This document shows, one piece after another, positions 1 to 64,000 of a DNA stretch of 64,000 nucleotides. The notes below the pieces were generated by a model. The model was not told the DNA's origin. It made no database searches and worked only from the letters and a program-made list of their open reading frames with translations. The DNA lies in the IMG/VR virus record IMGVR_UViG_3300044972_002389, positions 264,604 through 328,603 of that record; one strand, written 5' to 3'. A program made the position numbers and the translations under genes. How positions within the stretch are numbered: the first letter of the stretch is position 1; each line of letters begins with the position of its first letter.

Positions 1-669
1 ACATTTAACAAATACATTTTGACCTTCCACAGACTCACACAATAAATTTGCATCGGAAATTGCTTGTAACATCTTATCATGGCTCAACATTGATTTTTTC
101 AATGCAGACATGCGGCTGCTTGCACTGATCTTGTTTTTGGTTGTTTGTGAGTGTTTTTTGCCACGCATATGACTCCCAAAATCATAACCTTGCTCGTGCA
201 ATGTTTGTTTGGCTTTTGCTGCTCGTTGTTGCATCAATTCTGGATTCTGATGTGCGTAATCTTGCACTCCTTGGCGGATCTGATTCCTAGTAGCAGGGCT
301 CAATATGGCCCCTTTTCTGGGATGAGTATCATTCTGCTGCCATTTGACAGTTCGCGCTGCAACAGCTTTGCGTAGATTTTCAAGATGGTCGGGATCTGTA
401 ACTTTCTTGCCTTTGTTTGACGGAATTTGACCTTCCCGCTTTTCACTCATTTTTTGTAAGCTGGCTTGCGCATGTTTCTTACCAAACATGCCGTTTTTTT
501 CGCCGCTGCGCGCTAAACTACGTTCTTTTTTGTAGTCTGCACAAGCTAAGCTATCACGCCCAAATTTCTGTCGGTATTGTTCACTACTTATTTGATGAGA
601 GAATTTCAAATGAGTGCTGCTGATAATCTTGTCAAATATTTTTTCACATAACTGACACGTTATTGTCAT
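1..669 (-). CDS. Putative homing endonuclease-associated protein (N-terminal Zn finger + NUMOD3 repeats), runs off the window's left edge
   Basis: Not in the ORF track. Manual translation from ATG at 669: MTITCQLCEKIFDKIISSTHLKFSH...GMFGKKHAQASLQKMS...MRGKKHSQTTKNKIS, open to position 1. TAAATA on the minus strand at 698-703. Confidence 0.7.
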   Translation of the reverse strand, partial: MTITCQLCEKIFDKIISSTHLKFSHQISSEQYRQKFGRDSLACADYKKERSLARSGEKNGMFGKKHAQASLQKMSEKREGQIPSNKGKKVTDPDHLENLRKAVAARTVKWQQNDTHPRKGAILSPATRNQIRQGVQDYAHQNPELMQQRAAKAKQTLHEQGYDFGSHMRGKKHSQTTKNKISASSRMSALKKSMLSHDKMLQAISDANLLCESVEGQNVFVKC

Positions 670-795
670 AGCTATTTCCTTCGTTTTAGTATATAGTTAT
701 TTAAGGCTTTATAACAATATCTATCCATAATAATCTGTCTAGACAGACAACAATCCGAACTTAAGCTTAAATACAAGAAAACAATTGCAGGTAAC

Positions 796-1119
796 ATGAC
801 AAGCTCAATTCTTGAATCTGAAGAAATTGACTCAGACCCTCAAACTGACCTTGATTATGAAAGGCAGAGAGTTACTGGTGAGTTGACTAAACTAAGTGTA
901 GCCTTGTTTGAGCACTACAGCTCTACTATGGGGAAAAATGATGCATTGGGTATGTTGATTGAAAGTTTGAGCGAAACCTTAGGCAATATGATCAGTCTTG
1001 TTGCTGATGATCATCAACAAGAAGTTATTGACGGTGCACATTTGGTTATTCTGCAAGGCCTAATCAGTCAACAAGAGAGCATTGCTCTATTGGCTTATGG
1101 TCAAGTGGGGCATGCCTAA
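796..1119 (+). CDS. hypothetical protein
   Basis: 107-aa ORF preceded by TAAATA (768-773) and SD-like GCAGG. Confidence 0.6.
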   Translation: MTSSILESEEIDSDPQTDLDYERQRVTGELTKLSVALFEHYSSTMGKNDALGMLIESLSETLGNMISLVADDHQQEVIDGAHLVILQGLISQQESIALLAYGQVGHA

Positions 1120-1150
1120 AAACTGCCCCTGATTTTTCCACCCTCTCTCC

Positions 1151-1157
1151 ATAAATA
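1151..1157 (+). promoter_or_regulatory. T4-like late promoter (ATAAATA) for the tail tube operon
   Basis: TAAATA core recurs just upstream of many structural genes: 768, 3276, 4176, 7621, 8738, 12227, 23911, 30296, 33997, 38376, 39111, 41486, 43523, 52012, 57303; minus strand 21320, 22371, 27038, 30281, 33980. Confidence 0.75.
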
Positions 1158-1189
1158 AGTTTGCAATAAACAAGTTTCTGGAGTAGAGC

Positions 1190-1771
1190 ATGGTAGAGAC
1201 TCTTTCAAAATTCGGCGTTCCCATCAACGGTGCAAGAAATGGCTTGCTCATGCCGAAGATCAAACATCGCTTCCGTGTGCGAGTAATCAATTTTGGGCCC
1301 ATTGCTGGTGGGTTGGAGTTGACTCAACAGGTAGTTAGTGCAGCCCGGCCCAATGTTTCAATGAACAGCGTTGAGGTACACAGCTACAATTCCATTATGC
1401 ATTACGCTGGTAAGGCAACTTGGCAACAGATGAACATCACTGTTCGTGACGATATTACTAACAGTGTCAGCAAACTCGTGGGTCACCAGCTACAAAAACA
1501 AATGAACTTTTTTGAACAAACAAGTGTTGCTGCGGGCATCAATTACAAGTTTACAACTATTCTTGAAATACTTGATGGCGGCAACGAAACAGTATTTGAA
1601 ACTTGGACTTTGGAAGGTTGTTTCCTTGAAACTGTTGATTATCAATCACTAGAATACAACAGCAGTGACCCCGTGGACATTCAGCTTACTGTGAGATTTG
1701 ACAATGCCACCCTTGCGGATGGGTTGTTTGAACTAAATCCGCAATTTAGACCTGGTGTCAGTATAGGATAA
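1190..1771 (+). CDS. tail tube protein (T4 gp19-like)
   Basis: RFRV, YAGKATWQ.MNITVRDD, WTLEGCF, LEY.SSDPV.IQLTVRFDNA motifs typical of myovirus tail tubes. Confidence 0.85.
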   Translation: MVETLSKFGVPINGARNGLLMPKIKHRFRVRVINFGPIAGGLELTQQVVSAARPNVSMNSVEVHSYNSIMHYAGKATWQQMNITVRDDITNSVSKLVGHQLQKQMNFFEQTSVAAGINYKFTTILEILDGGNETVFETWTLEGCFLETVDYQSLEYNSSDPVDIQLTVRFDNATLADGLFELNPQFRPGVSIG

Positions 1772-1774
1772 CCT

Positions 1775-2800
1775 GTGCCTTTAGCAGCCGATCAAGCGCA
1801 ACAGCAAACCTCTAATGAACTAGGCGCATCAGCAGGAAGCCGTACTTACTATCGCGGCCTCCCTTTGATCTTGCGCAACAGTAGGTATGCTACAAAACAT
1901 ACAAAAACCAATCGTGTCATTAGTGCAATGCCACGTCAAAAGTTTTTGTTTTATGCAAGCTTCAATGCTGGGCCTGCCATCAGCTCCTTGAGAGAATTCA
2001 GCAGTTGGCAATCAGGATTTGCCTTCCAAATCAAAACTATTGATAGGCCTAAATTCTCTCCTGAGGCTAAAATCCTAAAACAATACAATCGTAAGCGTGT
2101 TGTCTACACTGGTATCGACTATTCAGATTTGAATATCATTTTGCACGACACTGTTGATGACCGAGTATTACGGGTGTGGAGAGATTACTACAACTGGTAT
2201 TTTGGGGATGGAAGACTGCGGCCTAATAGTAGAATAGGCAATGCAGTGGCTTGGCGAAGCAGCGTAATTGAAAAAGAGTTTAGTATCGGAAGTGGCTGGG
2301 GATTCAGTCCACAACCAGGCCCTGACACTAACTTTTTTGAAAGTCTTGACATTTACACCTTTTATGGTGGCAAGTACACCAAAATGCGAGTATACAATCC
2401 AAAAGTGTCCAGTCTTGAGTTTGACAGCTTGGAAACAGAAAGCAGTGCCCTTAACACAATCAACATGACTGTCAAGCATGAAGGTGTAGCTTTTGAGGAA
2501 GTAGCTTATAAATTAACTCCTGAATTGATCAGCAAATTTGATTTAGATGGCGGTGACTATTATGAGCCTGCAGACATGTTTGGCGGTGTGAACACCTTTT
2601 TGTTGGAATTGGATGACAGCATTCAAAACACATTGGATGGGCTGCTCAACAATGTTGCCAGCAACGTACCTTTTGTGGGACAGGTGTTGAGCAGTCTTGG
2701 ATCACGTGCCATAACTGCAAGTGGAATAACAGGCATTGGGGGCAGAGTCGCACAGCGACTGGGGTCAAGTGCATTGAGTAGATGGGGGAGATTCATCTAA
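1775..2800 (+). CDS. tail tube-like baseplate/tube initiator protein (gp48/gp54-like)
   Basis: IKTIDRPKF...QYNRKRVVYTGIDYSDLNIILHD pattern of the tube-fold family; adjacent to the tail tube gene. Confidence 0.6.
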   Translation: MPLAADQAQQQTSNELGASAGSRTYYRGLPLILRNSRYATKHTKTNRVISAMPRQKFLFYASFNAGPAISSLREFSSWQSGFAFQIKTIDRPKFSPEAKILKQYNRKRVVYTGIDYSDLNIILHDTVDDRVLRVWRDYYNWYFGDGRLRPNSRIGNAVAWRSSVIEKEFSIGSGWGFSPQPGPDTNFFESLDIYTFYGGKYTKMRVYNPKVSSLEFDSLETESSALNTINMTVKHEGVAFEEVAYKLTPELISKFDLDGGDYYEPADMFGGVNTFLLELDDSIQNTLDGLLNNVASNVPFVGQVLSSLGSRAITASGITGIGGRVAQRLGSSALSRWGRFI

Positions 2801-3270
2801 TGGTTCAAGATCTCATAACCAGGAATTTGATTGATCAATCAAATAATTTTGGTCAAGAAAGTATCGTTGTAAATGTGCAAGGCACAAGACAGTTTCAAAA
2901 TCCCGCAACAGGTGAATTGCAAAACCGTCCCATCAATGCCAGTGCATATGATTTACAAAATAGCCCACTTGATAACAGTTTCCAAATCAATCCCGAAAAC
3001 TATGCGATCGCCAAAAGCATGTTCTCAGGGCAAGCAGTTCCTGAAAATCTCAGCAACACTTATGGCGCTATTGCTGCGGTAACTGCAAAAAGCATAAACA
3101 AAAATCCACAGAGCTTGTTCAAAAACGGTGTTATGACGCCAGACCTGTTGGAGAATTTGAATTTTTTTCGATCAGCAGCAAGTCAAATAGGTTACAACAA
3201 TGGGCCGCCTGATCCCCCGTATGTCAATAATTTGATGCTCAACGCAAAGATTTTGGCACAAACAACATAA
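2800..3270 (+). CDS. hypothetical (probable virion) protein
   Basis: ATG overlaps the upstream stop (TAATG at 2798-2802). Confidence 0.55.
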   Translation: MVQDLITRNLIDQSNNFGQESIVVNVQGTRQFQNPATGELQNRPINASAYDLQNSPLDNSFQINPENYAIAKSMFSGQAVPENLSNTYGAIAAVTAKSINKNPQSLFKNGVMTPDLLENLNFFRSAASQIGYNNGPPDPPYVNNLMLNAKILAQTT

Positions 3271-3286
3271 GATTCTAAATAGATGC

Positions 3287-3721
3287 ATGGCAATAAAATA
3301 CAGTCAAGGCACCTTCACACCGAAAAATCCTGGAAAAGTGGTTGGTAATCCCTCACCTACCTTCCGTAGTTCTTGGGAATTAGCATGCATGCATTTTTTT
3401 GATACTCATCCCAGCATAATTCAATGGGCTAGTGAATTTATCAAAATACCCTACAAAAACCCCTTAACAGGCAAACAAAGTCTCTATGTGCCTGATTTCC
3501 TAATTGTATATCAGGACAAAGCTGGTAACAACATAGGTGAGCTGATTGAAATCAAGCCCAAAAAAGAAACCTTGATGGAAAATGCCAAAAGCAAAAGAGA
3601 TAAAGCGTTTGTAATTGTGAATACAGCAAAATGGGCTGCTGCATTTGCTTGGGCAAATAAACAGGGTTTGAAATTTAGAGTTGTGAATGAAGACAGCATA
3701 TTCAAGCAAAAAGGCAAATAA
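3287..3721 (+). CDS. head completion nuclease (T4 gp4-like, TnsA-type PD-(D/E)XK)
   Basis: FRSSWE, WASE..IPY, YVPDF, EIKP, N.AKW.AA motifs. Confidence 0.85.
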   Translation: MAIKYSQGTFTPKNPGKVVGNPSPTFRSSWELACMHFFDTHPSIIQWASEFIKIPYKNPLTGKQSLYVPDFLIVYQDKAGNNIGELIEIKPKKETLMENAKSKRDKAFVIVNTAKWAAAFAWANKQGLKFRVVNEDSIFKQKGK

Positions 3722-4182
3722 TGGGACGTTTTGATCAACTGGAACAAACTTTTGACTTGCCTAGACTGGAAGACAGCATATCTCCTCAAGAGTTGTTGGA
3801 AACCAGTCTTGAGAAAGCAAAAGATTTGGTTAAGGAATTCAAGGATCAAGATGCTGGTGAAGTTCATGACGATGAAATGAACGAAATTGCCAGTTTGGCG
3901 ATAGAGTGGGGCAAGAATTTAAATGATCTCGGCATGACAGTTGAAATGCGACACGCAGGGGAAATTTTCACAGCCAGCGCAACAATGCTGAAAGTTGCCT
4001 TGGATGCCCGGAACAGCAAAATGGACCGACGTTTGAAACAATTGAAATTGGATTTAGACCGATTGAAATTGGAAAAAGCTTTCCCAGATAAAAATGAGGA
4101 AGTTGATACAGGGAATATCAAAGTTTTGGACCGTAACGCATTGCTGGAACAATTGCGAGAGTTCAGCAGAGAAACTAAATAG
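3721..4182 (+). CDS. hypothetical protein, possible terminase small subunit
   Basis: Helical 153-aa protein in the packaging cluster; weak resemblance only. Confidence 0.35.
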   Translation: MGRFDQLEQTFDLPRLEDSISPQELLETSLEKAKDLVKEFKDQDAGEVHDDEMNEIASLAIEWGKNLNDLGMTVEMRHAGEIFTASATMLKVALDARNSKMDRRLKQLKLDLDRLKLEKAFPDKNEEVDTGNIKVLDRNALLEQLREFSRETK

Positions 4183-4204
4183 AGGAAGAATTGAAAGTAG
4201 TGCT

Positions 4205-5023
4205 ATGAAAAGTTTCAAAACATATTTGGAAGAAGCTCAAAAACAATACGACTTCCGCATCAAAATGGTGGTTCCGCCCACAGATGAGCATATGGATGAC
4301 ATGGAGCGGCTGTTAAGTAGATACAACCTCATCAGCATTGGCACTCCAGTGAAGATCTCTCCCAAGCAAGATGCTATGGAGTTCCGGGACATTGAAAATG
4401 CTGATGTTTGGTATATTGATGCTGTAATTGGCATCCCTTTCAGCGCATACATTCTTCAACAAGAACTTCGTGCTGCATTGAATATTCCTGAAAAGTTTTT
4501 GGTTGTGCGTAATGACAACGAGCCTATTGAAGTTGAAAGTCAAAAGATGCAAATCCTAAGCCTATTGGACAAAATGGCTGATGAAAAAGGTTTAACACAA
4601 AAAGCCAGCTTGTTGAGCACAGATAATGAATATCTAGATGCTGAACAGCCAGTTGTCAAAGACGCATTTGGGGACAAATACAACAAAAAATTTCTCAGTT
4701 ATCTGGCAGACGTTGCAGCTTCTCGGAAACCCCAAGAGTTTGAAACCCTCAGCAGTCACATTTCAGTTAAGGAATTGAAAGCTGCTCGGCAAGAACCCAC
4801 TCAAGACTTGGCAGATTTTAACGACAAGCATGATACACCAAAGCCTGTAACAAAATCCAAAAAATCCAACAAAATGCCAGTTGACAGCAAATTTTTGACT
4901 AGCAGTGGAAATTTTGATGACGACAGCAAGACCTACTTCACAGCACGCAAAAATCGCAGTGGGAAAACAGTAACCATGAGCATGCAAGCTGACGAAATCA
5001 GGCATCCTAGAAAAGGCAAGTAA
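4205..5023 (+). CDS. hypothetical virion/head protein
   Basis: Start MKSFKTYLEE after TAAATA at 4176; N-terminus resembles a T4-type capsid-targeting leader. Confidence 0.55.
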   Translation: MKSFKTYLEEAQKQYDFRIKMVVPPTDEHMDDMERLLSRYNLISIGTPVKISPKQDAMEFRDIENADVWYIDAVIGIPFSAYILQQELRAALNIPEKFLVVRNDNEPIEVESQKMQILSLLDKMADEKGLTQKASLLSTDNEYLDAEQPVVKDAFGDKYNKKFLSYLADVAASRKPQEFETLSSHISVKELKAARQEPTQDLADFNDKHDTPKPVTKSKKSNKMPVDSKFLTSSGNFDDDSKTYFTARKNRSGKTVTMSMQADEIRHPRKGK

Positions 5024-5025
5024 TT

Positions 5026-5766
5026 ATGGAATCAAATCGATATAATTTAACTATTTCAACCAAAGACATTCCCAGCAAGAGTGCTAGTGTTAGCACTGAC
5101 GATGCAGGTGATGTGATGAGGTTGATGCAGCTGGCTGGGCAAGGTAGTGACAAAAGATATAATGCATCAATAACATCTGCCAGTCAAAATCCCAATGATG
5201 CTGCTTCCATGACCGTAAACACTTGTGAGCCTGACGATGTTATGCGCTTGTTGCAGTTGGCTGGGGTTCCTCATATGACACAATCTAAAGCTTGTGGCTG
5301 TGATGGCCCTTGCGACTGTGATGTAGGAAAAGCTTGCGGCTGCCAAGGACCTTGCGATTGTGGAGACAGCGGCGTAGATGCCACGTCTCCAGAGGTAGTT
5401 GTTATGGAACAACAGGCTGAGTATGATTATGGCCACAAAGACCCTACTGAAGAAACTAAAGAATTTGACATAAAAGACTATAACTTCAAGGGACGTGGCG
5501 ATCTGCCTGAACGTTTGACAAATGCGCGATTTGGCAGCAATGCTTTGAAATCAGAAATGCGTGAAAGTATTCATGCCCGTTTAGTAGCAGCCTACAACGA
5601 CTTCATAAATGAAAGTGAACAGCGTGTAAATGCAGATGGTCGGGCCAGCCCTCTAACAGCTACAAAACGTGATGAGTTTTTGAAAGATCCCTACACTGAA
5701 GAACCTGACACTGACGGCAGTGAAAGCCCTTTGACTGATATCAAACGGCAACACATAAATCGATAA
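5026..5766 (+). CDS. hypothetical protein with internal duplication and Cys-rich repeats
   Basis: DVMRL(M/L)QLAG twice; KACGC(D/Q)GPCDC twice. Confidence 0.6.
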   Translation: MESNRYNLTISTKDIPSKSASVSTDDAGDVMRLMQLAGQGSDKRYNASITSASQNPNDAASMTVNTCEPDDVMRLLQLAGVPHMTQSKACGCDGPCDCDVGKACGCQGPCDCGDSGVDATSPEVVVMEQQAEYDYGHKDPTEETKEFDIKDYNFKGRGDLPERLTNARFGSNALKSEMRESIHARLVAAYNDFINESEQRVNADGRASPLTATKRDEFLKDPYTEEPDTDGSESPLTDIKRQHINR

Positions 5767-5771
5767 TTTGC

Positions 5772-6017
5772 ATGCTGATACGTCGCACGACAATAGTAAC
5801 ACTGGACATTTTTTATTATCGACCTGATTATCAACACCTGATTCAGGAATTTGTGTGGACGTTGGATGACTACGTTCCAGAATTGCAGCGAACACAAGCG
5901 TTCTTGCAATTCTGGAAACAAAATATTGATGCAGTGATAAAAGAAATATTATTGGGTGTCAGCGGAGAAACACCTCGTAAACTGGAAGCAGTTGACCATT
6001 TGTTCCGCTTGTATTAG
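5772..6017 (+). CDS. usg: Usg-family protein
   Basis: T.DIFYYRPDYQHLIQEFVW...DYVPEL...FLQFWKQNID matches the alphaproteobacterial Usg pattern (ILY.MPDHP.LLQ.YVWQ.YD..P.FP.L..FL.FW). Confidence 0.7.
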   Translation: MLIRRTTIVTLDIFYYRPDYQHLIQEFVWTLDDYVPELQRTQAFLQFWKQNIDAVIKEILLGVSGETPRKLEAVDHLFRLY

Positions 6018-6019
6018 AG

Positions 6020-7615
6020 ATGCTACAAAATAACACTGATCCAGTCCTAATAAAAAAGCCGCACCAACAGTTGCGACTGACTGCACACCAAGAGGCTGAG
6101 TTCCTCAAGTGTGCTATCAATCCCTTGTATTTTATAGACAACTACATATACATTCGACATAGCACCAAAGGCAGAGTGCCCTTCAAACTGTTTGACTATC
6201 AAAAAGACTTGGTTTTGACCTACTGGCAAAACCGCCAAGTTATAGCTATGTGCTCAAGACAGTTGGGGAAGACAGAAACAGCAGCCAGCTTCATGTTATG
6301 GTTCGCAACGTTCCAAAAAGATGTGAATATTTTGATCGCTGCCAATAATTTTCGCGCAGCTACCGAGATTATGGATCGCATCAAATTCAGTTATGAAGAA
6401 CTTCCTGACTGGTTAAAAGCTGGTGTTGTGACCTACAACGTGCAAAAGATTGTTTTTGACAACGGCAGCAAGATTGAAAGTGCTACTACCACTCCTTCAA
6501 CAGGACGTGGTAAATCCATCAGCTTGTTATATTTGGACGAGATGGCATTCGTTAAGCCTCGAATTGCTGAAGAGTTTTGGAGTGCCATCAGCCCAACTCT
6601 AGCCACTGGAGGAAAATGCATTATCACTAGCACTCCCAACAGTGATGAGGACCCATTTGCACAAATTTGGTATAGCAGTAATCGTACAATTGACGAATTT
6701 GGGAACGAACTGCCTGATGGACTGGGAGCAAATGGATTCAAAGCATTTGTTGCCAAATGGAATCAACATCCTGATCGAGACGAAGACTGGGCCAAAAAAG
6801 AGCGTGCCAAAATTGGTTATGAAAAGTTTGAGCGTGAATATGAACTGCGGTTCCTAACAGCAGACAGCACCTTGATTGACAGTCAGTGTCTAGCAGGACT
6901 GGTTTCAACTGAACCCTTGTTCAAAACCAACCATATACGATGGTGGGAAAAGCCTCAAGCCAACAACATTTATCTCATTAGCCTTGATCCATCAGCTGGC
7001 GTGGGCTTGGACTCAGCAGCTATACAAGTATGGCGATTGCCAGAAATGGCTCAGGTTGCTGAATGGATGCATAACCGCAGTGATGTTGCTACACAATTGA
7101 AAATGATTGTACAAATTACCAGCTTCATCGAACGAGAAATGCGAGCACAACCCCAGCAAATAAGCGAACCAGAAATATTCTGGACATTTGAAAACAACAG
7201 TTATGGGCAGGCTGTTATTGAACTTTTAAATGAAGCAGGATGGGACGTAGTACCAGCGCAATTGATGAGTGAACCCAATCAAAGTGGATCAAAGTTCAGG
7301 AAAGGATTGAATACAAATGGGCGCACAAAGAATCAAGCTGTAACCAAACTCAAAAGTTTGATAGAAGGCAATCGCCTCCAAATCAAGAGCAAGCCTTTGA
7401 TCTCAGAACTGAAAAACTATGTTACCAAAGGCGGAAGCTTTGCAGCCAAAAGTGGAGAACACGATGACTTGGTCAGTGCACTATTGATGATAGTAAGAAT
7501 GAGTCAGCTTATAGCAAGATGGGACGACAGCACAGCATCACAAATCAGGAATAATGATTTAGTGGAGGTTGATGATTTGATGGAGCCTTTGCCAATAGCT
7601 GTTAGCATCTGGTAA
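6020..7615 (+). CDS. terminase large subunit (T4 gp17-like)
   Basis: SRQLGKT Walker A, LLYLDEMAF Walker B, ITSTPN, nuclease LDPSAG, FENN and HDDLV motifs. Confidence 0.95.
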   Translation: MLQNNTDPVLIKKPHQQLRLTAHQEAEFLKCAINPLYFIDNYIYIRHSTKGRVPFKLFDYQKDLVLTYWQNRQVIAMCSRQLGKTETAASFMLWFATFQKDVNILIAANNFRAATEIMDRIKFSYEELPDWLKAGVVTYNVQKIVFDNGSKIESATTTPSTGRGKSISLLYLDEMAFVKPRIAEEFWSAISPTLATGGKCIITSTPNSDEDPFAQIWYSSNRTIDEFGNELPDGLGANGFKAFVAKWNQHPDRDEDWAKKERAKIGYEKFEREYELRFLTADSTLIDSQCLAGLVSTEPLFKTNHIRWWEKPQANNIYLISLDPSAGVGLDSAAIQVWRLPEMAQVAEWMHNRSDVATQLKMIVQITSFIEREMRAQPQQISEPEIFWTFENNSYGQAVIELLNEAGWDVVPAQLMSEPNQSGSKFRKGLNTNGRTKNQAVTKLKSLIEGNRLQIKSKPLISELKNYVTKGGSFAAKSGEHDDLVSALLMIVRMSQLIARWDDSTASQIRNNDLVEVDDLMEPLPIAVSIW

Positions 7616-7649
7616 TCTCTTAAATATTGGAATAGAGAAGGGATAGAGT

Positions 7650-8717
7650 ATGGCAACACCTCATGAAGAGATGGCCCAATTGATTTTTGATGTTTTGAGT
7701 GGCAAGGGTCATGAAATTTATATGTACGATGAAAAAGGCAATCAAGTTTTTGATCCCAAGAAAAGCGATCGCCTTTGGAGTAACAATGAAAAGTTGATGG
7801 TTTCTCTAGGATATACCAAAGGCAAGCCACCTAAACCCTTGGTTACATTTTATACGAGTGATGTAACAGACAAAAAAAGGTTCAAGGATATCAAATTTGC
7901 CTTGAAGAGACACAATCCATGGGACTTCAGTTTTGACACCGAGCATTTTGCTCGTACGCTTGAGCCACGTCATTTCAAACACATGAACGTAACAGAAACT
8001 CATTCTTGGAGTGGAAGCACACGCACTAGCTATTTTCCCATCAATGGCGTATTGGTTGTAATCAAGCACTCAAGGCCTTGGCACAAAGACAATCTTGATC
8101 AAGCCCAACGCTGGCGCAGAATCAAACAGGTTATGCTCCATACTCCAACAGGAGAAAGATTTAAATTTCCGTTGAACCATGTGCTGGGAGCCAAAGCTAT
8201 GGCACAGCATCTAAGCCAACAAAAATCCATGCACGACGCTGAAGGAACTTTGATTCAAGATTTGACCAAATCCCTACAAAACATGAGTGCACTTCAACGT
8301 CGGGCACGTAGACTGGGGTCCACAAGCTTGCTGAATGAAATCAGCACAACTCGTGGACAAATCAAAAAGCTCTTGGGACAAATGGCAGAAACACGCTCCT
8401 ACAATGAGGGTGTTAGTAAGGCCAGAAAAATGTTGACTGATTGGAAACACCCTACAACATCATTGCCATTGACTTTCCGTGAAGCCAAAGACATGATGGG
8501 TTGGTTGGAAAGTTTTGATCTCCAGATAAGTGAAAATGAATCAAAAACAGACCAAGTGAAAGCTGCTTGGGTAGCAAGTGATGGCAACAAATATGAAACC
8601 CTAGACTACTTGAAAAGAAATGTTCCAGGGTGGGAAAGCCGCTTTGAAGCCGATCCATCTGCTGTGACAGCAGAGTTGGATGAAATAATTGAACAATTGA
8701 AAAAATCAGAAAAATAA
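7650..8717 (+). CDS. hypothetical protein
   Basis: 355-aa ORF after TAAATA at 7621. Confidence 0.6.
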   Translation: MATPHEEMAQLIFDVLSGKGHEIYMYDEKGNQVFDPKKSDRLWSNNEKLMVSLGYTKGKPPKPLVTFYTSDVTDKKRFKDIKFALKRHNPWDFSFDTEHFARTLEPRHFKHMNVTETHSWSGSTRTSYFPINGVLVVIKHSRPWHKDNLDQAQRWRRIKQVMLHTPTGERFKFPLNHVLGAKAMAQHLSQQKSMHDAEGTLIQDLTKSLQNMSALQRRARRLGSTSLLNEISTTRGQIKKLLGQMAETRSYNEGVSKARKMLTDWKHPTTSLPLTFREAKDMMGWLESFDLQISENESKTDQVKAAWVASDGNKYETLDYLKRNVPGWESRFEADPSAVTAELDEIIEQLKKSEK

Positions 8718-8832
8718 CTTGTAAGAACTATCAATACTAAATAAGCTTGTTAGTGACAACAAAACAGTGTTTTGTTGTCTCTATCCTGAAAACATATAGA
8801 CACTTTAATAGGCACATAGAAAGAAAAATACA

Positions 8833-9906
8833 ATGGCACTATCATTAGCTCAAATTCGTGAAAAACTACTTGAACAACAAAATTCAAAAGACCGCGCTCG
8901 TACAGGTGGCGGTGGTGGGGATAAAGCAAATTATCCCTTCTGGAGCAATCCAGACGGCAGCACAGCAACACTACGATTTCTTCCAGACGGCGATACCAGT
9001 AATGATTTCTTTTGGGTTGAACGGCTGATCACGCGTCTTCCCTTCCCAAGTATCAAAGGTCAAGCTTCAACTGGTCGTCCAATTGAAGTGCAAGTGCCTT
9101 GCGTTGACATGTGGAAGCCTGGCAGTTGCCCAATCAATGCAGAGATTCGTCCCTGGTGGAAGGGCGGCAAAGAAATGGAGGACATGGCACGCAAGTATTG
9201 GCGCAAAAAGTCATTTTTGTTCCAGGGCTTTGTGACACAGAATCCCAATCCTGAGGATCTAGCCAATCTTCCAGAAAATCCCATTCGGCGCTTTGTGATC
9301 AATCCCAGTGTGTTTGATCGCATCAAGACAGTGTTTCTTGACCAAGAGATTGAAAACAACCCCATTGACTATGACAACGGGCTGGATTTCCGTTTGGTAA
9401 AGGGGAGCAAGGGTGCGTATGCTGACTATGGTACCAGCTCTTGGGCGCGTCGTGAGCGAGCACTGAGTGACGATGAACGCTCAGCTATTGATCAATATGG
9501 GCTGTTTGCTCTCAGCAACTATCTGCCCAAGCGTCCAGATGAGGCACACATGCAGGTTATTATGGACATGTTCCATGATTCAGTTGATGAGAAGCCATAC
9601 GATCCAGACAAGTATGCACAGTTTTACAAGCCTTTTGGCCTACAAACTGATAACGACTCTGGCTCATCTATGGCACGTGATGTTGCAGGAGCAGAGAAAC
9701 GGTTTTCCAAACCATCAACTACTCCCCGTAACATTAGTGTGACAGCGCCATCAGCATCTGCTGATGTTGCTGATGCACCATTCGACGGTGCAAAAGCTGT
9801 ATCCTCAACCACTGCACCAGTTGCAGAAAGTGGAGAAGCCAAGAAGATGACGAGCCCAGAAGACATTCTGGCTGCACTACGTCGTAGGCAACAAGCCAAG
9901 GCATAA
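8833..9906 (+). CDS. single-stranded DNA-binding protein (T4 gp32-like)
   Basis: LRFLPDGD, VPC...CP, YWRKKS..FQGFV, GLDFRLVK..KG.YADY..S.W; directly upstream of uvsX. Confidence 0.85.
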   Translation: MALSLAQIREKLLEQQNSKDRARTGGGGGDKANYPFWSNPDGSTATLRFLPDGDTSNDFFWVERLITRLPFPSIKGQASTGRPIEVQVPCVDMWKPGSCPINAEIRPWWKGGKEMEDMARKYWRKKSFLFQGFVTQNPNPEDLANLPENPIRRFVINPSVFDRIKTVFLDQEIENNPIDYDNGLDFRLVKGSKGAYADYGTSSWARRERALSDDERSAIDQYGLFALSNYLPKRPDEAHMQVIMDMFHDSVDEKPYDPDKYAQFYKPFGLQTDNDSGSSMARDVAGAEKRFSKPSTTPRNISVTAPSASADVADAPFDGAKAVSSTTAPVAESGEAKKMTSPEDILAALRRRQQAKA

Positions 9907-9916
9907 TTGGCCTTAA

Positions 9917-9948
9917 GAAGGTGGAAACTAAGTTTCCACCTTCATTTT
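9917..9948 (+). terminator. intrinsic terminator-like hairpin
   Basis: GAAGGTGGAAAC-TAA-GTTTCCACCTTC followed by ATTTT. Confidence 0.6.
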
Positions 9949-9973
9949 CTCTCAAGCATAAAAAGGAACAAAT

Positions 9974-11068
9974 ATGAAACCTTTAGATTTATCCCGATTT
10001 AGAAAAGATATTGCCAAGAGCATTCCAGGACTATCAGTTGGCTTTCGCGATCCCAAGGTATGGATCTCAACAGGCAACTATGCACTCAATTATGCTATCT
10101 CTGGTAGATTCCGTGACGGTGGCATCCCGCTAGGCAAAGTAACAATGCTGGCTGGACAAAGTGGCAGTGGCAAGAGCTTTCTGGCAGCAGGAAACTTAAC
10201 CTCTAATGCACAGAAAAAAGATGTGTTTGTGGTGTTGATCGACAGTGAGAATGCACTAGATGAAAAATGGCTAAAGGCGCTAGATGTAGATACATCTGAG
10301 GACAAGCTTTTGAAGGCAAACTTGGCAATGATTGATGATGTTGCCAAGTTGATCTCAGATTTCATGAAGGACTACAAAGCTCGTTACAACAGCGTGAGTG
10401 AGGAAGAACGCCCTCGCGTGCTCTTTGTGATTGACAGTTTAGGCATGCTCCTAACTCCAACTGATGTCAATCAATTTGAGGCTGGTGAGCTCAAGGGTGA
10501 TATGGGGCGCAAGCCGCGTGCACTTGCTGCGCTTGTGCGAAATTGTGTTAACATGTTTGGTGAATATGATATCGGCATGATTTGCACAAACCACAGTTAT
10601 GCAAGCCAAGACATGTTCAATCCAGATGATGTCATTAGTGGTGGGCAAGGCCCCATCTACGCCAGCAGCATTGTGTTGGCTATGCGCAAACTCAAGCTCA
10701 AGGAAGATGAGATGGGCAACAAGACAACAGACGTCAAAGGTATCCGTGCTCAATGTCGTGTAATGAAGACGCGATATAACAAACCCTTTGAGACTGTTGA
10801 GGTTAAAATCCCATACGACCGAGGCATGGACCCCTACAGTGGCTTGTATGACCTGTTTGTTCAGAAAGGGTTGTTAGTCAAAGAAGGAAACAAGTGGTGT
10901 TACACTCGTTTGGATGGCACACAGATCAAGCAGTTTGAAAAAGCTTGGGATCGCAATGAAGATGGATGTCTTGATCAAATAATGAATGAGTTCCATCAGA
11001 AGCTAAGCAAAATTGCCCCTGTGTTAGAAGATATTGAAGTTCAAGAGCCTGAAGAAGATCTATCATAA
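9974..11068 (+). CDS. uvsX: RecA/UvsX recombinase
   Basis: ISTGNYALN, AGQSGSGKS, IDSENALD, VIDSLG, SGG motifs. Confidence 0.93.
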   Translation: MKPLDLSRFRKDIAKSIPGLSVGFRDPKVWISTGNYALNYAISGRFRDGGIPLGKVTMLAGQSGSGKSFLAAGNLTSNAQKKDVFVVLIDSENALDEKWLKALDVDTSEDKLLKANLAMIDDVAKLISDFMKDYKARYNSVSEEERPRVLFVIDSLGMLLTPTDVNQFEAGELKGDMGRKPRALAALVRNCVNMFGEYDIGMICTNHSYASQDMFNPDDVISGGQGPIYASSIVLAMRKLKLKEDEMGNKTTDVKGIRAQCRVMKTRYNKPFETVEVKIPYDRGMDPYSGLYDLFVQKGLLVKEGNKWCYTRLDGTQIKQFEKAWDRNEDGCLDQIMNEFHQKLSKIAPVLEDIEVQEPEEDLS

Positions 11069-11089
11069 CTTCCAATACATAGCAGTGCA

Positions 11090-11124
11090 AAGAGCGGGAC
11101 AAAATGTCCCGCTCTCATTGTTTT
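11090..11124 (+). terminator. hairpin separating uvsX from the bL33/RlmN cassette
   Basis: AGAGCGGGAC-AAAAT-GTCCCGCTCT followed by CATTGTTTT. Confidence 0.55.
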
Positions 11125-11167
11125 GAGCTGATTGCCATATATAATCACGCATAGCAGGAGACACAGG

Positions 11168-11359
11168 ATGGCAAAAGCAGCAACCGTAATTGTAATGTTG
11201 GTAAATCAAGACCATGATACACCAACCAAATACATGACGCATGTTACTACAAAAGGTGCAAAGTCTAGTGAAAAGTTGCGTCTGAAGAAGTATGACCCAG
11301 TGGTACAAAAACATTGTAACTTTGGTCAAAAAAAACTACCTTCGCCCAAATCCCGTTAA
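11168..11359 (+). CDS. rpmG: 50S ribosomal protein bL33 homolog (no Zn-ribbon)
   Basis: MAKAATVIVMLV...EKLRLKKYDPVVQKHCNF.QKK matches bL33 (MAKA.T.KI.L...K...KKYDP..+KHV.F.E.K); SD AGGAG at 11156-11160. Confidence 0.85.
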   Translation: MAKAATVIVMLVNQDHDTPTKYMTHVTTKGAKSSEKLRLKKYDPVVQKHCNFGQKKLPSPKSR

Positions 11360-11376
11360 CCAGAAAGTTTCAACGT

Positions 11377-12222
11377 ATGTTACAACAGATCAACTCGCAA
11401 CTGGATGCGAGTGTAAATTTTGTTGAGCAACAGCTGACAGGATTTATTGAGTCGCGTTATGTAAGACGTCAAGCTGACTATTTCATCGCGTATCTCAGTT
11501 CACAAACTGGCTGTAACCGTGGATGCCAAATGTGTCATCTCACTGCAACCAAACAAACACAATTTTCGAATCTGGACCAAAGTGATTTTGTCAGTCAGTT
11601 TGAAACTGTATTGTCTCATTATGAAAAAGACACTCCTGCGCAAACAGTGCACTTGAATTTCATGGCCCGGGGAGAGCCGCTAGCCAATACCACGATAACC
11701 AAAACTGGAACAGAACTTTTTTGGCGACTGGGTAACATGGCACGAGACCGAGGACTGCGAGTAAAATTCAACGTGTCTACCATTATGCCAGTAACGCTCA
11801 AAAAAAGCCTGTGTGAAGTGTTCCCTCTTATCCCGGCGAATGTGTATTACTCCATATATTCAATAAATTCTTCATTTAGAAACAAATGGTTACCAGCTGC
11901 GATGCCAGTAGAGCGTGCGCTAGCTAATCTCAAGGAATATCAACAAGTTTCAAAAAAGATCATCAAGTTTCACGGTGCATTTATCAAGGGCGAAAATGAC
12001 AGTGAACAAGATGTTGAAGAGCTGATGAACACCATTGCTGAATACAGTTTTCACAGTGAGTTCAACATTGTGAGATACAATCCCTATAGCAGTCAACAGG
12101 GTGAAGAAAGTCTACGGGTGGATGACATAGCTGCACAAATCCAGCAATATATGCCCTGTAAGATTATTCCGAAAGTTGGTCAAGACGTATATGCAAGTTG
12201 CGGCCAATTTGTACCCAAGTAA
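11377..12222 (+). CDS. RlmN/Cfr-like radical SAM protein
   Basis: SSQTGCNRGCQMC (CX3CX2C), FMARGEPLAN (cf. MGMGEP), C-terminal DVYASCGQF (cf. DI.AACGQL). Confidence 0.85.
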   Translation: MLQQINSQLDASVNFVEQQLTGFIESRYVRRQADYFIAYLSSQTGCNRGCQMCHLTATKQTQFSNLDQSDFVSQFETVLSHYEKDTPAQTVHLNFMARGEPLANTTITKTGTELFWRLGNMARDRGLRVKFNVSTIMPVTLKKSLCEVFPLIPANVYYSIYSINSSFRNKWLPAAMPVERALANLKEYQQVSKKIIKFHGAFIKGENDSEQDVEELMNTIAEYSFHSEFNIVRYNPYSSQQGEESLRVDDIAAQIQQYMPCKIIPKVGQDVYASCGQFVPK

Positions 12223-12261
12223 CCTTTAAATAACCCCAGATTTTTTGTGGAGATCAAACTA

Positions 12262-12480
12262 ATGGAAATTGATGCAAAACTAATTGCAGAGCTTTGGGAA
12301 ACAGTCAAGGACTTGATTCCCTCTGGCAAGCGAGACGATGTGGCACTGGAATTCATCAGTGTTTTTGAAGAAAATGATGTAGAGATTCATGATCTTGACT
12401 CACTGCGTGGTGCAGATGACAGCCTTGATTCTGCCCTTGATGAACTCTATGGAGATGTTGACGTAGACGACGACTGCTAG
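12262..12480 (+). CDS. small acidic hypothetical protein
   Basis: After TAAATA at 12227; SD GGAG. Confidence 0.55.
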   Translation: MEIDAKLIAELWETVKDLIPSGKRDDVALEFISVFEENDVEIHDLDSLRGADDSLDSALDELYGDVDVDDDC

Positions 12481-12491
12481 TATCAATTGTC

Positions 12492-12944
12492 ATGTGGTTT
12501 AACAGAGTAAAAAACGACCTATCGCAAATTCCTGATATGGTCGACTACTACAACAATGAGCTTGAGGTTGCTCAAAAAGAATGCAAGGTTTTTGGCAGCC
12601 TTGAAAAAAACAGTCAAGAGCTGCCAGGTCAGGTAAGTTGGCGTTTCAGTCAACTGCAAGAGATTGAGGCTGTGTTGAAACATCTCAACAACCAAGTGGA
12701 CAAAATGAGAAGCGACTTTTATCGTCGCTATCTCGAACGCTACAACAGAGAATTGAGTGACCGCGCCATTGAAAAATACATTGATGGCGAGGCTGATGTT
12801 CAAACAATGATGAGTCTAGTGAATGAGGTGGCATTGATTCGCAACAAGTATCTTGGTGTAATCAAGTCAATGGAGATCAAGGGTTTTCAACTTAACAATA
12901 TCATACGCCTTAGGTCTGTGGGTATGAATGATATTGCGCTCTAA
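12492..12944 (+). CDS. uvsY: recombination mediator UvsY-like
   Basis: Y.R.LS.RAIEKYIDGEADV...K.LE.KGFQLNNI.RLR pattern; close to uvsX. Confidence 0.75.
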   Translation: MWFNRVKNDLSQIPDMVDYYNNELEVAQKECKVFGSLEKNSQELPGQVSWRFSQLQEIEAVLKHLNNQVDKMRSDFYRRYLERYNRELSDRAIEKYIDGEADVQTMMSLVNEVALIRNKYLGVIKSMEIKGFQLNNIIRLRSVGMNDIAL

Positions 12945-13252
12945 CTCCCACAGACTTCATCCCGCAAGATCTGTTCCATCTCATCTGGAGTTACTTGGCC
13001 ACATTCCAACACAGTGTAGAGCTGGGCTAGCTTATGGCCCCAGCTTTCATCATGCCTGTTGAGACAGTCAACAGTTTCTGCCATTTTGGTGACCAATATA
13101 TTTTGACTTGTCCAAAGCTGCTCTAAAGCACTCACACTGCCTTTTAGTAAGCTGATCAATTCAGTCTGGGACAGTGTGTTTTCCTTCTCTAATGAGTTCT
13201 TCAAATGGGTCAAAAAATCATTTGGGTTATCAAACATCAAAACTTTGTTCAT
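12941..13252 (-). CDS. hypothetical protein
   Basis: 103-aa ORF filling the gap. Confidence 0.5.
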   Translation of the reverse strand: MNKVLMFDNPNDFLTHLKNSLEKENTLSQTELISLLKGSVSALEQLWTSQNILVTKMAETVDCLNRHDESWGHKLAQLYTVLECGQVTPDEMEQILRDEVCGS

Positions 13253-13310
13253 ATGAAAATTATGAAAGATCTATTTTGGGTTTGTCTATTGAAACCATTA
13301 CACTCCCTGC

Positions 13311-14123
13311 ATGATCAAATTATTTTTTGCTATCTCAGCTCTTATATTCTCACTTAGTGATGCCTATGCTCAACAAACGCCGCCAAGGCCTATGGAGGCA
13401 TGTCAATCAGAAGCGCCGTGGGGGTTTCCCACTGCCAATTTACCCACTGGCCAACCCATCTGTCGCATGGCTTATGCGTTATTGCACGACAATAGGGCAA
13501 AGATACCATTATGGACTGTCTATACGATTACGCCTGAAAAGGCCATGGGGTGTGGAAAGAGAAGTGATGCATTCTCTCCAGACCAAAGCTTGCCTCGTGG
13601 TGAGCGAGCTGAATTGGGCGACTATCGACAATCAGGATATGACACTGGTCACATGGTGAATTCAGCCGATATGTTGTGGAGTGTTACTGCTGAGCGTGAG
13701 AGTTTCATCCTCAGCAATATGAGCCCGCAATTGGCTAATGTAAACCGCGGTGCGTGGAAAACTCTAGAGACTGGTATCAGAGGATGGACCCAACAGACTA
13801 ATGATACCTATACCGTTTACAGCGGAAACATTTATGATGTGATGACTGCCAAAACCATTGGCCGCAATGCAGTAGTAGTGCCCAACAGCCTCTGGAAGGT
13901 TGTTGTAAGCCATCGCACTGGCGAGGCGTGGGCTTTTCTTTTTCCCAATCAACCCAACATCTCTACAGAACTCAAAAGCTTCCAGGTCACAGTAGTTGAA
14001 CTGGAATCTCTTGTGGGATATGAAATTCCCATGCCAGGCGATAAAACTGCTAAACCCTTCTTACTTCCTGTTCGATCTGTAAGTGAGGCTCGGCAAGCAG
14101 CTTGTACTTTGCCTCAGAGGTAA
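13311..14123 (+). CDS. DNA/RNA non-specific endonuclease (NucA/EndoG family) with signal peptide
   Basis: SGYDTGHM, ESF.LSNMSPQ...NRG.W..LE motifs; hydrophobic N-terminus ending AYA. Confidence 0.88.
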   Translation: MIKLFFAISALIFSLSDAYAQQTPPRPMEACQSEAPWGFPTANLPTGQPICRMAYALLHDNRAKIPLWTVYTITPEKAMGCGKRSDAFSPDQSLPRGERAELGDYRQSGYDTGHMVNSADMLWSVTAERESFILSNMSPQLANVNRGAWKTLETGIRGWTQQTNDTYTVYSGNIYDVMTAKTIGRNAVVVPNSLWKVVVSHRTGEAWAFLFPNQPNISTELKSFQVTVVELESLVGYEIPMPGDKTAKPFLLPVRSVSEARQAACTLPQR

Positions 14124-14843
14124 TTACACCTTATCCCAAAAGGTCAAAACTGCTGACCGGGCAGAACTCAGTCGCATACCAGCAGCAACAGCCTTTTGAA
14201 TAATGTCAGATTGAGACGCACCTTGGGGCTTATGTGTGCGGATCCATTCCCGGATCCTAGCCGCATAAGATCCATCCTTCTGAGAAGGGATCTTGGTGGT
14301 TGTATTTCCAGAGACATCAATCCCTGGAATAATTTGTTTACGCCAATTGCAACTCCGATCAATCCACCCCTTGGCCTTGAATCGGTACTTATGGCCCTTC
14401 TGCACCTTTGTGTGTCTATGAGCCGAGATCACCACTTCTTGCCCAGTGGAGGTAGTGTAGTGGTAGTTTCCGCCAGAGTATGTGGTTTTGTAGCTGTGGT
14501 AGATGCTGCCATTACCTCCCAGTGCTACACAAACCCTCTTCCAACCCTGGTCATGATCCCGGCCCAAACTGGGGTTCATGAAACACACGATGTGCGCCAC
14601 CTCATGTGCTGTGGCATTTTGTAGCACATCATCAAACTCAGACCCTTGGATAACCTGTTGGTTGAAATGCACAGAATACTTACGAGTGAACGTGCGCTGG
14701 CAAATCCGGCAGCAGGCCTTTCCAGCCTTCATCCCTCGAAGGTCAAAGCGAATCGCAGTCTGCCGCAAATTCAAGCCATACAGCTGATCAGCAAGCTCAA
14801 AAAGGCTGTGCACCTTTTGAGTCATCTGTGCCAAGCGATCCAT
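14124..14843 (-). CDS. SprT-like zinc metalloprotease
   Basis: F.LRG.KAG, HEVAH, H..GWK.V motifs. Confidence 0.8.
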   Translation of the reverse strand: MDRLAQMTQKVHSLFELADQLYGLNLRQTAIRFDLRGMKAGKACCRICQRTFTRKYSVHFNQQVIQGSEFDDVLQNATAHEVAHIVCFMNPSLGRDHDQGWKRVCVALGGNGSIYHSYKTTYSGGNYHYTTSTGQEVVISAHRHTKVQKGHKYRFKAKGWIDRSCNWRKQIIPGIDVSGNTTTKIPSQKDGSYAARIREWIRTHKPQGASQSDIIQKAVAAGMRLSSARSAVLTFWDKV

Positions 14844-14868
14844 ACTCACAGTCCCTTGTTTGCCCAGC

Positions 14869-14896
14869 AATGTAGCTGAATTTGCGACGCTGTCAA
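14869..14896 (-). promoter_or_regulatory. host sigma70-type early promoter (alphaproteobacterial type)
   Basis: TTGACA-N14-GCTACATT on the minus strand; similar elements near 15358-15385(-), 15642-15670(+) and 15963-15990(+). Confidence 0.55.
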
Positions 14897-14902
14897 TCCA
14901 GT

Positions 14903-15037
14903 TTAGGTCCGTGCCAGCTGAGCTTCCTGGGCAGCCTCCCGTTCAACCTGCCGAAGCAGAGAGTCGGAAACAGCTCCGCCCCCAGAGAGGATCACCAGGA
15001 GCCGGTGCAGACGCTGAGCAGAAGATTCGTGAGCCAT
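14903..15037 (-). CDS. small hypothetical protein (44 aa)
   Basis: Not in the ORF track. MAHESSAQRLHRLLVILSGGGAVSDSLLRQVEREAAQEAQLART; SD GAAAGGA. Confidence 0.5.
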   Translation of the reverse strand: MAHESSAQRLHRLLVILSGGGAVSDSLLRQVEREAAQEAQLART

Positions 15038-15063
15038 TTTGTAGGTCCTTTCAGTTTAGTGTG

Positions 15064-15336
15064 TCAAGTGTTGAGCACGTGAACAGTAACGCCAGCCAGC
15101 TGAGGCATATGCTGGAGGGTGTTAGGGCTGGGTGCCATCACCCAAGCAGTCACCTCTCCATAGTGCATAACTCGGCGCTGGATTGTGAACTCTGCCTCAC
15201 TCCCAGTGCGATGGCTCACCAAACGCAAGCCATCATACCAGAAGCTGTGGCCCCCGCGATCCACCTGACTGGCCTCCACCACAAACCTACGCAGTTGGCG
15301 GCAGTAAGTCATGTCCTTGGTGTTTACAAGCATCAC
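15064..15336 (-). CDS. hypothetical protein
   Basis: 90-aa ORF with GGAG SD and upstream promoter. Confidence 0.6.
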   Translation of the reverse strand: MMLVNTKDMTYCRQLRRFVVEASQVDRGGHSFWYDGLRLVSHRTGSEAEFTIQRRVMHYGEVTAWVMAPSPNTLQHMPQLAGVTVHVLNT

Positions 15337-15381
15337 TGTTCTCCGTGCAACAACTGCAATTTAGCAGATTTTTTGACGAGG

Positions 15382-15549
15382 TCAAGCCTTTGGTGGAAAA
15401 ACCTTATCAAAAACCAAACCAGCAACCATACCACAGGATGCTCCCACCACAAAGCTCCAGAAAAAACTCAACTCAAACATTACCGACACAGCCACCGCTC
15501 CAACTGCTGCCAGGACTGCTGCCACTAGGTATGCAACTGCGTAAAACAT
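15382..15549 (-). CDS. small two-TM membrane protein (55 aa)
   Basis: Not in the ORF track. MFYAVAYLVAAVLAAVGAVAVSVMFELSFFWSFVVGASCGMVAGLVFDKVFPPKA; SD GAGAGGG. Confidence 0.55.
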   Translation of the reverse strand: MFYAVAYLVAAVLAAVGAVAVSVMFELSFFWSFVVGASCGMVAGLVFDKVFPPKA

Positions 15550-15697
15550 CTGTTACCCTCTCTTGCACATTTATGCCCCAGCATAAGACTCCAATGACAT
15601 CTGTCAAGCCCAAAATTCTCCAAATAAGACGGTTTTTTCCATAGACAAGCCAGCATCACACAGCTATATTGCGTGGGCAAACAAGGAGCATACGCAA

Positions 15698-15934
15698 ATG
15701 GACAAGCTTACTACAGCACTGCGGAACAATGTAGTTGTTGTGACCTTCAAGAAGGTTGATGGAACGGTGCGTAAGATGCGTGCCACAACGGACGCGAGCC
15801 GCTTCATCTACGAAAGCAAAGCCACTGGTGAGCGCAAGCGCAATGACGGTGTTACTGTGCTGTGGGATATGGACAAGGGCCAGTGGCGTAGCATGCGGAA
15901 CGACAGCTTGATTGAGTGGCAAGTGGAAGCTTAA
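15698..15934 (+). CDS. SH3/WYL_2-like small phage protein
   Basis: V.VTFKKVDG.VR.M.AT...WDMDK..WRS motif; SD AAGGAG. Confidence 0.7.
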   Translation: MDKLTTALRNNVVVVTFKKVDGTVRKMRATTDASRFIYESKATGERKRNDGVTVLWDMDKGQWRSMRNDSLIEWQVEA

Positions 15935-16015
15935 CTTTTTGAGGCAATGCAAGGAAAACCTCTTGCATTGCCTTTTCTCCCTGCTATACTGCTGAGGCAA
16001 ACAAGGAGCCTACCA

Positions 16016-17059
16016 ATGGAACTGGAAAACGCTTTTGTGCGTGTGATCAAAGGAAACACACGGCAGGGAGTGAGCGTTGACGGAACTGTGTTCCGTCTGC
16101 TGGGCCATCTCAATACTGATCAGTGGGGCACCTATATCACTGTAGATGGTCGTGGGCATGAAGGTACCCGGAATGGTAAAGCCCGGATTTATGTCAGCGC
16201 AACCGGCTATCAGATGATTGATGCCCAAGGTGCAGTGCAAGCTGACCCTGATATTATGAGCTTTGAGGAAACTGACTCCCGAACCGATGCAGAGATTGGT
16301 GCGGATCTCAAAGAGACTTTTGAGATTGTGGCTGAGATGACAGAGGCCACCACAACGGGTGTGATCAAGGGTTTGATCATCTCGGGGCCTGCTGGTATTG
16401 GCAAAAGCCACACTGTTGAGACGGTGCTGGACGAAACTGTTGGGATGCAATGCAAGCTTCAGGGCTTGGAGCCCAAGTATGAAATCATAAAAGGCAATCT
16501 CAGTGCCATTATTCTGTATTGCACCTTGTATCGCTACAGCAGCAAGGGCTCGGTGCTGGTGCTGGATGACTGCGATGGGCTGCTGTATGATGAAGATGGC
16601 TTGAACGTGCTGAAAGCAGTTTTGGACACCAAGAAGACCCGGCGGGTGCATTGGGGCACCAGCAGTACTGTCCTTGAAAAGGAAGGAGTGCCCACCAGCT
16701 TTGAGTTTGAAGGTTCAGTTGTGTTCCTCACCAACATCAAGTGGGACAATCCCAAGAGCCCTCGCATTGCCAACCATCTCAATGCAATAATGAGTCGAGT
16801 TCACTATTTGGACCTCAAGGTCGACACACTGCGTGAGCGTGTTATTCACATGCGTAATGTAGTTGACACAACGGACATGCTGTGGGAATACAATTTCAAC
16901 AAGAGGGATGTGGATGATCTCATGGGGTGGGTGATGGAAAACATCAACCGGATTCAGTTTGTAGACCTCAGGACCGTGCTGAAGGCAGCAGACCTAAAGC
17001 GTGCGATGCCCACGACGTGGCGCAAGCGTGCTGATCGAACACTGTGCAAGAGGGGTTGA
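16016..17059 (+). CDS. AAA-family ATPase
   Basis: GPAGIGKS Walker A, LVLDDCD Walker B; SD AAGGAG. Confidence 0.8.
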   Translation: MELENAFVRVIKGNTRQGVSVDGTVFRLLGHLNTDQWGTYITVDGRGHEGTRNGKARIYVSATGYQMIDAQGAVQADPDIMSFEETDSRTDAEIGADLKETFEIVAEMTEATTTGVIKGLIISGPAGIGKSHTVETVLDETVGMQCKLQGLEPKYEIIKGNLSAIILYCTLYRYSSKGSVLVLDDCDGLLYDEDGLNVLKAVLDTKKTRRVHWGTSSTVLEKEGVPTSFEFEGSVVFLTNIKWDNPKSPRIANHLNAIMSRVHYLDLKVDTLRERVIHMRNVVDTTDMLWEYNFNKRDVDDLMGWVMENINRIQFVDLRTVLKAADLKRAMPTTWRKRADRTLCKRG

Positions 17060-17061
17060 AT

Positions 17062-17337
17062 ATGCGAGTCACATGTTTTGTGCCTGTCCAGGAAGATTGG
17101 TATGGTAACTTCCAGATTGCGGATGACAGGCGGCACGATCTTACGCTACTCGTGCAGGTGAGTGCCATGAGTCTCAGCAATGGGCAATACCGGGTGTGCG
17201 TTTGGGGCAATGATGATTTTGGCTTTGAACGGGACTTTGAGCAGCCAGGCGAGGCCATGGTGCTGTATCAGCTGATTGTGAGCCAGCCCTATCCCACCCA
17301 AACTTGGCTCAAGAACCTTGATATGGTTCGGGCTTGA
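17062..17337 (+). CDS. hypothetical protein
   Basis: Tightly packed ORF in the early cluster. Confidence 0.55.
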   Translation: MRVTCFVPVQEDWYGNFQIADDRRHDLTLLVQVSAMSLSNGQYRVCVWGNDDFGFERDFEQPGEAMVLYQLIVSQPYPTQTWLKNLDMVRA

Positions 17338-17360
17338 TAGATACAGAAAGGAAAAATGGC

Positions 17361-17534
17361 ATGAAGCGAGTGCTGGTGACTGTGGAGTTCACACTCCGCG
17401 ATGACGACAGGCTGCATGAGATGAGCGAGGAGGCCCTGGCCACCGAAGTGCGCCATCTCTTTGAGCAAGAACAAGGGGGCGTTGCCATGTATGGCTTCAC
17501 GGGCGTGATGGCACTGATGGCCAAGGAGATTTAG
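17361..17534 (+). CDS. hypothetical protein
   Basis: Tightly packed ORF with purine-rich SD. Confidence 0.45.
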   Translation: MKRVLVTVEFTLRDDDRLHEMSEEALATEVRHLFEQEQGGVAMYGFTGVMALMAKEI

Positions 17535-17535
17535 C

Positions 17536-17730
17536 ATGACTACGGGCGAGAAATCAACAAAAACACTCCAACCCCACAACAAGGTAGTGAAGTCTCTTTT
17601 AAACCTTCGAGACGAACTGTATCTGAGATCGAATGATGCATCGTCTGACGAGATCTTTTTCAAGATCAACTCCTGCCTGTATAAAGAGTATCCCCATATC
17701 GGGGACACAGATGTAGCACAGGAGGAATAG
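17536..17730 (+). CDS. hypothetical protein
   Basis: SD AAGGAG, tightly packed. Confidence 0.5.
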   Translation: MTTGEKSTKTLQPHNKVVKSLLNLRDELYLRSNDASSDEIFFKINSCLYKEYPHIGDTDVAQEE

Positions 17731-17731
17731 C

Positions 17732-18010
17732 ATGACACTGGACCAAGTTATCCGCAACCTTGAGAACACCATCCTGGGCAAGCGCGGCTTGCTATTTGAC
17801 AGCATCAACTTTTACACAGGCGGAGATGGGGTGGCTGAGCGAGTCACGTCAGAGTTCCTCCGAGTGAACATCAGCGAGCTGGAGCGCATCCTAGCTGACC
17901 TCAAAAAAGTGCAAGAGGCAGCTACAGCAGCCAGCTGGGAACGCAACCCAGACCGTATGGGAGGTTGCTACACCCAAGAAGAGATTGACGCAAGCCAACG
18001 TTACCGCTAA
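17732..18010 (+). CDS. hypothetical protein
   Basis: SD GGAGG. Confidence 0.55.
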   Translation: MTLDQVIRNLENTILGKRGLLFDSINFYTGGDGVAERVTSEFLRVNISELERILADLKKVQEAATAASWERNPDRMGGCYTQEEIDASQRYR

Positions 18011-18034
18011 AGTGCGCAAACAAGGAGAATATTC

Positions 18035-18427
18035 ATGACACCTACCGATCAAGCTGCGCTGACTTATCTCGCAGAGTTCCTCAAGCGCAATCCGCAAATC
18101 CTGAAAACAGCTTACGGTAAGCATGCTGAGGGCAATGAAATGCAGGAGTTTCAAAGCTATTGTGAAAATTCCAGCAACTGGCAAATGTTGGGGCCGCGCC
18201 CGCCTAACGAGGATGACTATTTCAAGGGCACCAGTATTGGAGTGTATCTTGAGGGTTCCACCCCAAATGAATACGTTGAACCAACCAACACTGTGCCAGC
18301 CGTCAAGGTCTCACAGATGCGCTATTTTGCGGTGCTGGATGAGATGAGTGACTGTGGCTTCAACCTACTGGAAATGAAAGACGGCAGTTTCCGAGTGGGC
18401 CAGCTTGCTGACAATTGGCCGGAATAA
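18035..18427 (+). CDS. hypothetical protein
   Basis: SD AAGGAG. Confidence 0.55.
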   Translation: MTPTDQAALTYLAEFLKRNPQILKTAYGKHAEGNEMQEFQSYCENSSNWQMLGPRPPNEDDYFKGTSIGVYLEGSTPNEYVEPTNTVPAVKVSQMRYFAVLDEMSDCGFNLLEMKDGSFRVGQLADNWPE

Positions 18428-18441
18428 GAAAGGAAATCAAG

Positions 18442-18624
18442 ATGGGTAACATTCTCGTCGTAACTCTCATGCTCACAGGAGATCCTTCTTTTGAGCCCAG
18501 GCGCCTGGACACTGTGAGCAAAGGCTGCGAGTTCGAACGGGCCACTGTGGCTGGCATGAACCGTGCCGAAGCTGAGGCTGGAACCAACCGCCGCTATATG
18601 CCCTACTGCGTGGGGAAGATGTAA
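18442..18624 (+). CDS. hypothetical protein
   Basis: SD AAGGA. Confidence 0.45.
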   Translation: MGNILVVTLMLTGDPSFEPRRLDTVSKGCEFERATVAGMNRAEAEAGTNRRYMPYCVGKM

Positions 18625-18625
18625 G

Positions 18626-19093
18626 ATGCCTACTCTATGGATGTTGGTGGGTGTGCCTGGCAGCGGGAAGTCCACATGGCTTGATCAGCAGGGCTTTGGT
18701 CGAGACACTGCTATCATCAGCACCGATCAGCACATTGATGCTGAGGCAGCTCGTCAAGGCCGAACATACAGCGAGGTGTTCAAGGGCTTTGTGAAGCGTG
18801 CTACCTCCATCATGAACGCTGATTTGGCCATTGCCATCAAGGATGGAGACGACATTTGTTGGGATCAAACCAATGTCACCAGCAAAAGCCGTGCAGCTAA
18901 GCTGGCCTCTGTGCCCAACACCTACCGGAAGGTGGCAGTGTTCTTTCCCACTCCTGAGCCCAAGGAGCTGGAACGCAGGCTCGCCAGCCGGCCAGGCAAG
19001 CATATTCCCTGGAACATCCTCCAGGGCATGGCCAGTCACTTGGAGATACCCACTGAGGACGAAGGCTTTGATGAGGTTGTGGTTGTGTCATAG
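18626..19093 (+). CDS. AAA_33-type P-loop kinase (polynucleotide kinase-like)
   Basis: MLVGVPGSGKSTW, ISTD, WDQTN...R, P...EGFD. Confidence 0.85.
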   Translation: MPTLWMLVGVPGSGKSTWLDQQGFGRDTAIISTDQHIDAEAARQGRTYSEVFKGFVKRATSIMNADLAIAIKDGDDICWDQTNVTSKSRAAKLASVPNTYRKVAVFFPTPEPKELERRLASRPGKHIPWNILQGMASHLEIPTEDEGFDEVVVVS

Positions 19094-19099
19094 CGCACT

Positions 19100-19210
19100 G
19101 AGCCGGGGAAAATTGCCCTGATAACTCCCAGGGCGGGCTCCGTATTGGGACCTTGGAAACAGGGTTAAGGAGGGGTTAATTTGCCCGTTTAGCAGGAACC
19201 TCCGGCCATA
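19100..19210. ncRNA. candidate structured intergenic RNA, class unknown
   Basis: Several GC-rich stems including a GAAA tetraloop hairpin; see findings. Confidence 0.35.
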
Positions 19211-19279
19211 AAACTATTGACACAACCACACACTACAAATACACTACTGATGATATCAATCCACTGAAAGGATATAAAC

Positions 19280-20005
19280 ATGGCTTTCTTCACTTCATTC
19301 TTCAAAAGCAAGATGGACTCACTGCACGATGGGGCAATCAAGCTGATGGCCCAATGGGACCCTGAGGCAGTTTCTTCAGCCCAGCTACGGGAGTGGGACA
19401 CTCAGGCCCAGGAGATGGCTACGGCTGCTGCACGAGCTGAAACTGACAGCAAGCAGGCTGCTGAGCGACTAGCCAACATCCAAAGTAACTTAGCTCGCTA
19501 CACGGCTGCTGCTGAAAAGCTGCTGACCGCTGGTAACGAAACTGCTGCCAACAAGGCTGCTGATGAAGCACTCTCGTATCAAGCTCAGCTGAAGGATGCT
19601 GAGGAAGAGGCTGCTGATGCCTCTGAGTGGGCTACTGAAACTCGCCAAGCTGCACAAAATGCCCAGCGACTGGTCCTCGAAGGCCGGCAGAAGCTGGACC
19701 GTGCTCGCCGAGACCAAGAGCGTGCGGAACAGGAGGCCAAGGTCTCTGAGGCACGCCGAGCAGAACGGGAACGTATGGCTGGCATCAGCAAAGGGCTGTC
19801 GGGTACAGACGCAGCACTGGATGCTATGGCAGCAAATGCTCGTGAGTCTCGCGAGCGCGCTGCTGCTAACCGTATTCGGAGTGATGCACTGGGCAAGGCC
19901 TCAGACAACGACTCTGCTGTAGCTGCTGCTCTTGCAGAAGTTGACGGCAAAGGCAAAAGCAACAGCCTGCACGAAAAGCTGGCTGCACTTCGCAGTAAGG
20001 TGTGA
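19280..20005 (+). CDS. PspA/IM30-like coiled-coil protein
   Basis: Ala/Glu-rich long coiled coil, DPE motif near the N-terminus, terminal EKLAALR helix as in PspA. Confidence 0.6.
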   Translation: MAFFTSFFKSKMDSLHDGAIKLMAQWDPEAVSSAQLREWDTQAQEMATAAARAETDSKQAAERLANIQSNLARYTAAAEKLLTAGNETAANKAADEALSYQAQLKDAEEEAADASEWATETRQAAQNAQRLVLEGRQKLDRARRDQERAEQEAKVSEARRAERERMAGISKGLSGTDAALDAMAANARESRERAAANRIRSDALGKASDNDSAVAAALAEVDGKGKSNSLHEKLAALRSKV

Positions 20006-20006
20006 C

Positions 20007-20040
20007 AAAAAATGGGGAGGATTGCTCCTCCCCATTTTTT
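20007..20040. terminator. bidirectional intrinsic terminator
   Basis: AAAAAATGGGGAGGA-TTGC-TCCTCCCCATTTTTT between convergent genes. Confidence 0.85.
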
Positions 20041-20671
20041 AAAAGAATGGGTCAGTTATTACTAGATTGCCGTCTCGGGTCATAAAATTTGCATTGTGTA
20101 AATCCCAGGATGTTAATCCATAGTGAGTGGCATACGAAATCAAATTTTGGGATACTTGTTTCCAACTGGGATCTGGGGGACCAATCGTTTGCCAAATGTC
20201 CCAAAGATCTCCCATTATGTCAGATATTGACTCTATATCAATTCCCTCTGCATAGATAAAATCTGCAACTGCATCAAAAACATGGTCCACTAGGGCACGA
20301 ACATTATATTTTTTGGCCAAGAGGTGCAAATATAGCAGCTCAGGCATATAATTTTGTGTTAATCTATTCAAACTAACAGGTAATAGTTTTTCCATTCGCA
20401 CATACACATAAGGTGTCCCAGGAATAGGGCGTATATATCTACTGAATTTGGGAACATGAGTATTGTGTTGGTTGTGCCTACAAAACTCAACAAAGTGCTC
20501 ATACCGGCTGCCTTTGACCCAGATGCGCAGTACATAAGACTCTTTGGGGTGTTCAGCAACAAACGCTTCTTTGCCTGTGCCCAATAATTGCCATCCATTT
20601 TTGCGCAATATTTCGCTAAGGCTTTTGGTTTTTAAGTCTTTTGTAATCTCTAGCTCGTGTAAGTTATGCAT
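20039..20671 (-). CDS. protein kinase-like protein (T7 gp0.7-like), paralog 2
   Basis: LLGTGKEAFV Gly-loop, YVRMEKL hinge, DLHNANFM catalytic loop, ITDP. Confidence 0.7.
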   Translation of the reverse strand: MHNLHELEITKDLKTKSLSEILRKNGWQLLGTGKEAFVAEHPKESYVLRIWVKGSRYEHFVEFCRHNQHNTHVPKFSRYIRPIPGTPYVYVRMEKLLPVSLNRLTQNYMPELLYLHLLAKKYNVRALVDHVFDAVADFIYAEGIDIESISDIMGDLWDIWQTIGPPDPSWKQVSQNLISYATHYGLTSWDLHNANFMTRDGNLVITDPFF

Positions 20672-21314
20672 GGTGACTAGGTAACTTCAGGGGGTCAGAG
20701 ATTACAAGAATATTGCCTCGTAGCATGAAGTTGCCATAATGCATATCCAGCTCACTAGGCCACTTTTTACTTTTTTGGTGTAAGGTCAACAATAAGTCTA
20801 TTGCCTGTTTCCAAGAGCTGTCTGGTTTTCCAATTTTTTCCCATAGTTCGTTTTGAATTTGTTTGTCAAAAATACTGCCTCTTGAAAGTTCTCGGAGGTA
20901 AACCCCTACTGTTAGGGCAAAGTCTAATTCAAACTGATATCCCAGCAGTGTTGTTTGAATATACAAATATGCTAATTCTGGTAGATAATCTTTCATCAAT
21001 TGATTTTGCGTAATGGATTTTAATATTTCCATTCTCACATAATTCATTTCAGTTCCTGGAATAGGTCTTACGTAGCGGCTGAATTTGGGAAAATGTGGAT
21101 TTTCTTGATGTGACTTAACTAAATTGACCCAATCCACATAGGGCGTGTCCTTACTGAAAATTCTAAGCACATAGGGTTTTTCAGGATGACCTACCACTAC
21201 AGCCTCATTACCCCACCCAACAAGCGCCCAGCCATGTTTGTTCACAACTTCTTGCCAGTGAACAGGTCCGCGCTTTTTCAATTGTTTGGTTATTTCCAAT
21301 TCACTAAGTTGCAT
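20664..21314 (-). CDS. protein kinase-like protein (T7 gp0.7-like), paralog 1
   Basis: LVGWGNEAVV, YVRMEIL, DMHYGNFM, ISDP; TAAATA at 21320-21325(-). Confidence 0.7.
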   Translation of the reverse strand: MQLSELEITKQLKKRGPVHWQEVVNKHGWALVGWGNEAVVVGHPEKPYVLRIFSKDTPYVDWVNLVKSHQENPHFPKFSRYVRPIPGTEMNYVRMEILKSITQNQLMKDYLPELAYLYIQTTLLGYQFELDFALTVGVYLRELSRGSIFDKQIQNELWEKIGKPDSSWKQAIDLLLTLHQKSKKWPSELDMHYGNFMLRGNILVISDPLKLPSHHA

Positions 21315-21391
21315 AAGAGTATTTACACTACCACAACTTGGCTGAAGTCAGATGCTAAATTACAATCAATACTTGAAACTGAGATGGAAAC

Positions 21392-21541
21392 ATGAGCAAA
21401 GTTGCAAAGATAATTATTCAAGACGAGGTAAACATTCAAATCACAGGGATCGACCTACCTGTCAAGAGAGCATTGGTTAATTCTGTCAAATACTTCTTGC
21501 CATCAGCTCGGTATAGTCCCGCTTTCAAAATGGGACGATGG
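21392..21541 (+). pseudogene. orphaned 5' fragment of the uvsW helicase gene (first 50 codons)
   Basis: 39/50 aa identical to the N-terminus of 22440..23897; similarity ends abruptly after MGRW. Confidence 0.85.
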
Positions 21542-21591
21542 GTGTTGCATTCTTACAACACCCTAATTACCAGTAATCCCTTAAATTATCC

Positions 21592-22308
21592 TTATTGTGA
21601 TATTGCATCACATCCTAATTTCAAATGTACTTTGAACTGACTTATGCCATAATCCTTATGGCACTGGATACAGCATAGTCTAGGACTGATTGTTCCTTTG
21701 TTGTAAGGCGTCTTGTCCCGAGTTATCCATGCTCTTCGCAATGATTCTTTGTGTTCTTCGGAGCGATTGCGCCCCTTATGTTTTTGACTTATCTTTTGTC
21801 GGGTTTGTTCCGATTGTTTGCCCCTACCTTTTTCCAAATTGACAAGCATTTTTGCCCTAGCCTCAGGAGTTAACACCCGTTCTCTATTACGTAAACTTAT
21901 GAGTGCCTTAGTAGATTCTGAATGCTTGCGGCCAGGACGAGCTTTCAAAGTCTGGCGTATTTTTTCCCGTGTGTCTGGAGATCGAACTGTTCCGCTTGCT
22001 CCATCACCACCATTTGTTTTGTTGTGTAATATGCCTGTTCCTAGATCTTTACGTCCCCATAGTTTTATATGCAATGATTCTATTTGGAAAGCCTGGTGTT
22101 CGGTCAGTCCCTCTGTAATTATTACAATATTAGTTGTATCCTTCGGTATTCGTATATTTTTTGTGTGAAACCTCCAGGCGCGCGCACCACATCCCTTGCC
22201 TACATAATACGGGGTGCCACATAATCCTTGATTAGTGGTTTCGCTGTCTTGATTTCTCAAATAATAATAAACATAGTATCCAAGGGGATACTTTCTGTAA
22301 ATAGCCAT
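21592..22308 (-). mobile_element. free-standing GIY-YIG-type homing endonuclease with NUMOD3 repeats
   Basis: YYVYYYLR...PYYVGKG...R, NKTNGGDG, repeats GRKHSESTKALIS / KQSEQTRQKISQKHKG, C-terminal CxxC. Confidence 0.85.
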
Positions 22309-22439
22309 ATGCTGTTGCTCCTTCTAAGCGATAGAGTGGTTGGGAGCGCCAACTCCGTGAACCACAAGTCTATTTATGTCATTGCATTATTATATTGGCT
22401 GTGATACACTATGATATCATTTATTAATTATGGATTTAT

Positions 22440-23897
22440 ATGACAAAGATAGCTAAAATTATCATAGAAGATGAAGTGAATATATCTATCAAAAATATAG
22501 ATTTGCCCGTAAAACGTGCAATGGTTAAGTCTGTTGAATATTTCTTACCACAAGCCCGATATTCCCCAGCTTTTCGTATGGGTAGATGGAACGGGTGCAT
22601 GTCTTATATGACACTCGGAGGCAAAACCTATCTCAACATTCTGGATCGACTATTACCTGTTTTACAAGAACATGGTTATGAGTTTGAGATTGACGATCAA
22701 CGTGCATTTCACAACATCAGCTTTCCATCAATTGATGAGAATTTTCTAAGTCCTTTGACTTGGCCTGCAGGGCATCGATTTGCTGGTCAACCAATTCAAT
22801 TGCGAGACTATCAAGTAGACGCCATCAATCTCTGTCTCCAAAACCCACAAGGGGTCAATGTACTACCCACTTCAGCTGGCAAAACTATTGTAACAGCCAC
22901 ACTTTCAAAAATTGTTGAAGAGCGTGGACGAACTATCGTTATTGTTCCTAACAAGAATCTTGTGCAACAGACAGAAGAAGATTATCGAAATATTGGTCTT
23001 GATGTAGGGGTATTGTTTGGTGATCGAAAAGAGTACACCTGCAAACACACTATCTGCACATGGCAGAGCTTGAATGTTCTAGACAAAAAGAACAAAGACT
23101 CTCTTGATGGAGATCAGTTAGAGACATTTTTGAAAGATTTGGTGTGTGTGATTTGTGATGAGTGCCATGGAGTAAAAGATTTAAATGTGTTACATCAATT
23201 ACTCACAAGCGTGTTCAAAAACATTCCCATTCGTTGGGGACTGACTGGCACCGTTCCTGAGGAAGAATACAAACAAGTGGGTTTGTTTACTGCTATTGGG
23301 CCGCAAATTGGAAGCCTTACTGCCAAAGAACTGCAAGACAAAGGAGTGCTGGCACAGTGTGATGTAACATGCTTACAAACACAAGAAACATTCCAATATG
23401 GAAACTACCAGGAAGAGTTGAAGTTTTTGGTCACAAATGATCAGAGGCTGCAATGGATGGCACAAACTATCGAGACAATAGCTGAGTCAGGAAACACACT
23501 TGTTCTTGTTGACCGTATTGAAACTGGACAAAAACTCTATAATCAACTAAGTGGAGCAGTATTCATCTCAGGAGAAATGAGTGCCAAAGATCGTAGAGAG
23601 CATTACAAAGAGATCAATTTCAGCGATAATAAAATAATGGTAGCCACATATGGCACCACGTCAACAGGTATTTCAATCAACAGAATCTTCAATCTAGTAT
23701 TGGTTGAAGCAGGCAAAAGTTTTGTAAGAACTATTCAAAGCATTGGGCGTGGATTACGAATGGCAGATGACAAGAGCAGTGTTCAAATTTATGACATCAG
23801 CAGCAAGATGAAGTTCAGTAACAGCCATCTTAACAAACGCAAACAGTTTTACAAAACAAGTGAATACCCTTTTGAGGTGAAAAAAATCCGTTACTAG
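22440..23897 (+). CDS. uvsW: UvsW-like SF2 DNA helicase
   Basis: LRDYQ, PTSAGKT, DECH, GLTGT, QSIGRGLR. Confidence 0.92.
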   Translation: MTKIAKIIIEDEVNISIKNIDLPVKRAMVKSVEYFLPQARYSPAFRMGRWNGCMSYMTLGGKTYLNILDRLLPVLQEHGYEFEIDDQRAFHNISFPSIDENFLSPLTWPAGHRFAGQPIQLRDYQVDAINLCLQNPQGVNVLPTSAGKTIVTATLSKIVEERGRTIVIVPNKNLVQQTEEDYRNIGLDVGVLFGDRKEYTCKHTICTWQSLNVLDKKNKDSLDGDQLETFLKDLVCVICDECHGVKDLNVLHQLLTSVFKNIPIRWGLTGTVPEEEYKQVGLFTAIGPQIGSLTAKELQDKGVLAQCDVTCLQTQETFQYGNYQEELKFLVTNDQRLQWMAQTIETIAESGNTLVLVDRIETGQKLYNQLSGAVFISGEMSAKDRREHYKEINFSDNKIMVATYGTTSTGISINRIFNLVLVEAGKSFVRTIQSIGRGLRMADDKSSVQIYDISSKMKFSNSHLNKRKQFYKTSEYPFEVKKIRY

Positions 23898-23942
23898 TGT
23901 GATTTCAATTTAAATAAGTGATCATCACATTAGGAAACTCCT

Positions 23943-24443
23943 TTGCGCATTTTGACCACAGAAAATACAGCGTATGACTTGAATCAACTTCCTGAAAAAG
24001 TGGATGATTTGCGCTATTGCGTTCTTGACTACAGTGATAGCCACAACATTGACTACTATTGGTACCCATTGATCTTCTTAGATATTTTCCATAGCCCTTG
24101 TGCAGATATCAAAATTGGACCTTACAACATACAAATGCCCTTGGATTGGAGCATTGTTGTGGGAGACAAACACGCTGGTGATTTGGAAATCATGAAGCTA
24201 GTGGACCTAAACGACAAGGATTTTGATGCATTTTGTATCAATCCCATAAAAGGCTACATGCCTGATTTCTGTAACATTGAAATTCTCAATGTGTTCAGTG
24301 ATGTCAAGTGGTATTTTCCCAGATTGAAGAATGGACACATACTGGCCTTTCCATTGACCCAAGGCAGTAATCCCTTATGTGTGTTTTTTGTGAAAGAGCT
24401 GGGCAAGCTGCCCGATCAACTGGATATTCGCCAATTGGTCTAG
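23943..24443 (+). CDS. hypothetical protein
   Basis: TTG start with SD AGGA, TAAATA at 23911. Confidence 0.6.
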   Translation: MRILTTENTAYDLNQLPEKVDDLRYCVLDYSDSHNIDYYWYPLIFLDIFHSPCADIKIGPYNIQMPLDWSIVVGDKHAGDLEIMKLVDLNDKDFDAFCINPIKGYMPDFCNIEILNVFSDVKWYFPRLKNGHILAFPLTQGSNPLCVFFVKELGKLPDQLDIRQLV

Positions 24444-24497
24444 CTTGACGTATTTTCTCTCGTGTGTATAATGGTTGAACACACGAGAGAGGTTGCT

Positions 24498-25940
24498 GTG
24501 AAGATTTTCAACGTTCGGGCTGGCTTTGCTACCAACAGCAGTAGTAGTCACAGCATTGTGATGATTCCAGCCGGAATGCGGGTTGGCACAGATGAGCACA
24601 ACCGCTTTGAATATGGTTGGGAACAGTTCACCCTGGCTGATCAAGAAAGCAAGTCGGCGTATTTTGCCACCCAGCTATACCATGCTCTGGATAGGGAAAA
24701 TGTGTCAGGGGAAACCGCTGTTCAGTTGATGAACAGCTGGCTTGGCACAAACTACACAGCAGACACTTTTTGCAGCTATGGTGTGGACCATCAAAGCATT
24801 TGGGGAATTTTCTCAAGCTCAGATCCTGTTGATGGTGGATTTGTCAAGAGCCTCTACCAGTATGTGATGCGCGATGATGTTGTTATCCTCGGCGGGAACG
24901 ACAACAGCGATGGGCAAACACCCCCAGACGGCAGCTTTGAGAACGACATCACTGCGGCTATCCAACACTCGGGCGAAAAGCGCATTCGCCAGGATGGGGA
25001 TTATTGGACCTTGTTCAGCCCCAGCAGTGGGCACAAGGTGCGGCTCAGCATGCAAGATGACGCTCTTCCTTACGTCAAGAGCACTTATCCTGAGCTCGTC
25101 GACGTTAAGCTGACCGACCACTGCCTTTACAAATGTAATTGGTGTTATCAGGGCAGCACCCCAGAAGGCAAGCATGCACAACTGAGTGAAGTTCTCAATT
25201 TGGTTGATACGTTTAGTCGGATGGGAGTGTTTGAAATTGCTTATGGTGGCGGGGAGACAACTGACCACCCCAATTTCGCAGAGATCATTCAGTACACCGC
25301 AAGTAAGAACATTGTACCAAACTTCACTACTTTTGGTGTTAAGTGGAGTTTGGATCGGGAGAAGGCATTGGCTGTAGTGAACCATGCTGGTGCTATTGGT
25401 GTGAGTATTCACAATGCCAAAGACTTGAACAAAATCTCCAAGATTAGGAGTAACCTAGACAATCACATGAAGAGTCAGGGCGAGAAGTGGTGGAAACTGC
25501 CCTCCATTATGGCTCAGCATGTGGTAGGCAGCGTGGACCTTGCTGAAACAGCAGAACTCCTGGAACGTTGCTGGCAGGAAGGTGTGAACGTTCTTCTACT
25601 CGGCTACAAAAATGTGGGATTTGGTGAAAACTTCGCCCCCCACGATCTCACTGGGTTGGACTTGGTTCTGCGACTTCGGCAGGAAAAAGGCCAGGCCCAC
25701 TACAACGCCAGATTCAGTATGCTGGGAGTGGATACGGCTTTTGTGCAACAGTTTGACCCAATCCTGCAGGAACTGGAGATTCCCAGCGTGTTGAAAACTG
25801 CCGAAGAGGGTAAATTTTCAATGTATGTGGATGCAGTCACTATGCGGCAGGGGCCCAGCAGCTATATGCCAGATCAGATGGTTGATGTGGACACAAGTCA
25901 ACTGCGTGACAGCATCTCCCAAGCCTATATTACCTGGTAG
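24498..25940 (+). CDS. radical SAM protein with N-terminal RxGFxTNSSSS domain
   Basis: CLYKCNWC (CX3CX2C), GGGE; GTG start with GAGAGG SD; promoter TTGACG...TATAAT at about 24445-24472. Confidence 0.8.
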   Translation: MKIFNVRAGFATNSSSSHSIVMIPAGMRVGTDEHNRFEYGWEQFTLADQESKSAYFATQLYHALDRENVSGETAVQLMNSWLGTNYTADTFCSYGVDHQSIWGIFSSSDPVDGGFVKSLYQYVMRDDVVILGGNDNSDGQTPPDGSFENDITAAIQHSGEKRIRQDGDYWTLFSPSSGHKVRLSMQDDALPYVKSTYPELVDVKLTDHCLYKCNWCYQGSTPEGKHAQLSEVLNLVDTFSRMGVFEIAYGGGETTDHPNFAEIIQYTASKNIVPNFTTFGVKWSLDREKALAVVNHAGAIGVSIHNAKDLNKISKIRSNLDNHMKSQGEKWWKLPSIMAQHVVGSVDLAETAELLERCWQEGVNVLLLGYKNVGFGENFAPHDLTGLDLVLRLRQEKGQAHYNARFSMLGVDTAFVQQFDPILQELEIPSVLKTAEEGKFSMYVDAVTMRQGPSSYMPDQMVDVDTSQLRDSISQAYITW

Positions 25941-25946
25941 TCAAAA

Positions 25947-25989
25947 AGAAACCCTCTCAAGTTCGCTCGGGCTTGCTTGAGAGGGTTTC
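25947..25989. terminator. intrinsic terminator hairpin between convergent genes
   Basis: GAAACCCTCTCAAG...CTTGAGAGGGTTTC. Confidence 0.7.
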
Positions 25990-26025
25990 CAGAGTCCACT
26001 GCTTTACCAAGGCAGCGAAACTGTC

Positions 26026-26958
26026 TTAGGTATTGTTGATTTGCACAACAAGGTTGTCAGCAGCCTCAAGGCCCCAAGGAGCTAGCTCACCGGTTTGCCA
26101 AACATAGCTGCCAACCATAGCTTTTTGGGTCAACACAGCAAGATGGGCTGTAAGCTTTGTCACATAGTATGTGCTGCCATTTGCGTCAGTTGCCAGAAGG
26201 TATGCGCCGCCAAACACAGGTGTATCAGTAGTACCCAACGTGCAGAGAGTTTGCCCTTCTGTAGTTTCCATGATGTAGTTGTTGTCACCAGTTTGTTTGA
26301 TGATATCGGCTGGCAAAACTGTGCCACCGTCAATGGTAACAGCATAAGGAGTGATAGCTGGCTCAGTTGTGCTGGTGAGCACTGCTGCGCCAGTTGCTGT
26401 AGCAGTACCGGCGCTGAAAGTAGGTAGAGCATCAGCTACACTAATGTAACCTGAACCAGCTGTTGTCACAGTAACAGAAAGAACCCGCCATGTTACATCC
26501 ACACGAGCGTTGTTGCCTGAGCCGCCATCTAGGCTGAGGTTTGTGATATTGCTGCCTCCAGCAACCTTTGCAGGCAGTGCTGTATATGATCCGCGAACGG
26601 CCAAAACTTCAAAAGCTGTGATAGCTCCTGTGATACCGTCAACTGTGTCAACAACTATCTCGGCCTGCACAGTGTATGTGCCAGCAGTGGTATCACCTAC
26701 CACAGCGCCGCCGCCGATCACTAGCACGTCACCTGCTGTGTAAGATCCACCAGCATTGTTGATGGCAACAGTGCGCAGTTCCATCACCACACTACCCACA
26801 GCTGAAATGCCGCCTGGTAATAATGGCGGGCTAAAGCCCACTGTTGGCAAACTAGTATAATTACCTTGTCCGGTTATGGTTACAGAGGCAACACCTTCGC
26901 CTCCAATTCCCGAGGCAGCCAAGCTGCCAAAATATTTTTTGTTAAGTGGTCGTCCCAT
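26026..26958 (-). CDS. Gly/Thr-rich virion structural protein
   Basis: Start MGRPLNKKYFG; repeated V.SVT.T..GSGY motifs; full TATAAATA at 27038-27045(-). Confidence 0.7.
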   Translation of the reverse strand: MGRPLNKKYFGSLAASGIGGEGVASVTITGQGNYTSLPTVGFSPPLLPGGISAVGSVVMELRTVAINNAGGSYTAGDVLVIGGGAVVGDTTAGTYTVQAEIVVDTVDGITGAITAFEVLAVRGSYTALPAKVAGGSNITNLSLDGGSGNNARVDVTWRVLSVTVTTAGSGYISVADALPTFSAGTATATGAAVLTSTTEPAITPYAVTIDGGTVLPADIIKQTGDNNYIMETTEGQTLCTLGTTDTPVFGGAYLLATDANGSTYYVTKLTAHLAVLTQKAMVGSYVWQTGELAPWGLEAADNLVVQINNT

Positions 26959-27103
26959 TGCTTTTGGTCTCCTACGTGGCGTTCTAGGCCATACGGGGCG
27001 GGTAACCCCATAAAACTGCACCAATTGCAGTTACTGATATTTATATGGATGCCTTGAATGAACCAAGATTACAGCCTACAATTACACTAGATAAGGAAAT
27101 ATT

Positions 27104-27619
27104 ATGGCAAAAGCAGCAACAGCAAAAAGAAGCTTCAAACTGGACCTTATGGTACTGCTGGAGGCTATTGACAAAAAGGATCGCGGATTTTATGCAAATT
27201 TAACTGAAGAAGAGCGCAAGGGCTTTGTACCGAAAGTGGTAGTTCGCTGGCTTTCTGCCGTCCCAGACTCAAATCCCTACAAAGAATATTTTGTACTGGC
27301 AGCTAATGATCTTGTGAACAATGGCTTATGGAATTTAGGCAAACATCCAGAACTGCAATACTTGCTGATGTGTGTTGCTGGTGTGGGGAAAAAACAGTAC
27401 CATCAGTGGATCAGCACCAAGTCTACAGCTTCCAAGACACCCAAGACAGAGGCTTTGCTGACTCAATTGTATGGTGATGTAAATGAAGCAGAGATGATGA
27501 TTTTGAAAACCAATCACAGTGATGAAGAGTTGATGGAAATTGCCAAATACAGTGGAATGGATGACCGTGGTATCAAAGAGCTCAAAGACGAACTCAAAAA
27601 AGCTGCCAAAGGCGATTGA
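27104..27619 (+). CDS. putative clamp-loader small subunit-like protein
   Basis: F.P.VV.RWLS, HPELQY.L, K.YHQWI pattern resembling T4 gp62-like proteins. Confidence 0.5.
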   Translation: MAKAATAKRSFKLDLMVLLEAIDKKDRGFYANLTEEERKGFVPKVVVRWLSAVPDSNPYKEYFVLAANDLVNNGLWNLGKHPELQYLLMCVAGVGKKQYHQWISTKSTASKTPKTEALLTQLYGDVNEAEMMILKTNHSDEELMEIAKYSGMDDRGIKELKDELKKAAKGD

Positions 27620-28310
27620 TTTAAATCGGCCCCACTTCTGCACTTGGTGTCAACAAGCATTTGCCAAAGAAGCAACCTTGGTTTCCCACAGTTGCGAACC
27701 AAGGCGCAGGAGTGAAGCCCAATACAATCCAGATGTCAAGCTGGGGTATGCATCATATCTATTGTTTAATGAAGGCACAGCACCGAAAAATACAACACTC
27801 AAGAGCAAAAGTTATCAAGAGTTTTGTGTTAGTAGGCATTACACTGAGTTTGTGCGCTTTGGCAATTGGTTGATTGAGCAGCAAGTTCAGGAGATTGAAA
27901 CATATGTGCGGTGGTTATTGAAACAAAAAGCTGATTTCAAAAAATGGAGTGATGTGCTGTTATACAACAGCTTTTTGAGTGAGCTGTTGCATGATGAAAC
28001 CCCTGAAATGGGATTGCAGAGAAGCTTGCGCACAGTTCAAAAATGGACTGAAGAGCAAGACTTGCCCATGCAAGACTTTTGGATAAAGGTAAATCCAAAC
28101 TTAGCTACTCGATGGATATCACAAGGCAAAATCAGCCCTTGGATGCTATATAATTGTAACAGCGCAGTGGAATTTTTTGAAAGATGTAATCCTGAGCAAC
28201 TGTATTTGATACAAACGGTTGCGCCAGTGAAAAAATGGAAGGTAAGACTGCTCCGTTATAAACAACAGGCTGATTTAATCAAAAGTGTGTTGACAGAAGC
28301 TGGAATGTAG
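27561..28310 (+). CDS. hypothetical protein with N-terminal Zn-finger-like motif
   Basis: CTWC..AF.KE.TL..H.CE; start uncertain. Confidence 0.55.
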   Translation: MTVVSKSSKTNSKKLPKAIDLNRPHFCTWCQQAFAKEATLVSHSCEPRRRSEAQYNPDVKLGYASYLLFNEGTAPKNTTLKSKSYQEFCVSRHYTEFVRFGNWLIEQQVQEIETYVRWLLKQKADFKKWSDVLLYNSFLSELLHDETPEMGLQRSLRTVQKWTEEQDLPMQDFWIKVNPNLATRWISQGKISPWMLYNCNSAVEFFERCNPEQLYLIQTVAPVKKWKVRLLRYKQQADLIKSVLTEAGM

Positions 28311-28319
28311 GAAAAATGC

Positions 28320-28634
28320 ATGAGTGATCGTTTGAATCTAGATATGTATGGAAACGAGGAAATGGAACCTGCTGCGCAGCCCACCTTGATCAGCAAGAGC
28401 AAGGTAAGCTTAACAAGCCTTGGCAAATTACAAAGTTTGGAAGTTGATGGCAAAAAGGTTGTGATGGTTGATCCTCAATGGATTGAAGATCTTGAACGAA
28501 AAATTATTCAAACATCACAAACCTGTATTGATTTACATAATCGTCTTATCAGAGCTAACAATAGTCTAACAAAGCTGACACAAAAAGTAGACACGTTGTC
28601 AAAACAAATGGATAGGATAACAGGTGGAACCTAA
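28320..28634 (+). CDS. hypothetical coiled-coil protein
   Basis: 104-aa ORF. Confidence 0.55.
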   Translation: MSDRLNLDMYGNEEMEPAAQPTLISKSKVSLTSLGKLQSLEVDGKKVVMVDPQWIEDLERKIIQTSQTCIDLHNRLIRANNSLTKLTQKVDTLSKQMDRITGGT

Positions 28635-29250
28635 AGTATTGGCATTCCTTGGCGATATTGACATTGACACTGGAGATAGGAAAAAACTGCTCAATGTAGT
28701 TCCACATATTCCCGCCAGTATTGTCAAGAACAACAAGTATTCCTTGCACAACAGCGGTGTATATTTCCACAACGTCCCCCAACATCCATTTTTGGAATGT
28801 TGCAGCATATCTTATGATGTTGCTGAAGAAAAAAACTGTTACAAAATTGATATACTTAACAACAGCATCTATGCTGGGGTACAAAGTGAGGCACATCTAT
28901 CACAGTTGATGAGCACTGCTCCAATGTGGGAACTTCTAGAACATGAAGAAGTTGTTAAGCAGCTTGCCCATATCAATAACCATTTTGATTTAGTACGCCG
29001 CTTGAAGCCCAAGAGCACTGTGCAATTGGCTATGATTTTGGCTTTGATCCGGCCTGGCAAAAGGCATTTGGTTGGGAAATGTCAAAATCAAGGTTGGCAC
29101 AGCCTTGATCCTGAAATTTGGACTCCTGACCCTAACCAAAACTACAGCTTCAAAAAATCACATGCAATCAGTCTCGCTGTGGCTATCCAAGTGCAGCTCA
29201 ACCTTCTGGTTGAATTAATTGCAAATGGCAGTTATAGTGTACAGGTATAA
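28624..29250 (+). CDS. miniature DNA polymerase III alpha (DnaE)-like protein
   Basis: DIDID, HNSGVY, KIDILN, ALIRPG and YSFKKSHA match family-C palm/finger motifs in order. Confidence 0.7.
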   Translation: MEPKVLAFLGDIDIDTGDRKKLLNVVPHIPASIVKNNKYSLHNSGVYFHNVPQHPFLECCSISYDVAEEKNCYKIDILNNSIYAGVQSEAHLSQLMSTAPMWELLEHEEVVKQLAHINNHFDLVRRLKPKSTVQLAMILALIRPGKRHLVGKCQNQGWHSLDPEIWTPDPNQNYSFKKSHAISLAVAIQVQLNLLVELIANGSYSVQV

Positions 29251-29262
29251 GGAGCAACATGT

Positions 29263-29706
29263 ATGAGCAAATCACTAGACTGGCAACACTCTGCCAATAT
29301 GTTTGGACACACTTACCATCTTACAGTGGGTGAGACCAAGGTATTGGTGCGCGAAAACCTGGAAAATGATTGGCTGTCTCGTCAAAAGAACATCAAAAAA
29401 CACTTTTGGTTCCGGGCACCCAAGATTTCCCTAGCTGATCTTGGAACCACACTAAGCTTTCTCAGTGAACTGGAAAACAACTACCTCCTGGAAGTTTTTG
29501 GCGAAAGTGAAGACAAACTCAGCGCCAGCCTAAAACTCAGTGACGAAACTGATGCTGCTACAGTGGCCTGGACTCTCACTGGCACTTGGATGAAGTGGAG
29601 CAAAGGTGACGAAAAGGATCTCAAGTCTCGTCGTCCTGCACAAGTGAAGGTAGGCAAAGATGGCAGTGTGAAGGTGAAGGTGCAGGTGACCTCACTTGGG
29701 GACTAA
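29263..29706 (+). CDS. hypothetical protein
   Basis: SD AAGGAG. Confidence 0.55.
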   Translation: MSKSLDWQHSANMFGHTYHLTVGETKVLVRENLENDWLSRQKNIKKHFWFRAPKISLADLGTTLSFLSELENNYLLEVFGESEDKLSASLKLSDETDAATVAWTLTGTWMKWSKGDEKDLKSRRPAQVKVGKDGSVKVKVQVTSLGD

Positions 29707-29911
29707 GTCCACTCTAGATGCTATTGAAAGAGCATTGACCTATATGACCTTGTTTGAGGTTTGGGACAGCCAAACACAGGAAACTGTGAAAACCTGGCTC
29801 AACCTCCAGGGCATAGACTGCTTGTTGCCTGAATTTACTGCCCCTGATCAGAGTGTCACAATAGCCATCAAACTAGATGGCTGTGTGCACTTTTTGATGA
29901 TCGGTGGCTAG
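29696..29911 (+). CDS. hypothetical protein
   Basis: Short packed ORF. Confidence 0.4.
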   Translation: MGTKSTLDAIERALTYMTLFEVWDSQTQETVKTWLNLQGIDCLLPEFTAPDQSVTIAIKLDGCVHFLMIGG

Positions 29912-30276
29912 CTTGTGCTCTTAACAAGCTGAACTGTGCGCTTTTTGCCACGCTTGTTAATAAGTGTGTCCAAGCTGGGTAAAGGGCCGCTTAACACAGT
30001 TACTTCTTTTCTCACAAAGGTCTTCAAACACCCTTTGAAGGGTCGGAACCGTTCCCGCAAGAACACATTGATGGGAATTTGGCGATTGCTACCCCACCAA
30101 TAGAGCTCTCCACATTGGATAATCTCTTTTTTCTGTTGGATGCTCATGGTCTGGTCAATCACATACATGTGCAGCATTGTGTTGTCAGCATTTTGAACAA
30201 TGCCAGTGTAATCTTTGTTGAGATAGCGGATTTCTGTTAAAAATGGCCATCTCTGTTGCGGTGTGTTTTCCATCAA
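29908..30276 (-). CDS. hypothetical protein
   Basis: TAAATA at 30281-30286(-). Confidence 0.6.
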   Translation of the reverse strand: MMENTPQQRWPFLTEIRYLNKDYTGIVQNADNTMLHMYVIDQTMSIQQKKEIIQCGELYWWGSNRQIPINVFLRERFRPFKGCLKTFVRKEVTVLSGPLPSLDTLINKRGKKRTVQLVKSTS

Positions 30277-30333
30277 GCCCTATTTAAGACACTCTTAAAT
30301 AGGTGTAAATCTTTTGTTGATGATGTTATCCCA

Positions 30334-31155
30334 ATGAGCTTGATATATCTCTACAGTTACAGACTGCCAGTTCAATTGAGCATGACTGATCATCGCGCCC
30401 CAAATTACAATAGGCCCATGATAAATTACAACACAAAAATATACAAAAACAACTACAACATTATTGATTTTGTTGTACGTAACAATGACCGCAGGCCTGT
30501 CAAATTAGTGGATTGCCAACTCAGTATCGTAATTGAGCATGCAGCTACACAGACAATAGTCCTGGAAAAATCTTGTACTGTAACAGATGAACTCAAAGGT
30601 AGAGCACAAGTTGTGCTAAGCAGCAACGATACATCCAATTGGAGTTTAGGCGGATATCGCTACCAAGTGAAAATCACCCGCCCTTATCAAAATCAAGAGA
30701 TGCTTTACACAGATATCAACAATTCCACAATTGGTGATTTTGATTTGTATGACAGTGTGGGCGGCACATTTATTCCCAGTGTTACACTCAAGGGTTCTGA
30801 ACTCACGCCCATAACAGTAGACTGGGATGAAATGAAAGAATGGTTGGTTAGTGGGGCTATTAGGGCAGAAAACAGTGTAGGTAACAACACTGGGCTATTT
30901 TCAGTTGCCTTCTATCAAACCAATTGGCAAGGGTACTTTAAAATACAAGCCAGTTTGGAAAACCTAGCACCAGTTGAGCGGAGTTGGTTTTATGTGGATC
31001 TCAGTCCAGGAGTAACTGAAGACTATTATGACAGCACAACTACCTCATTGCGGAGTTATACTTTTGCTATCAATTGTCGTTGGATCAGATTTGTGTGTAT
31101 TCCAGATCCAATCAATCGAGGAACAATAGATAAAATACTCTACAAAATAAGCTGA
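30334..31155 (+). CDS. virion protein with BppU-like N-terminal beta domain
   Basis: IDFVVRNNDRRPV.L...G.A.V.L...DT...G.Y.YQV pattern; late promoter at 30296. Confidence 0.5.
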   Translation: MSLIYLYSYRLPVQLSMTDHRAPNYNRPMINYNTKIYKNNYNIIDFVVRNNDRRPVKLVDCQLSIVIEHAATQTIVLEKSCTVTDELKGRAQVVLSSNDTSNWSLGGYRYQVKITRPYQNQEMLYTDINNSTIGDFDLYDSVGGTFIPSVTLKGSELTPITVDWDEMKEWLVSGAIRAENSVGNNTGLFSVAFYQTNWQGYFKIQASLENLAPVERSWFYVDLSPGVTEDYYDSTTTSLRSYTFAINCRWIRFVCIPDPINRGTIDKILYKIS

Positions 31156-31174
31156 AAGCTGACTATAATAGTGT

Positions 31175-32194
31175 ATGAGTTTGATACACGAACTAATTAT
31201 GCAGCATCTTCCAGTTCAGCGGAGAGTTACACCCAAAGGATGGGTAATACACAATGCAGTCTGTTGCAGCCATCGAGGCCACAAAGCTGATACTCGCATG
31301 CGCGGAAATCTTCGACTTTCAGAAGATGGTCAACTGGGCATCCATTGTTTCAATTGTGGGTTCAAAACAAGATTTGATGGCACTAGGTTAAGCAGCAGTT
31401 TTGAACAGTATCTTGACTGGTTGGGCGTGCCGCGAAGCAGCATTCAATCTTTGAAGATGGAAATATTACAAAAAGAACTGGATGGACGGATCTCGTCACC
31501 AGAATCTGTTAAGATCAGTTTCCAAAAATTCCCCACTGTTGAAATGCCTGAGGGCGCAAGGCCCATAGAGAGCCTTCTTTCCGAGTCTGAGTTTGACCCT
31601 GATTTTTTGAAGGTTGTTGAGTATATTGAAAGTCGTGGGGAAGACATAGCAGCTGGTTACGATTATTATTGGAGTCCCAACAAAAAACATCAATTGAACA
31701 ATCGTGTGTTAATACCCTTTTACTCACATAACCAAATTGTGGGGTGGACTGCAAGATATGCAGGCTCGCCACCGCCTGGAACTTCTCGCTACTTCAACAG
31801 CAGCATACCAGATGGATATTTGTTCAATAATGATGTGCTGGATATTCCTGGACGCAAGTTTGCCATATTGGTTGAGGGTGGATTTGATGCTATTGCCACA
31901 CAGGGCGTTGCAGCATTGGGCAGCGCTCTTAGTGAACAGCAAATATACCAATTGGTAGCCAGGGATCAAGAGATCATAGTGTTGCCTGACCGGCAGCGTA
32001 AGAATCAAGAATTGATTGACACAGCATTGATGTTTGGCTGGAGTGTGAGTTTCCCAGAGTGGGAAGATGATGTAAAAGATGCTGCTGAGGCTTGCAGGAG
32101 GTATGGTCAACTCTATACCATTACAAGTGTGATTCAAAGTCGCACAAAAAACGATGTTGAGATCGGCATCAAACGACAAATGTTTAGGGGATAA
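31175..32194 (+). CDS. DNA primase (Zn finger + TOPRIM)
   Basis: CC...HCFNCG, RVLIPF, GWTAR, LVEGGFDA, PD, KDAAE. Confidence 0.88.
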   Translation: MSLIHELIMQHLPVQRRVTPKGWVIHNAVCCSHRGHKADTRMRGNLRLSEDGQLGIHCFNCGFKTRFDGTRLSSSFEQYLDWLGVPRSSIQSLKMEILQKELDGRISSPESVKISFQKFPTVEMPEGARPIESLLSESEFDPDFLKVVEYIESRGEDIAAGYDYYWSPNKKHQLNNRVLIPFYSHNQIVGWTARYAGSPPPGTSRYFNSSIPDGYLFNNDVLDIPGRKFAILVEGGFDAIATQGVAALGSALSEQQIYQLVARDQEIIVLPDRQRKNQELIDTALMFGWSVSFPEWEDDVKDAAEACRRYGQLYTITSVIQSRTKNDVEIGIKRQMFRG

Positions 32195-32196
32195 CC

Positions 32197-33603
32197 TTGG
32201 CTGAAGCAAAAGATTACAACGAAGACGTGCAAAAAATGCTGGTAAGCGTTCTGTTGAGTGATGAAGAGATTTATGCACGCTGCCAAAACATATTGCAGCC
32301 CAAATACTTTGTGAACAAGCTGAGACCTGTGATGCGTTTTGTTATTGATTTCGCAAATCAATACAGGGCATTGCCTAAGCCAGCACAATTGAGTGCGCAA
32401 TTTGGTATTGATTTTGAAAAAATTGACAACATCAATCCCCAACTGCAACAAGCTTTTCTGGATCAAATTGAAGAGTTTTGTAAAAACCGAGCCATTGCAG
32501 ATGCTGTGCTGAGTGCACCAGAGTTGATTCAAAAAGGCAACTATGCTGAGGTGGAAAAGCGAGTCAAAGAAGCTATCTTAGTTGGGCTTACTAGTGACAT
32601 TGGCACCAACTACTTTCTCAATCCCCGAGAGCGGTTGATGCGAATCAAAAACTCAAATGGTCAGGTCAGCACTGGTTGGAAAACTGTGGACCAAAAGCTG
32701 TATGGCGGTGTGAACAGAAAAGAAATCACCATTTGGACCGCTGGTTCAGGAGGGGGCAAATCCGTCACTTTGCAAAACATGGCAGTCAACTTAGTGAAGA
32801 TGGGATTGAATGTCATCTACATCAGTCTTGAGCTTTCGGAAGAGATGATCTCCATGAGGTTGGACTCAATGGTGGCACATATCCCTACTACAGAGATTTT
32901 CAAGAGAATGGATGAGGTTGAGATCAAAGTGGTGCAAGCGGGTAAACGTGCAGGCACATTGTATGTGAAACAGATGCCTCAAGGCACAACTACTAACGAC
33001 CTGAGAGCGTTTTTGAAAAACTATGAGATTGAGACAGGGCAAAAATGCGACGCACTTATGGTGGATTATCTTGATCTCATGTTTCCTAACAACAAGAGAA
33101 TTGACGTTAGTAACCTTTTCATCAAGGACAAGTTTGTAACTGAGGAACTACGCGGGTTGGCAGTAGAGCGTAATATGGTGCTCCAGACCGCTTCGCAACT
33201 TGGGAGATCTGCGGTTAATGAAATGGAGCATGATCACAGTCATATTGCAGGCGGTATCTCGAAGATTCAAACCGCAGATAATGTGATCAGCATTTTATCA
33301 ACGCCAGCCATGAGAGAGCGCGGGCAGTATCAATTCCAGTTTTTGAAAACAAGAAGCAGCAGTGGTGTAGGCAGCAAGGTTATTATGGGGTATGATGTTG
33401 AAACACTGCGCATCTATGACTTGGAAGAGAATGAAAGCGAAGTGCCAGTAAAAACCGCAGCAGATATGATGGCAGACTTGCGTAGGAAAAACACTGGGGC
33501 AACAGGTGCTGCACCTATTCCCCCTGCAAATACTGATACCATGTCTGCTCCAGCAAACAATCTTGCTAAGCTCAAAGAGCTTACATCCTTGATCAGGCGA
33601 TAG
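32197..33603 (+). CDS. replicative helicase (T4 gp41/DnaB-like)
   Basis: AGSGGGKS, ISLELSE, VDYLDLM, TASQLGR, KTR. Confidence 0.92.
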   Translation: MAEAKDYNEDVQKMLVSVLLSDEEIYARCQNILQPKYFVNKLRPVMRFVIDFANQYRALPKPAQLSAQFGIDFEKIDNINPQLQQAFLDQIEEFCKNRAIADAVLSAPELIQKGNYAEVEKRVKEAILVGLTSDIGTNYFLNPRERLMRIKNSNGQVSTGWKTVDQKLYGGVNRKEITIWTAGSGGGKSVTLQNMAVNLVKMGLNVIYISLELSEEMISMRLDSMVAHIPTTEIFKRMDEVEIKVVQAGKRAGTLYVKQMPQGTTTNDLRAFLKNYEIETGQKCDALMVDYLDLMFPNNKRIDVSNLFIKDKFVTEELRGLAVERNMVLQTASQLGRSAVNEMEHDHSHIAGGISKIQTADNVISILSTPAMRERGQYQFQFLKTRSSSGVGSKVIMGYDVETLRIYDLEENESEVPVKTAADMMADLRRKNTGATGAAPIPPANTDTMSAPANNLAKLKELTSLIRR

Positions 33604-33951
33604 TTACTCTGGATTTTTGGCGCTGATCCGGCGCAACAAGCTCATGGCTTTGGTTGTATCATTGGGATCAGCCAGCACCAATTTCATGAATGCAATGCTA
33701 AGTTCTGCCATCTCTTGACGTGTGAGCTGATGTTCTCTGCCCTGACGTAATTTATTCCAGGCACGGGTGAATAAGTTTATGTCCTGCATACCAAGAATGT
33801 CAGCCAATTGCTTGGGCATAACACTCCCTTGCGTTGGCTCTATAGGCACCGTTTCCTTACTACCAGGAACCATTGCAGCGCCCGGTGAACTATCCAGTTC
33901 ATGTAATCTTTTAGCCAAGCTTCTCATTTGTTCTGTTAAAATTTGTGTCAT
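33604..33951 (-). CDS. hypothetical protein
   Basis: TAAATA at 33980-33985(-). Confidence 0.55.
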   Translation of the reverse strand: MTQILTEQMRSLAKRLHELDSSPGAAMVPGSKETVPIEPTQGSVMPKQLADILGMQDINLFTRAWNKLRQGREHQLTRQEMAELSIAFMKLVLADPNDTTKAMSLLRRISAKNPE

Positions 33952-34025
33952 AATGTGAGCCCAAAAACAGTGTCAAAAATATTTATGGAGTGAGCATAAA
34001 TATTCAAAAATTGGGTTGACAGGCT

Positions 34026-34280
34026 TTGAACAAACAGAAATCTATTATTGAGGAATTGGATTCGCTCGTTCCAGTTAAAAACAAACACTCAGTTATTGAA
34101 AGTAGAGCTGCTCATGTAATCAGTAGTGCTATTCACCTTATTGAGCAACTCCATGCCAGCTATGACGCAGAAGTAGCTGAAGATTTAACCAAACGGTTAG
34201 TAAAGAGCATCTTATGTAAAGAATCAACCAAATTTATGCGTAAGCTTAACACTGTTAAAAAAGGAAAAGGTCATGAGTAA
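34026..34280 (+). CDS. hypothetical protein
   Basis: After TAAATA at 33997. Confidence 0.55.
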   Translation: MNKQKSIIEELDSLVPVKNKHSVIESRAAHVISSAIHLIEQLHASYDAEVAEDLTKRLVKSILCKESTKFMRKLNTVKKGKGHE

Positions 34281-35214
34281 TGCCGAGGATATGAGAAAGC
34301 TCATAAACAGTGTAGCAAAGCCACAGCTTGATGAGGCTTTTGGTGCCCCTATGGGACTTGGGCGTGAAATAGCATTATGGGCAAAGAGTTTTAGTAACCC
34401 AGCCGCAGCAGCCCAACTCACAGCCGGTAATTACGCCAACCAATTGAATTTAGCATGGCGACAAGCAGGGTTGGAAAATGTTTCAGCAGCAGATTTCATG
34501 AAATGGTATCAACAAGTTCGTTTTGGCGGGAAAGAAAGCACTACCAAAATTGGTGATCAGTATGTGAATCAAGTTGTTGCCCAAGTAACCAATAACGATT
34601 TGAGCAAAATCTTGAATGATGATGACCTCAAGAAGATCTTCTTGGGTTTGGGACAAATACAGCAAAAAGCTGCAAACAAGCTGCACACTAATTTGTTGGC
34701 CAAAGGCACACAGCAACAAGAAGCTGAGGCATTACAAATAATGCAAAGCTTGAGAATTACATTACCTAGACTAAGTCAGTTCTCCTTAGCAAAATTGGGC
34801 CAGACAATTGCCGCTGTGCCGCTTGGAGGCTCTAGCGCAGCAAAGCAAATACCTATCAAGACTGTCAACGCGGGTATGATTGCGTTTGCTCGAGATTATG
34901 CTAGGATCCGACCCGCACCAGTTCAGCCTCTACCACAACCGTTCCGAGTCACTAATACCCGGAATCTCACGGTTTTGGAAAAACAAGCCCTTATAGGGAA
35001 ACTGGCTGATTTGGTGTTGGAAATAGTGATTGCTAATGATACAAACCTAGCAAGAGGAGGTGGCCCACAGCCACCCACACCGCCTCCAACGCCGCCCGCT
35101 AATCCTGTAAAAGACCTTACTGACCTGATAACAGACTTGCGCACGCAAGGATTTTCAGATGATATGATACGATTTATTATAGCAAACTTACGTGGAGGGG
35201 CGCCAACACCATGA
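34273..35214 (+). CDS. hypothetical (probable virion) protein
   Basis: N-terminus MRKLINSV...LDE; Pro-rich linker. Confidence 0.55.
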   Translation: MSNAEDMRKLINSVAKPQLDEAFGAPMGLGREIALWAKSFSNPAAAAQLTAGNYANQLNLAWRQAGLENVSAADFMKWYQQVRFGGKESTTKIGDQYVNQVVAQVTNNDLSKILNDDDLKKIFLGLGQIQQKAANKLHTNLLAKGTQQQEAEALQIMQSLRITLPRLSQFSLAKLGQTIAAVPLGGSSAAKQIPIKTVNAGMIAFARDYARIRPAPVQPLPQPFRVTNTRNLTVLEKQALIGKLADLVLEIVIANDTNLARGGGPQPPTPPPTPPANPVKDLTDLITDLRTQGFSDDMIRFIIANLRGGAPTP

Positions 35215-36611
35215 AAAATCATGTTTCTGATGCAGAGCTAATGCGTCAACTTTTAAACAGCATCGCAAATCCCAAGGCAACACGCTTATATGAAAGTGTT
35301 GCATTGCAGGAAGAGCAAGTGATCTTGGAAACTGAGCGACAGGTTCAAGAGAAATTGATTCCTGCTTTTCATGCAGTATTTGAGAGCTACAAAGGGCGGG
35401 TGCAAGAAGCTGACGCACAAGGCTACACTGACGAAGAACTCTTGGCGTTGGCTAAGAAATATCCCAACATACAGGACTTAATTGCTGCACACGCAAACCT
35501 ACGCGATGAACCAGCAACACAAGACTTAGACAAAGATAGTGCCTTGCGGACACTCAAAGGTGCCGCTGCAACCATCTTGAAAAAAACTCAAAGCAGTGAT
35601 CCTTTAGTGCCTCGGCCTGTGGAGTGGGTAGACAATCGGGAAGATAAACTTCAGCAATCCTTGAGCAAAGCTGACCCCAAAGGCAAATACAAAAAACTGG
35701 GTGCAATATTCCAAAAATTGAGCAAAGTTGTTAAAAACCATCCAAAAACAGCTAATGCAGTTGTGGGGCTAATGGGTGTGTCAATTCCTATTTTGGCATC
35801 AGGATATTGGTGGGCGGCTCCAGCAGCTCTTATTTTAACAAAGACCGTTACAGATATGCTGAACGGCGCCAGCTTTAAATCAGCTGTTGCAAAAAACATT
35901 ACATTTACTGCTATAGGGGCAGCAATAGGCGGCGCAATCCGTTATTCAGACGCAATATCCAATACATTAGATTCATGGTTAAGCGGGCAAAGTGAACCAA
36001 TTGGTACAGGTATCCCCTCTGGTGAAGTAGGATATGATGAACCGGACAGAACAGGACAGCAACAGGCTGCAACGTCTACAACAAAACAACAAATCGACAA
36101 CAAACTGGACGAACCTGATGAGCCAGGGGAAGCAGGTAGTGATGACGCCAGAGGCGCAGGAGGACCCTATTTCCCAGGGGAAGCAGGTAGTGATGACGCC
36201 AGAGGCGCAGGAGGACCCTATTTCCCAGGGGAAGCAGGTAGTGATGACGCCAGAGGCGCAGGAGGACCCTATTTCCCAGGGGAAGCAGGTAGTGATGACG
36301 ATAGCCAAGTAGACAGTCAAACATCTAGTGAGGCAGGTGACTATGCTCCAACCATCTCTATACCATCCCAAGAATACACTGTGCAAAGAGGCGATAATCT
36401 AAGCACCCTCGCACAAAAGAATAATCTCAGTGTGCGCGAATTGCTTGCTGCTAATCCTCAAATAACAAATCCTGATCAACTCAGGACCGGAGAAACAATC
36501 AATATCCCTTCTGAAACCGGCAGTAACACTTACGATCAGGGTGTTGGCACTAGATCAGACACTCAAGCGGGACTACGCAGCGGTCGCTTTACAAACAGAC
36601 AAGGATTTTAA
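35211..36611 (+). CDS. LysM-domain protein with membrane segments and tandem repeats
   Basis: C-terminal YTVQRGDNLSTLA...ELLAANPQITNPDQLRTGETINIP (LysM); central hydrophobic helices. Confidence 0.8.
   Translation: MKNHVSDAELMRQLLNSIANPKATRLYESVALQEEQVILETERQVQEKLIPAFHAVFESYKGRVQEADAQGYTDEELLALAKKYPNIQDLIAAHANLRDEPATQDLDKDSALRTLKGAAATILKKTQSSDPLVPRPVEWVDNREDKLQQSLSKADPKGKYKKLGAIFQKLSKVVKNHPKTANAVVGLMGVSIPILASGYWWAAPAALILTKTVTDMLNGASFKSAVAKNITFTAIGAAIGGAIRYSDAISNTLDSWLSGQSEPIGTGIPSGEVGYDEPDRTGQQQAATSTTKQQIDNKLDEPDEPGEAGSDDARGAGGPYFPGEAGSDDARGAGGPYFPGEAGSDDARGAGGPYFPGEAGSDDDSQVDSQTSSEAGDYAPTISIPSQEYTVQRGDNLSTLAQKNNLSVRELLAANPQITNPDQLRTGETINIPSETGSNTYDQGVGTRSDTQAGLRSGRFTNRQGF
36123..36300 (+). 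repeat. perfect 51-bp tandem repeat, 3.5 copies (PGEAGSDDARGAGGPYF)
   Basis: Units start at 36123, 36174, 36225 and 36276 (partial); identical at the nucleotide level. Confidence 0.95.
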
Positions 36612-36613
36612 CA

Positions 36614-37462
36614 ATGGCGTCACCCCCTAACTTCCCAAAATTTGGGCCAACTCCTACAGAGCGCGGCCTACCGCCGAGGCCGCGCACCACACAATCTACT
36701 GCTGCTGCACCAAGCGGTTCAGGAACTGGTCAGCTGTCTGCCAGAGTACAATCTCAATTAGAACTATTGCGTCAAGAGTTAGCCAAAAATGGGATCACTC
36801 CAGAAATACAAGCCCGCTTTCGCAAAGACAACCCTAATGAGTTCACTGGATCCGTCGATCCTGTTGCACCTTCTGAGCCCCCGAAGCAGGGTGCGACAGC
36901 TCCTACGCTTGCTCCTACGCTTGCTCCTACACAGCCTGGTGAGCCACCAAAGCTGGATTTTGCTAAATTTGCAAATGATGAGCGAGCCCGTTTACAAGAC
37001 AAAATTGAACAATTGAAAAAAGATCCCAAATATGCGTGGTTGACCCGTGGAGCACTTGGGCCTGATATCTTGCAAAAAGCGTTTTCCCAAGCTGGCGGGC
37101 CTACTCCCCAATCCGTTACTAATGTGCCTGCAACTGGTGCATCAGCCAGCAAACCTTGGGCAGCAGCAGACTGGGTACAACAAAAACAACAAGGGTTCCA
37201 GCGGGATACAAAACTGGCACAAGCCCTTAGTCCAAAAAAAGAAAAACCTTATCGCTTGAATATCGCCGGGGATAAAGTTCAATCAATGCAACTTCCAGCC
37301 TATGGCCAAAGTATGCCAGCTACCTCCCAGCCATCTACAGTACAGCCTAGTCCAGCCGCTGCCCTGTCTGCAACATCTGCTCCAAGAGCTAAAAGACAAC
37401 CAAGACAGCCACCAAAGGGCGTTCAACAAGTGAAAACAACAAAAGTAACCAAATACAAATGA
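36614..37462 (+). CDS. Pro/Ala/Gln-rich hypothetical protein
   Basis: Low complexity; APTL repeats. Confidence 0.55.
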   Translation: MASPPNFPKFGPTPTERGLPPRPRTTQSTAAAPSGSGTGQLSARVQSQLELLRQELAKNGITPEIQARFRKDNPNEFTGSVDPVAPSEPPKQGATAPTLAPTLAPTQPGEPPKLDFAKFANDERARLQDKIEQLKKDPKYAWLTRGALGPDILQKAFSQAGGPTPQSVTNVPATGASASKPWAAADWVQQKQQGFQRDTKLAQALSPKKEKPYRLNIAGDKVQSMQLPAYGQSMPATSQPSTVQPSPAAALSATSAPRAKRQPRQPPKGVQQVKTTKVTKYK

Positions 37463-38205
37463 GATTAGCATCTCCTATTACTCGCTTCTCTGAACCAGAA
37501 AGCATTGTGGCTGAAAGCAGATTACTTCCATTTTTCAGTTCTTTGTCAACTTTGAATCAGGACAATGCAGAAAACCTTGTGTTTCTGTATCTTGTAAGCC
37601 TACAACTCCTGCGTGTAGAGTCAAGCACACAAAAGTTTGCACAGCAATATGCTAACAAAACATTACGCTATAGTAACTTTCGCACTTGGCATCCTGGTGC
37701 CCCTGATTTATATGACTTGTTGTATTTTGTATTGAACAAGGAACCACCTTCAATGGACGAACGTCTTGTCAAACGCTTCTTGAAGAATATACAAAACACA
37801 AATTTTGATCAAAAACAAGCATCTCAGATTCTGTATCAAATTGAAACTTCATTGCGCATCAAGACCCAAAACTATCGCAGTATTAGACGTATTGTTGCTG
37901 ACTGGAATTCCCTCCATATTGACTTGGATGGCAAAAAACTGTGCGTTACCCGATTGCTCCAAGCATTACGATCTAGAGCAGCTCGTGGGGACATAGTCCA
38001 TGAATTGGACAATCTAGCACACTCTCATAATTGGGAATTGAAAGATGTTTGTGATCCCGAAACTGGCGCAGGCTGCGTTGCTCCGCAAGTGGGTCAAGGC
38101 CCAGAAAAGAAAAAACTCAGCTTGTTGAAACAGCTTGCCATAACAGCAGGCATTGGTATAGGCGCATACTACCTTGGAAAGGCACTGGCAGGAGGGATCA
38201 AATGA
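37459..38205 (+). CDS. hypothetical protein with C-terminal TM helix
   Basis: LAITAGIGIGAYYLGKALAGG. Confidence 0.55.
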   Translation: MRLASPITRFSEPESIVAESRLLPFFSSLSTLNQDNAENLVFLYLVSLQLLRVESSTQKFAQQYANKTLRYSNFRTWHPGAPDLYDLLYFVLNKEPPSMDERLVKRFLKNIQNTNFDQKQASQILYQIETSLRIKTQNYRSIRRIVADWNSLHIDLDGKKLCVTRLLQALRSRAARGDIVHELDNLAHSHNWELKDVCDPETGAGCVAPQVGQGPEKKKLSLLKQLAITAGIGIGAYYLGKALAGGIK

Positions 38206-38378
38206 AAATAAGTGAATTATTGCTCAAACCATTAACTGAAATGGCCACAGGCGGGAGTAGCTCAGCTGGCTCTATCGCATCAGTAACCAATCCTTTTGGT
38301 ATTGTAATGAGACGCCCCAGTTTGTTTGGATATGTGCCAAACAAGCCAAAAAAGCGCAAAAAAAGTCGTAAACAATAA
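38202..38378 (+). CDS. small basic protein (58 aa)
   Basis: Not in the ORF track. MKISELLLKPLTEMATGGSSSAGSIASVTNPFG...KPKKRKKSRKQ; ATGA overlap, SD GGAGG. Confidence 0.65.
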   Translation: MKISELLLKPLTEMATGGSSSAGSIASVTNPFGIVMRRPSLFGYVPNKPKKRKKSRKQ

Positions 38379-38416
38379 ATACCCTTGCAATAATGCACTC
38401 TTAAGGAGACAAAACT

Positions 38417-39040
38417 ATGGCCTATGGTCAAACCAACGTAAACGGCGGTTCTCGCGGTGGCGAGTTCCTAACCGGCAATCTAAATTTCTTCCAACTGGTA
38501 ACTGTGATCCCCTGCTTTCCCACCAATGTCACAGCTCCTTTGGCTCAAGCACTGAAGGCTCGTAACTGGACCTCTTTGAGCGCCAGCCGCACCATCACCA
38601 TTGTGGATGGCAATGGAGCAAGCCAAACCTACACCAGTGACGCTGCCTACAATGACGCTGGTGCAAAGCAAGCTAACCTCACAAAGCTGTTGAACACATT
38701 TGCCACTCGTGCTAACCCTGTGATCGTAGCTGTGAGCACTGCTGCTATTGCTGACGGTGCTGGTGCAACAGTGTTGACCAGTGGTGTAAATGCTGTGGAC
38801 TTTGGTAGCGATTTCAATGGCGCACAAACAGGTTACTACATCAACCTGGCCACTGAGCGTAACCCAGCTTGGTTGTTGGACACAAGCACTGTAGAAAGCA
38901 ACACAAATGGCTATCAGTTCCTGAATGCCATTGACGGTGTGATCACAACAGCTACTTCTGTTATCGCTGCAACAAGCTTTGTTGTTAGCGGCAGCAGCGT
39001 TGCCCGCAACATTATCGGCAAGGTTCGCGAAGAACTCTAA
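38417..39040 (+). CDS. virion structural protein
   Basis: TAAATA at 38376, AAGGAG SD, downstream terminator; Ala/Thr/Asn-rich. Confidence 0.65.
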   Translation: MAYGQTNVNGGSRGGEFLTGNLNFFQLVTVIPCFPTNVTAPLAQALKARNWTSLSASRTITIVDGNGASQTYTSDAAYNDAGAKQANLTKLLNTFATRANPVIVAVSTAAIADGAGATVLTSGVNAVDFGSDFNGAQTGYYINLATERNPAWLLDTSTVESNTNGYQFLNAIDGVITTATSVIAATSFVVSGSSVARNIIGKVREEL

Positions 39041-39063
39041 ACCTTATTGGTATAGACAGTGTA

Positions 39064-39090
39064 CAAAAGGCGCAGAAATGCGCCTTTTGT
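39064..39090 (+). terminator. intrinsic terminator
   Basis: ACAAAAGGCGCA-GAAA-TGCGCCTTTTGT. Confidence 0.8.
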
Positions 39091-39285
39091 CGTCTGTAAT
39101 GTTCGCCGTCTAAATATACGATATTTGTGTGAGAAACAAGATGAATACTCAACAACTTTTTGAAACCCACAAGGCCACAAAAACTGTTTTTCAAAGGAAA
39201 AATGGAGTATTGCGTGCTCTTAACATTCCTGTGGAAAAATTAGATGTTAACTCCAAACCTTTAAAACCCATGTTTCCTATAAGCA

Positions 39286-40293
39286 GTGACCGCAATGACC
39301 CCACTACATGAAAACAGCATTGCTGACGTTGTAAGAATATTAAGCAAGGCCAGTAGATTCAGCCCCAAACAGGTAAAACAAGCTGTTGATGACCTTCCAG
39401 CTGATCAACTGATAAATTTAGTCGCTAGTGTTGAAAAACAGAATATCAAACAAGCCTTACAACTATTGCAGTTCACAAACATGGGCAGCAAAAAAACGAC
39501 GTTAGAAGATGTACAAGACAAACTACATAGCTTGGAAAAAGATTCCAAACTAGGACAGCGTACAAGAATACGCCAAATTTTAAGTATTGTAGGATCGCTG
39601 AGCGATCAAGATTGGGAATTGACTTGGCCTACTCTTGATCCCAAAACCATGCAAGGACTGTATCATCATGTTTCCAATCAAAAAACAGAAAACGTTACAA
39701 AATCGCAAGCACAAACGATCCTCCATCACGCCAAGGAAGAATTCATGGAACAAGTAATTTACAAAGATCAAATTGTTGAGGTACGTGTTCCTCGTGGTCC
39801 CAATAACACTGTGGGTATTATTCTTGATCACAAGTTGACAATGGTGCCTCGAGCTGATTGTGGGCCAATAAATGAACAGGTTATGGGCATGACGCAAATG
39901 CCCAGTTTAGCCAGGATGCTGACTTTGGCAGGTGTAGACACATTGCCAGAAGCCTCAGATGGGATTCGTGAAGACAAGTTGCCTCTGGGCATGCGCGTGG
40001 TTGTGGAATTTGATCCTGAACAACCTATGGACAAAACGAGAGTTAAAATTTTGAATGTGGACGCAACAGTTACACTAGAAGGCCTCCGTTTGCGAATACA
40101 ACGACAATTCCGTGATTTGAGTGCTGACTTAACAAGCGGAAGCCCTGACTATAAATTTGCAGGTGCCAATGCCAAGAGCTTAGCCAACAGTTTGGATACT
40201 ATGCAAGCTGCCTTACAAGATCTTCAAATCATACGAACATCTCAAGGTGCTGGCAGCAATATTCCAGAGGTGCTAGAGAATGAAGATTATTGA
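39286..40293 (+). CDS. hypothetical (probable virion) protein
   Basis: 335-aa ORF; contains RMLTLAG, similar to the motif in 5026..5766. Confidence 0.55.
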   Translation: MTAMTPLHENSIADVVRILSKASRFSPKQVKQAVDDLPADQLINLVASVEKQNIKQALQLLQFTNMGSKKTTLEDVQDKLHSLEKDSKLGQRTRIRQILSIVGSLSDQDWELTWPTLDPKTMQGLYHHVSNQKTENVTKSQAQTILHHAKEEFMEQVIYKDQIVEVRVPRGPNNTVGIILDHKLTMVPRADCGPINEQVMGMTQMPSLARMLTLAGVDTLPEASDGIREDKLPLGMRVVVEFDPEQPMDKTRVKILNVDATVTLEGLRLRIQRQFRDLSADLTSGSPDYKFAGANAKSLANSLDTMQAALQDLQIIRTSQGAGSNIPEVLENEDY

Positions 40294-40507
40294 ACTGGGT
40301 GCATGGCGAACGCCAGTCAGCAATGAAGAAAATCTTTTGATCAATAAAATAACTGGCAATCAAGGCTCAATAGCCAAAAGTTCTCTTTCGGATAGAGAAA
40401 AAGTGGTAGCAAAAAATCTTGTAGCCCGTGGAGTGTTGACACGAGTTAAACGGGATGATAAACTCTATTATAGCTTTGACGACCCAAGTGATCAATGGAG
40501 AATCTAG
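40280..40507 (+). CDS. hypothetical protein
   Basis: Packed ORF starting MKIIEL. Confidence 0.55.
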   Translation: MKIIELGAWRTPVSNEENLLINKITGNQGSIAKSSLSDREKVVAKNLVARGVLTRVKRDDKLYYSFDDPSDQWRI

Positions 40508-40508
40508 T

Positions 40509-41177
40509 ATGACAGTTAGTAATGAAGACAAAGACGCAATGAGCCGTCTCTTGCAGATTATGAACGGAGAAAAAACTCCACAGAGTCCTCGCTCAGCGCG
40601 CAGTCCAGCCAGTTCTGCTCCCCTAGAACTGGCTGGTGCTGGGCAAGTTACTAGGGCAGATGTTGATGCTATGGCGCAAGTGTTGACGCGCCTAAACAAT
40701 GTTGTAGGTCAAGTGTCAACAGATATCTTGTTGGAAAGTGACAACAATCCTGAGCTAGCACAAGCTCTTGTAACTGAAACAACCTATGCTGGTATCAAAA
40801 TAGGGCGCTATGAAATCAAAATCAATCTAGATGAAACTAGGCTGGTCAACAAACAACATTACAGTGTTGTTAACAAGATTTCTGGTGAAGTTTTGGCTCA
40901 CGAACTAGGCCTTTATGAAGCTGCACATGGCTTGGTAAAAATGCTAAACAGCGGCCTCTATATCAACAGCCAAAGCGTCAGAGATCTTTTGGAAGCGGAA
41001 GCCGCCTATACTAGCCACAAAATGGATGCTATTCGATTCAAGCGCCGTGCCAAAAAGAGTCTGATTGAAGGCAAGGGCCACGATACCAGTCTATTTGAAG
41101 CACGTCGAGTAGCAGCAATGGATAAAGCAATGACAGCTAAAAGTCGTATCAAAAAAATCTACAACAGCTTGCCATGA
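40509..41177 (+). CDS. hypothetical protein
   Basis: SD GGAG; packed. Confidence 0.55.
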   Translation: MTVSNEDKDAMSRLLQIMNGEKTPQSPRSARSPASSAPLELAGAGQVTRADVDAMAQVLTRLNNVVGQVSTDILLESDNNPELAQALVTETTYAGIKIGRYEIKINLDETRLVNKQHYSVVNKISGEVLAHELGLYEAAHGLVKMLNSGLYINSQSVRDLLEAEAAYTSHKMDAIRFKRRAKKSLIEGKGHDTSLFEARRVAAMDKAMTAKSRIKKIYNSLP

Positions 41178-41473
41178 TACTTGTTACAGACCAAGCACAA
41201 ACACAACTGTCCAAAATTCTCCCTCTTGGGGGAAGATTTAGGATTCTCATTGAGAGCGGTGGATGCAGCGGCTTTGAAAAAAAGTTTGAAATCTGCAACG
41301 ATATTCGCCCTGACGATTTTAACTTTGGACATGTATTGATTGACCCACAAAGTCTGGAACTGTTGGGCAACGCCACCTTAGACTATAAGATCAGCTTGGG
41401 GGAACAAAAATTTGTCCTAGACATACCCCAAGCGTCAATTTCCTGCGGATGTGGTAAAAGCTTCAATTTTTGA
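41174..41473 (+). CDS. IscA/HesB-family Fe-S cluster assembly accessory protein
   Basis: GGCSGF, DP.SL..L...TLDY, C-terminal CGCGKSF. Confidence 0.9.
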   Translation: MILVTDQAQTQLSKILPLGGRFRILIESGGCSGFEKKFEICNDIRPDDFNFGHVLIDPQSLELLGNATLDYKISLGEQKFVLDIPQASISCGCGKSFNF

Positions 41474-41516
41474 CAAGAGAACCCATAAATAGATCTAAAC
41501 ATTGGAAGTTTGGATC

Positions 41517-43472
41517 ATGTTCGTCAATTCTCTAGATTTCGACAGAGACAGAAAACTCTCCCAAATATTGCACACTTTGAAGCATGTGCATCAGTGGGAA
41601 TTAGCCTCAGATGACGAAATCTCTCTATTAGAAACGCAAAGCGTCTATGAGGCTTTGAAGCAAAAAATTGTTGAACAAAGTGCATTCAACAGTTATTACA
41701 ACAACCCTGAATACACCAAAGCAGCATTGATTACTGAAGCTGTATATATGCTGCTGGAAATTGCCCCAAAACGACGCAAGAAATCTGTCAAAGAGGGTGA
41801 AGAACAATATCGCAACAAGGACCATTACATGCGCAAAGGCAACCTCAAAGAAAAAATGGCCACCAGAGACTGGGATGGCGACGGAAAGATTGAAAGCGAA
41901 AAGGATGAGGTTTGGGGCAGCAGAATGCGTGCTGCTGATAAAGCCAAACAAAAGAAGAAGAAGCTGAAGGAAGATCAAAACCTAGAGCAAGCTGAAACTC
42001 TCCTGGCTGCCAAAGACATCAGTGACCAACTTCAAGATATGGCGGAAGATGCTGCCAAAATGAGTGTAGATGCACTTATGCCATTGGTTGATACAATGAA
42101 AGCTCAATTTGGGCAGGAACAAGCTAATGCATTCAATGAAGTTTTGAAAACCAATCTGCAAAGTGTATTGGATGCGGTAATCAAAGCCAAAGACGAAACT
42201 GATAATGCTATTATGGCCTTACAGGGTGGCCAAACACCAGCAGCCTCTGCAGATATTTCTGCTCCAGTGCCAAGTGACCCCTCACAAGAGCAGGGTGCAG
42301 AGATTGACTTGGATCAAGAGTTTTCTGCTAGCCCTGCAACAAGCGGTCCTGTTGAAGAGCCTTTGGGTCGTGCCAGCAAAAGAGAGTTGGATGAGGCTCG
42401 CAAAAAGTGCATGGAATGCGGCACAGGTGTTTACGAAACTCACAAGCCCGGCCACATGGTATGCAACAACTGCGGCAGCAAAATGGTAGCTGAGGCTTGG
42501 GATACCAAGATGAAGACTGCCAAGAAAGACATTGGCAAGTGGGAAGGTTACTCCATCTCTGAACTCAAGGCCCGGAAGAAAAAGTTGATGGTCAAAGAAG
42601 AACGCAGTGCCAAAGAACAAAAAGAGGTCCACCAAATCAACTTTGCTTTGCGTGCCAAGCAGGAAAACAACTGGGGCAAAATCAAGGAAGCAGATGAAGG
42701 CAGTGTTGCTGAACTAGCTACTATGGCTATTACCGGCAAAAAGAAAAATGGACAAATGCTGACTCCTACTCAAAAGAAAGCTGCACAAGATGCTGCTGAA
42801 AAGCTATCTAATGCCAAAATTGACGAAAAAATCACAAAGAAAATGAGTCAAGGTGAAATCATAAGTGACTTTGTTCACAGTGATGATCCCAAGTTCAAAG
42901 GCAAGAACAAAGCTGAGCGCACAAAAATGGCGTTGGGCGCCTATTATGGTATGCACCCAGAAAACAGCAAGAAGGAAGAATCCCAACTAGCTCAAGTCAA
43001 TGCACTCTTGGAATCACTTATCAAAAAGTTCAATCAACTCAAGACACAATTGGCGGAACACAAGACTCAGTTTGCCAAAAAACTAAATGAAGGTCGCATT
43101 ACAGATCCATTGAATTTAGGTTATGGATTGGAGGGCGATGCCATTAGACTACAAATGCGCTCAATCAAAGAGAAAGTCCAAGAAGCACAAACAATACAAG
43201 GTAAAGTTCAAAAGCTTATTTCCAACAGAAAAACAGCAGTGGCAGAAGCACAAACAAAACTACAGAGCTTGGATAAAAATCTTGGTTCCACGCCCTATGG
43301 CGTAATTGGTATTCAAACCAACGGCCAAAAAGTGCATCGTTTGTTTGAAAGTGCTGAAAAACGCCTGATGTGGCTTGAGTTCCAACAAGACACATTGAAG
43401 GAATATCGTTTGATAGACCCCAGCAACATAGACAAAGCAAAACAGTATTTGAAAAAGCGTATTGAGCGCTAA
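41517..43472 (+). CDS. large head-associated (scaffold/core-like) protein
   Basis: Late promoter at 41486; coiled coils; many x-x-E putative protease sites; internal CxxC...CxxC. Confidence 0.5.
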   Translation: MFVNSLDFDRDRKLSQILHTLKHVHQWELASDDEISLLETQSVYEALKQKIVEQSAFNSYYNNPEYTKAALITEAVYMLLEIAPKRRKKSVKEGEEQYRNKDHYMRKGNLKEKMATRDWDGDGKIESEKDEVWGSRMRAADKAKQKKKKLKEDQNLEQAETLLAAKDISDQLQDMAEDAAKMSVDALMPLVDTMKAQFGQEQANAFNEVLKTNLQSVLDAVIKAKDETDNAIMALQGGQTPAASADISAPVPSDPSQEQGAEIDLDQEFSASPATSGPVEEPLGRASKRELDEARKKCMECGTGVYETHKPGHMVCNNCGSKMVAEAWDTKMKTAKKDIGKWEGYSISELKARKKKLMVKEERSAKEQKEVHQINFALRAKQENNWGKIKEADEGSVAELATMAITGKKKNGQMLTPTQKKAAQDAAEKLSNAKIDEKITKKMSQGEIISDFVHSDDPKFKGKNKAERTKMALGAYYGMHPENSKKEESQLAQVNALLESLIKKFNQLKTQLAEHKTQFAKKLNEGRITDPLNLGYGLEGDAIRLQMRSIKEKVQEAQTIQGKVQKLISNRKTAVAEAQTKLQSLDKNLGSTPYGVIGIQTNGQKVHRLFESAEKRLMWLEFQQDTLKEYRLIDPSNIDKAKQYLKKRIER

Positions 43473-43474
43473 GC

Positions 43475-43503
43475 AAAAAGGGAGTTTAAAAACTCCCTTT
43501 TTT
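43475..43503 (+). terminator. intrinsic terminator
   Basis: AAAAAGGGAGTT-TAAA-AACTCCCTTTTTT. Confidence 0.8.
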
Positions 43504-43534
43504 CATCTCCGTCCCCCATTGTTAAATACTGATT

Positions 43535-43867
43535 ATGAGAGCACATGAATTTTTAAATGAAGCCAACAATGTTGATAACATCCGCGAGCAACTTGCGTTG
43601 TTGTTAACTACATTACATGCCAATCAAGTTCCTAGTGTGAGTTTGAAACAAATACGTCAAAGCCTTGAAGGTTCTGGATTTTGGGTTACCAAGAAATGGA
43701 TTCAAGACAATGCTAGGAACATAGGTATTGTCAAAGATGTTGACGAAAAAGAAATCTCCCTTGACGTGGAAACAGACGATCCAGAGCCTGAAGCCAAAGA
43801 TGATCAAGAGGATCAAAAAACTGTAGAGAAAATGGCCAAAAAAGCTTTGCAGAGGAGAAAAGACTAA
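43535..43867 (+). CDS. hypothetical virion protein
   Basis: Starts MRAHEFLNE after TAAATA at 43523. Confidence 0.55.
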   Translation: MRAHEFLNEANNVDNIREQLALLLTTLHANQVPSVSLKQIRQSLEGSGFWVTKKWIQDNARNIGIVKDVDEKEISLDVETDDPEPEAKDDQEDQKTVEKMAKKALQRRKD

Positions 43868-46338
43868 TGGTTACAACTAGTTGGTTTATTACTGCTGTTG
43901 AAGCAAGAAACAATATTGTCAAAGACATTGCAGTTCATAGTGAAATAACAGGTATTGAACGTGAAATACTTTTTGCTGTGCAGCGAGGTGATTACGAAGT
44001 CGACGTTACTGACAATACTTTGATAACAGAAAGCAGTCCTGACCCTGTAATCCCCTTCACTGTTGATCCAGTAACAGATACTCTAACAATCACCTCGCAT
44101 CCATTTCGTACCGGTGATGTTGTGGTAGTGAGCAGCACTGGTGAGTTACCCCCGCCACTGTTGTCTACAAAATATTATTACGTGATTTACATAAACCCAG
44201 ACACTATAAAACTGGCAACTAGCAAAGCCAATGCAGCTAGTGGTCAGCCAATTTCCATAGATTTTGGTCAAGGGGTAACAACAGTTGCAGTCTCGGATCC
44301 TGGCAGTGGATACTTGAGTCCGCCCACAATTGGTTTTGTTGGGGGTCAACCCACTATTCCCGCTACTGCACAAGCCGTCTTACAATCTTCAGGTCCTGTA
44401 GCCATAGTGAGTTTGCTCACAAGTGGCTCTGGTTACACTGATATTCCAAATGCCAGTTTTTTCACTGTGGGCACCGGCGCTGTCCTAGGTCCTTGCACAT
44501 TTAAAGTTGTAAGTGTAACAGTCTTATTTGGGGGCAGTGGCTATAATTTAAATGATCTCATCTATGTAATAGGCGGGACAGGCACAGCATTTATTGCCAA
44601 AGCAACAGGTGTTAATGGTGGTGCAGTAACATCTATTTCCGTTACTAACGCTGGTAATTACAGTGTACTACCAACATTGAGTGGTGCTATTACAAGCTCA
44701 AGTGGCACAGGCTCTGGTTGCCAATTCACACTCAGCATGGGCATATCTAGCATCAGCATTTCCAACGGAGGCATACAGTATGTGAATCCTCCCTTGGTAT
44801 CAATAGGCGGAGGTGGTGGAACAAATGCCACAGCTACGACTCTAATTTCTGGCGGCGCTGTAGTAAATGTTGTAATAACAAATCCAGGAGCTGGGTTTAC
44901 TGGCCAACCCACTGTACAAGCCCTTGCTGGTAGCGGAGCCACTGCATCTGTAAGATTGTTACCAACAACTGTTGCTACAGTTGCCATAACCAACAATGGT
45001 GGTGCAACATATACGAGCGTTCCAAATGTGTCTATACAGGCTCTTGGTAGTGGTGCCACAGTGTTCAGCATAAGCATGCTGACTGTGGGTGCTTTCCTAA
45101 TAAATGCAGGTGTTGGCTATACGCAAGGAGATCAACTCCTAGCAAGTGGCGGGATTGGATTGGCAAGCACACAAATACAAGTGCTCACTACTGACAGCCA
45201 AGGAAGAATTTTAACGTGGAATATAGTCAACCCAGGCATATACACAGCCTTGCCACAATTACAAAGTAACAATTTTGTGGGTGGCAATGGTATAGGTGCA
45301 AGCTGGACATTGACTATGGGCGTGAAATCAGTAACGTTAGCTAGTGGTGGAAGTGGTTATATTACTAGCCCCTTAGTTGTGTTCACAAGCGGTGGTGGTG
45401 CCGGAGCAGCCGGATATGCCACAATCTCTGTGGGTGCAGTTTCCCAAATAATAATTACAGACAATGGTGCCAACTACACTAGTGTTCCTATAGCAACCAT
45501 AAGTGGCGGAAGTGGTGCAACAGCGCAGGCACAGTTGACACCAACTGGGGTAAACACCATTACTGTGGACGATCCAGGTTCAGGTTACGTGACAGCGCCG
45601 GAAGTCACTATAAGCGGTGGCGGTGGCACAGGGGCATTGGCAATTGCTGATCTTATTGGTGATGTTATTGACACCATTACAGTAATTGATCCTGGGTCTG
45701 GATATACAAGTGCACCTAGCGTAACAATTGAAGGTAATGCTGTGGGAACCGCTAATATTATACCCACTACATTACAGAGCATAAGTGTAATTGCCAATGG
45801 CACTGGATATACACATGTGCCTTCAGTAATAGTTGCAGGAGCCGCAACAGCAGTAGCACGCATGGCACCTACAGGTATTTTGAGTGTAGATATTATAAAT
45901 GGTGGCACCAATTATGTTAGTGACCCCTTATTACTTTTGGGTTTTGGTGCCGGCCAAATAGGCACTCCTGTGGCCCCCACCAGCAACACAAATAGAAGTT
46001 TTAGCATTGAGCTGATTCAAGTCTTGGAAAGTGGAGATGAGTATCAGACTATACCATCTGTAACCATAAGTGCACCGGATATCTCCACAGGTATCCTTGC
46101 TGTGGCTGTTGCCTCTCTAGGAAGCGGCACTGGCAATTTTAGTTTAATACAATATGAAGCCAGCCGAGACTATTACAAAGTATGGAAAAATCAAAGTCCC
46201 AGTAGTGAATTACTAGTGCGTCCTATGGCAGATCAAATGAACGCTGTCATCAAATACTTCACAGATTTGGGGTACACTATCAATAGATACACTAACACGT
46301 CAACAGGTGATACAATTAGCTGGAACGTTAAGTGGTAA
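43867..46338 (+). CDS. Gly/Ser/Thr-rich repetitive tail/baseplate protein
   Basis: Many imperfect repeats of V..I.V.(N/D).GSGY.S.P.V.I.GG.G.GATA. Confidence 0.7.
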   Translation: MVTTSWFITAVEARNNIVKDIAVHSEITGIEREILFAVQRGDYEVDVTDNTLITESSPDPVIPFTVDPVTDTLTITSHPFRTGDVVVVSSTGELPPPLLSTKYYYVIYINPDTIKLATSKANAASGQPISIDFGQGVTTVAVSDPGSGYLSPPTIGFVGGQPTIPATAQAVLQSSGPVAIVSLLTSGSGYTDIPNASFFTVGTGAVLGPCTFKVVSVTVLFGGSGYNLNDLIYVIGGTGTAFIAKATGVNGGAVTSISVTNAGNYSVLPTLSGAITSSSGTGSGCQFTLSMGISSISISNGGIQYVNPPLVSIGGGGGTNATATTLISGGAVVNVVITNPGAGFTGQPTVQALAGSGATASVRLLPTTVATVAITNNGGATYTSVPNVSIQALGSGATVFSISMLTVGAFLINAGVGYTQGDQLLASGGIGLASTQIQVLTTDSQGRILTWNIVNPGIYTALPQLQSNNFVGGNGIGASWTLTMGVKSVTLASGGSGYITSPLVVFTSGGGAGAAGYATISVGAVSQIIITDNGANYTSVPIATISGGSGATAQAQLTPTGVNTITVDDPGSGYVTAPEVTISGGGGTGALAIADLIGDVIDTITVIDPGSGYTSAPSVTIEGNAVGTANIIPTTLQSISVIANGTGYTHVPSVIVAGAATAVARMAPTGILSVDIINGGTNYVSDPLLLLGFGAGQIGTPVAPTSNTNRSFSIELIQVLESGDEYQTIPSVTISAPDISTGILAVAVASLGSGTGNFSLIQYEASRDYYKVWKNQSPSSELLVRPMADQMNAVIKYFTDLGYTINRYTNTSTGDTISWNVKW

Positions 46339-46341
46339 CTG

Positions 46342-46839
46342 ATGAGAAGCGACCGTAATCCTTACTTTTTCTTGAAAAAGAGCAAGGACCCTCAGATTCA
46401 GCAACTGTTGAAAGATGCTGAAACCCTTTGTCCGCATGACATCCAAAAAATGAACGTCAAGCCAGATGTAAAAAAGGCCATGATGTTCATTGCTGAGTTT
46501 GGTCAGAAAGACAAAAGCCAACATACCGCAGAGCTTTTGGCTGACAAAATGTCCCAGTCATCTGTTCCAATATCCACTATCTCGAAAGAAATTTGGCAAT
46601 ATCAAGGCTCTACAATTTTTGTAGCTGTAACGCCTACTAGCAGTATTGAAGTACAGCCCAACAGTTATTTCTTAAAAGATCAAGAGAAAATATTCATAAA
46701 TCACAATTGGTTAAGATTACAAATAAGCAGAGAACAAATTTTAGCTAGCAGTGTGTTTCATAGTTTTGGTAGCTTTCAAGATCTTAACTTACTGAAGAAA
46801 GTTCAATTGGAACAGAAATACAGCAGGACATTGCAATAG
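46342..46839 (+). CDS. hypothetical protein
   Basis: 165-aa ORF. Confidence 0.5.
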   Translation: MRSDRNPYFFLKKSKDPQIQQLLKDAETLCPHDIQKMNVKPDVKKAMMFIAEFGQKDKSQHTAELLADKMSQSSVPISTISKEIWQYQGSTIFVAVTPTSSIEVQPNSYFLKDQEKIFINHNWLRLQISREQILASSVFHSFGSFQDLNLLKKVQLEQKYSRTLQ

Positions 46840-46866
46840 AGCATCGCATCGTATAAAGTCACAGTT

Positions 46867-47580
46867 ATGATCCCAGTTGCATCCCTTTTTGATTATGGTC
46901 TCAGTAAGAGAAGTGAAGATAATGGAACGAGACACTATCTAACCCCAGATGGCCACAAAGTGCCTTCAGTAACAACAATCTTAAGCAAAAGCAAGGATAT
47001 GACTCATTTGCTGGAGTGGCGGAAACGAATAGGCGATGCTGCGGCTGACCAAATCACAAAAGAGAGTACTGGGTTGGGCAGTATGATGCATAGTCATCTT
47101 GAGTGTTGGATCAAACAGGAAGAGCGTCCAGGTGGCACAAATGTTGGTCGAGTTATGGCCAAACAGATGGCAGATGTGATTATTGATCAAGGACTGTCAA
47201 ACGTATCAGAAGTTTGGGGTATTGAAGTACCTCTACGGTATGAACAGCTTTGGGCTGGGACTACAGATTTGGTAGGTGTCTACAAAGGGCAGGAAGCTAT
47301 AATGGATTTCAAAACCACCAACAAGCCCAAAAAACTTGACCATGTGCAAGACTACTTTCTGCAACTTACTGCCTACATTATGGCCCACAATCAAACCTTT
47401 GGTACCAATATCCAACAGGGCGTAATATTCATGGTCAGCCGAGATCTTTCGTATCAAGAATTCGTGTTGGAGCCACATCAACTGGAAGAGTATGAAAAAC
47501 TTTGGTTAGACCGGCTGATGATGTATTATGACAAACACCCTATGCCGTCTTTGATCAGCAATGAATCCATTTCTTCTTGA
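46867..47580 (+). CDS. PD-(D/E)XK exonuclease (phage exonuclease, MGME1-like)
   Basis: PSVTTIL, G...H..LE, E, AGTTD, IMDFKT, QL.AY. Confidence 0.85.
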   Translation: MIPVASLFDYGLSKRSEDNGTRHYLTPDGHKVPSVTTILSKSKDMTHLLEWRKRIGDAAADQITKESTGLGSMMHSHLECWIKQEERPGGTNVGRVMAKQMADVIIDQGLSNVSEVWGIEVPLRYEQLWAGTTDLVGVYKGQEAIMDFKTTNKPKKLDHVQDYFLQLTAYIMAHNQTFGTNIQQGVIFMVSRDLSYQEFVLEPHQLEEYEKLWLDRLMMYYDKHPMPSLISNESISS

Positions 47581-48028
47581 TCCCAATAGTAGGCGCTTAT
47601 CTTGGAAACTTCTCAGAGAAAACGTATCTCAGCAGTCTGATCCAATTTCCAAAATAAACTTAGCTCTGACTTTTTGGAAACAAGCTCCTATCGAAAATCC
47701 TTTAATAGACTGGGACAATGCCCAAAAATGGCCCTCACCATGGGAATTGCTACACAACAATCGATTTTGTGAAGGCGCTTTGACTCTTGGTGTAGCCTAC
47801 ACATTGATCTTGAGCAGTCCTGAACATTTTCAGGACTTGTCACTGTTATTGATAACTGATCGAGTGAACCATGTTCAAAAAATTGTTGCCAAAACACATG
47901 GACAGGTCTTGAATTATGGTTGGCTAGACCAGTTACCTGCCTCTGTAATCAGCAGTTGCCAAGTGCATTCTCGATGGTCATTTGATGGCCGCAATTGGCA
48001 AAGCCAATTTAGTCCTGAAAAAAAATAG
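47561..48028 (+). CDS. hypothetical protein
   Basis: 155-aa ORF, WPSPWELL motif. Confidence 0.55.
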   Translation: MNPFLLDPNSRRLSWKLLRENVSQQSDPISKINLALTFWKQAPIENPLIDWDNAQKWPSPWELLHNNRFCEGALTLGVAYTLILSSPEHFQDLSLLLITDRVNHVQKIVAKTHGQVLNYGWLDQLPASVISSCQVHSRWSFDGRNWQSQFSPEKK

Positions 48029-48137
48029 TAATTTATAGGGTTTGGGCAGGGGTCATGGATTTAAATAGCCCACGATGCCATTTACAATAGCATTTATAAT
48101 CTTGCAAACAATTTGAAATAGACTGGAAAGGTATGCC

Positions 48138-50441
48138 ATGAGCGTAAGGTCCGACAGCATTTTTGTCGTTAAAAGAGATGGTCACAAAGAGCCTCTTGAT
48201 ATTGATAAGATCCATCGACAAGTGATGTGGGCCACAGAGGGGCTCAGTGGAGTAAGTGCCAGCGAGGTGGAAATTCGGAGTCAATTGCAGTTTTATGCAG
48301 GAATGAAAACTGTAGATATTCAGGAAACGCTAATCAAAGCAGCAGCTGATCTCATTGAATTGGAGACCCCTAACTATCAATTTGTTGCTGCACGATTGGT
48401 AAATCATCATATCAGAAAAGAAGCATATGGGAAGTTTGAAACACCGCTATTACTGGAACATGTTCGAAAAGTAGTGAATCTGGGATTTTATACCGATGAA
48501 TTACTACAATGGTACACCCCAGATGAATTCCAAGTTTTGGATACTTACATTGACCATGAGCGTGATTTTGATCTCACATTTGCTGCAATGGAACAGTGGC
48601 GGGGAAAGTATTTGGTGAAGAACCGTGTCACCGGGCAAATCTTCGAAACTCCACAAATGTCTTTGATGCTGATTGCAGCTACGTTGTTTCACAGCTACCC
48701 AGCTAACGCAAGGATGAAGTATGTAAAAGAATACTACGATGCCATCAGTCAGCACGACATCAGCTTGCCCACGCCTATTATGGCTGGTGTGCGAACTCCT
48801 GACAAGCAATTCTCGTCTTGTGTTTTGATTGAAGCTGATGACACCATTGACAGCGTCTTAGGTGCCGTACCACATGCTATCACCCGTTACATAAGCCAAA
48901 AGGCTGGAATCGGTGTTAACATTGGTCGTGTGCGGGGTGTTGGTAGCCCGGTACGTGGCGGCCGTGCATTTCATACAGGAATAGTGCCATTTGTGAAACA
49001 TCTTGAGTCAGCTGTGCGCAGTTGTAGTCAAGGTGGTGTGAGAGGGGGGGCAGCTACAGTGTTTTTCCAGTTTTGGCACTTTGAGTTTGAGGACATGGTG
49101 GTGCTGAAAAACAACAAAGGTACAGATAAAAATCGCGCTCGTCATTTGGACTATTGTGTTCAGTTCAACAAGCTGGCCTACGAACGATTGATTCAAGGTG
49201 GCGATCTCACACTGTTCAGTCCCAGCGATGTACCTGGGCTGTATGAAGCGTTCTTTGCTGATCAAGATCAGTTCAAAATATTGTACGAGCAGTATGAGCA
49301 GGATCCCACAATCCGGAAGAAAACTATCAAGGCTATTGACCTCTTTACACAGTTCATGAATGAGCGGAAGAACACAGGCCGGATCTACTTCATGAACGTA
49401 GACCACGTGAACTCGCATGGTCCTTACAAACCAGAGGTTGCCCCAGTTAGACAATCCAATCTTTGCCTAGAAATACTTCAGACCACCACACCTCTCCAGG
49501 ATATTCACAGCGAAGATCCCAGCATCAGCCTCTGCACACTCAGTGCTATCAACTGGGGACGTATCCGCGAACCCAAGGATTTTGAACGCCCGTGCCGCTT
49601 GGCTGTGCGAGCTCTAGATGCGCTTCTTGACTACCAGCTGTATCCAGTGCGTGGTGCCGAAAACAACTGCCGCCAGTATCGCAACTTGGGCGTAGGCATC
49701 ATCAACTTGGCCTATTGGTTGGCCCGAATGGGATTGCGCTACAGCGATGACAGTGCTCTTTCTGCCATTGATGAATATTGCGAGGCATGGAGCTACTATA
49801 TGATTCGGGCCAGTGTTGACTTGGCCAAAGAAAGAGGAGCATGCCCTGGTTTTGCCGATCTCAAATACAGTGATGGCGTGTTCCCACACGAAACACGCAA
49901 AGCAGACGTAGACCAATTGGTGCCACATCAAGAGCGGTTTCCTTGGAGCAAGCTGCGTGAAGACCTGCAACAGTATGGCATCCGCAATGCCACACTGATG
50001 GCCTGCATGCCCAGCGAGGCCAGCAGCCTAATCAGCAACGCCACCAATGGTATTGAACCTCCTCGAGACTTGATCAGCATTAAACAAAACAAGGATTTTG
50101 TGGTGAAGCAAGTGGTCCCGGAGTCTCGGCGCCTCAAAAATCGCTACGAACTCTTGTGGGATCAGAAAAGTCCAGAAGGCTACATCAAAATTTGTGCTAT
50201 TATTAACAAGTGGATTGATCAAAGTGTCAGTCTAAACACCAGCTACAACCCCAACTTTTATCCTGAGCGTCAACTGCCTATGAGTGAACTGCTTCGTCAT
50301 CAGATTCTCATGTATAAATTGGGTATTCGAACTGGTTACTACTTTAACACACTAGATGGCCAACAAGAAGTAGACAGCGATCAAATGATAGCAGACAACG
50401 CAGATCAAGAAGAAGAAGCTTGTGAGGCGTGCACCATCTAA
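48138..50441 (+). CDS. nrdA: ribonucleotide reductase class Ia alpha subunit
   Basis: ATP cone VVKRDG, PTPIMAG, FSSC, SNLCLEI, TGYY, C-terminal CEAC. Confidence 0.97.
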   Translation: MSVRSDSIFVVKRDGHKEPLDIDKIHRQVMWATEGLSGVSASEVEIRSQLQFYAGMKTVDIQETLIKAAADLIELETPNYQFVAARLVNHHIRKEAYGKFETPLLLEHVRKVVNLGFYTDELLQWYTPDEFQVLDTYIDHERDFDLTFAAMEQWRGKYLVKNRVTGQIFETPQMSLMLIAATLFHSYPANARMKYVKEYYDAISQHDISLPTPIMAGVRTPDKQFSSCVLIEADDTIDSVLGAVPHAITRYISQKAGIGVNIGRVRGVGSPVRGGRAFHTGIVPFVKHLESAVRSCSQGGVRGGAATVFFQFWHFEFEDMVVLKNNKGTDKNRARHLDYCVQFNKLAYERLIQGGDLTLFSPSDVPGLYEAFFADQDQFKILYEQYEQDPTIRKKTIKAIDLFTQFMNERKNTGRIYFMNVDHVNSHGPYKPEVAPVRQSNLCLEILQTTTPLQDIHSEDPSISLCTLSAINWGRIREPKDFERPCRLAVRALDALLDYQLYPVRGAENNCRQYRNLGVGIINLAYWLARMGLRYSDDSALSAIDEYCEAWSYYMIRASVDLAKERGACPGFADLKYSDGVFPHETRKADVDQLVPHQERFPWSKLREDLQQYGIRNATLMACMPSEASSLISNATNGIEPPRDLISIKQNKDFVVKQVVPESRRLKNRYELLWDQKSPEGYIKICAIINKWIDQSVSLNTSYNPNFYPERQLPMSELLRHQILMYKLGIRTGYYFNTLDGQQEVDSDQMIADNADQEEEACEACTI

Positions 50442-50505
50442 GGTGCATGCTCTTGCTATACGTATCCCCTAGCACATAATAGTCAAAAACTGAGAGAAGA
50501 ACACC

Positions 50506-51642
50506 GTGGCATACCATACACTAGACAGCAGCACTAACAACAAAGATCATGTGAAATCCCTTGCATTCTTGGATGACAGCGGTACTACTACAGTAGCGCG
50601 GTATGATCGCATGAAATACAGAGTATTTGATCGTTTGACTGAAGAACAACTCAGCTTTTTTTGGCGTCCCCAGGAGATCGAGCTTAACAAGGATGCTAAC
50701 GACTTTCGAAAGCTAACTGCACATGAGCAGCATATCTTCACAGCAAATTTAAAACGACAAATTGTGCTTGACAGCGTACAGGGACGAGCACCCAACACAG
50801 CATTCCTGCCCCTTTGCAGTCTGCCTGAACTGGAAATTTGGATCCAAACTTGGGCATTCAGTGAGACTATCCACAGTAAAAGCTACACGCACATCATCCG
50901 CAACATCTACAGTGATCCCAGCAAGGTTCTTGATGAGCTGATGAACATTCAGGAGATTGCAGATTGTGCACGAGATATTACTCAGCACTATGACAATCTC
51001 ATCAACTACACTATGCAATACCATGTGCTGGGTGAAGGAGTGCATAGTGTAAATGGGCAAACAATCACAATCAGCAAGCGAGAACTGAAAAAGCGCATTT
51101 GGATGGCACTGAACAGTGTGAATGCACTAGAAGGTGTGCGTTTTTATGTTTCATTTGCTTGCAGTTTTGCATTTGCCGAACTTAAAAAGATGGAAGGCAA
51201 TGCTAAAATCATCAAGCTGATTTGCCGTGATGAAAACCTACATCTAGGCAGCACACAAACTCTCATCAAACTGTTGCCAAAAGACGATCCAGAGTTTGCT
51301 GATATTCGTGATGAAATGGCCCTAGAGTGCCAACAGCTATTTGAGTCAGCAGTGGCACAGGAAATTGCATGGGCAGACTACTTGTTCAAAGACGGCAGCA
51401 TGATTGGTTTAAATGCACCACTTTTGAAGGACTATGTTGAATACATAGCAGGAACTCGTATGGAAAGCATTGGTATTCCCAGCACTTTTGGGCGGCGCCC
51501 CAATCCATTGCCGTGGACACAAAAGTGGATCAGCGGAAAAGAAGTTCAAGTGAGCCCACAAGAAGTTGAGCTGTCAAGCTATCGTATTGGAGATGCAAAG
51601 ATGGACGTAACAGACAAGACATTCTCCGGGATGACTCTATAA
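50506..51642 (+). CDS. nrdB: ribonucleotide reductase class Ia beta subunit
   Basis: FFWRPQE, DSVQGR, ETIHSKSY, LEGVRFYVSF, DENLH. Confidence 0.97.
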   Translation: MAYHTLDSSTNNKDHVKSLAFLDDSGTTTVARYDRMKYRVFDRLTEEQLSFFWRPQEIELNKDANDFRKLTAHEQHIFTANLKRQIVLDSVQGRAPNTAFLPLCSLPELEIWIQTWAFSETIHSKSYTHIIRNIYSDPSKVLDELMNIQEIADCARDITQHYDNLINYTMQYHVLGEGVHSVNGQTITISKRELKKRIWMALNSVNALEGVRFYVSFACSFAFAELKKMEGNAKIIKLICRDENLHLGSTQTLIKLLPKDDPEFADIRDEMALECQQLFESAVAQEIAWADYLFKDGSMIGLNAPLLKDYVEYIAGTRMESIGIPSTFGRRPNPLPWTQKWISGKEVQVSPQEVELSSYRIGDAKMDVTDKTFSGMTL

Positions 51643-51711
51643 TCAGACACCCAACGTTTTGACACGACGTTGGGTGATCAGGTATATTACAAGAAATACC
51701 AAAGGAAACCT

Positions 51712-51993
51712 ATGATGCAAGCAGAGATTTGGAGCAAACATTTTTGCCCCTATTGTGACCGGGCCAAAGACCTACTCAAGAGTTTGAATATTCCTTACCA
51801 GGAATATATCATCAGCCCTGGATACGATGAAGCACCTGCTGCAACCAATCAACAATATGTTACCAAGGCTGAGCTGTTGCAGAAGTTGCCAAGTGCCAAA
51901 ACTGTGCCTCAAATCTGGATCGACAGCGTGCATATTGGCGGTTATACTGATCTAGAGACAAAAGTCAAAGCTGGCAGCATATCTCCACAATAA
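51712..51993 (+). CDS. glutaredoxin
   Basis: CPYC, TVPQI, IGGY. Confidence 0.92.
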   Translation: MMQAEIWSKHFCPYCDRAKDLLKSLNIPYQEYIISPGYDEAPAATNQQYVTKAELLQKLPSAKTVPQIWIDSVHIGGYTDLETKVKAGSISPQ

Positions 51994-52039
51994 CCTCCTG
52001 GATTTCTCCTTTAAATAATCAAAAAGGAGAACATCAAAT

Positions 52040-52876
52040 ATGGCCGGTGAGCAAGACGGGTATGTGGACTTCAATGACAGAACAACCCCTAATGAAATAG
52101 CGAGTGTGCAAATTCGAACCGAACCTCCCCCACGGACTGAGCCTGCATTTGAAAGTTTTGTAAGGCGTATTGAAAGCTATGCAAGGGAGCCAGCAGTGGT
52201 AGCTATGAATGATGCTATCCAAGCTGCACAAGCCGCCGCAGCAAACAATCCGGATGCACAGCAGGCATTACAACAGAGCTTGGGTCCCGTACAAAATGTT
52301 GGCCTAATAGGCGGGTTCGGGGCTCTGTTGGCAAGTCATAGAGACAGAATTGTGGATGACGGTACTCGAATATTTCGGGCAATAAATGACTTTTTTCAAC
52401 CAGGTAGAGCACAAGATCCCAGTAGGTGTGCTACTGTTGGTGATTACATAGGAACCATACAAGGCCGATACAACGACACATTGGGATCTATTACTAGTGC
52501 TATAGGCCAATTTGTAGGAGCTCTTGTAAGTATCCCTGCACGCATAATTGGGGCTATAACCTCTGCCATTTCTGGCTTGATTGGGGCAATTGTGGGTGGC
52601 ATTTCTGCTGTTGTACAAGCTGCTGCTGGAGTTGTAAGTAGTGCTGTGGGAGTACTCACTGGCGCCATAAGTGGGGTCAGTAGCTTGCTAGGCACCATTG
52701 GCGCTGGTATAAGCCAAGTTACAGGAGCAGTAGCTCGCGAAACACAAAATATCACAACAGCATTAACATCTGGATTTGCATCTGGATTCAGTCGCAGTGT
52801 TTCAGGAGTGAATCCCTGTGTAGCCGCAGCACAACAGGGTTCACCTGTGGCACAATTTGGCACACCACCAACCTAA
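52040..52876 (+). CDS. Gly/Ala-rich hypothetical (probable virion) protein
   Basis: Late promoter at 52012; amphipathic small-residue repeats. Confidence 0.55.
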   Translation: MAGEQDGYVDFNDRTTPNEIASVQIRTEPPPRTEPAFESFVRRIESYAREPAVVAMNDAIQAAQAAAANNPDAQQALQQSLGPVQNVGLIGGFGALLASHRDRIVDDGTRIFRAINDFFQPGRAQDPSRCATVGDYIGTIQGRYNDTLGSITSAIGQFVGALVSIPARIIGAITSAISGLIGAIVGGISAVVQAAAGVVSSAVGVLTGAISGVSSLLGTIGAGISQVTGAVARETQNITTALTSGFASGFSRSVSGVNPCVAAAQQGSPVAQFGTPPT

Positions 52877-52879
52877 TGG

Positions 52880-52907
52880 TTGACAACTGAAGAATCCCCG
52901 ATATACT
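52880..52907 (+). promoter_or_regulatory. sigma70-type promoter for the tmRNA
   Basis: TTGACA-N16-TATACT. Confidence 0.7.
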
Positions 52908-52912
52908 AGGAA

Positions 52913-53180
52913 GTGATGCTGTTGATAGCAGCCAAATAAGTTGTGCAAGACCTGGGGGCAGCACCCAGCATCTCCAGAATTTGGGGATGAAGCAGGATTC
53001 GATTGCAAACAGTAAGGGTTGAAGGAGGCATTCGGTGAGATATGGCCGCCCAGAGATGGGAACAGTTCTAAACGTAAAAATGCTAACGACAACAACGTTG
53101 CATTTGAGTCTACCGGTCTAATAGCCGCATAGTCTCAGCGGGAGGGCAACCCTCCTTGGAACAGAAGCGGTTGCACTTTT
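52913..53180 (+). ncRNA. ssrA: two-piece (circularly permuted) tmRNA
   Basis: T-arm CTGGG-GGCAGCA-CCCAG plus acceptor 3' strand CATCTCCA (to 52976) precede the 5' strand GGGGATG (52983), giving a G3.U70 pair; tag frame 53082-53132 encodes ANDNNVAFESTGLIAA*. Outer ends approximate. Confidence 0.92.
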
Positions 53181-53193
53181 AAAAGGAATTACA

Positions 53194-53880
53194 ATGAACA
53201 CACTTGCTGCCGACTCCAGTTATGACGCCGGACTTCGAACGTTCATGCTGGGCATCTACAATCGAATGACAGCCGCCTTGGTTGTAACAGGAGCTACAGC
53301 TTGGCTGGTATCTAAATTTTTTGCCACTCTCATGACAGGATGGACAGGCATTGGCCTTATGCTCTTGCCCTTGGCATTTGTGTTGGTATTGAGTTTTGGT
53401 ATTGAACGACTCAGATACAGCACAGCCAATCTCCTGTTTTGGCTATTTTCTGCCAGCATGGGCTTGAGCATGAGCACAATTTTCCTCACGTTCACTGGCA
53501 CTAGTATTGCCACTGTGTTTTTCATTACCAGTGCCACTTTTGGTGCTGCCAGTGTGTATGGTTATGCTACCTCACGTGACTTAACAAGCATGGGTTCTTT
53601 CTTGATGGTGGGCCTAATTGGCGTATTGATAGCCAGTGTTGTGAACATTTGGCTAGCCAGTTCAATCTTGACCTTTGTTGTGAGCATTATTGGTGTTATT
53701 GTGTTTGTGGGGCTCACGGCTTACGACACACAAAACTTGAAGAATGATTACTACAGCAATGGTGAAGTGTTTGGATTGGACAGTCCAGCCAAAAGCAGTT
53801 TGTATGGGGCACTAAGTCTCTACTTGAACTTCATCAACATCTTTCAGCTGCTCCTCAACTTGATTGGTGATCGAGAATAA
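53194..53880 (+). CDS. Bax inhibitor-1/YccA-family membrane protein
   Basis: Seven TM segments; DAGLR.FM..IY..M, T.RDLT.MGSFL, LTAYDTQ, GALSLYLNFINIF. Confidence 0.9.
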   Translation: MNTLAADSSYDAGLRTFMLGIYNRMTAALVVTGATAWLVSKFFATLMTGWTGIGLMLLPLAFVLVLSFGIERLRYSTANLLFWLFSASMGLSMSTIFLTFTGTSIATVFFITSATFGAASVYGYATSRDLTSMGSFLMVGLIGVLIASVVNIWLASSILTFVVSIIGVIVFVGLTAYDTQNLKNDYYSNGEVFGLDSPAKSSLYGALSLYLNFINIFQLLLNLIGDRE

Positions 53881-53902
53881 CAGTATCAACAATTTGAGAT
53901 TT

Positions 53903-53939
53903 AAAAAGGGCAGGAATAATATTCCTGCCCTTTTGTTTT
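53903..53939 (+). terminator. intrinsic terminator
   Basis: AAAAAGGGCAGGAAT-AAT-ATTCCTGCCCTTTTTG. Confidence 0.8.
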
Positions 53940-53993
53940 GACCCAACAAAAACACTACATATAATCACACTACAATTTTTGAGTACAGAGAAC

Positions 53994-55871
53994 ATGAGCA
54001 ACAACGATATCAGGAAGCTAAGCGACGGAGACCATATCAGATTACGCACTGAAATGTATTTGGGCAGCAGAAGCCCGCATACACAAACTGTCATCAACTG
54101 GACTGGCAAAAAACTGGAAGCACAAGAAGTCACATGGACACCAGCCATGTATTGCGCTTTTCGCGAGATATTTGATAATGCTCTAGATGAGGTAATTGGT
54201 CACAGCTCTGGATCCCGTATTGACGTTTCTTACGATGAAACAGCAGGCAGCTTCAGTGTGAAAGATGATGGGCGTGGTATTCCCATTGACTGGGATGAAA
54301 GTGAAAACATGCACAAAGCCACTATGGTGCTGGTGTATCCACGTGCTGGACGTAATTTTGGCGAACGTGGGGAAGTCCGAGGCACAAATGGTATTGGCAG
54401 CTCGGCTACAATCCATTGCTGTGAAACCAGTACAGTAACCGTGTATCGGGACGGCAGCAAGTTTACACAAACATTTTCCGAACCCAATGCTGTGTTCAAA
54501 GACTTACAAGTAAGTGATCCCAAAATCATCAAAAGCGCAGCCAAGTCTGGCACAGAGTTGACTTTCACTCTCAGCAAGGGTGTGTTCAAACATCGCATCC
54601 TGCCCACAAGTTTTGTTCAATCTCGAGTGTATGAGGTGGCAGCCAATCATCCCACTGTTAAATTCACATTCAATGGTGAAAAAGTGGTTGTCAAAAACAC
54701 TGTGGAGAAAACATTTTTCTCAGATTCCAACTTCATCAAAATCACCTCGGAAGCAGACAATTTTCTCAGCACATTTTTCCTTGTGCCAAATTTTCAAACT
54801 GAGGGTGAGTTTGTTCACAGCACAGTAAATGATATTCCTGCGTTCAACGGTGGGCACCACATAGATGTGTTCAAACGTGTATTTTTCTCCAATCTTCTCA
54901 AAAGCTTAGAGAAAGAAAGTCGTAGGCGGGCACTCACACCCAACAGAAGCGACATTCAAGAAGGCATCCTGGTCTACAATATTACGCAGATGCACGCTCC
55001 TAACTTTGATAGCCAAAACAAAACAAGACTAATCAATGAGGACGTGGAGTCATACATTCGCACAGCCTTGGATGACGACAAGCTGTACAAGAGGATTCAA
55101 AAGGATCACAAAGAATGGATTGATCAAATCTATGCCCGTTGTGCAGCTCGTACTCAGAAAAAAGATGATGCTGAAACAGCCAAGCTGGCACGAAAAGTGC
55201 TGCGCACCAAAGTGCCCAAGCTAATGGATGCCACAGGAAAAGATCGAACCAAATGCATCTTGTTGATTACAGAAGGTGATTCAGCAGTTAGCAGTGTGGC
55301 AGCGGTGCGTGATCCAGATGTGCATGGTGGCCTGCCTTTGCGGGGCAAGATCCTAAATGTGAGAGGTGAGAGCAACAAAACAGTGTTGGACAACAGTGTG
55401 CTACAAGACATCATGAGCAGCATTGGGCTAACACTGGGACAAAAATGTGTTCGTGACAACTTGAGGTATGGGCAAGTGTGGATCACTTGTGACAGTGACA
55501 CAGATGGCGCCAACATTATGGCTCTTTTGGTTAACTTCTTTTATCTGCACTGGTCAGAATTGTTTGATCCTCAGCAACAACCATTTTTCCTTGTGTTCTC
55601 AACACCATTTATTATTCAAGAGGACAAGAAAAAGAACCGACACTACTGGTACAGTGACGACCACACCAATTACAATGGACGTGACTGGGAAGGTTGTCCC
55701 AAGCCCACTAGGGCAAAGGGCCTGGGCAGTTTGGAAGAAGTTGACTGGCGCAACAGTTTGTTGAAGCCCAGGCTTGTGCCTTTGACTGATGATGGCAAAC
55801 TTGATGGGACTCTTGACCTCTTGTTCAATCACACAAAAGCTGATCTCAGAAAACAATGGATGGAAATTTAA
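53994..55871 (+). CDS. type II topoisomerase ATPase/TOPRIM subunit (GyrB/gp39+60-like)
   Basis: EIFDNALDE, DDGRGIP, G.NGIG, TEGDSA, PLRGK, D.DTDG, KGLGS. Confidence 0.93.
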   Translation: MSNNDIRKLSDGDHIRLRTEMYLGSRSPHTQTVINWTGKKLEAQEVTWTPAMYCAFREIFDNALDEVIGHSSGSRIDVSYDETAGSFSVKDDGRGIPIDWDESENMHKATMVLVYPRAGRNFGERGEVRGTNGIGSSATIHCCETSTVTVYRDGSKFTQTFSEPNAVFKDLQVSDPKIIKSAAKSGTELTFTLSKGVFKHRILPTSFVQSRVYEVAANHPTVKFTFNGEKVVVKNTVEKTFFSDSNFIKITSEADNFLSTFFLVPNFQTEGEFVHSTVNDIPAFNGGHHIDVFKRVFFSNLLKSLEKESRRRALTPNRSDIQEGILVYNITQMHAPNFDSQNKTRLINEDVESYIRTALDDDKLYKRIQKDHKEWIDQIYARCAARTQKKDDAETAKLARKVLRTKVPKLMDATGKDRTKCILLITEGDSAVSSVAAVRDPDVHGGLPLRGKILNVRGESNKTVLDNSVLQDIMSSIGLTLGQKCVRDNLRYGQVWITCDSDTDGANIMALLVNFFYLHWSELFDPQQQPFFLVFSTPFIIQEDKKKNRHYWYSDDHTNYNGRDWEGCPKPTRAKGLGSLEEVDWRNSLLKPRLVPLTDDGKLDGTLDLLFNHTKADLRKQWMEI

Positions 55872-55872
55872 C

Positions 55873-57288
55873 ATGAAGAAGTCTCGAGCAGGAACATCAA
55901 CTACCCCTGTGACACCAGACATTGTGGACATTGGCGGGCAAACAAGCGCCTTCATCAACACAAGCTCCAAAGAATATGCCATCTACACTGCCCAAAACCG
56001 GGCTATTCCCAGCATTTGTGATGGTTTGAAGGATGGACAACGTAAGATGCTGTGGTTGATGAGAAGCAAAAGTGAGAAGGTCAAGACCATCAGCCTTGCC
56101 GGTTCTGCGATTCAAGAAGGGCTGTTTCTTCACGGAGACGTTAGTGCTGCTGAAACCATCAGTAGACTGGCAGCACCGTATCTGAACAATGTTCCATTGT
56201 TTGATGGCATTGGTGCATTTGGCACCCGAGTTGGTCCAGACAGTTGGGGTGCACCTCGATACACTTATGTAAAACGTGGTCGGGCTGCTGACGCATTGCT
56301 CTACACTGACCTTGACATTGTGCCATTGAAGCCCAATTATGATGGCAGCACTCTGGAACCAGTGAACTTTCTGCCACTTGTGCCATTGGTGCTGCTAAAT
56401 GGTGTGAGCGGTATTGCTGTGGGCTGGAGTACAGAGATCTTGCCCCACAGCTTGGAAAACCTAGTGGCTGCAACTGTGGCTGCTATTGACAAAAAACCAT
56501 TGCCCGCACTACTGCCCAGCTTTGATTATCTCAATGTAGGTGTCAATTCTCTTGGCAATAACAGCTATGAGTTCACCGGAAAGGTCAAGATTGAAGGCAG
56601 CACAGTGGTACGGGTAACTGAGTTGCCGCCTGATCTCAGCCTTGAAAAGTTCAAAGCTCGACTAAATCAAATGGAAGATGACGGCAGCATCACCACCTAC
56701 ATTGACCGCAGTACCAAAACAATTGACGTAGAAATCAGATTCAAAAGAGGTTCGATTGAAGGCTGGGATGAAGACAAATTCATTGGATTTTTGAAACTCA
56801 AAAGCAAGACAACACAGCGATTGGTTGTTCTAGACTTCAACGGCGCCAGCATCCGCCAATATCCCAATCCTGAGTCGCTAGTGCAAGCATTTGTGGAGTG
56901 GAGACTAAGTTGGTATGCCAAGCGTTATGAAAAACAAATTGCTGATCTCACACGAGAACTGAACTTTGCCAAAGCTATCAAACTCTGTGTTGAGGGTGGC
57001 TTGCCCAAATTCTTGCCCTTGGCCCAAAATCGTGCTGAAGTGCAAGCTAGAGTTGAAAAACTGGTCAAAGGCGTTTGCCTAGACGAAGACCAACTGGATC
57101 GAATTGTAGGCCTTCCCAGCTATCGATGGTCCAAGGACAGTGTTGAGAAGATTATTGAAGACATTGCACGCTTGACCCTTGAAATTGATGCACTGCAACA
57201 GTTGCTCAAAGATCCCAAAAAGATTCGCGACAATTACAAAAAAGAGACTCAAGCTCTTTTGAAATCTTTGCCTCGCAACAAATCATAA
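55873..57288 (+). CDS. type II topoisomerase breakage-reunion subunit (GyrA/gp52-like)
   Basis: RAIP...DGLK.GQRK, HGD, APRY catalytic Tyr, NG.SGIAVGWST. Confidence 0.93.
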   Translation: MKKSRAGTSTTPVTPDIVDIGGQTSAFINTSSKEYAIYTAQNRAIPSICDGLKDGQRKMLWLMRSKSEKVKTISLAGSAIQEGLFLHGDVSAAETISRLAAPYLNNVPLFDGIGAFGTRVGPDSWGAPRYTYVKRGRAADALLYTDLDIVPLKPNYDGSTLEPVNFLPLVPLVLLNGVSGIAVGWSTEILPHSLENLVAATVAAIDKKPLPALLPSFDYLNVGVNSLGNNSYEFTGKVKIEGSTVVRVTELPPDLSLEKFKARLNQMEDDGSITTYIDRSTKTIDVEIRFKRGSIEGWDEDKFIGFLKLKSKTTQRLVVLDFNGASIRQYPNPESLVQAFVEWRLSWYAKRYEKQIADLTRELNFAKAIKLCVEGGLPKFLPLAQNRAEVQARVEKLVKGVCLDEDQLDRIVGLPSYRWSKDSVEKIIEDIARLTLEIDALQQLLKDPKKIRDNYKKETQALLKSLPRNKS

Positions 57289-57334
57289 ACAGTGTACTAC
57301 AATAAATACCTTTGAAATTCACGAGGAAATCCTT

Positions 57335-57595
57335 ATGCAAGCCAACGAATTTGCCAAAAAGCCACAAAAACCTCAAAAAAAGACCACGCAATCCGTTGTT
57401 GCCAGTCCACCATCATTGGTTGAGAAAAAGTTAAAATTCAAAATCCCTCACCAAATGCGAGAGGTAACACACAATACCTCTCAACCTATGACAGGCGTGT
57501 TGCCTCCTGGTCACTCAGTGAAGCCAGGTAGTGAATTGGAACTGATTAGAGACACTGATCCAGACTTGTGGGCTCGTATATTGAGATGGGATTGA
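57335..57595 (+). CDS. hypothetical protein, first gene of a late operon
   Basis: TAAATA at 57303, SD GAGG. Confidence 0.55.
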   Translation: MQANEFAKKPQKPQKKTTQSVVASPPSLVEKKLKFKIPHQMREVTHNTSQPMTGVLPPGHSVKPGSELELIRDTDPDLWARILRWD

Positions 57596-57597
57596 AA

Positions 57598-60351
57598 ATG
57601 AAAACAAAAATTAGTAAAATTTTACAAAAAGCACTAGTTGAAGCCATAGCCCCAAGGGGTGGGCCCAAGAGCGCTCCTCCCGCCAAGCTAACAGTTAGTA
57701 GTGCCACCTTGGATTCAAGACTGGAGATGATTAACAATGTATTGGACAACATGTATGACCACATTAGTGGTATCCTGCTTGTTGGTCCTACAGGCATTGG
57801 AAAAACATCATTTGTTTATCAATTTAGTGAACTTATGGGCATGAATGCAGTAGTTGTGGAGGCACCGCATGTTAGTGAAGAGCACTTGGTTAACATTCCA
57901 TTTATGGTATATAATCCCATTAACAAAACCAAAAAAGCAGGCACTGACCAACTGACCCCAGTAGAGCCAGCAAGAAAAGCTGCTAAAAGTCCGAACCAAC
58001 CTATAGATATCAAAAAATGGGACGTAGTTTACGGTAAAAGCCATCTTGTAGCTTCCATTGAAGCGTTGAGGCCCGTAAGTGATCAAGAGCTCTTGAACCA
58101 CATGAACTCAAAATCTAGCAATAATACCAAAGCTCTTTGGAAAGGCTTAGGTGGCACCGAAACAACTATACCACCTAGAGTGGCTGAATTGCGTAGACGC
58201 TACAGCAGCATCCTATTCATTGATGAATTTATGCGTCAAGTAACAGGTGGGGTTCGTAATATTCTTCGTGATTTGGTTGTGGACAAGAAGGTTGGTGATA
58301 ATGACTTACCTCCCAACGTGTACTCTATGTATGCCAGCAACTTGAAGGATACTGGATCCCAGGGCACTGTTGAACAAATGCCCAGCTTTTACCAATTCCA
58401 ACAGATTCACTTCCCTACTCCCAGCAAGCAAGATTTTTTCCATTATTTGATTGCTGAATTTGAAAAAGATGGAGTTCATCTCAAGCCAGAAGTGGCAACA
58501 GCATTCTACAAAGCACTAGATGACAAACATATAAGTTATGATGATGCAGCATCAGAAATTCGCACCAGTCCTCGCCGGTGGGAGCAAATTATCAGTTATG
58601 TGAATGCAAGTGTTCCTGTCACTACAAAAGAACAAGCATCCTCTCTATTAGCAAACATAAAAGCTAATTTTGAAGATATTGATAAAGTAAGCAGTCTCTA
58701 TAAACTAGTTGATCAAATTGTACGTAATATTATTTGGGACACAAGTGGCGAGGACTTTGCAGGTGTGAAGGCAAATAGCCCTACCTTATGGCGTGATACA
58801 CTTATGCATCAAGTTGAAACAGCTGAAAAAATGGGCGATCAGAGAGCTTATGTTCCCATTGTTGCAGGTCAGCCTGGTATTGGCAAAACTGCGGAAATGA
58901 CTTCAATAGCTGACAAATTGAACTTAAGGCTTATAAGAATTTCTTGCACAAGTTTACGTCCTGAAGACGTTACTGGTATTCCATTGCCTGATGAAAAAGA
59001 GGGTAAATTTGATGTTAAGTTTGCTGATCCTCCGTTGTATCGAAAGATTATTGATCAAATGGAACAAAAAAAGGAAGCTTTTCTCAATTCACCAAAAATT
59101 TCAGAGGAGAGAAAACAAGAGTGGCTCGGCAAGCCCAAGCAATATTTGTTGTTCTTTGATGAATTCAACCGTCCTGAAGAAGCCACTACTTACAACACAC
59201 TGCGCCGTGTTATTTTGGACAAAAGTTTTACGGATGATATCAAGTTGCCCAAAAATCTAATTGTCGTTGCAGCCATGAATCCAACAGACCTTAAAGTCCA
59301 GCCACTCACAGGTCATATGAAAGATGCGACTGACTATATAGCAACAGCCCCACGTTGGAGCTCACAGAAAGAATTTCATGATACCTCTTTGCTGCGACCA
59401 GACCTAAGTGAGGAAGCATCCACTATTGCCCGGATGTTGGTTCATAACTTTGCTGAAAAATTTAAGCTGGATGTTCCTGACCCTAGCAAAAACATAGATT
59501 CTGAAAGCAGGCAATTCTATATTCAAGTGGGAGATGATGATGTATATATGTCAGGTAGAGAGTATTCAGACATGTTACTGGCCATGCAGCGTGGATTGGA
59601 TCGGGTAGTTAACAAAAAAGATCAGTATGTGCTGCCCAATGGTGAATTTGATAGCGACGGCTATATTGATGCCTTACTGCGCATGGCTAGCACAAAAATC
59701 ATGATGACACTAGACAATGTTTTGCACAAAAATCAAATTGACAGAGAAATGTTTGTTGACCAACTGGATCTTTGGTTGCAAGAACAACGAGAACTATTGA
59801 CCAGCAGTCAAACAACCGGAACCAGTTTGGAAAGCTTGTTTGACAATGCAGTTCGCAATCCCAAGAAGCATCTCAAAGACAATGCAGCATTTATGAATTG
59901 GGTTGATACACAATTTAGCCCAGCTGACTTCACCAATGAGTTCCTAGCTTGGTTAACAAACGTTGCTGCACAAGAGGCCAACAAGTTTGATCTGTTGGTC
60001 AGCAAAACGCATAACAAAAAAGTCATACAAGATGGTGTAGTTCAAATAACTGATGATTTGATCGACAAAGTGAACTTCATTGTTGATGAAATTATCATGG
60101 CAATGAATGTTCACAAGCTCAGTAGCCAAATTGGACAAAGTATGGAAGCTGCATTGAGAAAGTTTTGGACCAGTGTGTTCATTGCTGATATTGAAAGAAT
60201 GGAAGAAGAGGCTAAAGATCTTGCCAAAACTGATAAGGCTGCATCAAAAGCTGCCTTGGCTGCTGTAGAGGGGTATCAAAACACGTTGATGGATTATCAA
60301 CGCAAGGTTGCAGCCAAAGTAAGAAGTTTCAGAAAACCCGCAGGAACATAA
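57598..60351 (+). CDS. tandem double-AAA+ ATPase (MoxR/AAA_5-like)
   Basis: Module 1: GPTGIGKT, ILFIDEF, SPRRWE. Module 2: GQPGIGKT, DVTGIP, FFDEFNR, VAAMNP, SGREY. Confidence 0.85.
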   Translation: MKTKISKILQKALVEAIAPRGGPKSAPPAKLTVSSATLDSRLEMINNVLDNMYDHISGILLVGPTGIGKTSFVYQFSELMGMNAVVVEAPHVSEEHLVNIPFMVYNPINKTKKAGTDQLTPVEPARKAAKSPNQPIDIKKWDVVYGKSHLVASIEALRPVSDQELLNHMNSKSSNNTKALWKGLGGTETTIPPRVAELRRRYSSILFIDEFMRQVTGGVRNILRDLVVDKKVGDNDLPPNVYSMYASNLKDTGSQGTVEQMPSFYQFQQIHFPTPSKQDFFHYLIAEFEKDGVHLKPEVATAFYKALDDKHISYDDAASEIRTSPRRWEQIISYVNASVPVTTKEQASSLLANIKANFEDIDKVSSLYKLVDQIVRNIIWDTSGEDFAGVKANSPTLWRDTLMHQVETAEKMGDQRAYVPIVAGQPGIGKTAEMTSIADKLNLRLIRISCTSLRPEDVTGIPLPDEKEGKFDVKFADPPLYRKIIDQMEQKKEAFLNSPKISEERKQEWLGKPKQYLLFFDEFNRPEEATTYNTLRRVILDKSFTDDIKLPKNLIVVAAMNPTDLKVQPLTGHMKDATDYIATAPRWSSQKEFHDTSLLRPDLSEEASTIARMLVHNFAEKFKLDVPDPSKNIDSESRQFYIQVGDDDVYMSGREYSDMLLAMQRGLDRVVNKKDQYVLPNGEFDSDGYIDALLRMASTKIMMTLDNVLHKNQIDREMFVDQLDLWLQEQRELLTSSQTTGTSLESLFDNAVRNPKKHLKDNAAFMNWVDTQFSPADFTNEFLAWLTNVAAQEANKFDLLVSKTHNKKVIQDGVVQITDDLIDKVNFIVDEIIMAMNVHKLSSQIGQSMEAALRKFWTSVFIADIERMEEEAKDLAKTDKAASKAALAAVEGYQNTLMDYQRKVAAKVRSFRKPAGT

Positions 60352-60369
60352 TCAAAGATAGGACGAACA

Positions 60370-62775
60370 ATGGCATTTTCTGTCAAGAGCAATTTAGCCA
60401 AAACACTTTTGGCGTTGGATACCAAGACCTCAGTAACCCCCAAAACAAGGGTTGCTGAGGCTTGGACTATGCGGGCACGCGAAATGGGCGAAACGCCCTT
60501 CAAAAAATCCACACTTCAAGATCGGCACATACAAGAAGTGTTGCAGCATGCCAGTATGGTTACTGGGGTCCCGCTCCCTGATATTGAGCGAGCCATGCAG
60601 AAAAAAATGGCTGAGATTGAAGAGATCAAAAAGTACAGCCCTATTCTCTATGAAACCATTGCTCATAATGCTGCTGAAAATGCTGTATTTGATTTGGTAA
60701 GCAGTGTGCGAAGTAATGTAATGGATCCGCATCCAAGTTTACTAAAATTTGATGAAATAACTTTCCTCAAACTGGCCCGAATGGTTCAGGCGGAGCACCC
60801 TATGTTTCGCCCATTGAAACAACCTGCTGATCCAATCCGTAGAGTGTGGAAAGTTACTCCAATCTTGGTACCTAGTAACCTGCGTGAATACAAAAAGTAC
60901 AATGGTGTGAACACTGCTTGTGCAACTGCTCAAGGTGACTTTGTATTCAACAAACCGTTCATGCAAAACTTGATGGATTGGGCAGTTATTGAAGGTGTTC
61001 ACCCCCAAGGCAAAAAATATCACAGCAATGGAGGTCCCATTCCTGATGCCTATGTGTATGTGGAATTTTTGATTATGCATGAGTACATGCATTTTGCCTA
61101 TGGCGATTTCAATTATAGCAAACAATTGCCGCAATTCAATCACAAAGTTCACAACTGGGCTTCAGATTTCAGGAGCAATTACGACCTCGTTAAAAACAAC
61201 TTTGCGCAATTGCCTATTGGGTTGTTCAGTGATCACATCAATAGTGATCGGCAAGGCAGCTACACTGACATGGCACAGCTGGTTCACGATGAACTCAAAA
61301 AACTGCCACCACATTTGCAGAAATTGTGGGAAAAAATAGCCAAAATTGATGAAGAACCCAACAAACCCAAAACGCCTAAAAAAACCAGCACTAAACCGCC
61401 ACCGCCTGTGATCAAGGTGCGGTATAGGGCAAGTGAGAGTGATGTTGTAAGGCTCCCAGATGGTACATATGGGCAGGTTACAAAAGTTGATCCGGATGGA
61501 AGTTTTGATACCCGTCCACTAACGCAGGACGAGGCAACACAACTGCTCAATTATCCCAAAGGCTATCGTGTGCGGGCTAATCCACAAATAACAGAAAGCA
61601 AGAGAAAAAGGATTTTGTTGGAAGGCCGTTGGAAGCCTGATGATGTGATTTGGATGAAACCCAAGCGGGACAAACCTACTCCTCCACCTCAACCTCCTGA
61701 GCCCCCATTACCACCTGAACCGGAAGATGATGAGGACGAACCAACACCGCCTCCTGTAATTGACATGGAGGGGGAAGATCCACCACCTGACGAAGATGAT
61801 GAAGGAGAAGGAAGCAGTGGTGGTGAAGAAGGTGAAGACGAGGAAGAGGACGGTAAGGAAGGCAAAGGCAAAGACGAAAAAGAGAAAGAAAAGAAAAAAG
61901 AAAAAGTCTTTGGCCCGTCTCCAGATGAAATAGCTGAAAAACTCAAGGACCAGATCAAGGATTCTAACATTACACCTCGGCCAGGGACTCCTAGTGGTAG
62001 AGACGATCCCCGGATGGGTCCTGGCCAAGCTGGCAGTCCTGGTGGCGCAGGGGCATTGCCTTTGGGTTCTGCCAAAAAGCGTGTTGAAGACATCAAGCCG
62101 CATATGAATTGGAAACAGTTGATCAAGTTGATGGTGTCCAGTAGTCAATTGGCAACAGACACATCGTACACCAAGCCCAGCAGGAGAAACATCACAGGTG
62201 CGCCCATAGCTGCCAAGTTAGGGGCTGCTGCAATCAAACCTGGTCAAGTCAAGCGACCTGTTCCCATCAACAAAGTGTTGCTTGCATTCGACACATCAGG
62301 TAGCATGTGGGGGTTTGTACCTACTGCCTTGAAAGAGGCTGAAATGCTCTTGAAGCAGTTGGGCAAAGTTGATTATCCTTTTGGTGTTATGTTCTGGGCT
62401 GGTAGTCACGAAAGCTTTGTGGTAAACCAAGGACAAGATTTTTATGCTCCTGTTGACAACTTGCGCCAACTTAATGAACCTGTAGACAAAAGCAAACAAA
62501 TCAAGGGCTGGAACAATGTTTTGAAACAGCATGGCACAGGTGGCACAATGTTTACACCTGCAATGGTAAGCGAGCTATCTGCTGCTGCCTCAGATGGTTT
62601 CAATATTTTGATATTCTCAGATACTGACCTATTGGACAATCAAAATTGGCTCAACTTCCTGAAATTGTGGAAAGCACACAAAGCCAATGTGTTTTGTGTG
62701 TTCAACGATGAACCAAGTTGGCGTAAGGCAGTGAAAAAAGTGGGACAAAATACACCACATTTTACTCATTTGTAA
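60370..62775 (+). CDS. HExxH metallopeptidase-like + VWA domain protein (DUF2201-like)
   Basis: TACAT...F..N..F, MHEYMH, N.ASD; Pro/acidic linker; MIDAS DTSGSM, GGT, FSD. Confidence 0.82.
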   Translation: MAFSVKSNLAKTLLALDTKTSVTPKTRVAEAWTMRAREMGETPFKKSTLQDRHIQEVLQHASMVTGVPLPDIERAMQKKMAEIEEIKKYSPILYETIAHNAAENAVFDLVSSVRSNVMDPHPSLLKFDEITFLKLARMVQAEHPMFRPLKQPADPIRRVWKVTPILVPSNLREYKKYNGVNTACATAQGDFVFNKPFMQNLMDWAVIEGVHPQGKKYHSNGGPIPDAYVYVEFLIMHEYMHFAYGDFNYSKQLPQFNHKVHNWASDFRSNYDLVKNNFAQLPIGLFSDHINSDRQGSYTDMAQLVHDELKKLPPHLQKLWEKIAKIDEEPNKPKTPKKTSTKPPPPVIKVRYRASESDVVRLPDGTYGQVTKVDPDGSFDTRPLTQDEATQLLNYPKGYRVRANPQITESKRKRILLEGRWKPDDVIWMKPKRDKPTPPPQPPEPPLPPEPEDDEDEPTPPPVIDMEGEDPPPDEDDEGEGSSGGEEGEDEEEDGKEGKGKDEKEKEKKKEKVFGPSPDEIAEKLKDQIKDSNITPRPGTPSGRDDPRMGPGQAGSPGGAGALPLGSAKKRVEDIKPHMNWKQLIKLMVSSSQLATDTSYTKPSRRNITGAPIAAKLGAAAIKPGQVKRPVPINKVLLAFDTSGSMWGFVPTALKEAEMLLKQLGKVDYPFGVMFWAGSHESFVVNQGQDFYAPVDNLRQLNEPVDKSKQIKGWNNVLKQHGTGGTMFTPAMVSELSAAASDGFNILIFSDTDLLDNQNWLNFLKLWKAHKANVFCVFNDEPSWRKAVKKVGQNTPHFTHL

Positions 62776-62777
62776 TC

Positions 62778-63413
62778 ATGCAGGCAGAGATTCATCCGCT
62801 AGACTGGGTTTACAAAAATTTTGATGTGCCTAGCACAACCAAAATCTCCTTGAGTCCCAGTAATGAGATAGTTGTTGACGGTGATATTGTAGCTTGGGGA
62901 GTAGGGCAATCCTTTCCCCAGCTACCTGTGCGTTTCAAAAAAGTCACAGGCGTCTGCGGCTTTGCCAGCATGGGGCTTGAATCTCTCTTAGGTGCGCCAC
63001 AAGAGTGCGGGTCCTTTTATTGCTCTGGTAACGAACTAGAGTCTCTTGAACATGGACCAACAACGATTGTAGGCGGCGAATACAATTGCTCTTATAATCG
63101 TTTGAGTGATTTAACAGGCCTGCCCACTGAAATTCCAGGCAGGCTCAGCTGCCATGGTAACTGGTTAACCTCCTTACAAGGGTTTCCTAACCACGTTGGA
63201 ACAAGTGTTGACTTAACATGGCACAATAGTTTGCCTTTGTTGAGAACTTTGGTTGCTAAGGAAGTTGGGTTCTCAAACACAGGTGACACTTTCGAGAAGG
63301 CTTACCAGGTAGCCAAGATATTGAACAAATACGCAGGACAAGGCAAACGTGCCATGTTTGATTGCCAAAAAGACTTGGAAGATGCAGGATTTGAAGGAAA
63401 TGCAAGATGGTAG
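62778..63413 (+). CDS. LRR-like repeat protein, array member 1
   Basis: L.SL.G.P....G...C..N repeats; C-terminal tail shared with the next gene. Confidence 0.8.
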   Translation: MQAEIHPLDWVYKNFDVPSTTKISLSPSNEIVVDGDIVAWGVGQSFPQLPVRFKKVTGVCGFASMGLESLLGAPQECGSFYCSGNELESLEHGPTTIVGGEYNCSYNRLSDLTGLPTEIPGRLSCHGNWLTSLQGFPNHVGTSVDLTWHNSLPLLRTLVAKEVGFSNTGDTFEKAYQVAKILNKYAGQGKRAMFDCQKDLEDAGFEGNARW

Positions 63414-63958
63414 ACAAAAATGAAATAATGGAGTTGTTTGAAAAATATTTTAAAACAGCTGATGAGATAACCATTGACGATAAGGGATTGGTCTCTTGTA
63501 CTGGAGATGTAGGTCTCCAACCAGAACTGAAGCACGAGAGGTTACCTGTGTCTTTTGATATGGTTGATGGTGATTTCTGGTGCCACAACAACCAGCTCAC
63601 AACACTTGAAGGTGCACCCACTTCAGTTGGTGGTGATTTCGGGTGCTACCACAACCAGCTCACAACACTTGAAGGTGCACCCACTTCAGTTGGTGGTGAT
63701 TTCAGGTGCTACCACAACCAGCTCACCTCACTTGAAGGCATGCCAGCCGTAGAAGGAACCTTGTGGCTCTCCTACAGCCCCACGTTGCCACTGCTTCGTT
63801 GTTTGCTCGCAAAAGAGATTCAACTGTATCCCAAAGATGGGAAGCACAAAACAGCTGAAAAAATTCTCAATCGATACGCAGGGCAAGGCAAACGAGCAAT
63901 GTTTGACTGCCAAAAAGACTTGGAAGATGCAGGCTTTGAAGGAAATGCCAGATGGTAG
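63407..63958 (+). CDS. LRR-like repeat protein, array member 2
   Basis: 21-aa repeats GDFxCxxNQLTTLEGAPTSVG; same C-terminal tail. Confidence 0.85.
   Translation: MVDKNEIMELFEKYFKTADEITIDDKGLVSCTGDVGLQPELKHERLPVSFDMVDGDFWCHNNQLTTLEGAPTSVGGDFGCYHNQLTTLEGAPTSVGGDFRCYHNQLTSLEGMPAVEGTLWLSYSPTLPLLRCLLAKEIQLYPKDGKHKTAEKILNRYAGQGKRAMFDCQKDLEDAGFEGNARW
63569..63739 (+). repeat. 63-bp near-perfect tandem repeat (about 2.7 copies) encoding LRR-like units
   Basis: Units start at 63569, 63632 and 63695. Confidence 0.9.
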
Positions 63959-64000
63959 ACAAAAAAGAAGTAATGGCTTTGTTGGAAAAATATTTCAAAA
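63952..64000 (+). CDS. LRR-like array member 3 (5' end only, truncated by the window)
   Basis: MVDKKEVMALLEKYFK, paralogous to member 2's MVDKNEIMELFEKYFK; same AGATGGTAG overlap. Confidence 0.8.
   Translation, partial: MVDKKEVMALLEKYFK

What the first reader, a model, noticed from the sequence alone, without database searches (positions are those of the whole stretch)
11140..12222. Phage bL33 ribosomal protein paired with an RlmN/Cfr-like enzyme: a 50S-remodelling cassette
Seen: between uvsX and uvsY, behind a hairpin and a TATAAT box (11140-11145), sit a bL33 homolog and, 17 nt later, an RlmN/Cfr-like radical SAM gene. The bL33 is divergent (central insertion, LPSPKSR extension, no Zn ribbon). 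Established: bL33 lies near the 50S E site; RlmN and Cfr methylate 23S A2503, and RlmN also methylates tRNA A37. Inference: together with the tmRNA at 52.9 kb and an IscA-type Fe-S carrier, the phage may rewire host ribosomes or protect them from anti-translation defences.
Basis: partly seen in the sequence, partly recalled or inferred. Interest (0 to 1): 0.8.

Follow-up and report, generated by a model that had tools for sequence, protein, structure and literature searches.

The report
Phage bL33 beside atypical RlmN-like enzyme
A giant freshwater phage carries a real copy of ribosomal protein bL33 next to a radical-SAM enzyme that has the RlmN/Cfr fold but lacks two of that family's defining features; the two genes are neighbours in only one phage lineage and each occurs without the other, so a joint ribosome-remodelling cassette is not supported.

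Summary
Both genes are real. The small ORF (true CDS 11168-11359, 63 aa) passes the curated bL33 thresholds. The next gene, 17 nt later (11377-12222, 281 aa), has the RlmN/Cfr fold. Both are under purifying selection.

The enzyme is not a bona fide RlmN or Cfr. It scores 63 bits against a cut-off of 290. It lacks the N-terminal helical domain. It has an invariant Tyr where RlmN has its essential resolving Cys118, in 119/119 homologues from the protein search and 75/79 relatives in bacterial genomes and MAGs. It keeps CX3CX2C and the methyl-carrier Cys.

It belongs to a large, mostly jumbo-phage family (phrog_27142) of at least 35 lineages. These usually have no bL33 nearby, and 12/35 sit beside tRNA genes.

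The bL33/enzyme adjacency is confined to one lineage, in the uvsX-uvsY gap. Among 13 non-redundant loci there are four arrangements: L33-rSAM, rSAM-L33, rSAM alone and L33 alone.

The bL33 "divergent" features are shared with cellular bL33 of aquatic bacteria. Viral bL33 is already published.

The most interesting part is the Tyr-for-Cys class-A radical-SAM subfamily, whose substrate is unknown (probably RNA, leaning tRNA).

The parts
9974..11068 (+). uvsX (RecA-like recombinase); upstream border of the variable gap
   Evidence: Pfam RecA 6.5e-16. 70% identical to Sinorhizobium phage Phosso and 62% to Agrobacterium phage Atu_ph07.
11091..11115 (+). G+C-rich hairpin with T-rich tail (terminator-like) after uvsX
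   Evidence: 11 pairs, 7 G-C. Conserved in relatives L017 and L003.
11136..11146 (+).
   Evidence: No -35 partner found. Function as a promoter is inferred only.
11156..11160 (+). Shine-Dalgarno AGGAG, 7 nt before the ATG of bL33
   Evidence: Read from the sequence. GGAG is invariant in the 4-sequence alignment.
11168..11359 (+). bL33 homologue, 63 aa, Zn-independent (C-) type with a 3-aa loop insert and a basic C-terminal tail
   Evidence: PF00471 30 bits (cut-off 25); TIGR01023 29 bits (cut-off 23.95). Alignment A2. dN/dS 0.06-0.2.
11377..12222 (+). Radical-SAM enzyme of the RlmN/Cfr fold, phage subfamily phrog_27142. Key residues: C46/C50/C53 cluster motif, Tyr39 at the resolving-Cys position, M96-A-R-G-E100, methyl-carrier-type Cys275.
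12247..12480 (+). Conserved 77-aa acidic protein of unknown function, always between this block and uvsY
   Evidence: No family hit. Present in all four arrangements.
12492..12944 (+). uvsY (recombination mediator); downstream border of the gap
   Evidence: phrog_231 2.6e-16.

Best explanation
The stretch holds two separate, functional, translation-related accessory genes of a freshwater jumbo myovirus. The phage is a relative of the Atu_ph07/Phosso/Rak2-like group and its tmRNA is of the alphaproteobacterial type. The genes sit in the variable uvsX-uvsY gap. They are probably co-transcribed from a conserved promoter-like element that follows the uvsX terminator hairpin.

Gene 1 is a genuine bL33 of a subtype also found in aquatic bacteria. 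As inferred for other virus-encoded exchangeable ribosomal proteins, it most likely enters host 50S subunits during infection.

Gene 2 is the bare catalytic core of a class-A radical-SAM methylase (RlmN/Cfr fold). It belongs to a large, mostly phage-borne subfamily. The likely mechanism is as follows. It binds a [4Fe-4S] cluster through C46/C50/C53. It probably carries a methyl group on Cys275, as RlmN does on Cys355. It uses an invariant Tyr39, not a second Cys, in the step that releases the product. Its substrate is most likely an adenine in RNA, with tRNA somewhat more likely than 23S rRNA.

The two genes are neighbours by lineage history, not because they form an obligate two-part machine.
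For: Shown:
- bL33 passes the curated thresholds and aligns end to end with E. coli bL33.
- The rSAM model (pLDDT 90.9) matches RlmN structures at TM 0.75-0.79, E about 1e-13, and Cfr at 5.5e-09.
- CX3CX2C and the C355-equivalent Cys are invariant. The C118-equivalent is Tyr in 119/119 family members and in 75/79 relatives from bacterial genomes and MAGs.
- About 95 N-terminal residues of RlmN are absent.
- Both genes are under purifying selection.
- A tree of 13 non-redundant loci shows four arrangements, each monophyletic: L33-rSAM 5, rSAM only 5, rSAM-L33 2, L33 only 1.
- The remaining 30 of 35 rSAM lineages in IMG/VR have no bL33 within 6 kb. tRNA genes lie within 6 kb in 12/35 lineages, with up to 21 tRNAs.
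- RNA-repair or tRNA-maturation genes neighbour the rSAM in isolates: RtcB and tRNAs in Psa21, CCA-adding enzyme in CcrColossus, RlaP.
- The window carries Fe-S support genes: an IscA-type protein and a glutaredoxin.

From the literature:
- C118/C105 is indispensable for resolving the RNA-protein crosslink and acts as a general base (PMC9692996; PMC10838301).
- Viral bL33 and the exchangeability of bL33 are described in PMC6375957.
Against: - No biochemical or expression data exist; no RNA run could be listed.
- The tRNA association is only 12/35 lineages and has no genome-wide null. The window itself has no tRNA gene.
- In Planctomycetota and Myxococcota the family sits beside AbiEii, LRR, sulfotransferase and sulfatase genes, which say nothing clear about RNA.
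- Loss of the N-terminal lobe and of Cys118 could mean a different substrate or different chemistry.
- Extra invariant arginines (R27, R98, R233) might fit a small phosphorylated substrate as well as RNA.
- Contigs that lack one partner are incomplete, so the missing gene could lie elsewhere in those genomes.
- The two genes stay adjacent in two different orders. That is weak evidence for some functional link.
Confidence: 0.6

Rival explanations
1. One reading: bL33 and the enzyme act together as a 50S-remodelling cassette. The enzyme methylates 23S A2503 (C2 or C8) while phage bL33 replaces host bL33. This yields phage-specialised or defence-resistant ribosomes.
For: - Both gene products are homologous to 50S-associated factors.
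- They are adjacent and probably co-transcribed.
- The adjacency persists in two gene orders and down to 65% rSAM identity.
- The earliest-branching locus (midpoint root) already has both genes.
Against: - Either gene is retained alone at the same locus (L022, L026, L028-31; L101).
- The pairing is absent from 30 other rSAM lineages and from other bL33-bearing viral contigs.
- The enzyme lacks the N-terminal lobe, Cys118 and the MGMGE motif, and scores far below the RlmN/Cfr cut-offs.
- bL33 (near the E site) and A2503 (in the exit tunnel near the peptidyl-transferase centre) lie in different parts of the 50S subunit (general knowledge).
Confidence: 0.12
2. The enzyme does not act on RNA. It modifies DNA, a free nucleotide or a protein. 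bL33 is an unrelated neighbour.
For: - It sits among DNA-metabolism genes here (gp32, uvsX, uvsY, Endonuclease_NS, SprT-like) and near DNA ligase or RNR in other phages.
- It has lost the N-terminal helical lobe of RlmN.
- It has additional invariant Arg residues.
- Its bacterial neighbours are unrelated to translation.
Against: - All structurally closest enzymes are RNA adenine methylases.
- It recurs next to tRNA arrays and RNA-repair genes.
- No class-A radical-SAM methylase with a non-RNA substrate is described in the review consulted.
Confidence: 0.15
3. Because the resolving Cys is missing, the enzyme does not turn over. It becomes covalently trapped on its target RNA and acts as a stoichiometric inactivator or marker of a host RNA.
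For: - C118A and C118S RlmN form stable RNA-protein crosslinks.
- The phage family has no Cys at that position in any member.
Against: - Tyr is strictly invariant rather than variable. That points to a catalytic role (base or H-atom relay), not simple loss.
- The family is also chromosomal in free-living bacteria, where a suicide RNA-trapper would be costly.
- There is no direct evidence.
Confidence: 0.07
4. Phage bL33 does not serve as a ribosome component. It could be a decoy, a regulator of host rpmG expression, or a Zn-independent spare.
For: - It is a C- (Zn-free) form.
- Viral bL31 and bL33 are enriched in aquatic viromes (PMC6375957).
Against: - The full-length bL33 architecture is kept and the pI is 10.1, like E. 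coli bL33.
- Purifying selection acts along the whole protein.
- The closest cellular bL33s are also C-, so there is no obvious Zn advantage.
Confidence: 0.1

Closest known systems
RlmN (E. coli YfgB; TIGR00048), a dual-specificity 23S A2503 / tRNA A37 C2-methylase and class-A radical-SAM methylase
   Same: - Same fold (TM 0.75-0.79).
- CX3CX2C motif.
- C-terminal flexible loop with ...[A/S]-C-G... methyl-carrier Cys (C355 = Cys275).
- Conserved GE of the MGMGE motif and the Arg in the FR/IR motif.
   Different: - Lacks about 95 N-terminal residues, including the helical lobe.
- Resolving Cys118 is replaced by an invariant Tyr.
- MGMGE becomes MARGE.
- Family-specific invariant H54, R98, W171.
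- Only 17-21% identity in the structural alignments; 63 bits against a cut-off of 290.
Cfr (23S A2503 C8-methylase; NF000424, TIGR04432)
   Same: Best PDB sequence hit (9p0p, 3.1e-10). Same class-A architecture.
   Different: Cfr keeps C105 and its N-terminal lobe. The phage protein scores 48-54 bits against cut-offs of 530-550. Nothing indicates C8 specificity or a resistance function.
phrog_27142 and GenBank-annotated homologues in jumbo phages (Psa21, Phabio, 201phi2-1, D6, CcrColossus, CcrPW, Brevundimonas phages)
   Same: Direct family membership (1.2e-90). 40-43% identity, same length and same Tyr.
   Different: Those phages have no bL33 next to the gene. The small upstream ORFs in Psa21 and CcrColossus are unrelated to bL33. 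Their contexts are tRNA and RNA-repair genes. None is experimentally characterised as far as the searched literature shows.
Virus-encoded ribosomal proteins, including viral bL33 (Mizuno et al. 2019, PMC6375957; PhiMa05, PMC13157829)
   Same: A small, exchangeable, surface-accessible ribosomal protein carried by an aquatic virus. Host-like sequence.
   Different: Here it is in a T4-like jumbo myovirus, at the uvsX-uvsY locus and beside an RlmN-like gene. This clade has about 9 clusters at 90% identity. It is distinct from a second viral 57-aa clade (L103-L105).
Cellular bL33 of aquatic bacteria with a loop insert and KK[LM]Px[PH][SK]K tail (e.g. P0134, L244)
   Same: Same length class, same insert position, same basic tail, no Zn-binding Cys. 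44-51% identity.
   Different: These are encoded in cellular contexts: T2SS, NDK, AspRS for P0134; FTHFS, MTHFR, CMAS for L244. Their taxon is not established here.

Membership tests
bL33 (Pfam PF00471 / TIGR01023 rpmG_bact) | Score at or above the curated HMM cut-off | tested here: met
   PF00471 30.0 bits against 25. TIGR01023 29.0 bits against 23.95. The subfamily model NF001860 is not reached (28.3 against 50).
bL33 (Pfam PF00471 / TIGR01023 rpmG_bact) | Full-length collinear alignment with a ribosome-resident bL33 | tested here: met
   35% identity to E. coli bL33 over residues 1-57, with one 3-aa insertion. A profile search of PDB hits bL33 chains of many species. That profile contained the E. 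coli sequence, so its E. coli hits are circular.
bL33 (Pfam PF00471 / TIGR01023 rpmG_bact) | Physical presence in the 50S subunit | not testable with these tools
   Needs ribosome mass spectrometry.
RlmN / Cfr (class-A radical-SAM RNA methylases) | Curated HMM cut-off | tested here: not met
   TIGR00048 63.4 bits against 290. NF000424 53.7 against 530. TIGR04432 48.5 against 550.
RlmN / Cfr (class-A radical-SAM RNA methylases) | CX3CX2C radical-SAM cluster motif | tested here: met
   C46, C50 and C53 are invariant.
RlmN / Cfr (class-A radical-SAM RNA methylases) | Methyl-carrier Cys in the C-terminal loop (RlmN C355 / Cfr C338) | tested here: met
   Cys275 aligns with C355. It is invariant in 119/119 family members and 76/76 ungapped genomic relatives. 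Methylation of this Cys was not tested.
RlmN / Cfr (class-A radical-SAM RNA methylases) | Resolving Cys (RlmN C118 / Cfr C105) | tested here: not met
   Tyr39 occupies this position in 119/119 and 75/79 sequences. The 4 with Cys are distant canonical-type sequences at 26-27% identity.
RlmN / Cfr (class-A radical-SAM RNA methylases) | N-terminal helical domain (PF21016 RlmN_N) | tested here: not met
   The alignment starts at about RlmN residue 80-96. The protein has 281 aa against 384.
RlmN / Cfr (class-A radical-SAM RNA methylases) | MGMGE motif | tested here: not met
   The motif is M-A-R-G-E with an invariant Arg98. Motif role is taken from PMC10838301.
RlmN / Cfr (class-A radical-SAM RNA methylases) | Three-dimensional fold | tested here: met
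   The AF2 model (pLDDT 90.9) has RlmN and Cfr as its top 11 PDB matches, TMq 0.63-0.79.
RlmN / Cfr (class-A radical-SAM RNA methylases) | Methylation of 23S A2503 or tRNA A37 | not testable with these tools
   Needs an in vitro assay or nucleoside mass spectrometry.
phrog_27142 (phage 'Fe-S-cluster redox domain-containing' proteins) | Profile match over the full length | tested here: met
   1.2e-90, residues 4-279 on profile positions 8-299 of 300.
Obligate two-gene module (bL33 + rSAM) | Conserved co-occurrence across independent lineages | tested here: not met
   One lineage only. Both single-gene states exist. Caveat: the contigs are incomplete.

The most novel reading that the evidence does not exclude
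The Tyr-for-Cys, N-terminally truncated RlmN-like proteins are a new branch of class-A radical-SAM chemistry. Release of the methylated base would be tyrosine-mediated, or the enzyme would install a different adduct or deliberately capture RNA covalently. Jumbo phages, megaplasmids and some bacteria would use this branch to mark tRNA anticodon loops or rRNA. In phages this might keep translation running in the face of host tRNA- or ribosome-targeting defences. In this lineage a phage bL33 may act as a helper.
Probability: 0.15. Interest if true: 0.85.

Novelty: new variant of a known kind. Interest (0 to 1): 0.5.

Why it matters
Viral bL33 is already documented, so that half adds a new member only.

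The enzyme half is more valuable. It defines a large family: 1,781 homologues at E<=0.001 in the protein search, at least 35 viral lineages, and 223 loci in bacterial genomes and MAGs. Databases label this family 'RlmN' or 'Cfr family', yet it lacks the residue that the literature calls indispensable for RlmN/Cfr turnover.

Two consequences follow. First, such genes should not be read as rRNA A2503 methylases or as cfr-like resistance genes. Second, enzymologists gain a natural test of what the resolving residue does. For phage biology, it would add an RNA-modification enzyme to the translation toolkit of jumbo phages (tRNAs, tmRNA, RNA repair, ribosomal proteins).

Tried and rejected
- Nucleotide search of the locus against GenBank phages: no match.
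- tblastn of bL33 against phages: no match at E<=0.01. No sequenced isolate in that collection carries this bL33.
- The idea that a small bL33-like protein always precedes the rSAM was rejected. The upstream small ORFs in Psa21, CcrColossus and L004, and the downstream one in L007, are unrelated to bL33.
- PADLOC gave no defence-system match for the rSAM, bL33 or the 77-aa protein.
- Search for a conserved protein partner of the rSAM across 35 viral lineages: none beyond the uvsX/uvsY lineage. Only tRNA genes recur.
- The conserved neighbours in Planctomycetota and Myxococcota (AbiEii, LRR, sulfotransferase, sulfatase) probably reflect vertical synteny. They gave no functional lead.
- tRNA genes are not enriched near the homologues found in bacterial genomes and MAGs.
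- pI comparison was uninformative.
- RNA-seq evidence: no RNA run could be listed.
I rebuilt it without that sequence.
- One literature search failed on a term-length slip.
- The sigma-70 scan does not call a promoter at 11140. The 10-mer is not over-represented in the window.
Full report
WHAT IS THERE

The window is part of IMG/VR contig IMGVR_UViG_3300044972_002389, which is 328,603 bp long. The same stretch is held by 20 lake-water DNA runs. The genome is a jumbo T4-like myovirus. Its UvsX is 70% identical to Sinorhizobium phage Phosso and 62% to Agrobacterium phage Atu_ph07, and about 60% to the GAP32 and other roughly 350-kb Escherichia jumbo phages. Its tmRNA is of the alphaproteobacterial permuted type (52876-53177). 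ARAGORN finds no tRNA gene in the 64 kb.

The gene order around the finding is gp32-like, uvsX (9974-11068), a 63-aa ORF, a 281-aa ORF, a 77-aa ORF, then uvsY (12492-12944).

After uvsX there is an 11-bp G+C-rich hairpin with a T-rich tail (11091-11115). Then comes CATATATAAT (11136-11145), AGGAG (11156-11160) and the ATG at 11168. The hairpin, the C[AC]TATATAATCA motif and GGAG are conserved in three relatives. The sigma-70 scan finds no -35 partner, and the 10-mer is not enriched in the window. "Promoter" therefore remains an inference. The gap between the stop of the small ORF and the next ATG is exactly 17 nt. The one correction is that the CDS starts at 11168.

THE SMALL PROTEIN IS A bL33

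It passes Pfam PF00471 (30 bits, cut-off 25) and TIGR01023 (29 bits, cut-off 23.95). It aligns end to end with E. coli bL33, fetched from K-12, at 35% identity. It has a 3-residue insertion in the first loop and a basic C-terminal tail. It has no CxxC pairs, but neither has E. coli bL33, so this is the Zn-independent type.

Between relatives, synonymous sites are saturated while the protein is conserved. dN/dS is 0.06-0.2 where it can be measured.

In 5.8 billion proteins its close clade has only 9 clusters. An exhaustive HMMER search of 1.84 billion representatives gives 22 hits at E<=0.001.

Several of these hits, and an abundant marine 64-aa bL33 found in the metagenome scan, share the loop insert and a KK[LM]Px[PH][SK]K-type tail. 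They lie in plainly cellular contexts. P0134 sits among type-II secretion, NDK and AspRS genes. L244 sits among formate-THF ligase, MTHFR and CMAS genes. The ESM Atlas labels those clusters about 70% viral on the basis of few records. I could not reconcile this with the cellular context.

Viral bL33 is already published. More than 10 aquatic viral contigs were reported in Mizuno et al. 2019, which also notes that bL33 is exchangeable and contacts E-site tRNA (PMC6375957). The jumbo cyanophage PhiMa05 also encodes one (PMC13157829).

THE ENZYME HAS THE RlmN/Cfr FOLD BUT IS NOT AN RlmN OR A Cfr

Its best NCBIfam hits are RlmN (63 bits, cut-off 290) and Cfr models (48-54 bits, cut-offs 530-550). 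The alignments cover only RlmN positions of about 80-342. It matches phrog_27142 at 1.2e-90.

An AlphaFold2 model built from 38 diverse homologues has pLDDT 90.9. Its 11 best PDB matches are RlmN and Cfr structures, with TMq 0.63-0.79 and E down to 5e-14.

I aligned 119 family members with genuine E. coli RlmN (for the sequence, for the alignment). The results are:
- The CX3CX2C cysteines (C46, C50, C53) are invariant.
- The C355-equivalent (Cys275, in a low-confidence and presumably flexible C-terminal loop) is invariant.
- The position of Cys118 is Tyr in 119 of 119 sequences.
- The first 95 or so residues of RlmN, including the helical lobe, are missing.

HMMER alignments to Cfr (9p0p) and an RlmN homologue (6fz6) give the same Tyr/Cys correspondence. 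The canonical MGMGE motif is MARGE with an invariant Arg. H54, R98 and W171 are further family signatures.

According to the literature read here, class-A radical-SAM methylases use two conserved cysteines. C118 (Cfr C105) is indispensable for resolving the covalent RNA-protein intermediate and probably acts as a general base. C118A and C118S variants are trapped on RNA (PMC9692996; PMC10838301; PMC5130265). Plant RlmN-like proteins keep C118. A family with a strictly conserved Tyr at that place is therefore a distinct variant. An invariant residue points to a catalytic substitute rather than simple loss.

HOW WIDE IS THE FAMILY

The word-based search gives 1,781 homologues at E<=0.001. Many are on contigs of 250-512 kb. 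Isolates carrying the gene are all jumbo phages of 207-357 kb: Pseudomonas phages Psa21, Phabio, 201phi2-1, D6, RVTF4 and Viktualia; Caulobacter phages CcrColossus and CcrPW; and Brevundimonas phages. Identity to the window protein is 40-43%. ESM Atlas clusters are about 75% viral.

The family is not exclusively viral. A scan of one genome per species found 223 loci. These include closed chromosomes of Planctomycetota and Myxococcota, roughly 1-Mb Pseudomonas megaplasmids, and Achromobacter, Nocardia, Acetobacter and Rhizobiales. Some "MAG" hits are clearly phage contigs. For example, L174 has the same 244,062-bp contig length as the IMG/VR contig of L078. Of 79 such proteins, 75 have the Tyr. 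The four with Cys are distant sequences at 26-27% identity and are of the canonical type.

IS THE PAIRING CONSERVED?

I surveyed 80 IMG/VR loci with the enzyme and 21 with the bL33, plus assemblies and 80 metagenome loci. Within the lineage that keeps the uvsX...uvsY frame there are four arrangements:
- uvsX-L33-rSAM-p77-uvsY, the window type. It is also present at only 65% rSAM identity on a 476-kb contig (L005/L006).
- uvsX-rSAM-L33-p77-uvsY (L023-25, L033).
- uvsX-rSAM-p77-uvsY without bL33 (L022, L026, L028-31).
- uvsX-L33-p77-uvsY without the enzyme (L101).

On a UvsX+UvsY tree of 13 non-redundant loci, each arrangement is one clade. The fewest changes are one for bL33, one for the enzyme, and three for the arrangement as a whole.

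The gap also accepts other inserts in relatives: a roughly 1-kb ORF in L017 and a 546-aa DUF7487 ORF in L005. A NUMOD3-type ORF lies just upstream of uvsX in L003. It behaves as a variable hot spot.

Outside this lineage the enzyme never has a bL33 within 6 kb; that covers 30 of 35 lineages defined at 70% identity. Other bL33-bearing contigs have no such enzyme nearby (L102-L108, L197-L273).

The association thus rests on a single evolutionary event, and each gene survives without the other. Two caveats apply. Most contigs are fragments, so the missing partner could be elsewhere in those genomes. And the two genes remain adjacent in two different orders, which is weak evidence for some link.

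WHAT DOES THE ENZYME'S COMPANY SAY?

No protein neighbour recurs beyond the uvsX lineage. tRNA genes do: they lie within 6 kb in 12 of 35 lineages, with up to 21, 13 and 9 tRNAs. In Psa21 the gene lies among tRNA genes and next to RtcB. In CcrColossus it lies near a CCA-adding enzyme. In another group it lies near an RlaP RNA-repair nucleotidyltransferase. On a 512-kb contig it lies near release-factor-like ORFs.

This leans toward tRNA or translation, but I have no genome-wide null. Other neighbours are DNA ligase and ribonucleotide reductase. Bacterial contexts (AbiEii, LRR protein, sulfotransferase, sulfatase) are uninformative.

MOST LIKELY MECHANISM

Shown: a radical-SAM cluster site; a C355-type Cys on a flexible loop; the RlmN fold; an invariant Tyr at the resolving position; and purifying selection.

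Inferred: SAM methylates Cys275. A second SAM yields the 5'-deoxyadenosyl radical, which activates the S-methyl group. The resulting methylene radical adds to an sp2 carbon of an adenine in RNA. Tyr39, as base or H-atom relay, enables release of the product.

The substrate is unknown. I rate RNA at about 0.6-0.7 overall, with tRNA ahead of 23S rRNA.

The phage's IscA-type protein (41174-41470) and glutaredoxin (51670-51990) could support the Fe-S enzymes. There is a second radical-SAM ORF at 24462-25937.

bL33 most likely enters 50S subunits, as proposed for other viral exchangeable ribosomal proteins. This is inference.

COMPARISON, NOVELTY, SCORE

- bL33: a new member of a known kind.
- Enzyme: a new variant of a known kind. 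It is already annotated in GenBank and IMG as "RlmN", "Cfr family" or "Fe-S-cluster redox domain". No paper in the searched library deals with it. Its departure from the two-cysteine rule appears not to have been described.
- The "50S-remodelling cassette": not supported as a module.
- Interest: 0.5. The headline claim weakens, but a well-delimited and testable enzymological oddity emerges.

Noticed in passing
window 52876-53177 (+): Alphaproteobacterial-type permuted (two-piece) tmRNA gene in the phage (Rfam RF01849 64.6 bits, RF04321 72.9 bits). ARAGORN did not call it. It suggests an alphaproteobacterial host.
   Followed up: partly
window 24462-25937 (+): A second radical-SAM ORF (492 aa; PF04055 5e-11), with weak PADLOC hits to prokaryotic viperin models (about 4e-09). 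Function unknown.
   Followed up: partly
window 41174-41470, 51670-51990, 53194-53877 (+): An IscA/HesB-type Fe-S biogenesis protein (PF01521), a glutaredoxin (PF00462) and a Bax1-inhibitor-like membrane protein (PF01027, 9e-53) are encoded by the phage. The first two may serve its Fe-S enzymes.
   Followed up: partly
L017:4800-5800; L005:3108-4748; L003:458-1183; L024, L025, L101 uvsX ORFs: The uvsX-uvsY interval is a hot spot. L017 has an extra ORF of about 1 kb between uvsX and bL33. L005 has a 546-aa DUF7487 ORF there. L003 has a NUMOD3-type ORF just upstream of uvsX. uvsX ORFs are elongated (413-523 aa, against 364) in three relatives, possibly by inserts.
   Followed up: no
L112-L171 (e.g. 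L153:1789-4989; L146:4125-4898): In Planctomycetota and Myxococcota genomes the Tyr-variant rSAM gene is divergently flanked by an AbiEii-type nucleotidyltransferase toxin, an LRR protein of about 520 aa, a sulfotransferase and a sulfatase. The LRR protein recurs in 26 loci.
   Followed up: partly
L117, L136, L179: The same rSAM family is carried by Pseudomonas megaplasmids of about 0.95-1.06 Mb (pPLMAXa, pMPCFBP13716, P. serbica unnamed1).
   Followed up: no
L007:1-2771: On a 512,622-bp contig, an FtsH-like protease and release-factor-like ORFs that appear split (36 aa + 190 aa; PCRF/RF-1) lie about 3 kb upstream of the rSAM homologue.
   Followed up: no
L205-L269 (e.g. L244:5001-5192): A very abundant marine 64-aa bL33 has the same loop insert and a KKMPPHSK tail. 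It lies in cellular context (FTHFS, MTHFR, rhodanese/UPF0176, CMAS). The ESM Atlas nevertheless labels its clusters about 70% viral. The contradiction is unresolved and the taxon unknown.
   Followed up: partly
L103-L105, L226, L248, L270-L273: A second bL33 clade (57 aa, no insert, ...KESKKLK end). L103-L105 are IMG/VR viral contigs; the others are unclassified metagenome contigs. None has an rSAM within the fetched flanks (5-6 kb).
   Followed up: partly
ESM Atlas structural neighbours: A Bacillota cluster (491 aa) fuses an RlmN-like core with a cytidine/tRNA-deaminase-type domain (PF00383, PF14437).
   Followed up: no
window 12944-14870: Downstream of uvsY there is a 103-aa ORF on the minus strand, a secreted-type DNA/RNA non-specific endonuclease (PF01223, 1.7e-46) and a SprT-like protein. 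These are syntenic in all close relatives.
   Followed up: no

What the first reader, a model, noticed from the sequence alone, without database searches (positions are those of the whole stretch)
11377..12222. RlmN-like protein keeps the methyl-carrier Cys but lacks the adduct-resolving Cys
Seen: the CX3CX2C motif (C46/C50/C53) and the C-terminal ASCGQ Cys275 (equivalent to E. coli C355) are present. The position equivalent to C118 (CVSSQVGC) reads YLSSQTGC, i.e. Tyr39. MGMGEP has become MARGEP and the N-terminal helical domain is absent. Established: RlmN C118 mutants accumulate a covalent protein-RNA crosslink. Inference: this enzyme may attach permanently to rRNA or tRNA (a suicide inhibitor), use a different resolving residue, or catalyse different chemistry.
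Basis: partly seen in the sequence, partly recalled or inferred. Interest (0 to 1): 0.75.

Follow-up and report, generated by a model that had tools for sequence, protein, structure and literature searches.

The report
Phage RlmN-like enzyme with tyrosine swap
This freshwater jumbo-phage gene belongs to a large, uncharacterised sister family of the RNA methylases RlmN and Cfr that always has a tyrosine where those enzymes need a cysteine to release their RNA substrate, so it must finish its reaction differently or do different chemistry.

Summary
ORF 11377-12222 (+, 281 aa) is a radical SAM protein with the cluster motif at C46/C50/C53 and the C-terminal Cys275 aligned to E. coli RlmN C355. 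Tyr39 sits at the C118 position, MARGEP replaces MGMGEP, and there is no N-terminal HhH2 domain.

The tyrosine is a family trait, not a one-off loss. It is invariant in 120/120 close homologues and 151/151 representatives of 50%-identity clusters. Cys275 is present in 150/151, and there is no fifth conserved Cys.

The family (phrog_27142) has at least 430 clusters at E<=1e-30. It is mostly in jumbo phages, including 201phi2-1, Phabio, Psa21, CcrColossus and Brevundimonas phages. One derived clade sits on Planctomycetota and Myxococcota chromosomes.

It scores far below the RlmN and Cfr family cutoffs, yet RlmN is its best structural match (TM 0.77).

Gene contexts vary: DNA replication and repair genes, RtcB, and ribosomal protein L33 in this phage. 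They do not fix the substrate.

Best reading: an active class-A-like radical SAM enzyme that uses Tyr39 as a substitute resolving residue. The suicide-crosslinker idea is not supported but not excluded. This is a new variant of a known kind, and it is biochemically testable.

The parts
11377..12222 (+). Radical SAM gene (281 aa). It is a member of phrog_27142 and a Tyr-for-Cys sister family of RlmN/Cfr.
   Evidence: ORF. phrog_27142 E 1.2e-90, full length. RlmN TIGR00048 at 63 bits against a cutoff of 290; Cfr models at 48-54 bits against cutoffs of 468-550. AF2 model pLDDT 89.2. Best fold matches are RlmN 5hr6/3rfa at TM 0.77.
11491..11493 (+). Tyr39 codon, at the position of RlmN C118 and Cfr C105 (the crosslink-resolving Cys).
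   Evidence: Alignments. Invariant in 120/120 and 151/151 sequences.
11512..11544 (+). CX3CX2C [4Fe-4S]/SAM cluster motif (C46, C50, C53), followed by the family-specific H54-L55-T56 insertion.
   Evidence: Sequence. The three Cys are invariant, L55 and T56 are invariant, and H54 is present in 129/151 (W or F in the rest).
11662..11679 (+). MARGEP motif, the counterpart of RlmN M176-P181 (MGMGEP). Arg98 replaces Met178.
   Evidence: Sequence. M96 149/151, R98 146/151, G99 151/151. The review places M176 next to the C355 thiyl radical.
12178..12207 (+). C-terminal mobile loop G268-x-D270-x-x-A273-S274-C275-G276-Q277, carrying Cys275, the counterpart of the methyl-carrier C355 (RlmN) and C338 (Cfr).
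   Evidence: Alignment to Cfr G331..C338 has identical spacing. C275 is present in 150/151, G268 and G276 are invariant. The AF2 model has low confidence here, as expected for a mobile loop.
11168..11359 (+). Ribosomal protein bL33 gene (63 aa from the MAK start), 18 nt upstream of the rSAM gene and probably co-transcribed with it.
   Evidence: Pfam PF00471 at 29.2 bits against a cutoff of 25. A gene caller gives 63 aa. No terminator-like site lies between it and the rSAM. It is adjacent to the rSAM in 13 of 80 viral loci, in two gene orders.
11091..11115 (+). Terminator-like hairpin (11-bp stem) after uvsX, separating uvsX from the L33-rSAM unit.

Best explanation
The gene encodes an active radical SAM enzyme from a distinct, ancient and mostly jumbo-phage-borne sister family of the class A methylases RlmN and Cfr.

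It keeps the RlmN core. That means the [4Fe-4S]/SAM site, the beta-sheet extension, and the mobile C-terminal loop with the methyl-carrier cysteine (Cys275).

It has lost the HhH2 RNA-anchoring domain. It has also remodelled the active site around an invariant Tyr39, together with Arg98, Tyr161, His199 and the His-Leu-Thr insertion after the cluster motif.

The most likely mechanism (inferred, not shown) is as follows:
1. Cys275 is methylated by a first SAM.
2. A 5'-deoxyadenosyl radical from a second SAM abstracts an H atom from the S-methyl group.
3. [quoted passage not shown]
4. The transient protein-nucleic acid adduct is resolved by Tyr39 acting as the proton acceptor or PCET partner in place of Cys118. 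Arg98 or His199 probably tunes its pKa.

On this reading the enzyme turns over and is not consumed.

The substrate is not the RlmN-style 23S or tRNA complex recognised through the HhH2 domain. Which nucleic acid it acts on remains open.
For: - Homology and fold. RlmN and Cfr are the only significant characterised relatives. RlmN gives TM 0.77 and Cfr 0.63, well ahead of other radical SAM folds.
- Retained machinery. The three cluster Cys, M96/G99/E100 of the SAM motif, N207-D208, N235 and the GxDxxA(S)CG loop are conserved, with the same spacing as Cfr's adenine-binding loop.
- Catalytic-type conservation. Y39 is 151/151 and C275 is 150/151, with no fifth conserved Cys.
- Co-variation. The one true RlmN caught in the set has C/M/H/E where the family has Y39/R98/Y161/H199.
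- Selection. The family has at least 430 clusters of 50% identity at E<=1e-30 and 1780 proteins at E<=1e-5. It is spread over Pseudomonas, Caulobacter and Brevundimonas jumbo phages and over bacterial chromosomes.
- Mechanistic plausibility. The resolving Cys is now viewed as a general base rather than a disulfide partner, and it points straight at the target carbon. Another acid-base residue could in principle take over that role.
- Nucleic-acid-related contexts throughout.
Against: - There are no biochemical data for any member, and I found no paper on the family.
- In Cfr, the C-beta of residue 105 lies only 3.6 A from the target carbon. A Tyr side chain cannot occupy the same geometry, so the substrate pose must differ, and Tyr may instead stack on the base or serve another role.
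- Tyrosine is a poorer base than a thiolate unless it is activated.
- I could not measure Tyr39-Cys275-SAM distances because model coordinates are not exposed.
- Gene neighbourhoods are heterogeneous and do not single out a substrate.
- There is no expression evidence.
Confidence: 0.4

Rival explanations
1. Different radical chemistry or a different substrate class. The enzyme acts on DNA or on a nucleotide as part of the phage replication, recombination or repair module. Alternatively, it uses Cys275 and Tyr39 as a hydrogen-atom relay (as Cys and Tyr do in spore photoproduct lyase) and not as methyl carrier and base.
For: - In divergent lineages the gene overlapping or abutting the rSAM start is SbcC/Rad50-like, NAD-dependent DNA ligase, RecA/UvsX, DnaB-like helicase or an AlkB-type dioxygenase.
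- Neighbour tallies also include ThyA, RNR, an exonuclease, Nmad5, PolA, primase, dUTPase and dCTP deaminase.
- In this window the gene lies between gp32/UvsX and UvsY.
- The RNA-anchoring HhH2 domain is absent.
- Cfr Ser103, which contacts the ribose hydroxyls, aligns to Ile/Val37.
- The Cys/Tyr relay in spore photoproduct lyase is from my own knowledge.
Against: - Spore photoproduct lyase is no closer in fold than generic radical SAM enzymes (rank 33, TM 0.54).
- The methyl-carrier loop is conserved in RlmN/Cfr style.
- DNA-metabolism genes make up a large share of the annotatable genes in any jumbo phage, and I computed no background frequency.
- A hairpin separates uvsX from the L33-rSAM unit in this window.
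- I found no report of C-methyladenine in phage DNA.
Confidence: 0.25
2. Suicide crosslinker. Without the resolving Cys, the enzyme ends covalently attached through Cys275-CH2 to its RNA target, acting as a stoichiometric inhibitor or toxin.
For: - C118A RlmN and C105A/S Cfr accumulate exactly such an adduct.
- Cys275 and the radical machinery are intact.
- In one bacterial clade the gene is divergently paired with an AbiEii abortive-infection toxin.
Against: - Trapping needs only loss of the thiol (Ala or Ser suffice), yet Tyr is invariant in 151/151 clusters and co-varies with Arg98 and His199. That points to a positive role.
- Phages depend on host translation and carry the gene without any partner.
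- The AbiEii link is confined to one clade. Its other neighbours (LRR/TIGR02996 protein, sulfotransferase, sulfatase) look like lineage synteny.
- The complex prediction gave no answer.
Confidence: 0.1
3. Translation-directed RNA methylase working with phage bL33. The enzyme modifies host tRNA (A37-like) or rRNA to retune or protect translation during infection.
For: - The only characterised relatives methylate tRNA A37 and 23S A2503.
- bL33 is adjacent in three sublineages and in two gene orders. The L33 copies are 69-75% identical and the rSAM copies 65%, so the pair stayed together through a rearrangement.
- L33 and the rSAM form one predicted transcription unit here.
- RtcB lies two genes downstream in four Pseudomonas-phage lineages.
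- A CCA-adding enzyme lies about 2 kb downstream in CcrColossus and Gurke.
- bL33 contacts E-site tRNA (PMC6375957).
Against: - L33 is present beside only 13 of 80 viral loci.
- This phage has no tRNA genes and no RtcB.
- The HhH2 domain that anchors both RlmN and Cfr to RNA is missing.
- This overlaps with the best explanation. It differs only in naming the substrate.
Confidence: 0.2
4. An ordinary RlmN/Cfr orthologue whose resolving Cys is merely displaced in the alignment, or an inactive relic.
For: Automatic annotations in several sources call members RlmN or 23S rRNA (adenine2503-C2)-methyltransferase.
Against: - Scores are 63 bits against a cutoff of 290 (RlmN) and about 50 against 468-550 (Cfr).
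- Only four Cys are conserved in the whole family.
- The SSQxGC context fixes the register, so Y39 aligns to C118 without ambiguity.
- Strong purifying selection across more than 400 divergent clusters argues against a relic.
Confidence: 0.03

Closest known systems
RlmN (dual-specificity 23S rRNA A2503 / tRNA A37 C2-methylase; class A radical SAM methylase; PDB 3RFA, 5HR6/5HR7)
   Same: - Radical SAM core plus beta-sheet extension; best fold match at TM 0.77.
- CX3CX2C motif and an M-x-x-G-E-P SAM motif.
- The conserved Glu (E25 = E105) and N235 = N312.
- A mobile C-terminal loop with the methyl-carrier Cys (C275 = C355).
   Different: - Tyr39 in place of the resolving Cys118, and Arg98 in place of Met178.
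- Y161 for H235 and H199 for E278.
- An HLT insertion after the third cluster Cys.
- No HhH2 N-terminal domain, and the chain ends 6 residues after the carrier Cys.
- Only 18-21% identity, and 63 bits against the TIGR00048 cutoff of 290.
Cfr (23S rRNA A2503 C8-methylase; PDB 9P0P and the cryo-EM crosslinked complex)
   Same: - Best sequence match among solved structures (E 3e-10).
- Shares the RYNP motif and a GxDxxAxCG loop of identical spacing.
- Same two-SAM ping-pong architecture expected.
   Different: - Tyr39 instead of Cys105.
- No N-terminal domain.
- Ribose-contacting Ser103 aligns to Ile37, and Tyr97 to Arg31.
- 48-54 bits against cutoffs of 468-550.
- There is no evidence that it confers antibiotic resistance.
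phrog_27142 ('Fe-S-cluster redox domain-containing'): 201phi2-1 gp434, CcrColossus gp283, Phabio, Psa21 and Brevundimonas jumbo-phage proteins
   Same: Full-length match at E 1.2e-90. 40-43% identity to these phage proteins, with the same Tyr, Cys and motifs.
   Different: None in kind; this is the family the gene belongs to. The family has no assigned function, and its members are variously annotated as hypothetical, RlmN or a generic methyltransferase.
Klebsiella phage 05F01 gene_104-type radical SAM proteins (26% identity)
   Same: They share the CHLT insertion and the C-terminal SSCGMF carrier-Cys loop, and they lack the N-terminal domain.
   Different: Val at the Tyr39 position and a Cys three residues later (LSCSHGC). 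This is possibly a relocated resolving Cys. I did not follow it up.

Membership tests
Class A radical SAM methylases (RlmN/Cfr) | CX3CX2C motif binding the [4Fe-4S]/SAM cluster within a radical SAM core | tested here: met
   C46/C50/C53 are invariant. Pfam Radical_SAM E 1.9e-4. RS fold confirmed.
Class A radical SAM methylases (RlmN/Cfr) | Conserved C-terminal methyl-carrier Cys (RlmN C355 / Cfr C338) on a mobile loop | tested here: met
   C275 aligns to C355/C338 in the A(S)CGQ context. Present in 150/151 representatives.
Class A radical SAM methylases (RlmN/Cfr) | Second conserved Cys (RlmN C118 / Cfr C105) that resolves the covalent adduct; the class is defined as using 'two conserved cysteine residues' (PMC9692996) | tested here: not met
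   Tyr39 occupies the position in 151/151 representatives, and no other conserved Cys exists.
Class A radical SAM methylases (RlmN/Cfr) | N-terminal HhH2 RNA-binding domain (Pfam RlmN_N) | tested here: not met
   The protein starts at the beta-sheet extension and aligns to RlmN from about residue 83. The model has no helix before residue 54. The domain's role is described.
Class A radical SAM methylases (RlmN/Cfr) | Score above the curated family thresholds (TIGR00048, NF008396, NF000424, TIGR04432) | tested here: not met
   63.4 bits against 290; 42.5 against 633; 53.7 against 530; 48.5 against 550.
Class A radical SAM methylases (RlmN/Cfr) | Catalyses C2 or C8 methylation of adenosine in rRNA or tRNA through an S-methylcysteine intermediate | not testable with these tools
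   This needs anaerobic reconstitution, MS of Cys275 and nucleoside analysis.
phrog_27142 (phage Fe-S-cluster redox domain-containing proteins) | Full-length match to the family profile | tested here: met
   E 1.2e-90, residues 4-279 on profile positions 8-299 of 300.
Spore photoproduct lyase-like radical SAM repair enzymes | Specific fold or sequence similarity to SPL beyond the generic radical SAM core | tested here: not met
   SPL (4fhf/4fhe) ranks 33-35 at TM 0.54, behind many unrelated RS enzymes. No SPL model hit in NCBIfam or Pfam.
AbiE-type abortive infection / toxin-antitoxin module | An AbiEii nucleotidyltransferase encoded next to the gene | tested here: not met
   No AbiEii homologue in the window's 328.6 kb genome or in 80 viral loci. 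It is present only in one bacterial clade. The rSAM matches no PADLOC model.
Ribosomal protein bL33 (neighbouring gene 11168-11359) | Pfam PF00471 above the gathering threshold | tested here: met
   29.2-29.7 bits against a cutoff of 25.

The most novel reading that the evidence does not exclude
This would be a natural Cys-to-Tyr class-A-like radical SAM family that does something RlmN and Cfr cannot. One possibility is radical C-alkylation or repair of DNA, nucleotides or damaged tRNA, as part of jumbo-phage takeover or counter-defence. Another is deliberate formation of a stable Cys-CH2-base adduct (or even an intramolecular Cys-CH2-Tyr adduct) as its functional end state. Either would add a new mechanistic branch to radical SAM methylases and a new phage-host interaction.
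Probability: 0.3. Interest if true: 0.85.

Novelty: new variant of a known kind. Interest (0 to 1): 0.7.

Why it matters
Class A radical SAM methylases are defined by two catalytic cysteines, and the second one is considered indispensable for releasing the RNA. Here nature has replaced it with an invariant tyrosine, in a family of hundreds of divergent clusters that jumbo phages from soil, plant, freshwater and wastewater hosts have kept.

If the enzyme turns over, it shows that a non-thiol residue can resolve the methylene-bridged adduct. That bears directly on the unsettled question of whether C118 acts purely as a base or also forms a sulfur-centred radical species.

If it does not turn over, it is a natural covalent nucleic-acid trap.

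Either way, current database names (RlmN, 23S rRNA methyltransferase) are probably wrong for more than a thousand phage proteins. Culturable phages such as 201phi2-1, Phabio, Psa21 and CcrColossus make the question directly testable.

Tried and rejected
2. Model coordinates are not exposed to the Python box. I could not measure Tyr39, Cys275, SAM or Arg98 distances, or superpose the model on 5HR7.
3. Conserved-neighbour search across 80 viral loci found no partner family-wide. Pfam tallies gave a DNA and nucleotide-metabolism theme plus RtcB, but no single operon.
4. The AbiEii lead. The neighbour is strongly identified but restricted to one Myxococcota/Planctomycetota clade. It is absent from phage loci and from this genome. 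Its other neighbours look like lineage synteny (LRR/TIGR02996, sulfotransferase, sulfatase). The rSAM-AbiEii complex prediction returned 'no answer', so I use it neither for nor against.
5. N-terminally extended family members carry no recognisable fused domain. They are probably over-called starts.
6. Net charge and pI of the family (median about 7) do not differ from RlmN.
7. Expression. No RNA run holds the gene. The one candidate run held only relatives' scraps and is probably DNA.
8. Seven literature searches found nothing on this family, on C-methyladenine in phage DNA, or on rSAM-AbiE links.
9. The Pseudomonas megaplasmid record could not be opened in the plasmid collection.
10. I rejected the ordinary-RlmN and inactive-relic readings, for the reasons given under rival explanations.
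Full report
**What is there**

The ORF at 11377..12222 (+) encodes 281 aa.
- Tyr39 (TAT, 11491-11493) in YLSSQTGC.
- C46/C50/C53 (11512-11535).
- MARGEP (11662-11679).
- Cys275 (TGC, 12199-12201) in ASCGQ, six residues from the C-terminus.

The window lies at 264604-328603 of a 328.6 kb virus record, CheckV completeness 77%. That makes it a jumbo phage. The stretch around the gene (window 9900-13300) recurs in at least 20 lake-water metagenomes from 2020-2024. One DNA run carries the stretch without any difference in a 51.9 kb contig.

**Relationship to known families**

Pfam sees only a sub-threshold Radical_SAM match. NCBIfam's best hits are RlmN (TIGR00048, E 1.7e-17, 63 bits, cutoff 290) and the Cfr models (48-54 bits, cutoffs 468-550). 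So the protein is a relative, not an orthologue.

PHROGs gives a full-length match to phrog_27142, which has no assigned function (E 1.2e-90). Among solved structures, only Cfr 9p0p (E 3e-10) and an RlmN (6fz6, E 1.4e-8) match by sequence. Those alignments put Y39 opposite Cfr C105, and C275 opposite Cfr C338.

A MAFFT alignment with E. coli RlmN (fetched) gives these equivalences:
- Y39 = C118
- C46/50/53 = C125/129/132
- M96-P101 = M176-P181
- C275 = C355

An AlphaFold2 model built on a 37-sequence alignment is confident (pLDDT 89.2, pTM 0.87). It begins with four beta strands and has no N-terminal helical domain. Foldseek ranks RlmN structures first (5hr6/3rfa, TM 0.77), then Cfr (0.63), then generic radical SAM enzymes. 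AlphaFold DB clusters return only RlmN-like cellular proteins at 17-25% identity.

**The tyrosine is a family trait**

The large protein collection holds 1780 homologues at E<=1e-5, many on contigs of 250-500 kb. A profile search of 1.84 billion cluster representatives finds 430 clusters at E<=1e-30.

Conservation across these sets:
- Y39 is invariant in 120/120 close homologues.
- Y39 is invariant in 151/151 sequences: 150 representatives of 50%-identity clusters plus the window protein.
- C275 is present in 150/151.
- The three cluster Cys are invariant.
- No other column is Cys-rich.
- The window protein's C146 and C261 are variable positions.

Residues that distinguish the family from RlmN are also nearly invariant:
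- R98 (Met178 in RlmN)
- Y161 (His235)
- H199 (Glu278)
- Y157/Y158
- W171
- R27
- The H54-L55-T56 insertion after the third cluster Cys
- An N-terminal S7-x-x-D10-x-S12-V-N14 hairpin

The single true RlmN that slipped into the cellular set has C/M/H/E at the four signature positions. This shows that they switch together.

**Established mechanism, for comparison**

Class A radical SAM methylases are defined as using two conserved cysteines. C355/C338 carries the methyl group. C118/C105 abstracts the C2/C8 proton of the covalent adduct, triggering radical fragmentation. C118A and C105A/S variants trap the protein-RNA crosslink. The resolving Cys points straight at the target carbon; in Cfr, the C-beta of residue 105 is 3.6 A from C8. 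M176 of the MGMGEP motif lies next to the C355 thiyl radical. The HhH2 N-terminal domain anchors the RNA backbone. (Sources: PMC9692996; bioRxiv 10.64898/2026.02.27.707579.)

The phage family therefore fails two defining features, the second Cys and the N-terminal domain. It keeps the radical machinery, the carrier Cys, and a GxDxxAxCG loop with the same spacing as the Cfr loop whose backbone reads adenine N1/N6.

**Distribution**

Cultured carriers are jumbo phages: Pseudomonas phages 201phi2-1 (gp434), Phabio, Psa21, D6, RVTF4 and Viktualia; Caulobacter phages CcrColossus (gp283) and CcrPW; and eight Brevundimonas phages. All are about 40-43% identical to the window protein. ESM Atlas clusters for the family are 75-89% viral.

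The family also occurs in 76 loci of bacterial genome assemblies. These include complete Planctomycetota and Myxococcota chromosomes and Pseudomonas megaplasmids of about 1 Mb.

A quick maximum-likelihood tree of 118 sequences places the Myxococcota and Planctomycetota copies in one well-supported clade (SH-aLRT 99), nested among mostly viral branches. The careful tree search did not finish. All groups keep Y39 and C275.

**Gene context**

In this window the order is:
- gp32-like SSB (8833-9906)
- hairpin
- UvsX/RecA (9974-11068)
- hairpin (11091-11115)
- bL33 (11168-11359)
- rSAM
- a very acidic protein of 72-77 aa
- UvsY-like (12492-12944)
- a non-specific endonuclease
- SprT-like

No terminator-like site separates L33 from the rSAM, so they are probably co-transcribed.

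L33 flanks the rSAM in 13 of 80 related viral loci. It lies upstream in the close relatives and immediately downstream in a lineage whose rSAM is 65% identical. The L33 copies are 69-75% identical, so the pair stayed adjacent through a rearrangement. Phage-encoded bL33 is itself already known from aquatic viral contigs (PMC6375957).

Across 48 dereplicated viral lineages no neighbour is universal. The gene abutting or overlapping the rSAM start is variously SbcC/Rad50-like, NAD-dependent DNA ligase, RecA/UvsX, DnaB-like helicase, an AlkB-type dioxygenase or a PfkB kinase.

Tallies add ThyA, RNR, an exonuclease and Nmad5 upstream. Downstream they add RtcB (four lineages), PolA, primase, dUTPase and dCTP deaminase. 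In CcrColossus and Gurke a tRNA nucleotidyltransferase lies about 2 kb downstream. A 512 kb phage contig has FtsH and RF-1 a few kb upstream.

The window's phage has no tRNA genes and no RtcB.

The theme is nucleic-acid metabolism and repair, but it does not separate DNA from RNA. I computed no background frequency.

**The bacterial clade**

In about 33 Myxococcota and Planctomycetota loci the rSAM is divergently paired with an AbiEii nucleotidyltransferase toxin gene (Pfam E 2e-16; PADLOC E about 1e-48, full length). An LRR/TIGR02996 protein and a probable sulfotransferase follow.

This is one clade-level association. It is absent from phage loci and from this genome. The further neighbours look like lineage synteny. 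The rSAM-AbiEii complex prediction returned 'no answer'. I record it as a lead, not as evidence of function.

**Interpretation**

Shown:
- A distinct, strongly conserved and mainly viral sister family of RlmN/Cfr.
- Tyr for the resolving Cys, Arg for Met178, and no HhH2 domain.
- Intact radical SAM machinery and carrier Cys.

Inferred:
- The enzyme is active and most likely still uses S-methyl-Cys275 to deliver a methylene radical to an sp2 carbon of a nucleobase.
- Tyr39 takes over proton abstraction, and possibly thiyl-radical quenching, tuned by Arg98 or His199.
- Because a Tyr side chain cannot sit 3-4 A from the target carbon as Cys does, the substrate pose, and perhaps the substrate itself, must differ from RlmN and Cfr.

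The suicide-crosslinker idea explains the missing Cys but not the strict requirement for Tyr. A non-methylating Cys/Tyr radical-relay or a DNA- or nucleotide-directed activity remains a serious rival, given the contexts.

No literature on the family was found.

**Verdict**

The feature is a new variant of a known kind, widespread, mis-annotated in databases, and directly testable in culturable phages.

Noticed in passing
window 11168-11359 (+): A phage-encoded ribosomal protein bL33 (63 aa, C-minus type, pI 10) lies 18 nt upstream of the rSAM. The pair is adjacent in three sublineages and in two gene orders. Sister lineages with the same gp32-UvsX-rSAM-UvsY synteny lack it.
   Followed up: partly
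window 12247/12262-12480 (+): A very acidic small protein (72-77 aa, pI 4.05, net charge -19) sits between the rSAM and the UvsY-like gene. It is conserved in 18 of 80 related loci and has no Pfam match.
   Followed up: partly
window 9917-9943 and 11091-11115 (+): Strong terminator-like hairpins (12-bp and 11-bp stems) lie directly after the gp32-like and uvsX genes. They partition the recombination cluster into separate units.
   Followed up: no
window 13311-14123 (+) and 14124-14870 (-): A DNA/RNA non-specific endonuclease (Pfam E 1.7e-46) has a hydrophobic, signal-peptide-like N-terminus. It lies back to back with a SprT-like metalloprotease-family gene. A SprT-like gene also lies near the rSAM in an unrelated 325 kb contig (L165).
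   Followed up: no
L090, L096, L125, L131 and about 30 other bacterial loci (e.g. L125:3516-6876): In Myxococcota and Planctomycetota chromosomes the rSAM is divergently paired with a full-length AbiEii toxin gene lacking a recognisable AbiEi antitoxin. The AbiEii gene overlaps the start of an LRR/TIGR02996 protein gene by 4 nt, and a probable sulfotransferase follows.
   Followed up: partly
L004:3929-4858 (Klebsiella phage 05F01 gene_104): A 26%-identical relative shares the CHLT insertion and the terminal SSCGMF loop. It has Val at the Tyr39 position and a Cys three residues later. It lies between an ADP-ribosylation gene and the anaerobic ribonucleotide reductase genes. It may be a relative in which the resolving residue has moved.
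   Followed up: no
ESM Atlas structural neighbours (row 5): A 491-aa Bacillota cluster carries cytidine/deoxycytidylate deaminase domains (PF00383, PF14437). Its model aligns over 275 residues (TM 0.87) with the model of the Atlas's top feature hit for the query, not with the query's own model. It may be a deaminase fused to an RlmN-like core. The sequence was not retrievable.
   Followed up: no
L164:2753-5771 (512 kb viral contig): A huge-phage contig carrying a family member also encodes an FtsH-like protease and a peptide chain release factor (PCRF/RF-1) 2-5 kb upstream of the rSAM.
   Followed up: no
window 9900-13300: This stretch is held at 94-100% of sampled words by at least 20 lake-water metagenome runs (2020-2024) under 20 different study codes. 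The phage is a widespread freshwater jumbo phage whose host I did not identify.
   Followed up: partly
L163:1911-2345 and 4644-6239 (window about 3287-3721 and 6020-7615): A Tn7 TnsA-like N-terminal domain protein and the large terminase lie a few kb upstream of the recombination cluster. A WYL_2 protein and an AAA_16 (faint) protein lie downstream.
   Followed up: no

What the first reader, a model, noticed from the sequence alone, without database searches (positions are those of the whole stretch)
52880..53180. Phage-encoded circularly permuted tmRNA with only a 6-nt intervening segment
Seen: a promoter, then the acceptor piece (T-loop GGCAGCA, ending CATCTCCA at 52976, CCA not encoded), then GAATTT, then the coding piece starting GGGGATG with tag ANDNNVAFESTGLIAA. 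TTGCA-AAC after the D-loop region pairs with GTTG-TGCAA in the acceptor piece. Established: permuted two-piece tmRNA with a GGCRGUA-like T loop is typical of alphaproteobacteria, and a terminal AA is a ClpXP degron. Inference: the phage supplies its own ribosome rescue. The very short linker raises the question of how RNase P and 3' processing occur. No smpB is present in this window.
Basis: partly seen in the sequence, partly recalled or inferred. Interest (0 to 1): 0.7.

Follow-up and report, generated by a model that had tools for sequence, protein, structure and literature searches.

The report
Phage two-piece tmRNA lacking CCA
A lake-water jumbo phage carries a genuine circularly permuted (two-piece) tmRNA gene of a known kind; its very short linker is common among such genes, and only the missing CCA end and a recently diverged tRNA-like domain are unusual.

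Summary
Window 52913-53177 (+) is a permuted alpha-type tmRNA gene; both Rfam models score above their gathering cut-offs. It has a 7-bp acceptor stem with G3:U70, a discriminator A at 52976, six nucleotides (GAATTT) and then G1 at 52983. CCA is not encoded, and the tag reads ANDNNVAFESTGLIAA. The window lies in a 328.6-kb lake-water jumbo phage related to Agrobacterium phage Atu_ph07 and Sinorhizobium phage Phosso.

The supposed oddity is ordinary. Phage two-piece tmRNAs are already published. Linkers of 5-12 nt occur in 108 viral contigs and at least 115 bacterial species scanned here, and 19 other loci have 6 nt or fewer.

Lack of CCA is rare (7 of 224 short-linker genes) but known. A 98.2%-identical sister phage and a more distant one carry CCAAAC at the same spot. 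The window's allele differs at 22 positions within 79 nt (tRNA-like domain plus linker), yet every base pair is kept.

The likely route is RNase P cleavage, 3' trimming and CCA addition. The phage encodes an atypical nucleotidyltransferase. It has no tRNA genes and no SmpB. Then come charging with alanine and use of host SmpB.

No RNA evidence exists for this allele. This is a new member of a known kind, of modest interest.

The parts
52880..52907 (+). Sigma-70-type promoter TTGACA-16-TATACT. The transcription start is inferred near 52913-52915.
   Evidence: 11 of 12 consensus matches. Both hexamers are identical in sister phage L370, and a TTGACA...TATCAT version is present in L373. The RF01849 model's 5' region aligns its UAUAUU to this -10 element.
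52913..52976 (+). Acceptor piece: the 5' strands of the P2 helices, the T arm, the acceptor 3' strand and discriminator A52976. Its 5' end is inferred from the promoter.
52952..52968 (+). T arm: a 5-bp stem CUGGG/CCCAG with the 7-nt loop GGCAGCA, a variant of the alpha-type GGCRGUA loop.
   Evidence: The pairs are counted.
52977..52982 (+). Intervening sequence GAATTT, with no CCA. In the folded precursor, A52976 can pair with U52982 to give an 8-bp hairpin with a 5-nt loop.
   Evidence: The sister alleles read CCAAAC at this position.
52983..53177 (+). Coding piece: the acceptor 5' strand GGGGAUG (52983-52989), the D-loop analogue, the 3' strands of the P2 helices, a hairpin at 53033-53048, the tag frame and a 3' hairpin. 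Its 3' end is taken from the RF01849 alignment and is inferred.
53082..53132 (+). Tag reading frame: resume codon GCU, 16 codons and a TAG stop, giving ANDNNVAFESTGLIAA.
   Evidence: It is identical in L370. L373 encodes ANDNNVALALAA.
52931..53009 (+). Divergence patch covering the tRNA-like domain and linker. It has 22 differences from the 98.2%-identical sister phage L370, and all helices are kept.
53194..53880 (+). Bax1-I/YccA-like membrane protein gene directly downstream. No terminator lies between it and the tmRNA, so co-transcription is likely.
   Evidence: PF01027, 8.9e-53; weak match to the YccA FtsH modulator; no terminator. The pairing is conserved in L370 and L373.

Best explanation
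This is a working two-piece (circularly permuted) alpha-type tmRNA gene of a freshwater jumbo phage.

Shown here: a strong promoter at 52880-52907 precedes the gene. The gene order is acceptor piece, 6-nt linker, coding piece. The tRNA-like domain is intact, with a 7-bp acceptor stem carrying G3:U70, discriminator A, a 5-bp T stem, and three long-range helices joining the two pieces. The tag frame is open and ends in Ile-Ala-Ala.

Inferred, in order:
1. The precursor folds, and host RNase P cuts 5' of G52983. U at position -1 is a favourable leader nucleotide.
2. This leaves the acceptor piece with the trailer GAAUUU. The trailer is removed by host 3' exonucleases or RNase Z down to A52976.
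3. A CCA-adding enzyme builds the CCA end. This could be the host's enzyme, or the phage's own 284-aa class-II nucleotidyltransferase at G000:C1:245698-246552.
4. Alanyl-tRNA synthetase charges the RNA through G3:U70.
5. Host SmpB and EF-Tu deliver it to stalled ribosomes.
6. The tag ANDNNVAFESTGLIAA is added, and host proteases (ClpXP-type) degrade the product.

The RNA is probably transcribed together with the downstream Bax1-I/YccA-like gene.

The window's allele (no CCA, canonical T arm) is a recent derivative of the CCAAAC allele found in sister phages.
For: - Both Rfam permuted-tmRNA models score above their gathering cut-offs.
- All parts can be read directly in the sequence.
- All 29 base pairs of the tRNA-like domain are paired in all three related phage alleles. 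Two pairs show compensatory changes and four show one-sided changes that keep the pair. Controls with slid partners give 30-50% paired.
- The promoter matches the consensus and is conserved.
- The tag frame is conserved in frame across relatives.
- The allele is fixed and unchanged in contigs from several lake metagenome runs dated 2020-2024.
- Short linkers are common in cellular and viral permuted tmRNA genes, including cultured Devosia and Nitrospirillum isolates, so such precursors must be processable.
- CCA-less short-linker tmRNA genes exist in six bacterial genomes. CCA-less tRNA genes exist in the kin phages.
- The phage encodes a PolyA_pol-family nucleotidyltransferase whose nearest solved relatives are CCA-adding enzymes.
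- Phage two-piece tmRNAs are documented (PMC9004378).
- The tmRNA database paper states that the CCA position does not always encode CCA (PMC11915505).
Against: - There is no RNA evidence for this allele. The only metatranscriptome contigs found belong to the L373-like allele, and they span the junction, so they show neither cleavage nor its absence.
- Only one phage lineage carries this allele.
- The phage nucleotidyltransferase reads DDPNQ where CCA-adding enzymes have the base-selecting EDxxR motif. It scores below the NCBIfam equivalog cut-offs, so its activity is unknown.
- The host, and hence its RNase P, RNase Z and SmpB, is unknown.
- ARAGORN does not call the gene.
- Since the coding piece is identical to L370's, nothing shows that selection has acted since CCA was lost.
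Confidence: 0.72

Rival explanations
1. The window's allele is a recently disabled copy. Loss of the encoded CCA in a 6-nt linker prevents efficient 3' maturation, so the RNA is made but poorly charged. The gene is on its way to decay.
For: CCA is encoded in 217 of 224 short-linker genes, which argues for selection to keep it. The allele is confined to one lineage. There is no RNA evidence.
Against: The 22 changes keep every helix, and the resulting T arm is more canonical than the sister allele's. The promoter, G3:U70 and the tag frame are intact. Six bacterial genomes carry CCA-less short-linker tmRNA genes. The allele persists unchanged in runs from 2020 to 2024.
Confidence: 0.13
2. The RNA acts mainly as a decoy. 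It would be an uncharged or uncleaved tRNA-like domain that binds host SmpB and dampens host trans-translation during infection. This is what was proposed for the TLD-only tmRNA of mycobacteriophage DS6A.
For: The literature reports that a TLD-only molecule, chargeable or not, inhibits tmRNA, perhaps by titrating SmpB (PMC4131195). This allele lacks CCA, and the phage has no SmpB.
Against: A full coding piece with a conserved, in-frame tag ending in Ala-Ala is retained. Sister alleles do encode CCA. Nothing here distinguishes a decoy from a normal tmRNA.
Confidence: 0.08
3. The locus is not phage-encoded. It would be host (alphaproteobacterial) DNA wrongly joined into a viral record, or a prophage-att fragment of a host ssrA gene.
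For: Fragments of ssrA occur in prophages because ssrA is a common integration site (PMC9004378).
Against: The gene is complete, not a fragment. It sits between ribonucleotide reductase and glutaredoxin on one side and T4-type topoisomerase II genes on the other, near virion genes, in a 328.6-kb virus record. The same arrangement occurs in two other viral contigs. No close cellular tmRNA was found in 401 sampled alphaproteobacterial species.
Confidence: 0.03
4. The region is protein-coding or a chance match. An example is the 84-aa minus-strand ORF at 52841-53095.
For: A mechanical ORF of 84 aa overlaps the region on the minus strand.
Against: Two covariance models score above gathering. The three alleles differ by single-base insertions and deletions that would break any frame, while all RNA pairs are kept.
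Confidence: 0.01

Closest known systems
Alphaproteobacterial two-piece tmRNA (Rfam RF01849 alpha_tmRNA and RF04321 tmRNA_permuted; prototype Caulobacter, Keiler, Shapiro and Williams 2000, as cited in PMC9004378 and PMC3978253)
   Same: Same gene order (acceptor piece, intervening sequence, coding piece). Same GGCRGUA-type T loop, G3:U70, discriminator A, long-range helices joining the pieces, a tag beginning ANDN, and a hydrophobic-Ala-Ala end.
   Different: It is carried by a phage. CCA is not encoded. The T loop reads GGCAGCA. The tag is long (16 aa) and ends IAA. No close cellular relative was found in 401 sampled species.
Phage-encoded two-piece tmRNAs of marine myophages (Melnitz and pelagimyophages; PMC9004378)
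   Same: An alpha-type permuted ssrA in a lytic T4-like phage, placed behind an early-type promoter and directly upstream of a protein gene in the same unit, with no phage SmpB.
   Different: The phage lineage differs (a freshwater jumbo phage of the Atu_ph07/Phosso group). No glutamine riboswitch was detected in the window. There is no encoded CCA.
Permuted tmRNA of Sinorhizobium jumbo phage Phosso (PV764938, 349596-350198)
   Same: Phosso is one of the two closest cultured kin by topoisomerase II (53% aa identity). It has an alpha-type permuted tmRNA scoring 113 bits, and a tag beginning ANDN.
   Different: Phosso encodes CCA and has 413 nt between the discriminator and G1, the opposite extreme. 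Its genomic position is different. Atu_ph07 has no tmRNA.
Short-linker permuted tmRNA genes of bacteria (for example Devosia pacifica and Nitrospirillum with CCA+4; several MAGs with CCA+2; CCA-less CCTTGC in two alphaproteobacterial MAG chromosomes)
   Same: The distance from discriminator to G1 is 5-7 nt, so the acceptor arm of the precursor is a closed hairpin loop.
   Different: Almost all of them encode CCA. The window's linker has no C at all.
Circularly permuted tRNA genes of Cyanidioschyzon, green algae and Thermofilum (PMC3978253)
   Same: The 3' and 5' acceptor strands are joined by an 'acceptor loop' of 1-74 nt. [quoted passage not shown]
   Different: Those RNAs are re-ligated into one piece through a circular intermediate. 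tmRNA stays in two pieces.

Membership tests
Permuted (two-piece) tmRNA, alpha type | Covariance-model score at or above the curated gathering threshold | tested here: met
   RF04321 72.9 bits (gathering 47); RF01849 64.6 bits (gathering 50); both are full-length matches.
Permuted (two-piece) tmRNA, alpha type | Permuted gene order: acceptor (3') piece upstream, intervening sequence, coding (5') piece downstream | tested here: met
   52913-52976, 52977-52982 and 52983-53177.
Permuted (two-piece) tmRNA, alpha type | 7-bp acceptor stem with the G3:U70 alanine identity pair and discriminator A | tested here: met
   GGGGAUG pairs with CAUCUCC, the third pair is G:U, and A52976 follows. All 7 pairs are kept in three alleles.
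Permuted (two-piece) tmRNA, alpha type | T arm with a 5-bp stem and the alpha-type 7-nt loop GGCRGUA | tested here: met
   CUGGG/GGCAGCA/CCCAG. The loop differs at one position (C for U), a variant also seen in viral locus L180.
Permuted (two-piece) tmRNA, alpha type | Long-range helices that hold the two pieces together | tested here: met
   Three helices of 8, 4 and 5 bp are 100% paired in three alleles, with compensatory changes.
Permuted (two-piece) tmRNA, alpha type | Tag reading frame that starts at an Ala resume codon and ends in hydrophobic-Ala-Ala plus a stop | tested here: met
   GCU...AUA GCC GCA UAG at 53082-53132, giving ANDNNVAFESTGLIAA.
Permuted (two-piece) tmRNA, alpha type | Encoded 3' CCA after the discriminator (usual but not obligatory; PMC11915505 Fig. 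1 legend) | tested here: not met
   GAATTT follows A52976. CCA is absent in only 7 of 224 short-linker genes, a count that includes this one and its duplicate contig.
Permuted (two-piece) tmRNA, alpha type | Cleavage into two RNAs, 3' CCA, alanylation | not testable with these tools
   No RNA run holds this allele.
Permuted (two-piece) tmRNA, alpha type | Dedicated partner protein SmpB available | tested here: not met
   No PF01668 match in the 328.6-kb record (77% complete), nor in Phosso, Atu_ph07 or L370's contig. SmpB must come from the host, as for other phage tmRNAs.
Phage-encoded gene (as opposed to a host gene) | Embedded among phage genes in a virus genome, with synteny in related phages | tested here: met
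   Flanked by ribonucleotide reductase, glutaredoxin, T4-type topoisomerase II and virion proteins. The record is classed as a virus. The same order is seen in L370 and L373.
CCA-adding enzyme (class II nucleotidyltransferase), for the phage's 284-aa protein | Head-domain motif A (GGxVRD) and the base-selecting motif D (EDxxR) | tested here: inconclusive
   PF01743 at 85 bits. Best PDB matches are CCA-adding enzymes (4x4w, 1.3e-25). Motif A is GGAVRD, but the motif D position reads DDPNQ. Scores are far below the NCBIfam equivalog cut-offs.

The most novel reading that the evidence does not exclude
The window's allele could be a recent, selected replacement of the tRNA-like domain that removed the encoded CCA. 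Maturation and charging of the phage tmRNA would then depend on a CCA-adding activity. That activity might be the phage's own atypical 284-aa nucleotidyltransferase, in a 328.6-kb record with no tRNA gene at all. The phage would thereby control when its tagging RNA becomes active. Alternatively, the RNA would serve as an SmpB decoy until it is matured.
Probability: 0.1. Interest if true: 0.6.

Novelty: new member of a known kind. Interest (0 to 1): 0.3.

Why it matters
The finding adds a freshwater jumbo-phage lineage to the phages known to carry alpha-type two-piece tmRNA. It also shows that such genes can do without an encoded CCA even when only six nucleotides separate the two acceptor strands.

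The more useful by-products are general:
- Closed 'acceptor loops' of 5-12 nt are common in permuted tmRNA genes of bacteria and phages. RNase P and 3' processing of such loops is therefore routine biology that has not been examined biochemically.
- Two phages that are 98% identical carry sharply different tRNA-like domains. They offer a natural pair for testing what CCA, linker sequence and T-arm geometry contribute to tmRNA maturation.

None of this overturns current understanding.

Tried and rejected
- **ARAGORN** on the window, the whole 328.6-kb record and excerpts found nothing. I rejected this as evidence because ARAGORN calls only about 65% (217 of 335) of comparable permuted genes, regardless of linker length, and also misses Phosso's gene. 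The 'own 1' printed was my parsing error: the program's final summary line was counted as a hit. One search corrected it.
- **Megablast** of 50000-56000 against cultured phages gave no match.
- **Search for a donor** of the diverged tRNA-like domain found none. I tried blastn-short against all fetched loci, an exact-pattern scan of viral contigs that returned only the duplicate contig L215, and BLAST against 401 alphaproteobacterial species that gave only short conserved-element matches.
- **Host identification** from tmRNA similarity failed.
- **Pattern scan** CATCTCCANNNNNNGGGGATGAA in metagenomes returned mostly chance hits. Only L370, L373 and L473 were real relatives.
- **RNA evidence**: 13 RNA runs held 8-12% of the sampled words. 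The two that could be laid carry the L373-like allele, not this one.
- **Phage-encoded ClpP, ClpX and IF3** (the last two present in Atu_ph07 and Phosso) were not found in this record.
- **Assembly chimera as the cause of L370's different patch**: judged unlikely. It would require two strain switches within 79 nt, with only about 18 nt of shared sequence on the left side. It is not formally excluded.
- **Founding papers** PMC516066 and PMC16621 are not held in the library. The tmRNA database supplements held as text carry no intervening-sequence lengths.

Full report
**What is there**

- A near-consensus promoter, TTGACA-16-TATACT, lies at 52880-52907.
- The acceptor piece follows. Its T arm is CTGGG/GGCAGCA/CCCAG (52952-52968). 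Its acceptor 3' strand is CATCTCC (52969-52975), followed by discriminator A at 52976.
- Six nucleotides, GAATTT (52977-52982), come next.
- The coding piece starts with GGGGATG (52983-52989). The two 7-nt strands pair, with G:U at the third position, which is the alanine identity pair.
- The tag frame runs from GCT at 53082 to TAG at 53130-53132 and reads ANDNNVAFESTGLIAA.

Rfam gives full-length matches above gathering for tmRNA_permuted (72.9 bits against 47) and alpha_tmRNA (64.6 against 50).

ARAGORN reports nothing. On 335 comparable permuted genes it finds about 65%, independent of linker length, and it also misses the gene of phage Phosso. Its silence is therefore not informative. In one search my script counted ARAGORN's closing summary line as a hit for the window's gene. 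One search shows that ARAGORN really misses it.

**Context**

The window is bases 264604-328603 of a 328,603-bp IMG/VR virus record, which is linear and estimated at 77% complete.

Around the tmRNA lie:
- ribonucleotide reductase large and small subunits and a glutaredoxin;
- a 278-aa protein with weak tape-measure-like matches;
- a Bax1-I/YccA-like membrane protein;
- the two T4-type topoisomerase II subunits;
- an 823-aa virion protein.

By topoisomerase II, the nearest cultured phages are Sinorhizobium phage Phosso and Agrobacterium phage Atu_ph07, jumbo phages of Rhizobiales, at 53% identity. The DNA recurs in at least 20 lake-water metagenome runs. The gene is therefore phage-encoded, and an alphaproteobacterial host is likely but not identified.

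The whole record holds:
- no SmpB;
- no tRNA gene by either ARAGORN or the Rfam tRNA model;
- no ClpP;
- no homologue of the ClpX and IF3 genes of Atu_ph07.

Phosso, whose genome is complete and carries a tmRNA, also lacks SmpB. These phage tmRNAs must therefore use host SmpB.

**Is the short linker unusual? No.**

Phage two-piece tmRNAs are already described. PMC9004378 reports 53 two-piece forms among 133 unique phage tmRNAs. The 2025 tmRNA database lists 79 phage sequences and notes that the CCA position does not always encode CCA (PMC11915505).

I scanned viral contigs for the alpha-type T arm plus acceptor strand. The result list was cut at 120 rows. In those rows plus Phosso's gene, 118 genes have a recognisable 5' strand, lying 7 to 413 nt after the discriminator. 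Nine of them are at 12 nt or less, and in every case the interval starts with CCA.

A second scan, restricted to 0-12 nt, found 108 viral loci and, before its own cut-off, 115 bacterial species. In these:
- five nucleotides (CCA plus two) occur in 3 viral and 5 bacterial loci;
- six nucleotides occur in 2 viral and 9 bacterial loci;
- cultured isolates such as Devosia pacifica and two Nitrospirillum strains have CCA plus four.

A closed acceptor loop of this size is therefore ordinary for permuted tmRNA genes. The same question was raised for permuted tRNA genes, whose intervening sequences range from 1 to 74 nt (PMC3978253).

What is rare is the missing CCA. Among 224 short-linker genes, only 7 lack it: the window, its duplicate contig L215, and six bacterial loci.

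**The junction is real**

L215, from another IMG/VR contig, is 100% identical over 9,259 bp. Contigs of four lake-water DNA runs cover 52700-53400 without a single difference.

**Relatives and a diverged tRNA-like domain**

Metatranscriptome contigs of two freshwater runs match 52999-53104 with seven differences. Upstream they read CATCTCC-A-CCAAAC-GGGGATG.

A pattern scan then recovered two viral relatives:
- L370 is a 49-kb contig that is 98.2% identical to window 40319-54668 and fully syntenic.
- L373 is about 76% identical in the flanking genes.

Both relatives have CCAAAC where the window has GAATTT: the same six-nucleotide spacing, but CCA plus three.

Against L370 the window shows 255 differences in 14.35 kb. 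Of these, 22 fall within 52931-53009, the region of the P2 helices, T arm, linker and D-loop analogue. None falls between 53010 and about 53500.

L370 and L373 are identical to each other across this domain. By parsimony, the window's allele is the derived one.

I found no donor sequence. Whether the patch arose by recombination with an unsampled tmRNA gene or by rapid change remains open.

All 29 pairs of the five helices are paired in all three alleles. Two pairs show changes on both sides and four show one-sided changes that keep the pair. Sliding the partners gives only 30-50% paired. With three sequences this is weak as statistics. It does show that the burst of substitutions respected the fold.

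The window's T arm is the canonical one. The sister allele has an extra base pair, or equivalently a 9-nt loop. Rfam scores of the three alleles are similar.

**How it most likely works**

Shown:
- the promoter;
- an intact tRNA-like domain with the AlaRS identity pair;
- an open tag frame;
- no terminator before the Bax1-I gene.

Inferred:
1. RNase P cuts 5' of G52983. In the folded precursor, A52976 can pair with U52982, leaving a 5-nt loop.
2. The GAAUUU trailer is trimmed back to A52976.
3. CCA is added.
4. The RNA is alanylated.
5. With host SmpB, the RNA tags stalled nascent chains for proteolysis.

CCA addition is routine in bacteria whose tRNA genes lack CCA (general knowledge). In the kin phages a minority of tRNA genes also lack it: 1 of 13 in Phosso's cluster and about 3 of 9 in Atu_ph07's.

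The phage encodes a 284-aa PolyA_pol-family nucleotidyltransferase at G000:C1:245698-246552. Its best solved relatives are CCA-adding enzymes (4x4w, E = 1.3e-25), and it has motif A, GGAVRD. In place of the base-selecting EDxxR motif it reads DDPNQ, and it falls far below the NCBIfam equivalog cut-offs. It may act on the tmRNA, but this is a lead, not a finding.

**Rivals**

- A recently disabled allele (0.13) and an SmpB decoy in the manner of phage DS6A's TLD-only RNA (0.08; PMC4131195) cannot be excluded without RNA data.
- Host contamination (0.03) is contradicted by context and synteny.
- A protein-coding or chance origin (0.01) is contradicted by the frame-breaking indels between alleles.

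**Verdict**

The finding is real and correctly identified, but it belongs to a known kind. The short linker is common. The missing CCA and the diverged tRNA-like domain are modest, testable peculiarities.

Noticed in passing
window 52931-53009 compared with L370:1470-1815(-) and L373:4925-5265: Two phages that are 98.2% identical differ at 22 of 79 positions in the tmRNA's tRNA-like domain and linker, yet are identical for the next ~500 nt. The more distant L373 shares L370's version exactly. The cause may be allele replacement or recombination inside an RNA gene; no donor was found.
   Followed up: partly
L370 and L373 (alignment A1, columns 98-116): The sister allele's T arm is non-canonical: CGGGAG/GGCAGUG/CUUCCG, which is a 6-bp stem or a 5-bp stem with a 9-nt loop. 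Even so, this allele (L373-like) is the one seen in freshwater metatranscriptome contigs, and those contigs span the CCAAAC junction.
   Followed up: partly
G000:C1 whole record; nucleotidyltransferase at G000:C1:245698-246552 (-), outside the window: The 328.6-kb record has no tRNA gene by two detectors, although its cultured kin carry more than 20. It does encode a short class-II nucleotidyltransferase with DDPNQ in place of the EDxxR motif. The record is only 77% complete, so a tRNA cluster may lie in the missing part.
   Followed up: partly
window 53194-53880 (+): A Bax1-I/YccA-like membrane protein gene lies 17 nt after the tmRNA's modelled 3' end, with no terminator between them. The pairing is conserved in L370 (97% aa identity) and L373 (90%) but is not seen beside bacterial tmRNA genes, apart from one Acidocella MAG about 2.4 kb away. 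YccA is an FtsH modulator in E. coli; any link to the degradation of tagged proteins is speculation.
   Followed up: partly
window 52000-52400 (278-aa ORF at 52040-52876) and 42200-42600: These are hot spots of divergence from sister phage L370: 82 and 50 differences respectively, out of 255 in 14.35 kb. The first lies in a protein with weak tape-measure-like matches directly upstream of the tmRNA promoter.
   Followed up: no
viral loci L103, L115, L074, L063, L028, L128, L055, L064 (intervening sequences of 160-270 nt): Long intervening sequences of viral permuted tmRNA genes often contain an ORF of 40-75 aa, several with a Shine-Dalgarno-like motif. L103 and L115 share a homologous small hydrophobic protein. 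These would be protein genes nested in the part excised from the tmRNA precursor.
   Followed up: partly
L004:1501-2103 (-) = Sinorhizobium phage Phosso PV764938 349596-350198: Phosso has a strong permuted tmRNA (113 bits; tag ANDNVSTKVALAA) with 413 nt between the discriminator and G1. ARAGORN misses it. Atu_ph07 has none.
   Followed up: partly
window 14000-20000: This block has 50-54% G+C in a window that otherwise has 39-47%. It encodes SprT-like, AAA_33 kinase-like and PspA/IM30-like proteins next to a non-specific endonuclease. It may be a foreign insert.
   Followed up: no
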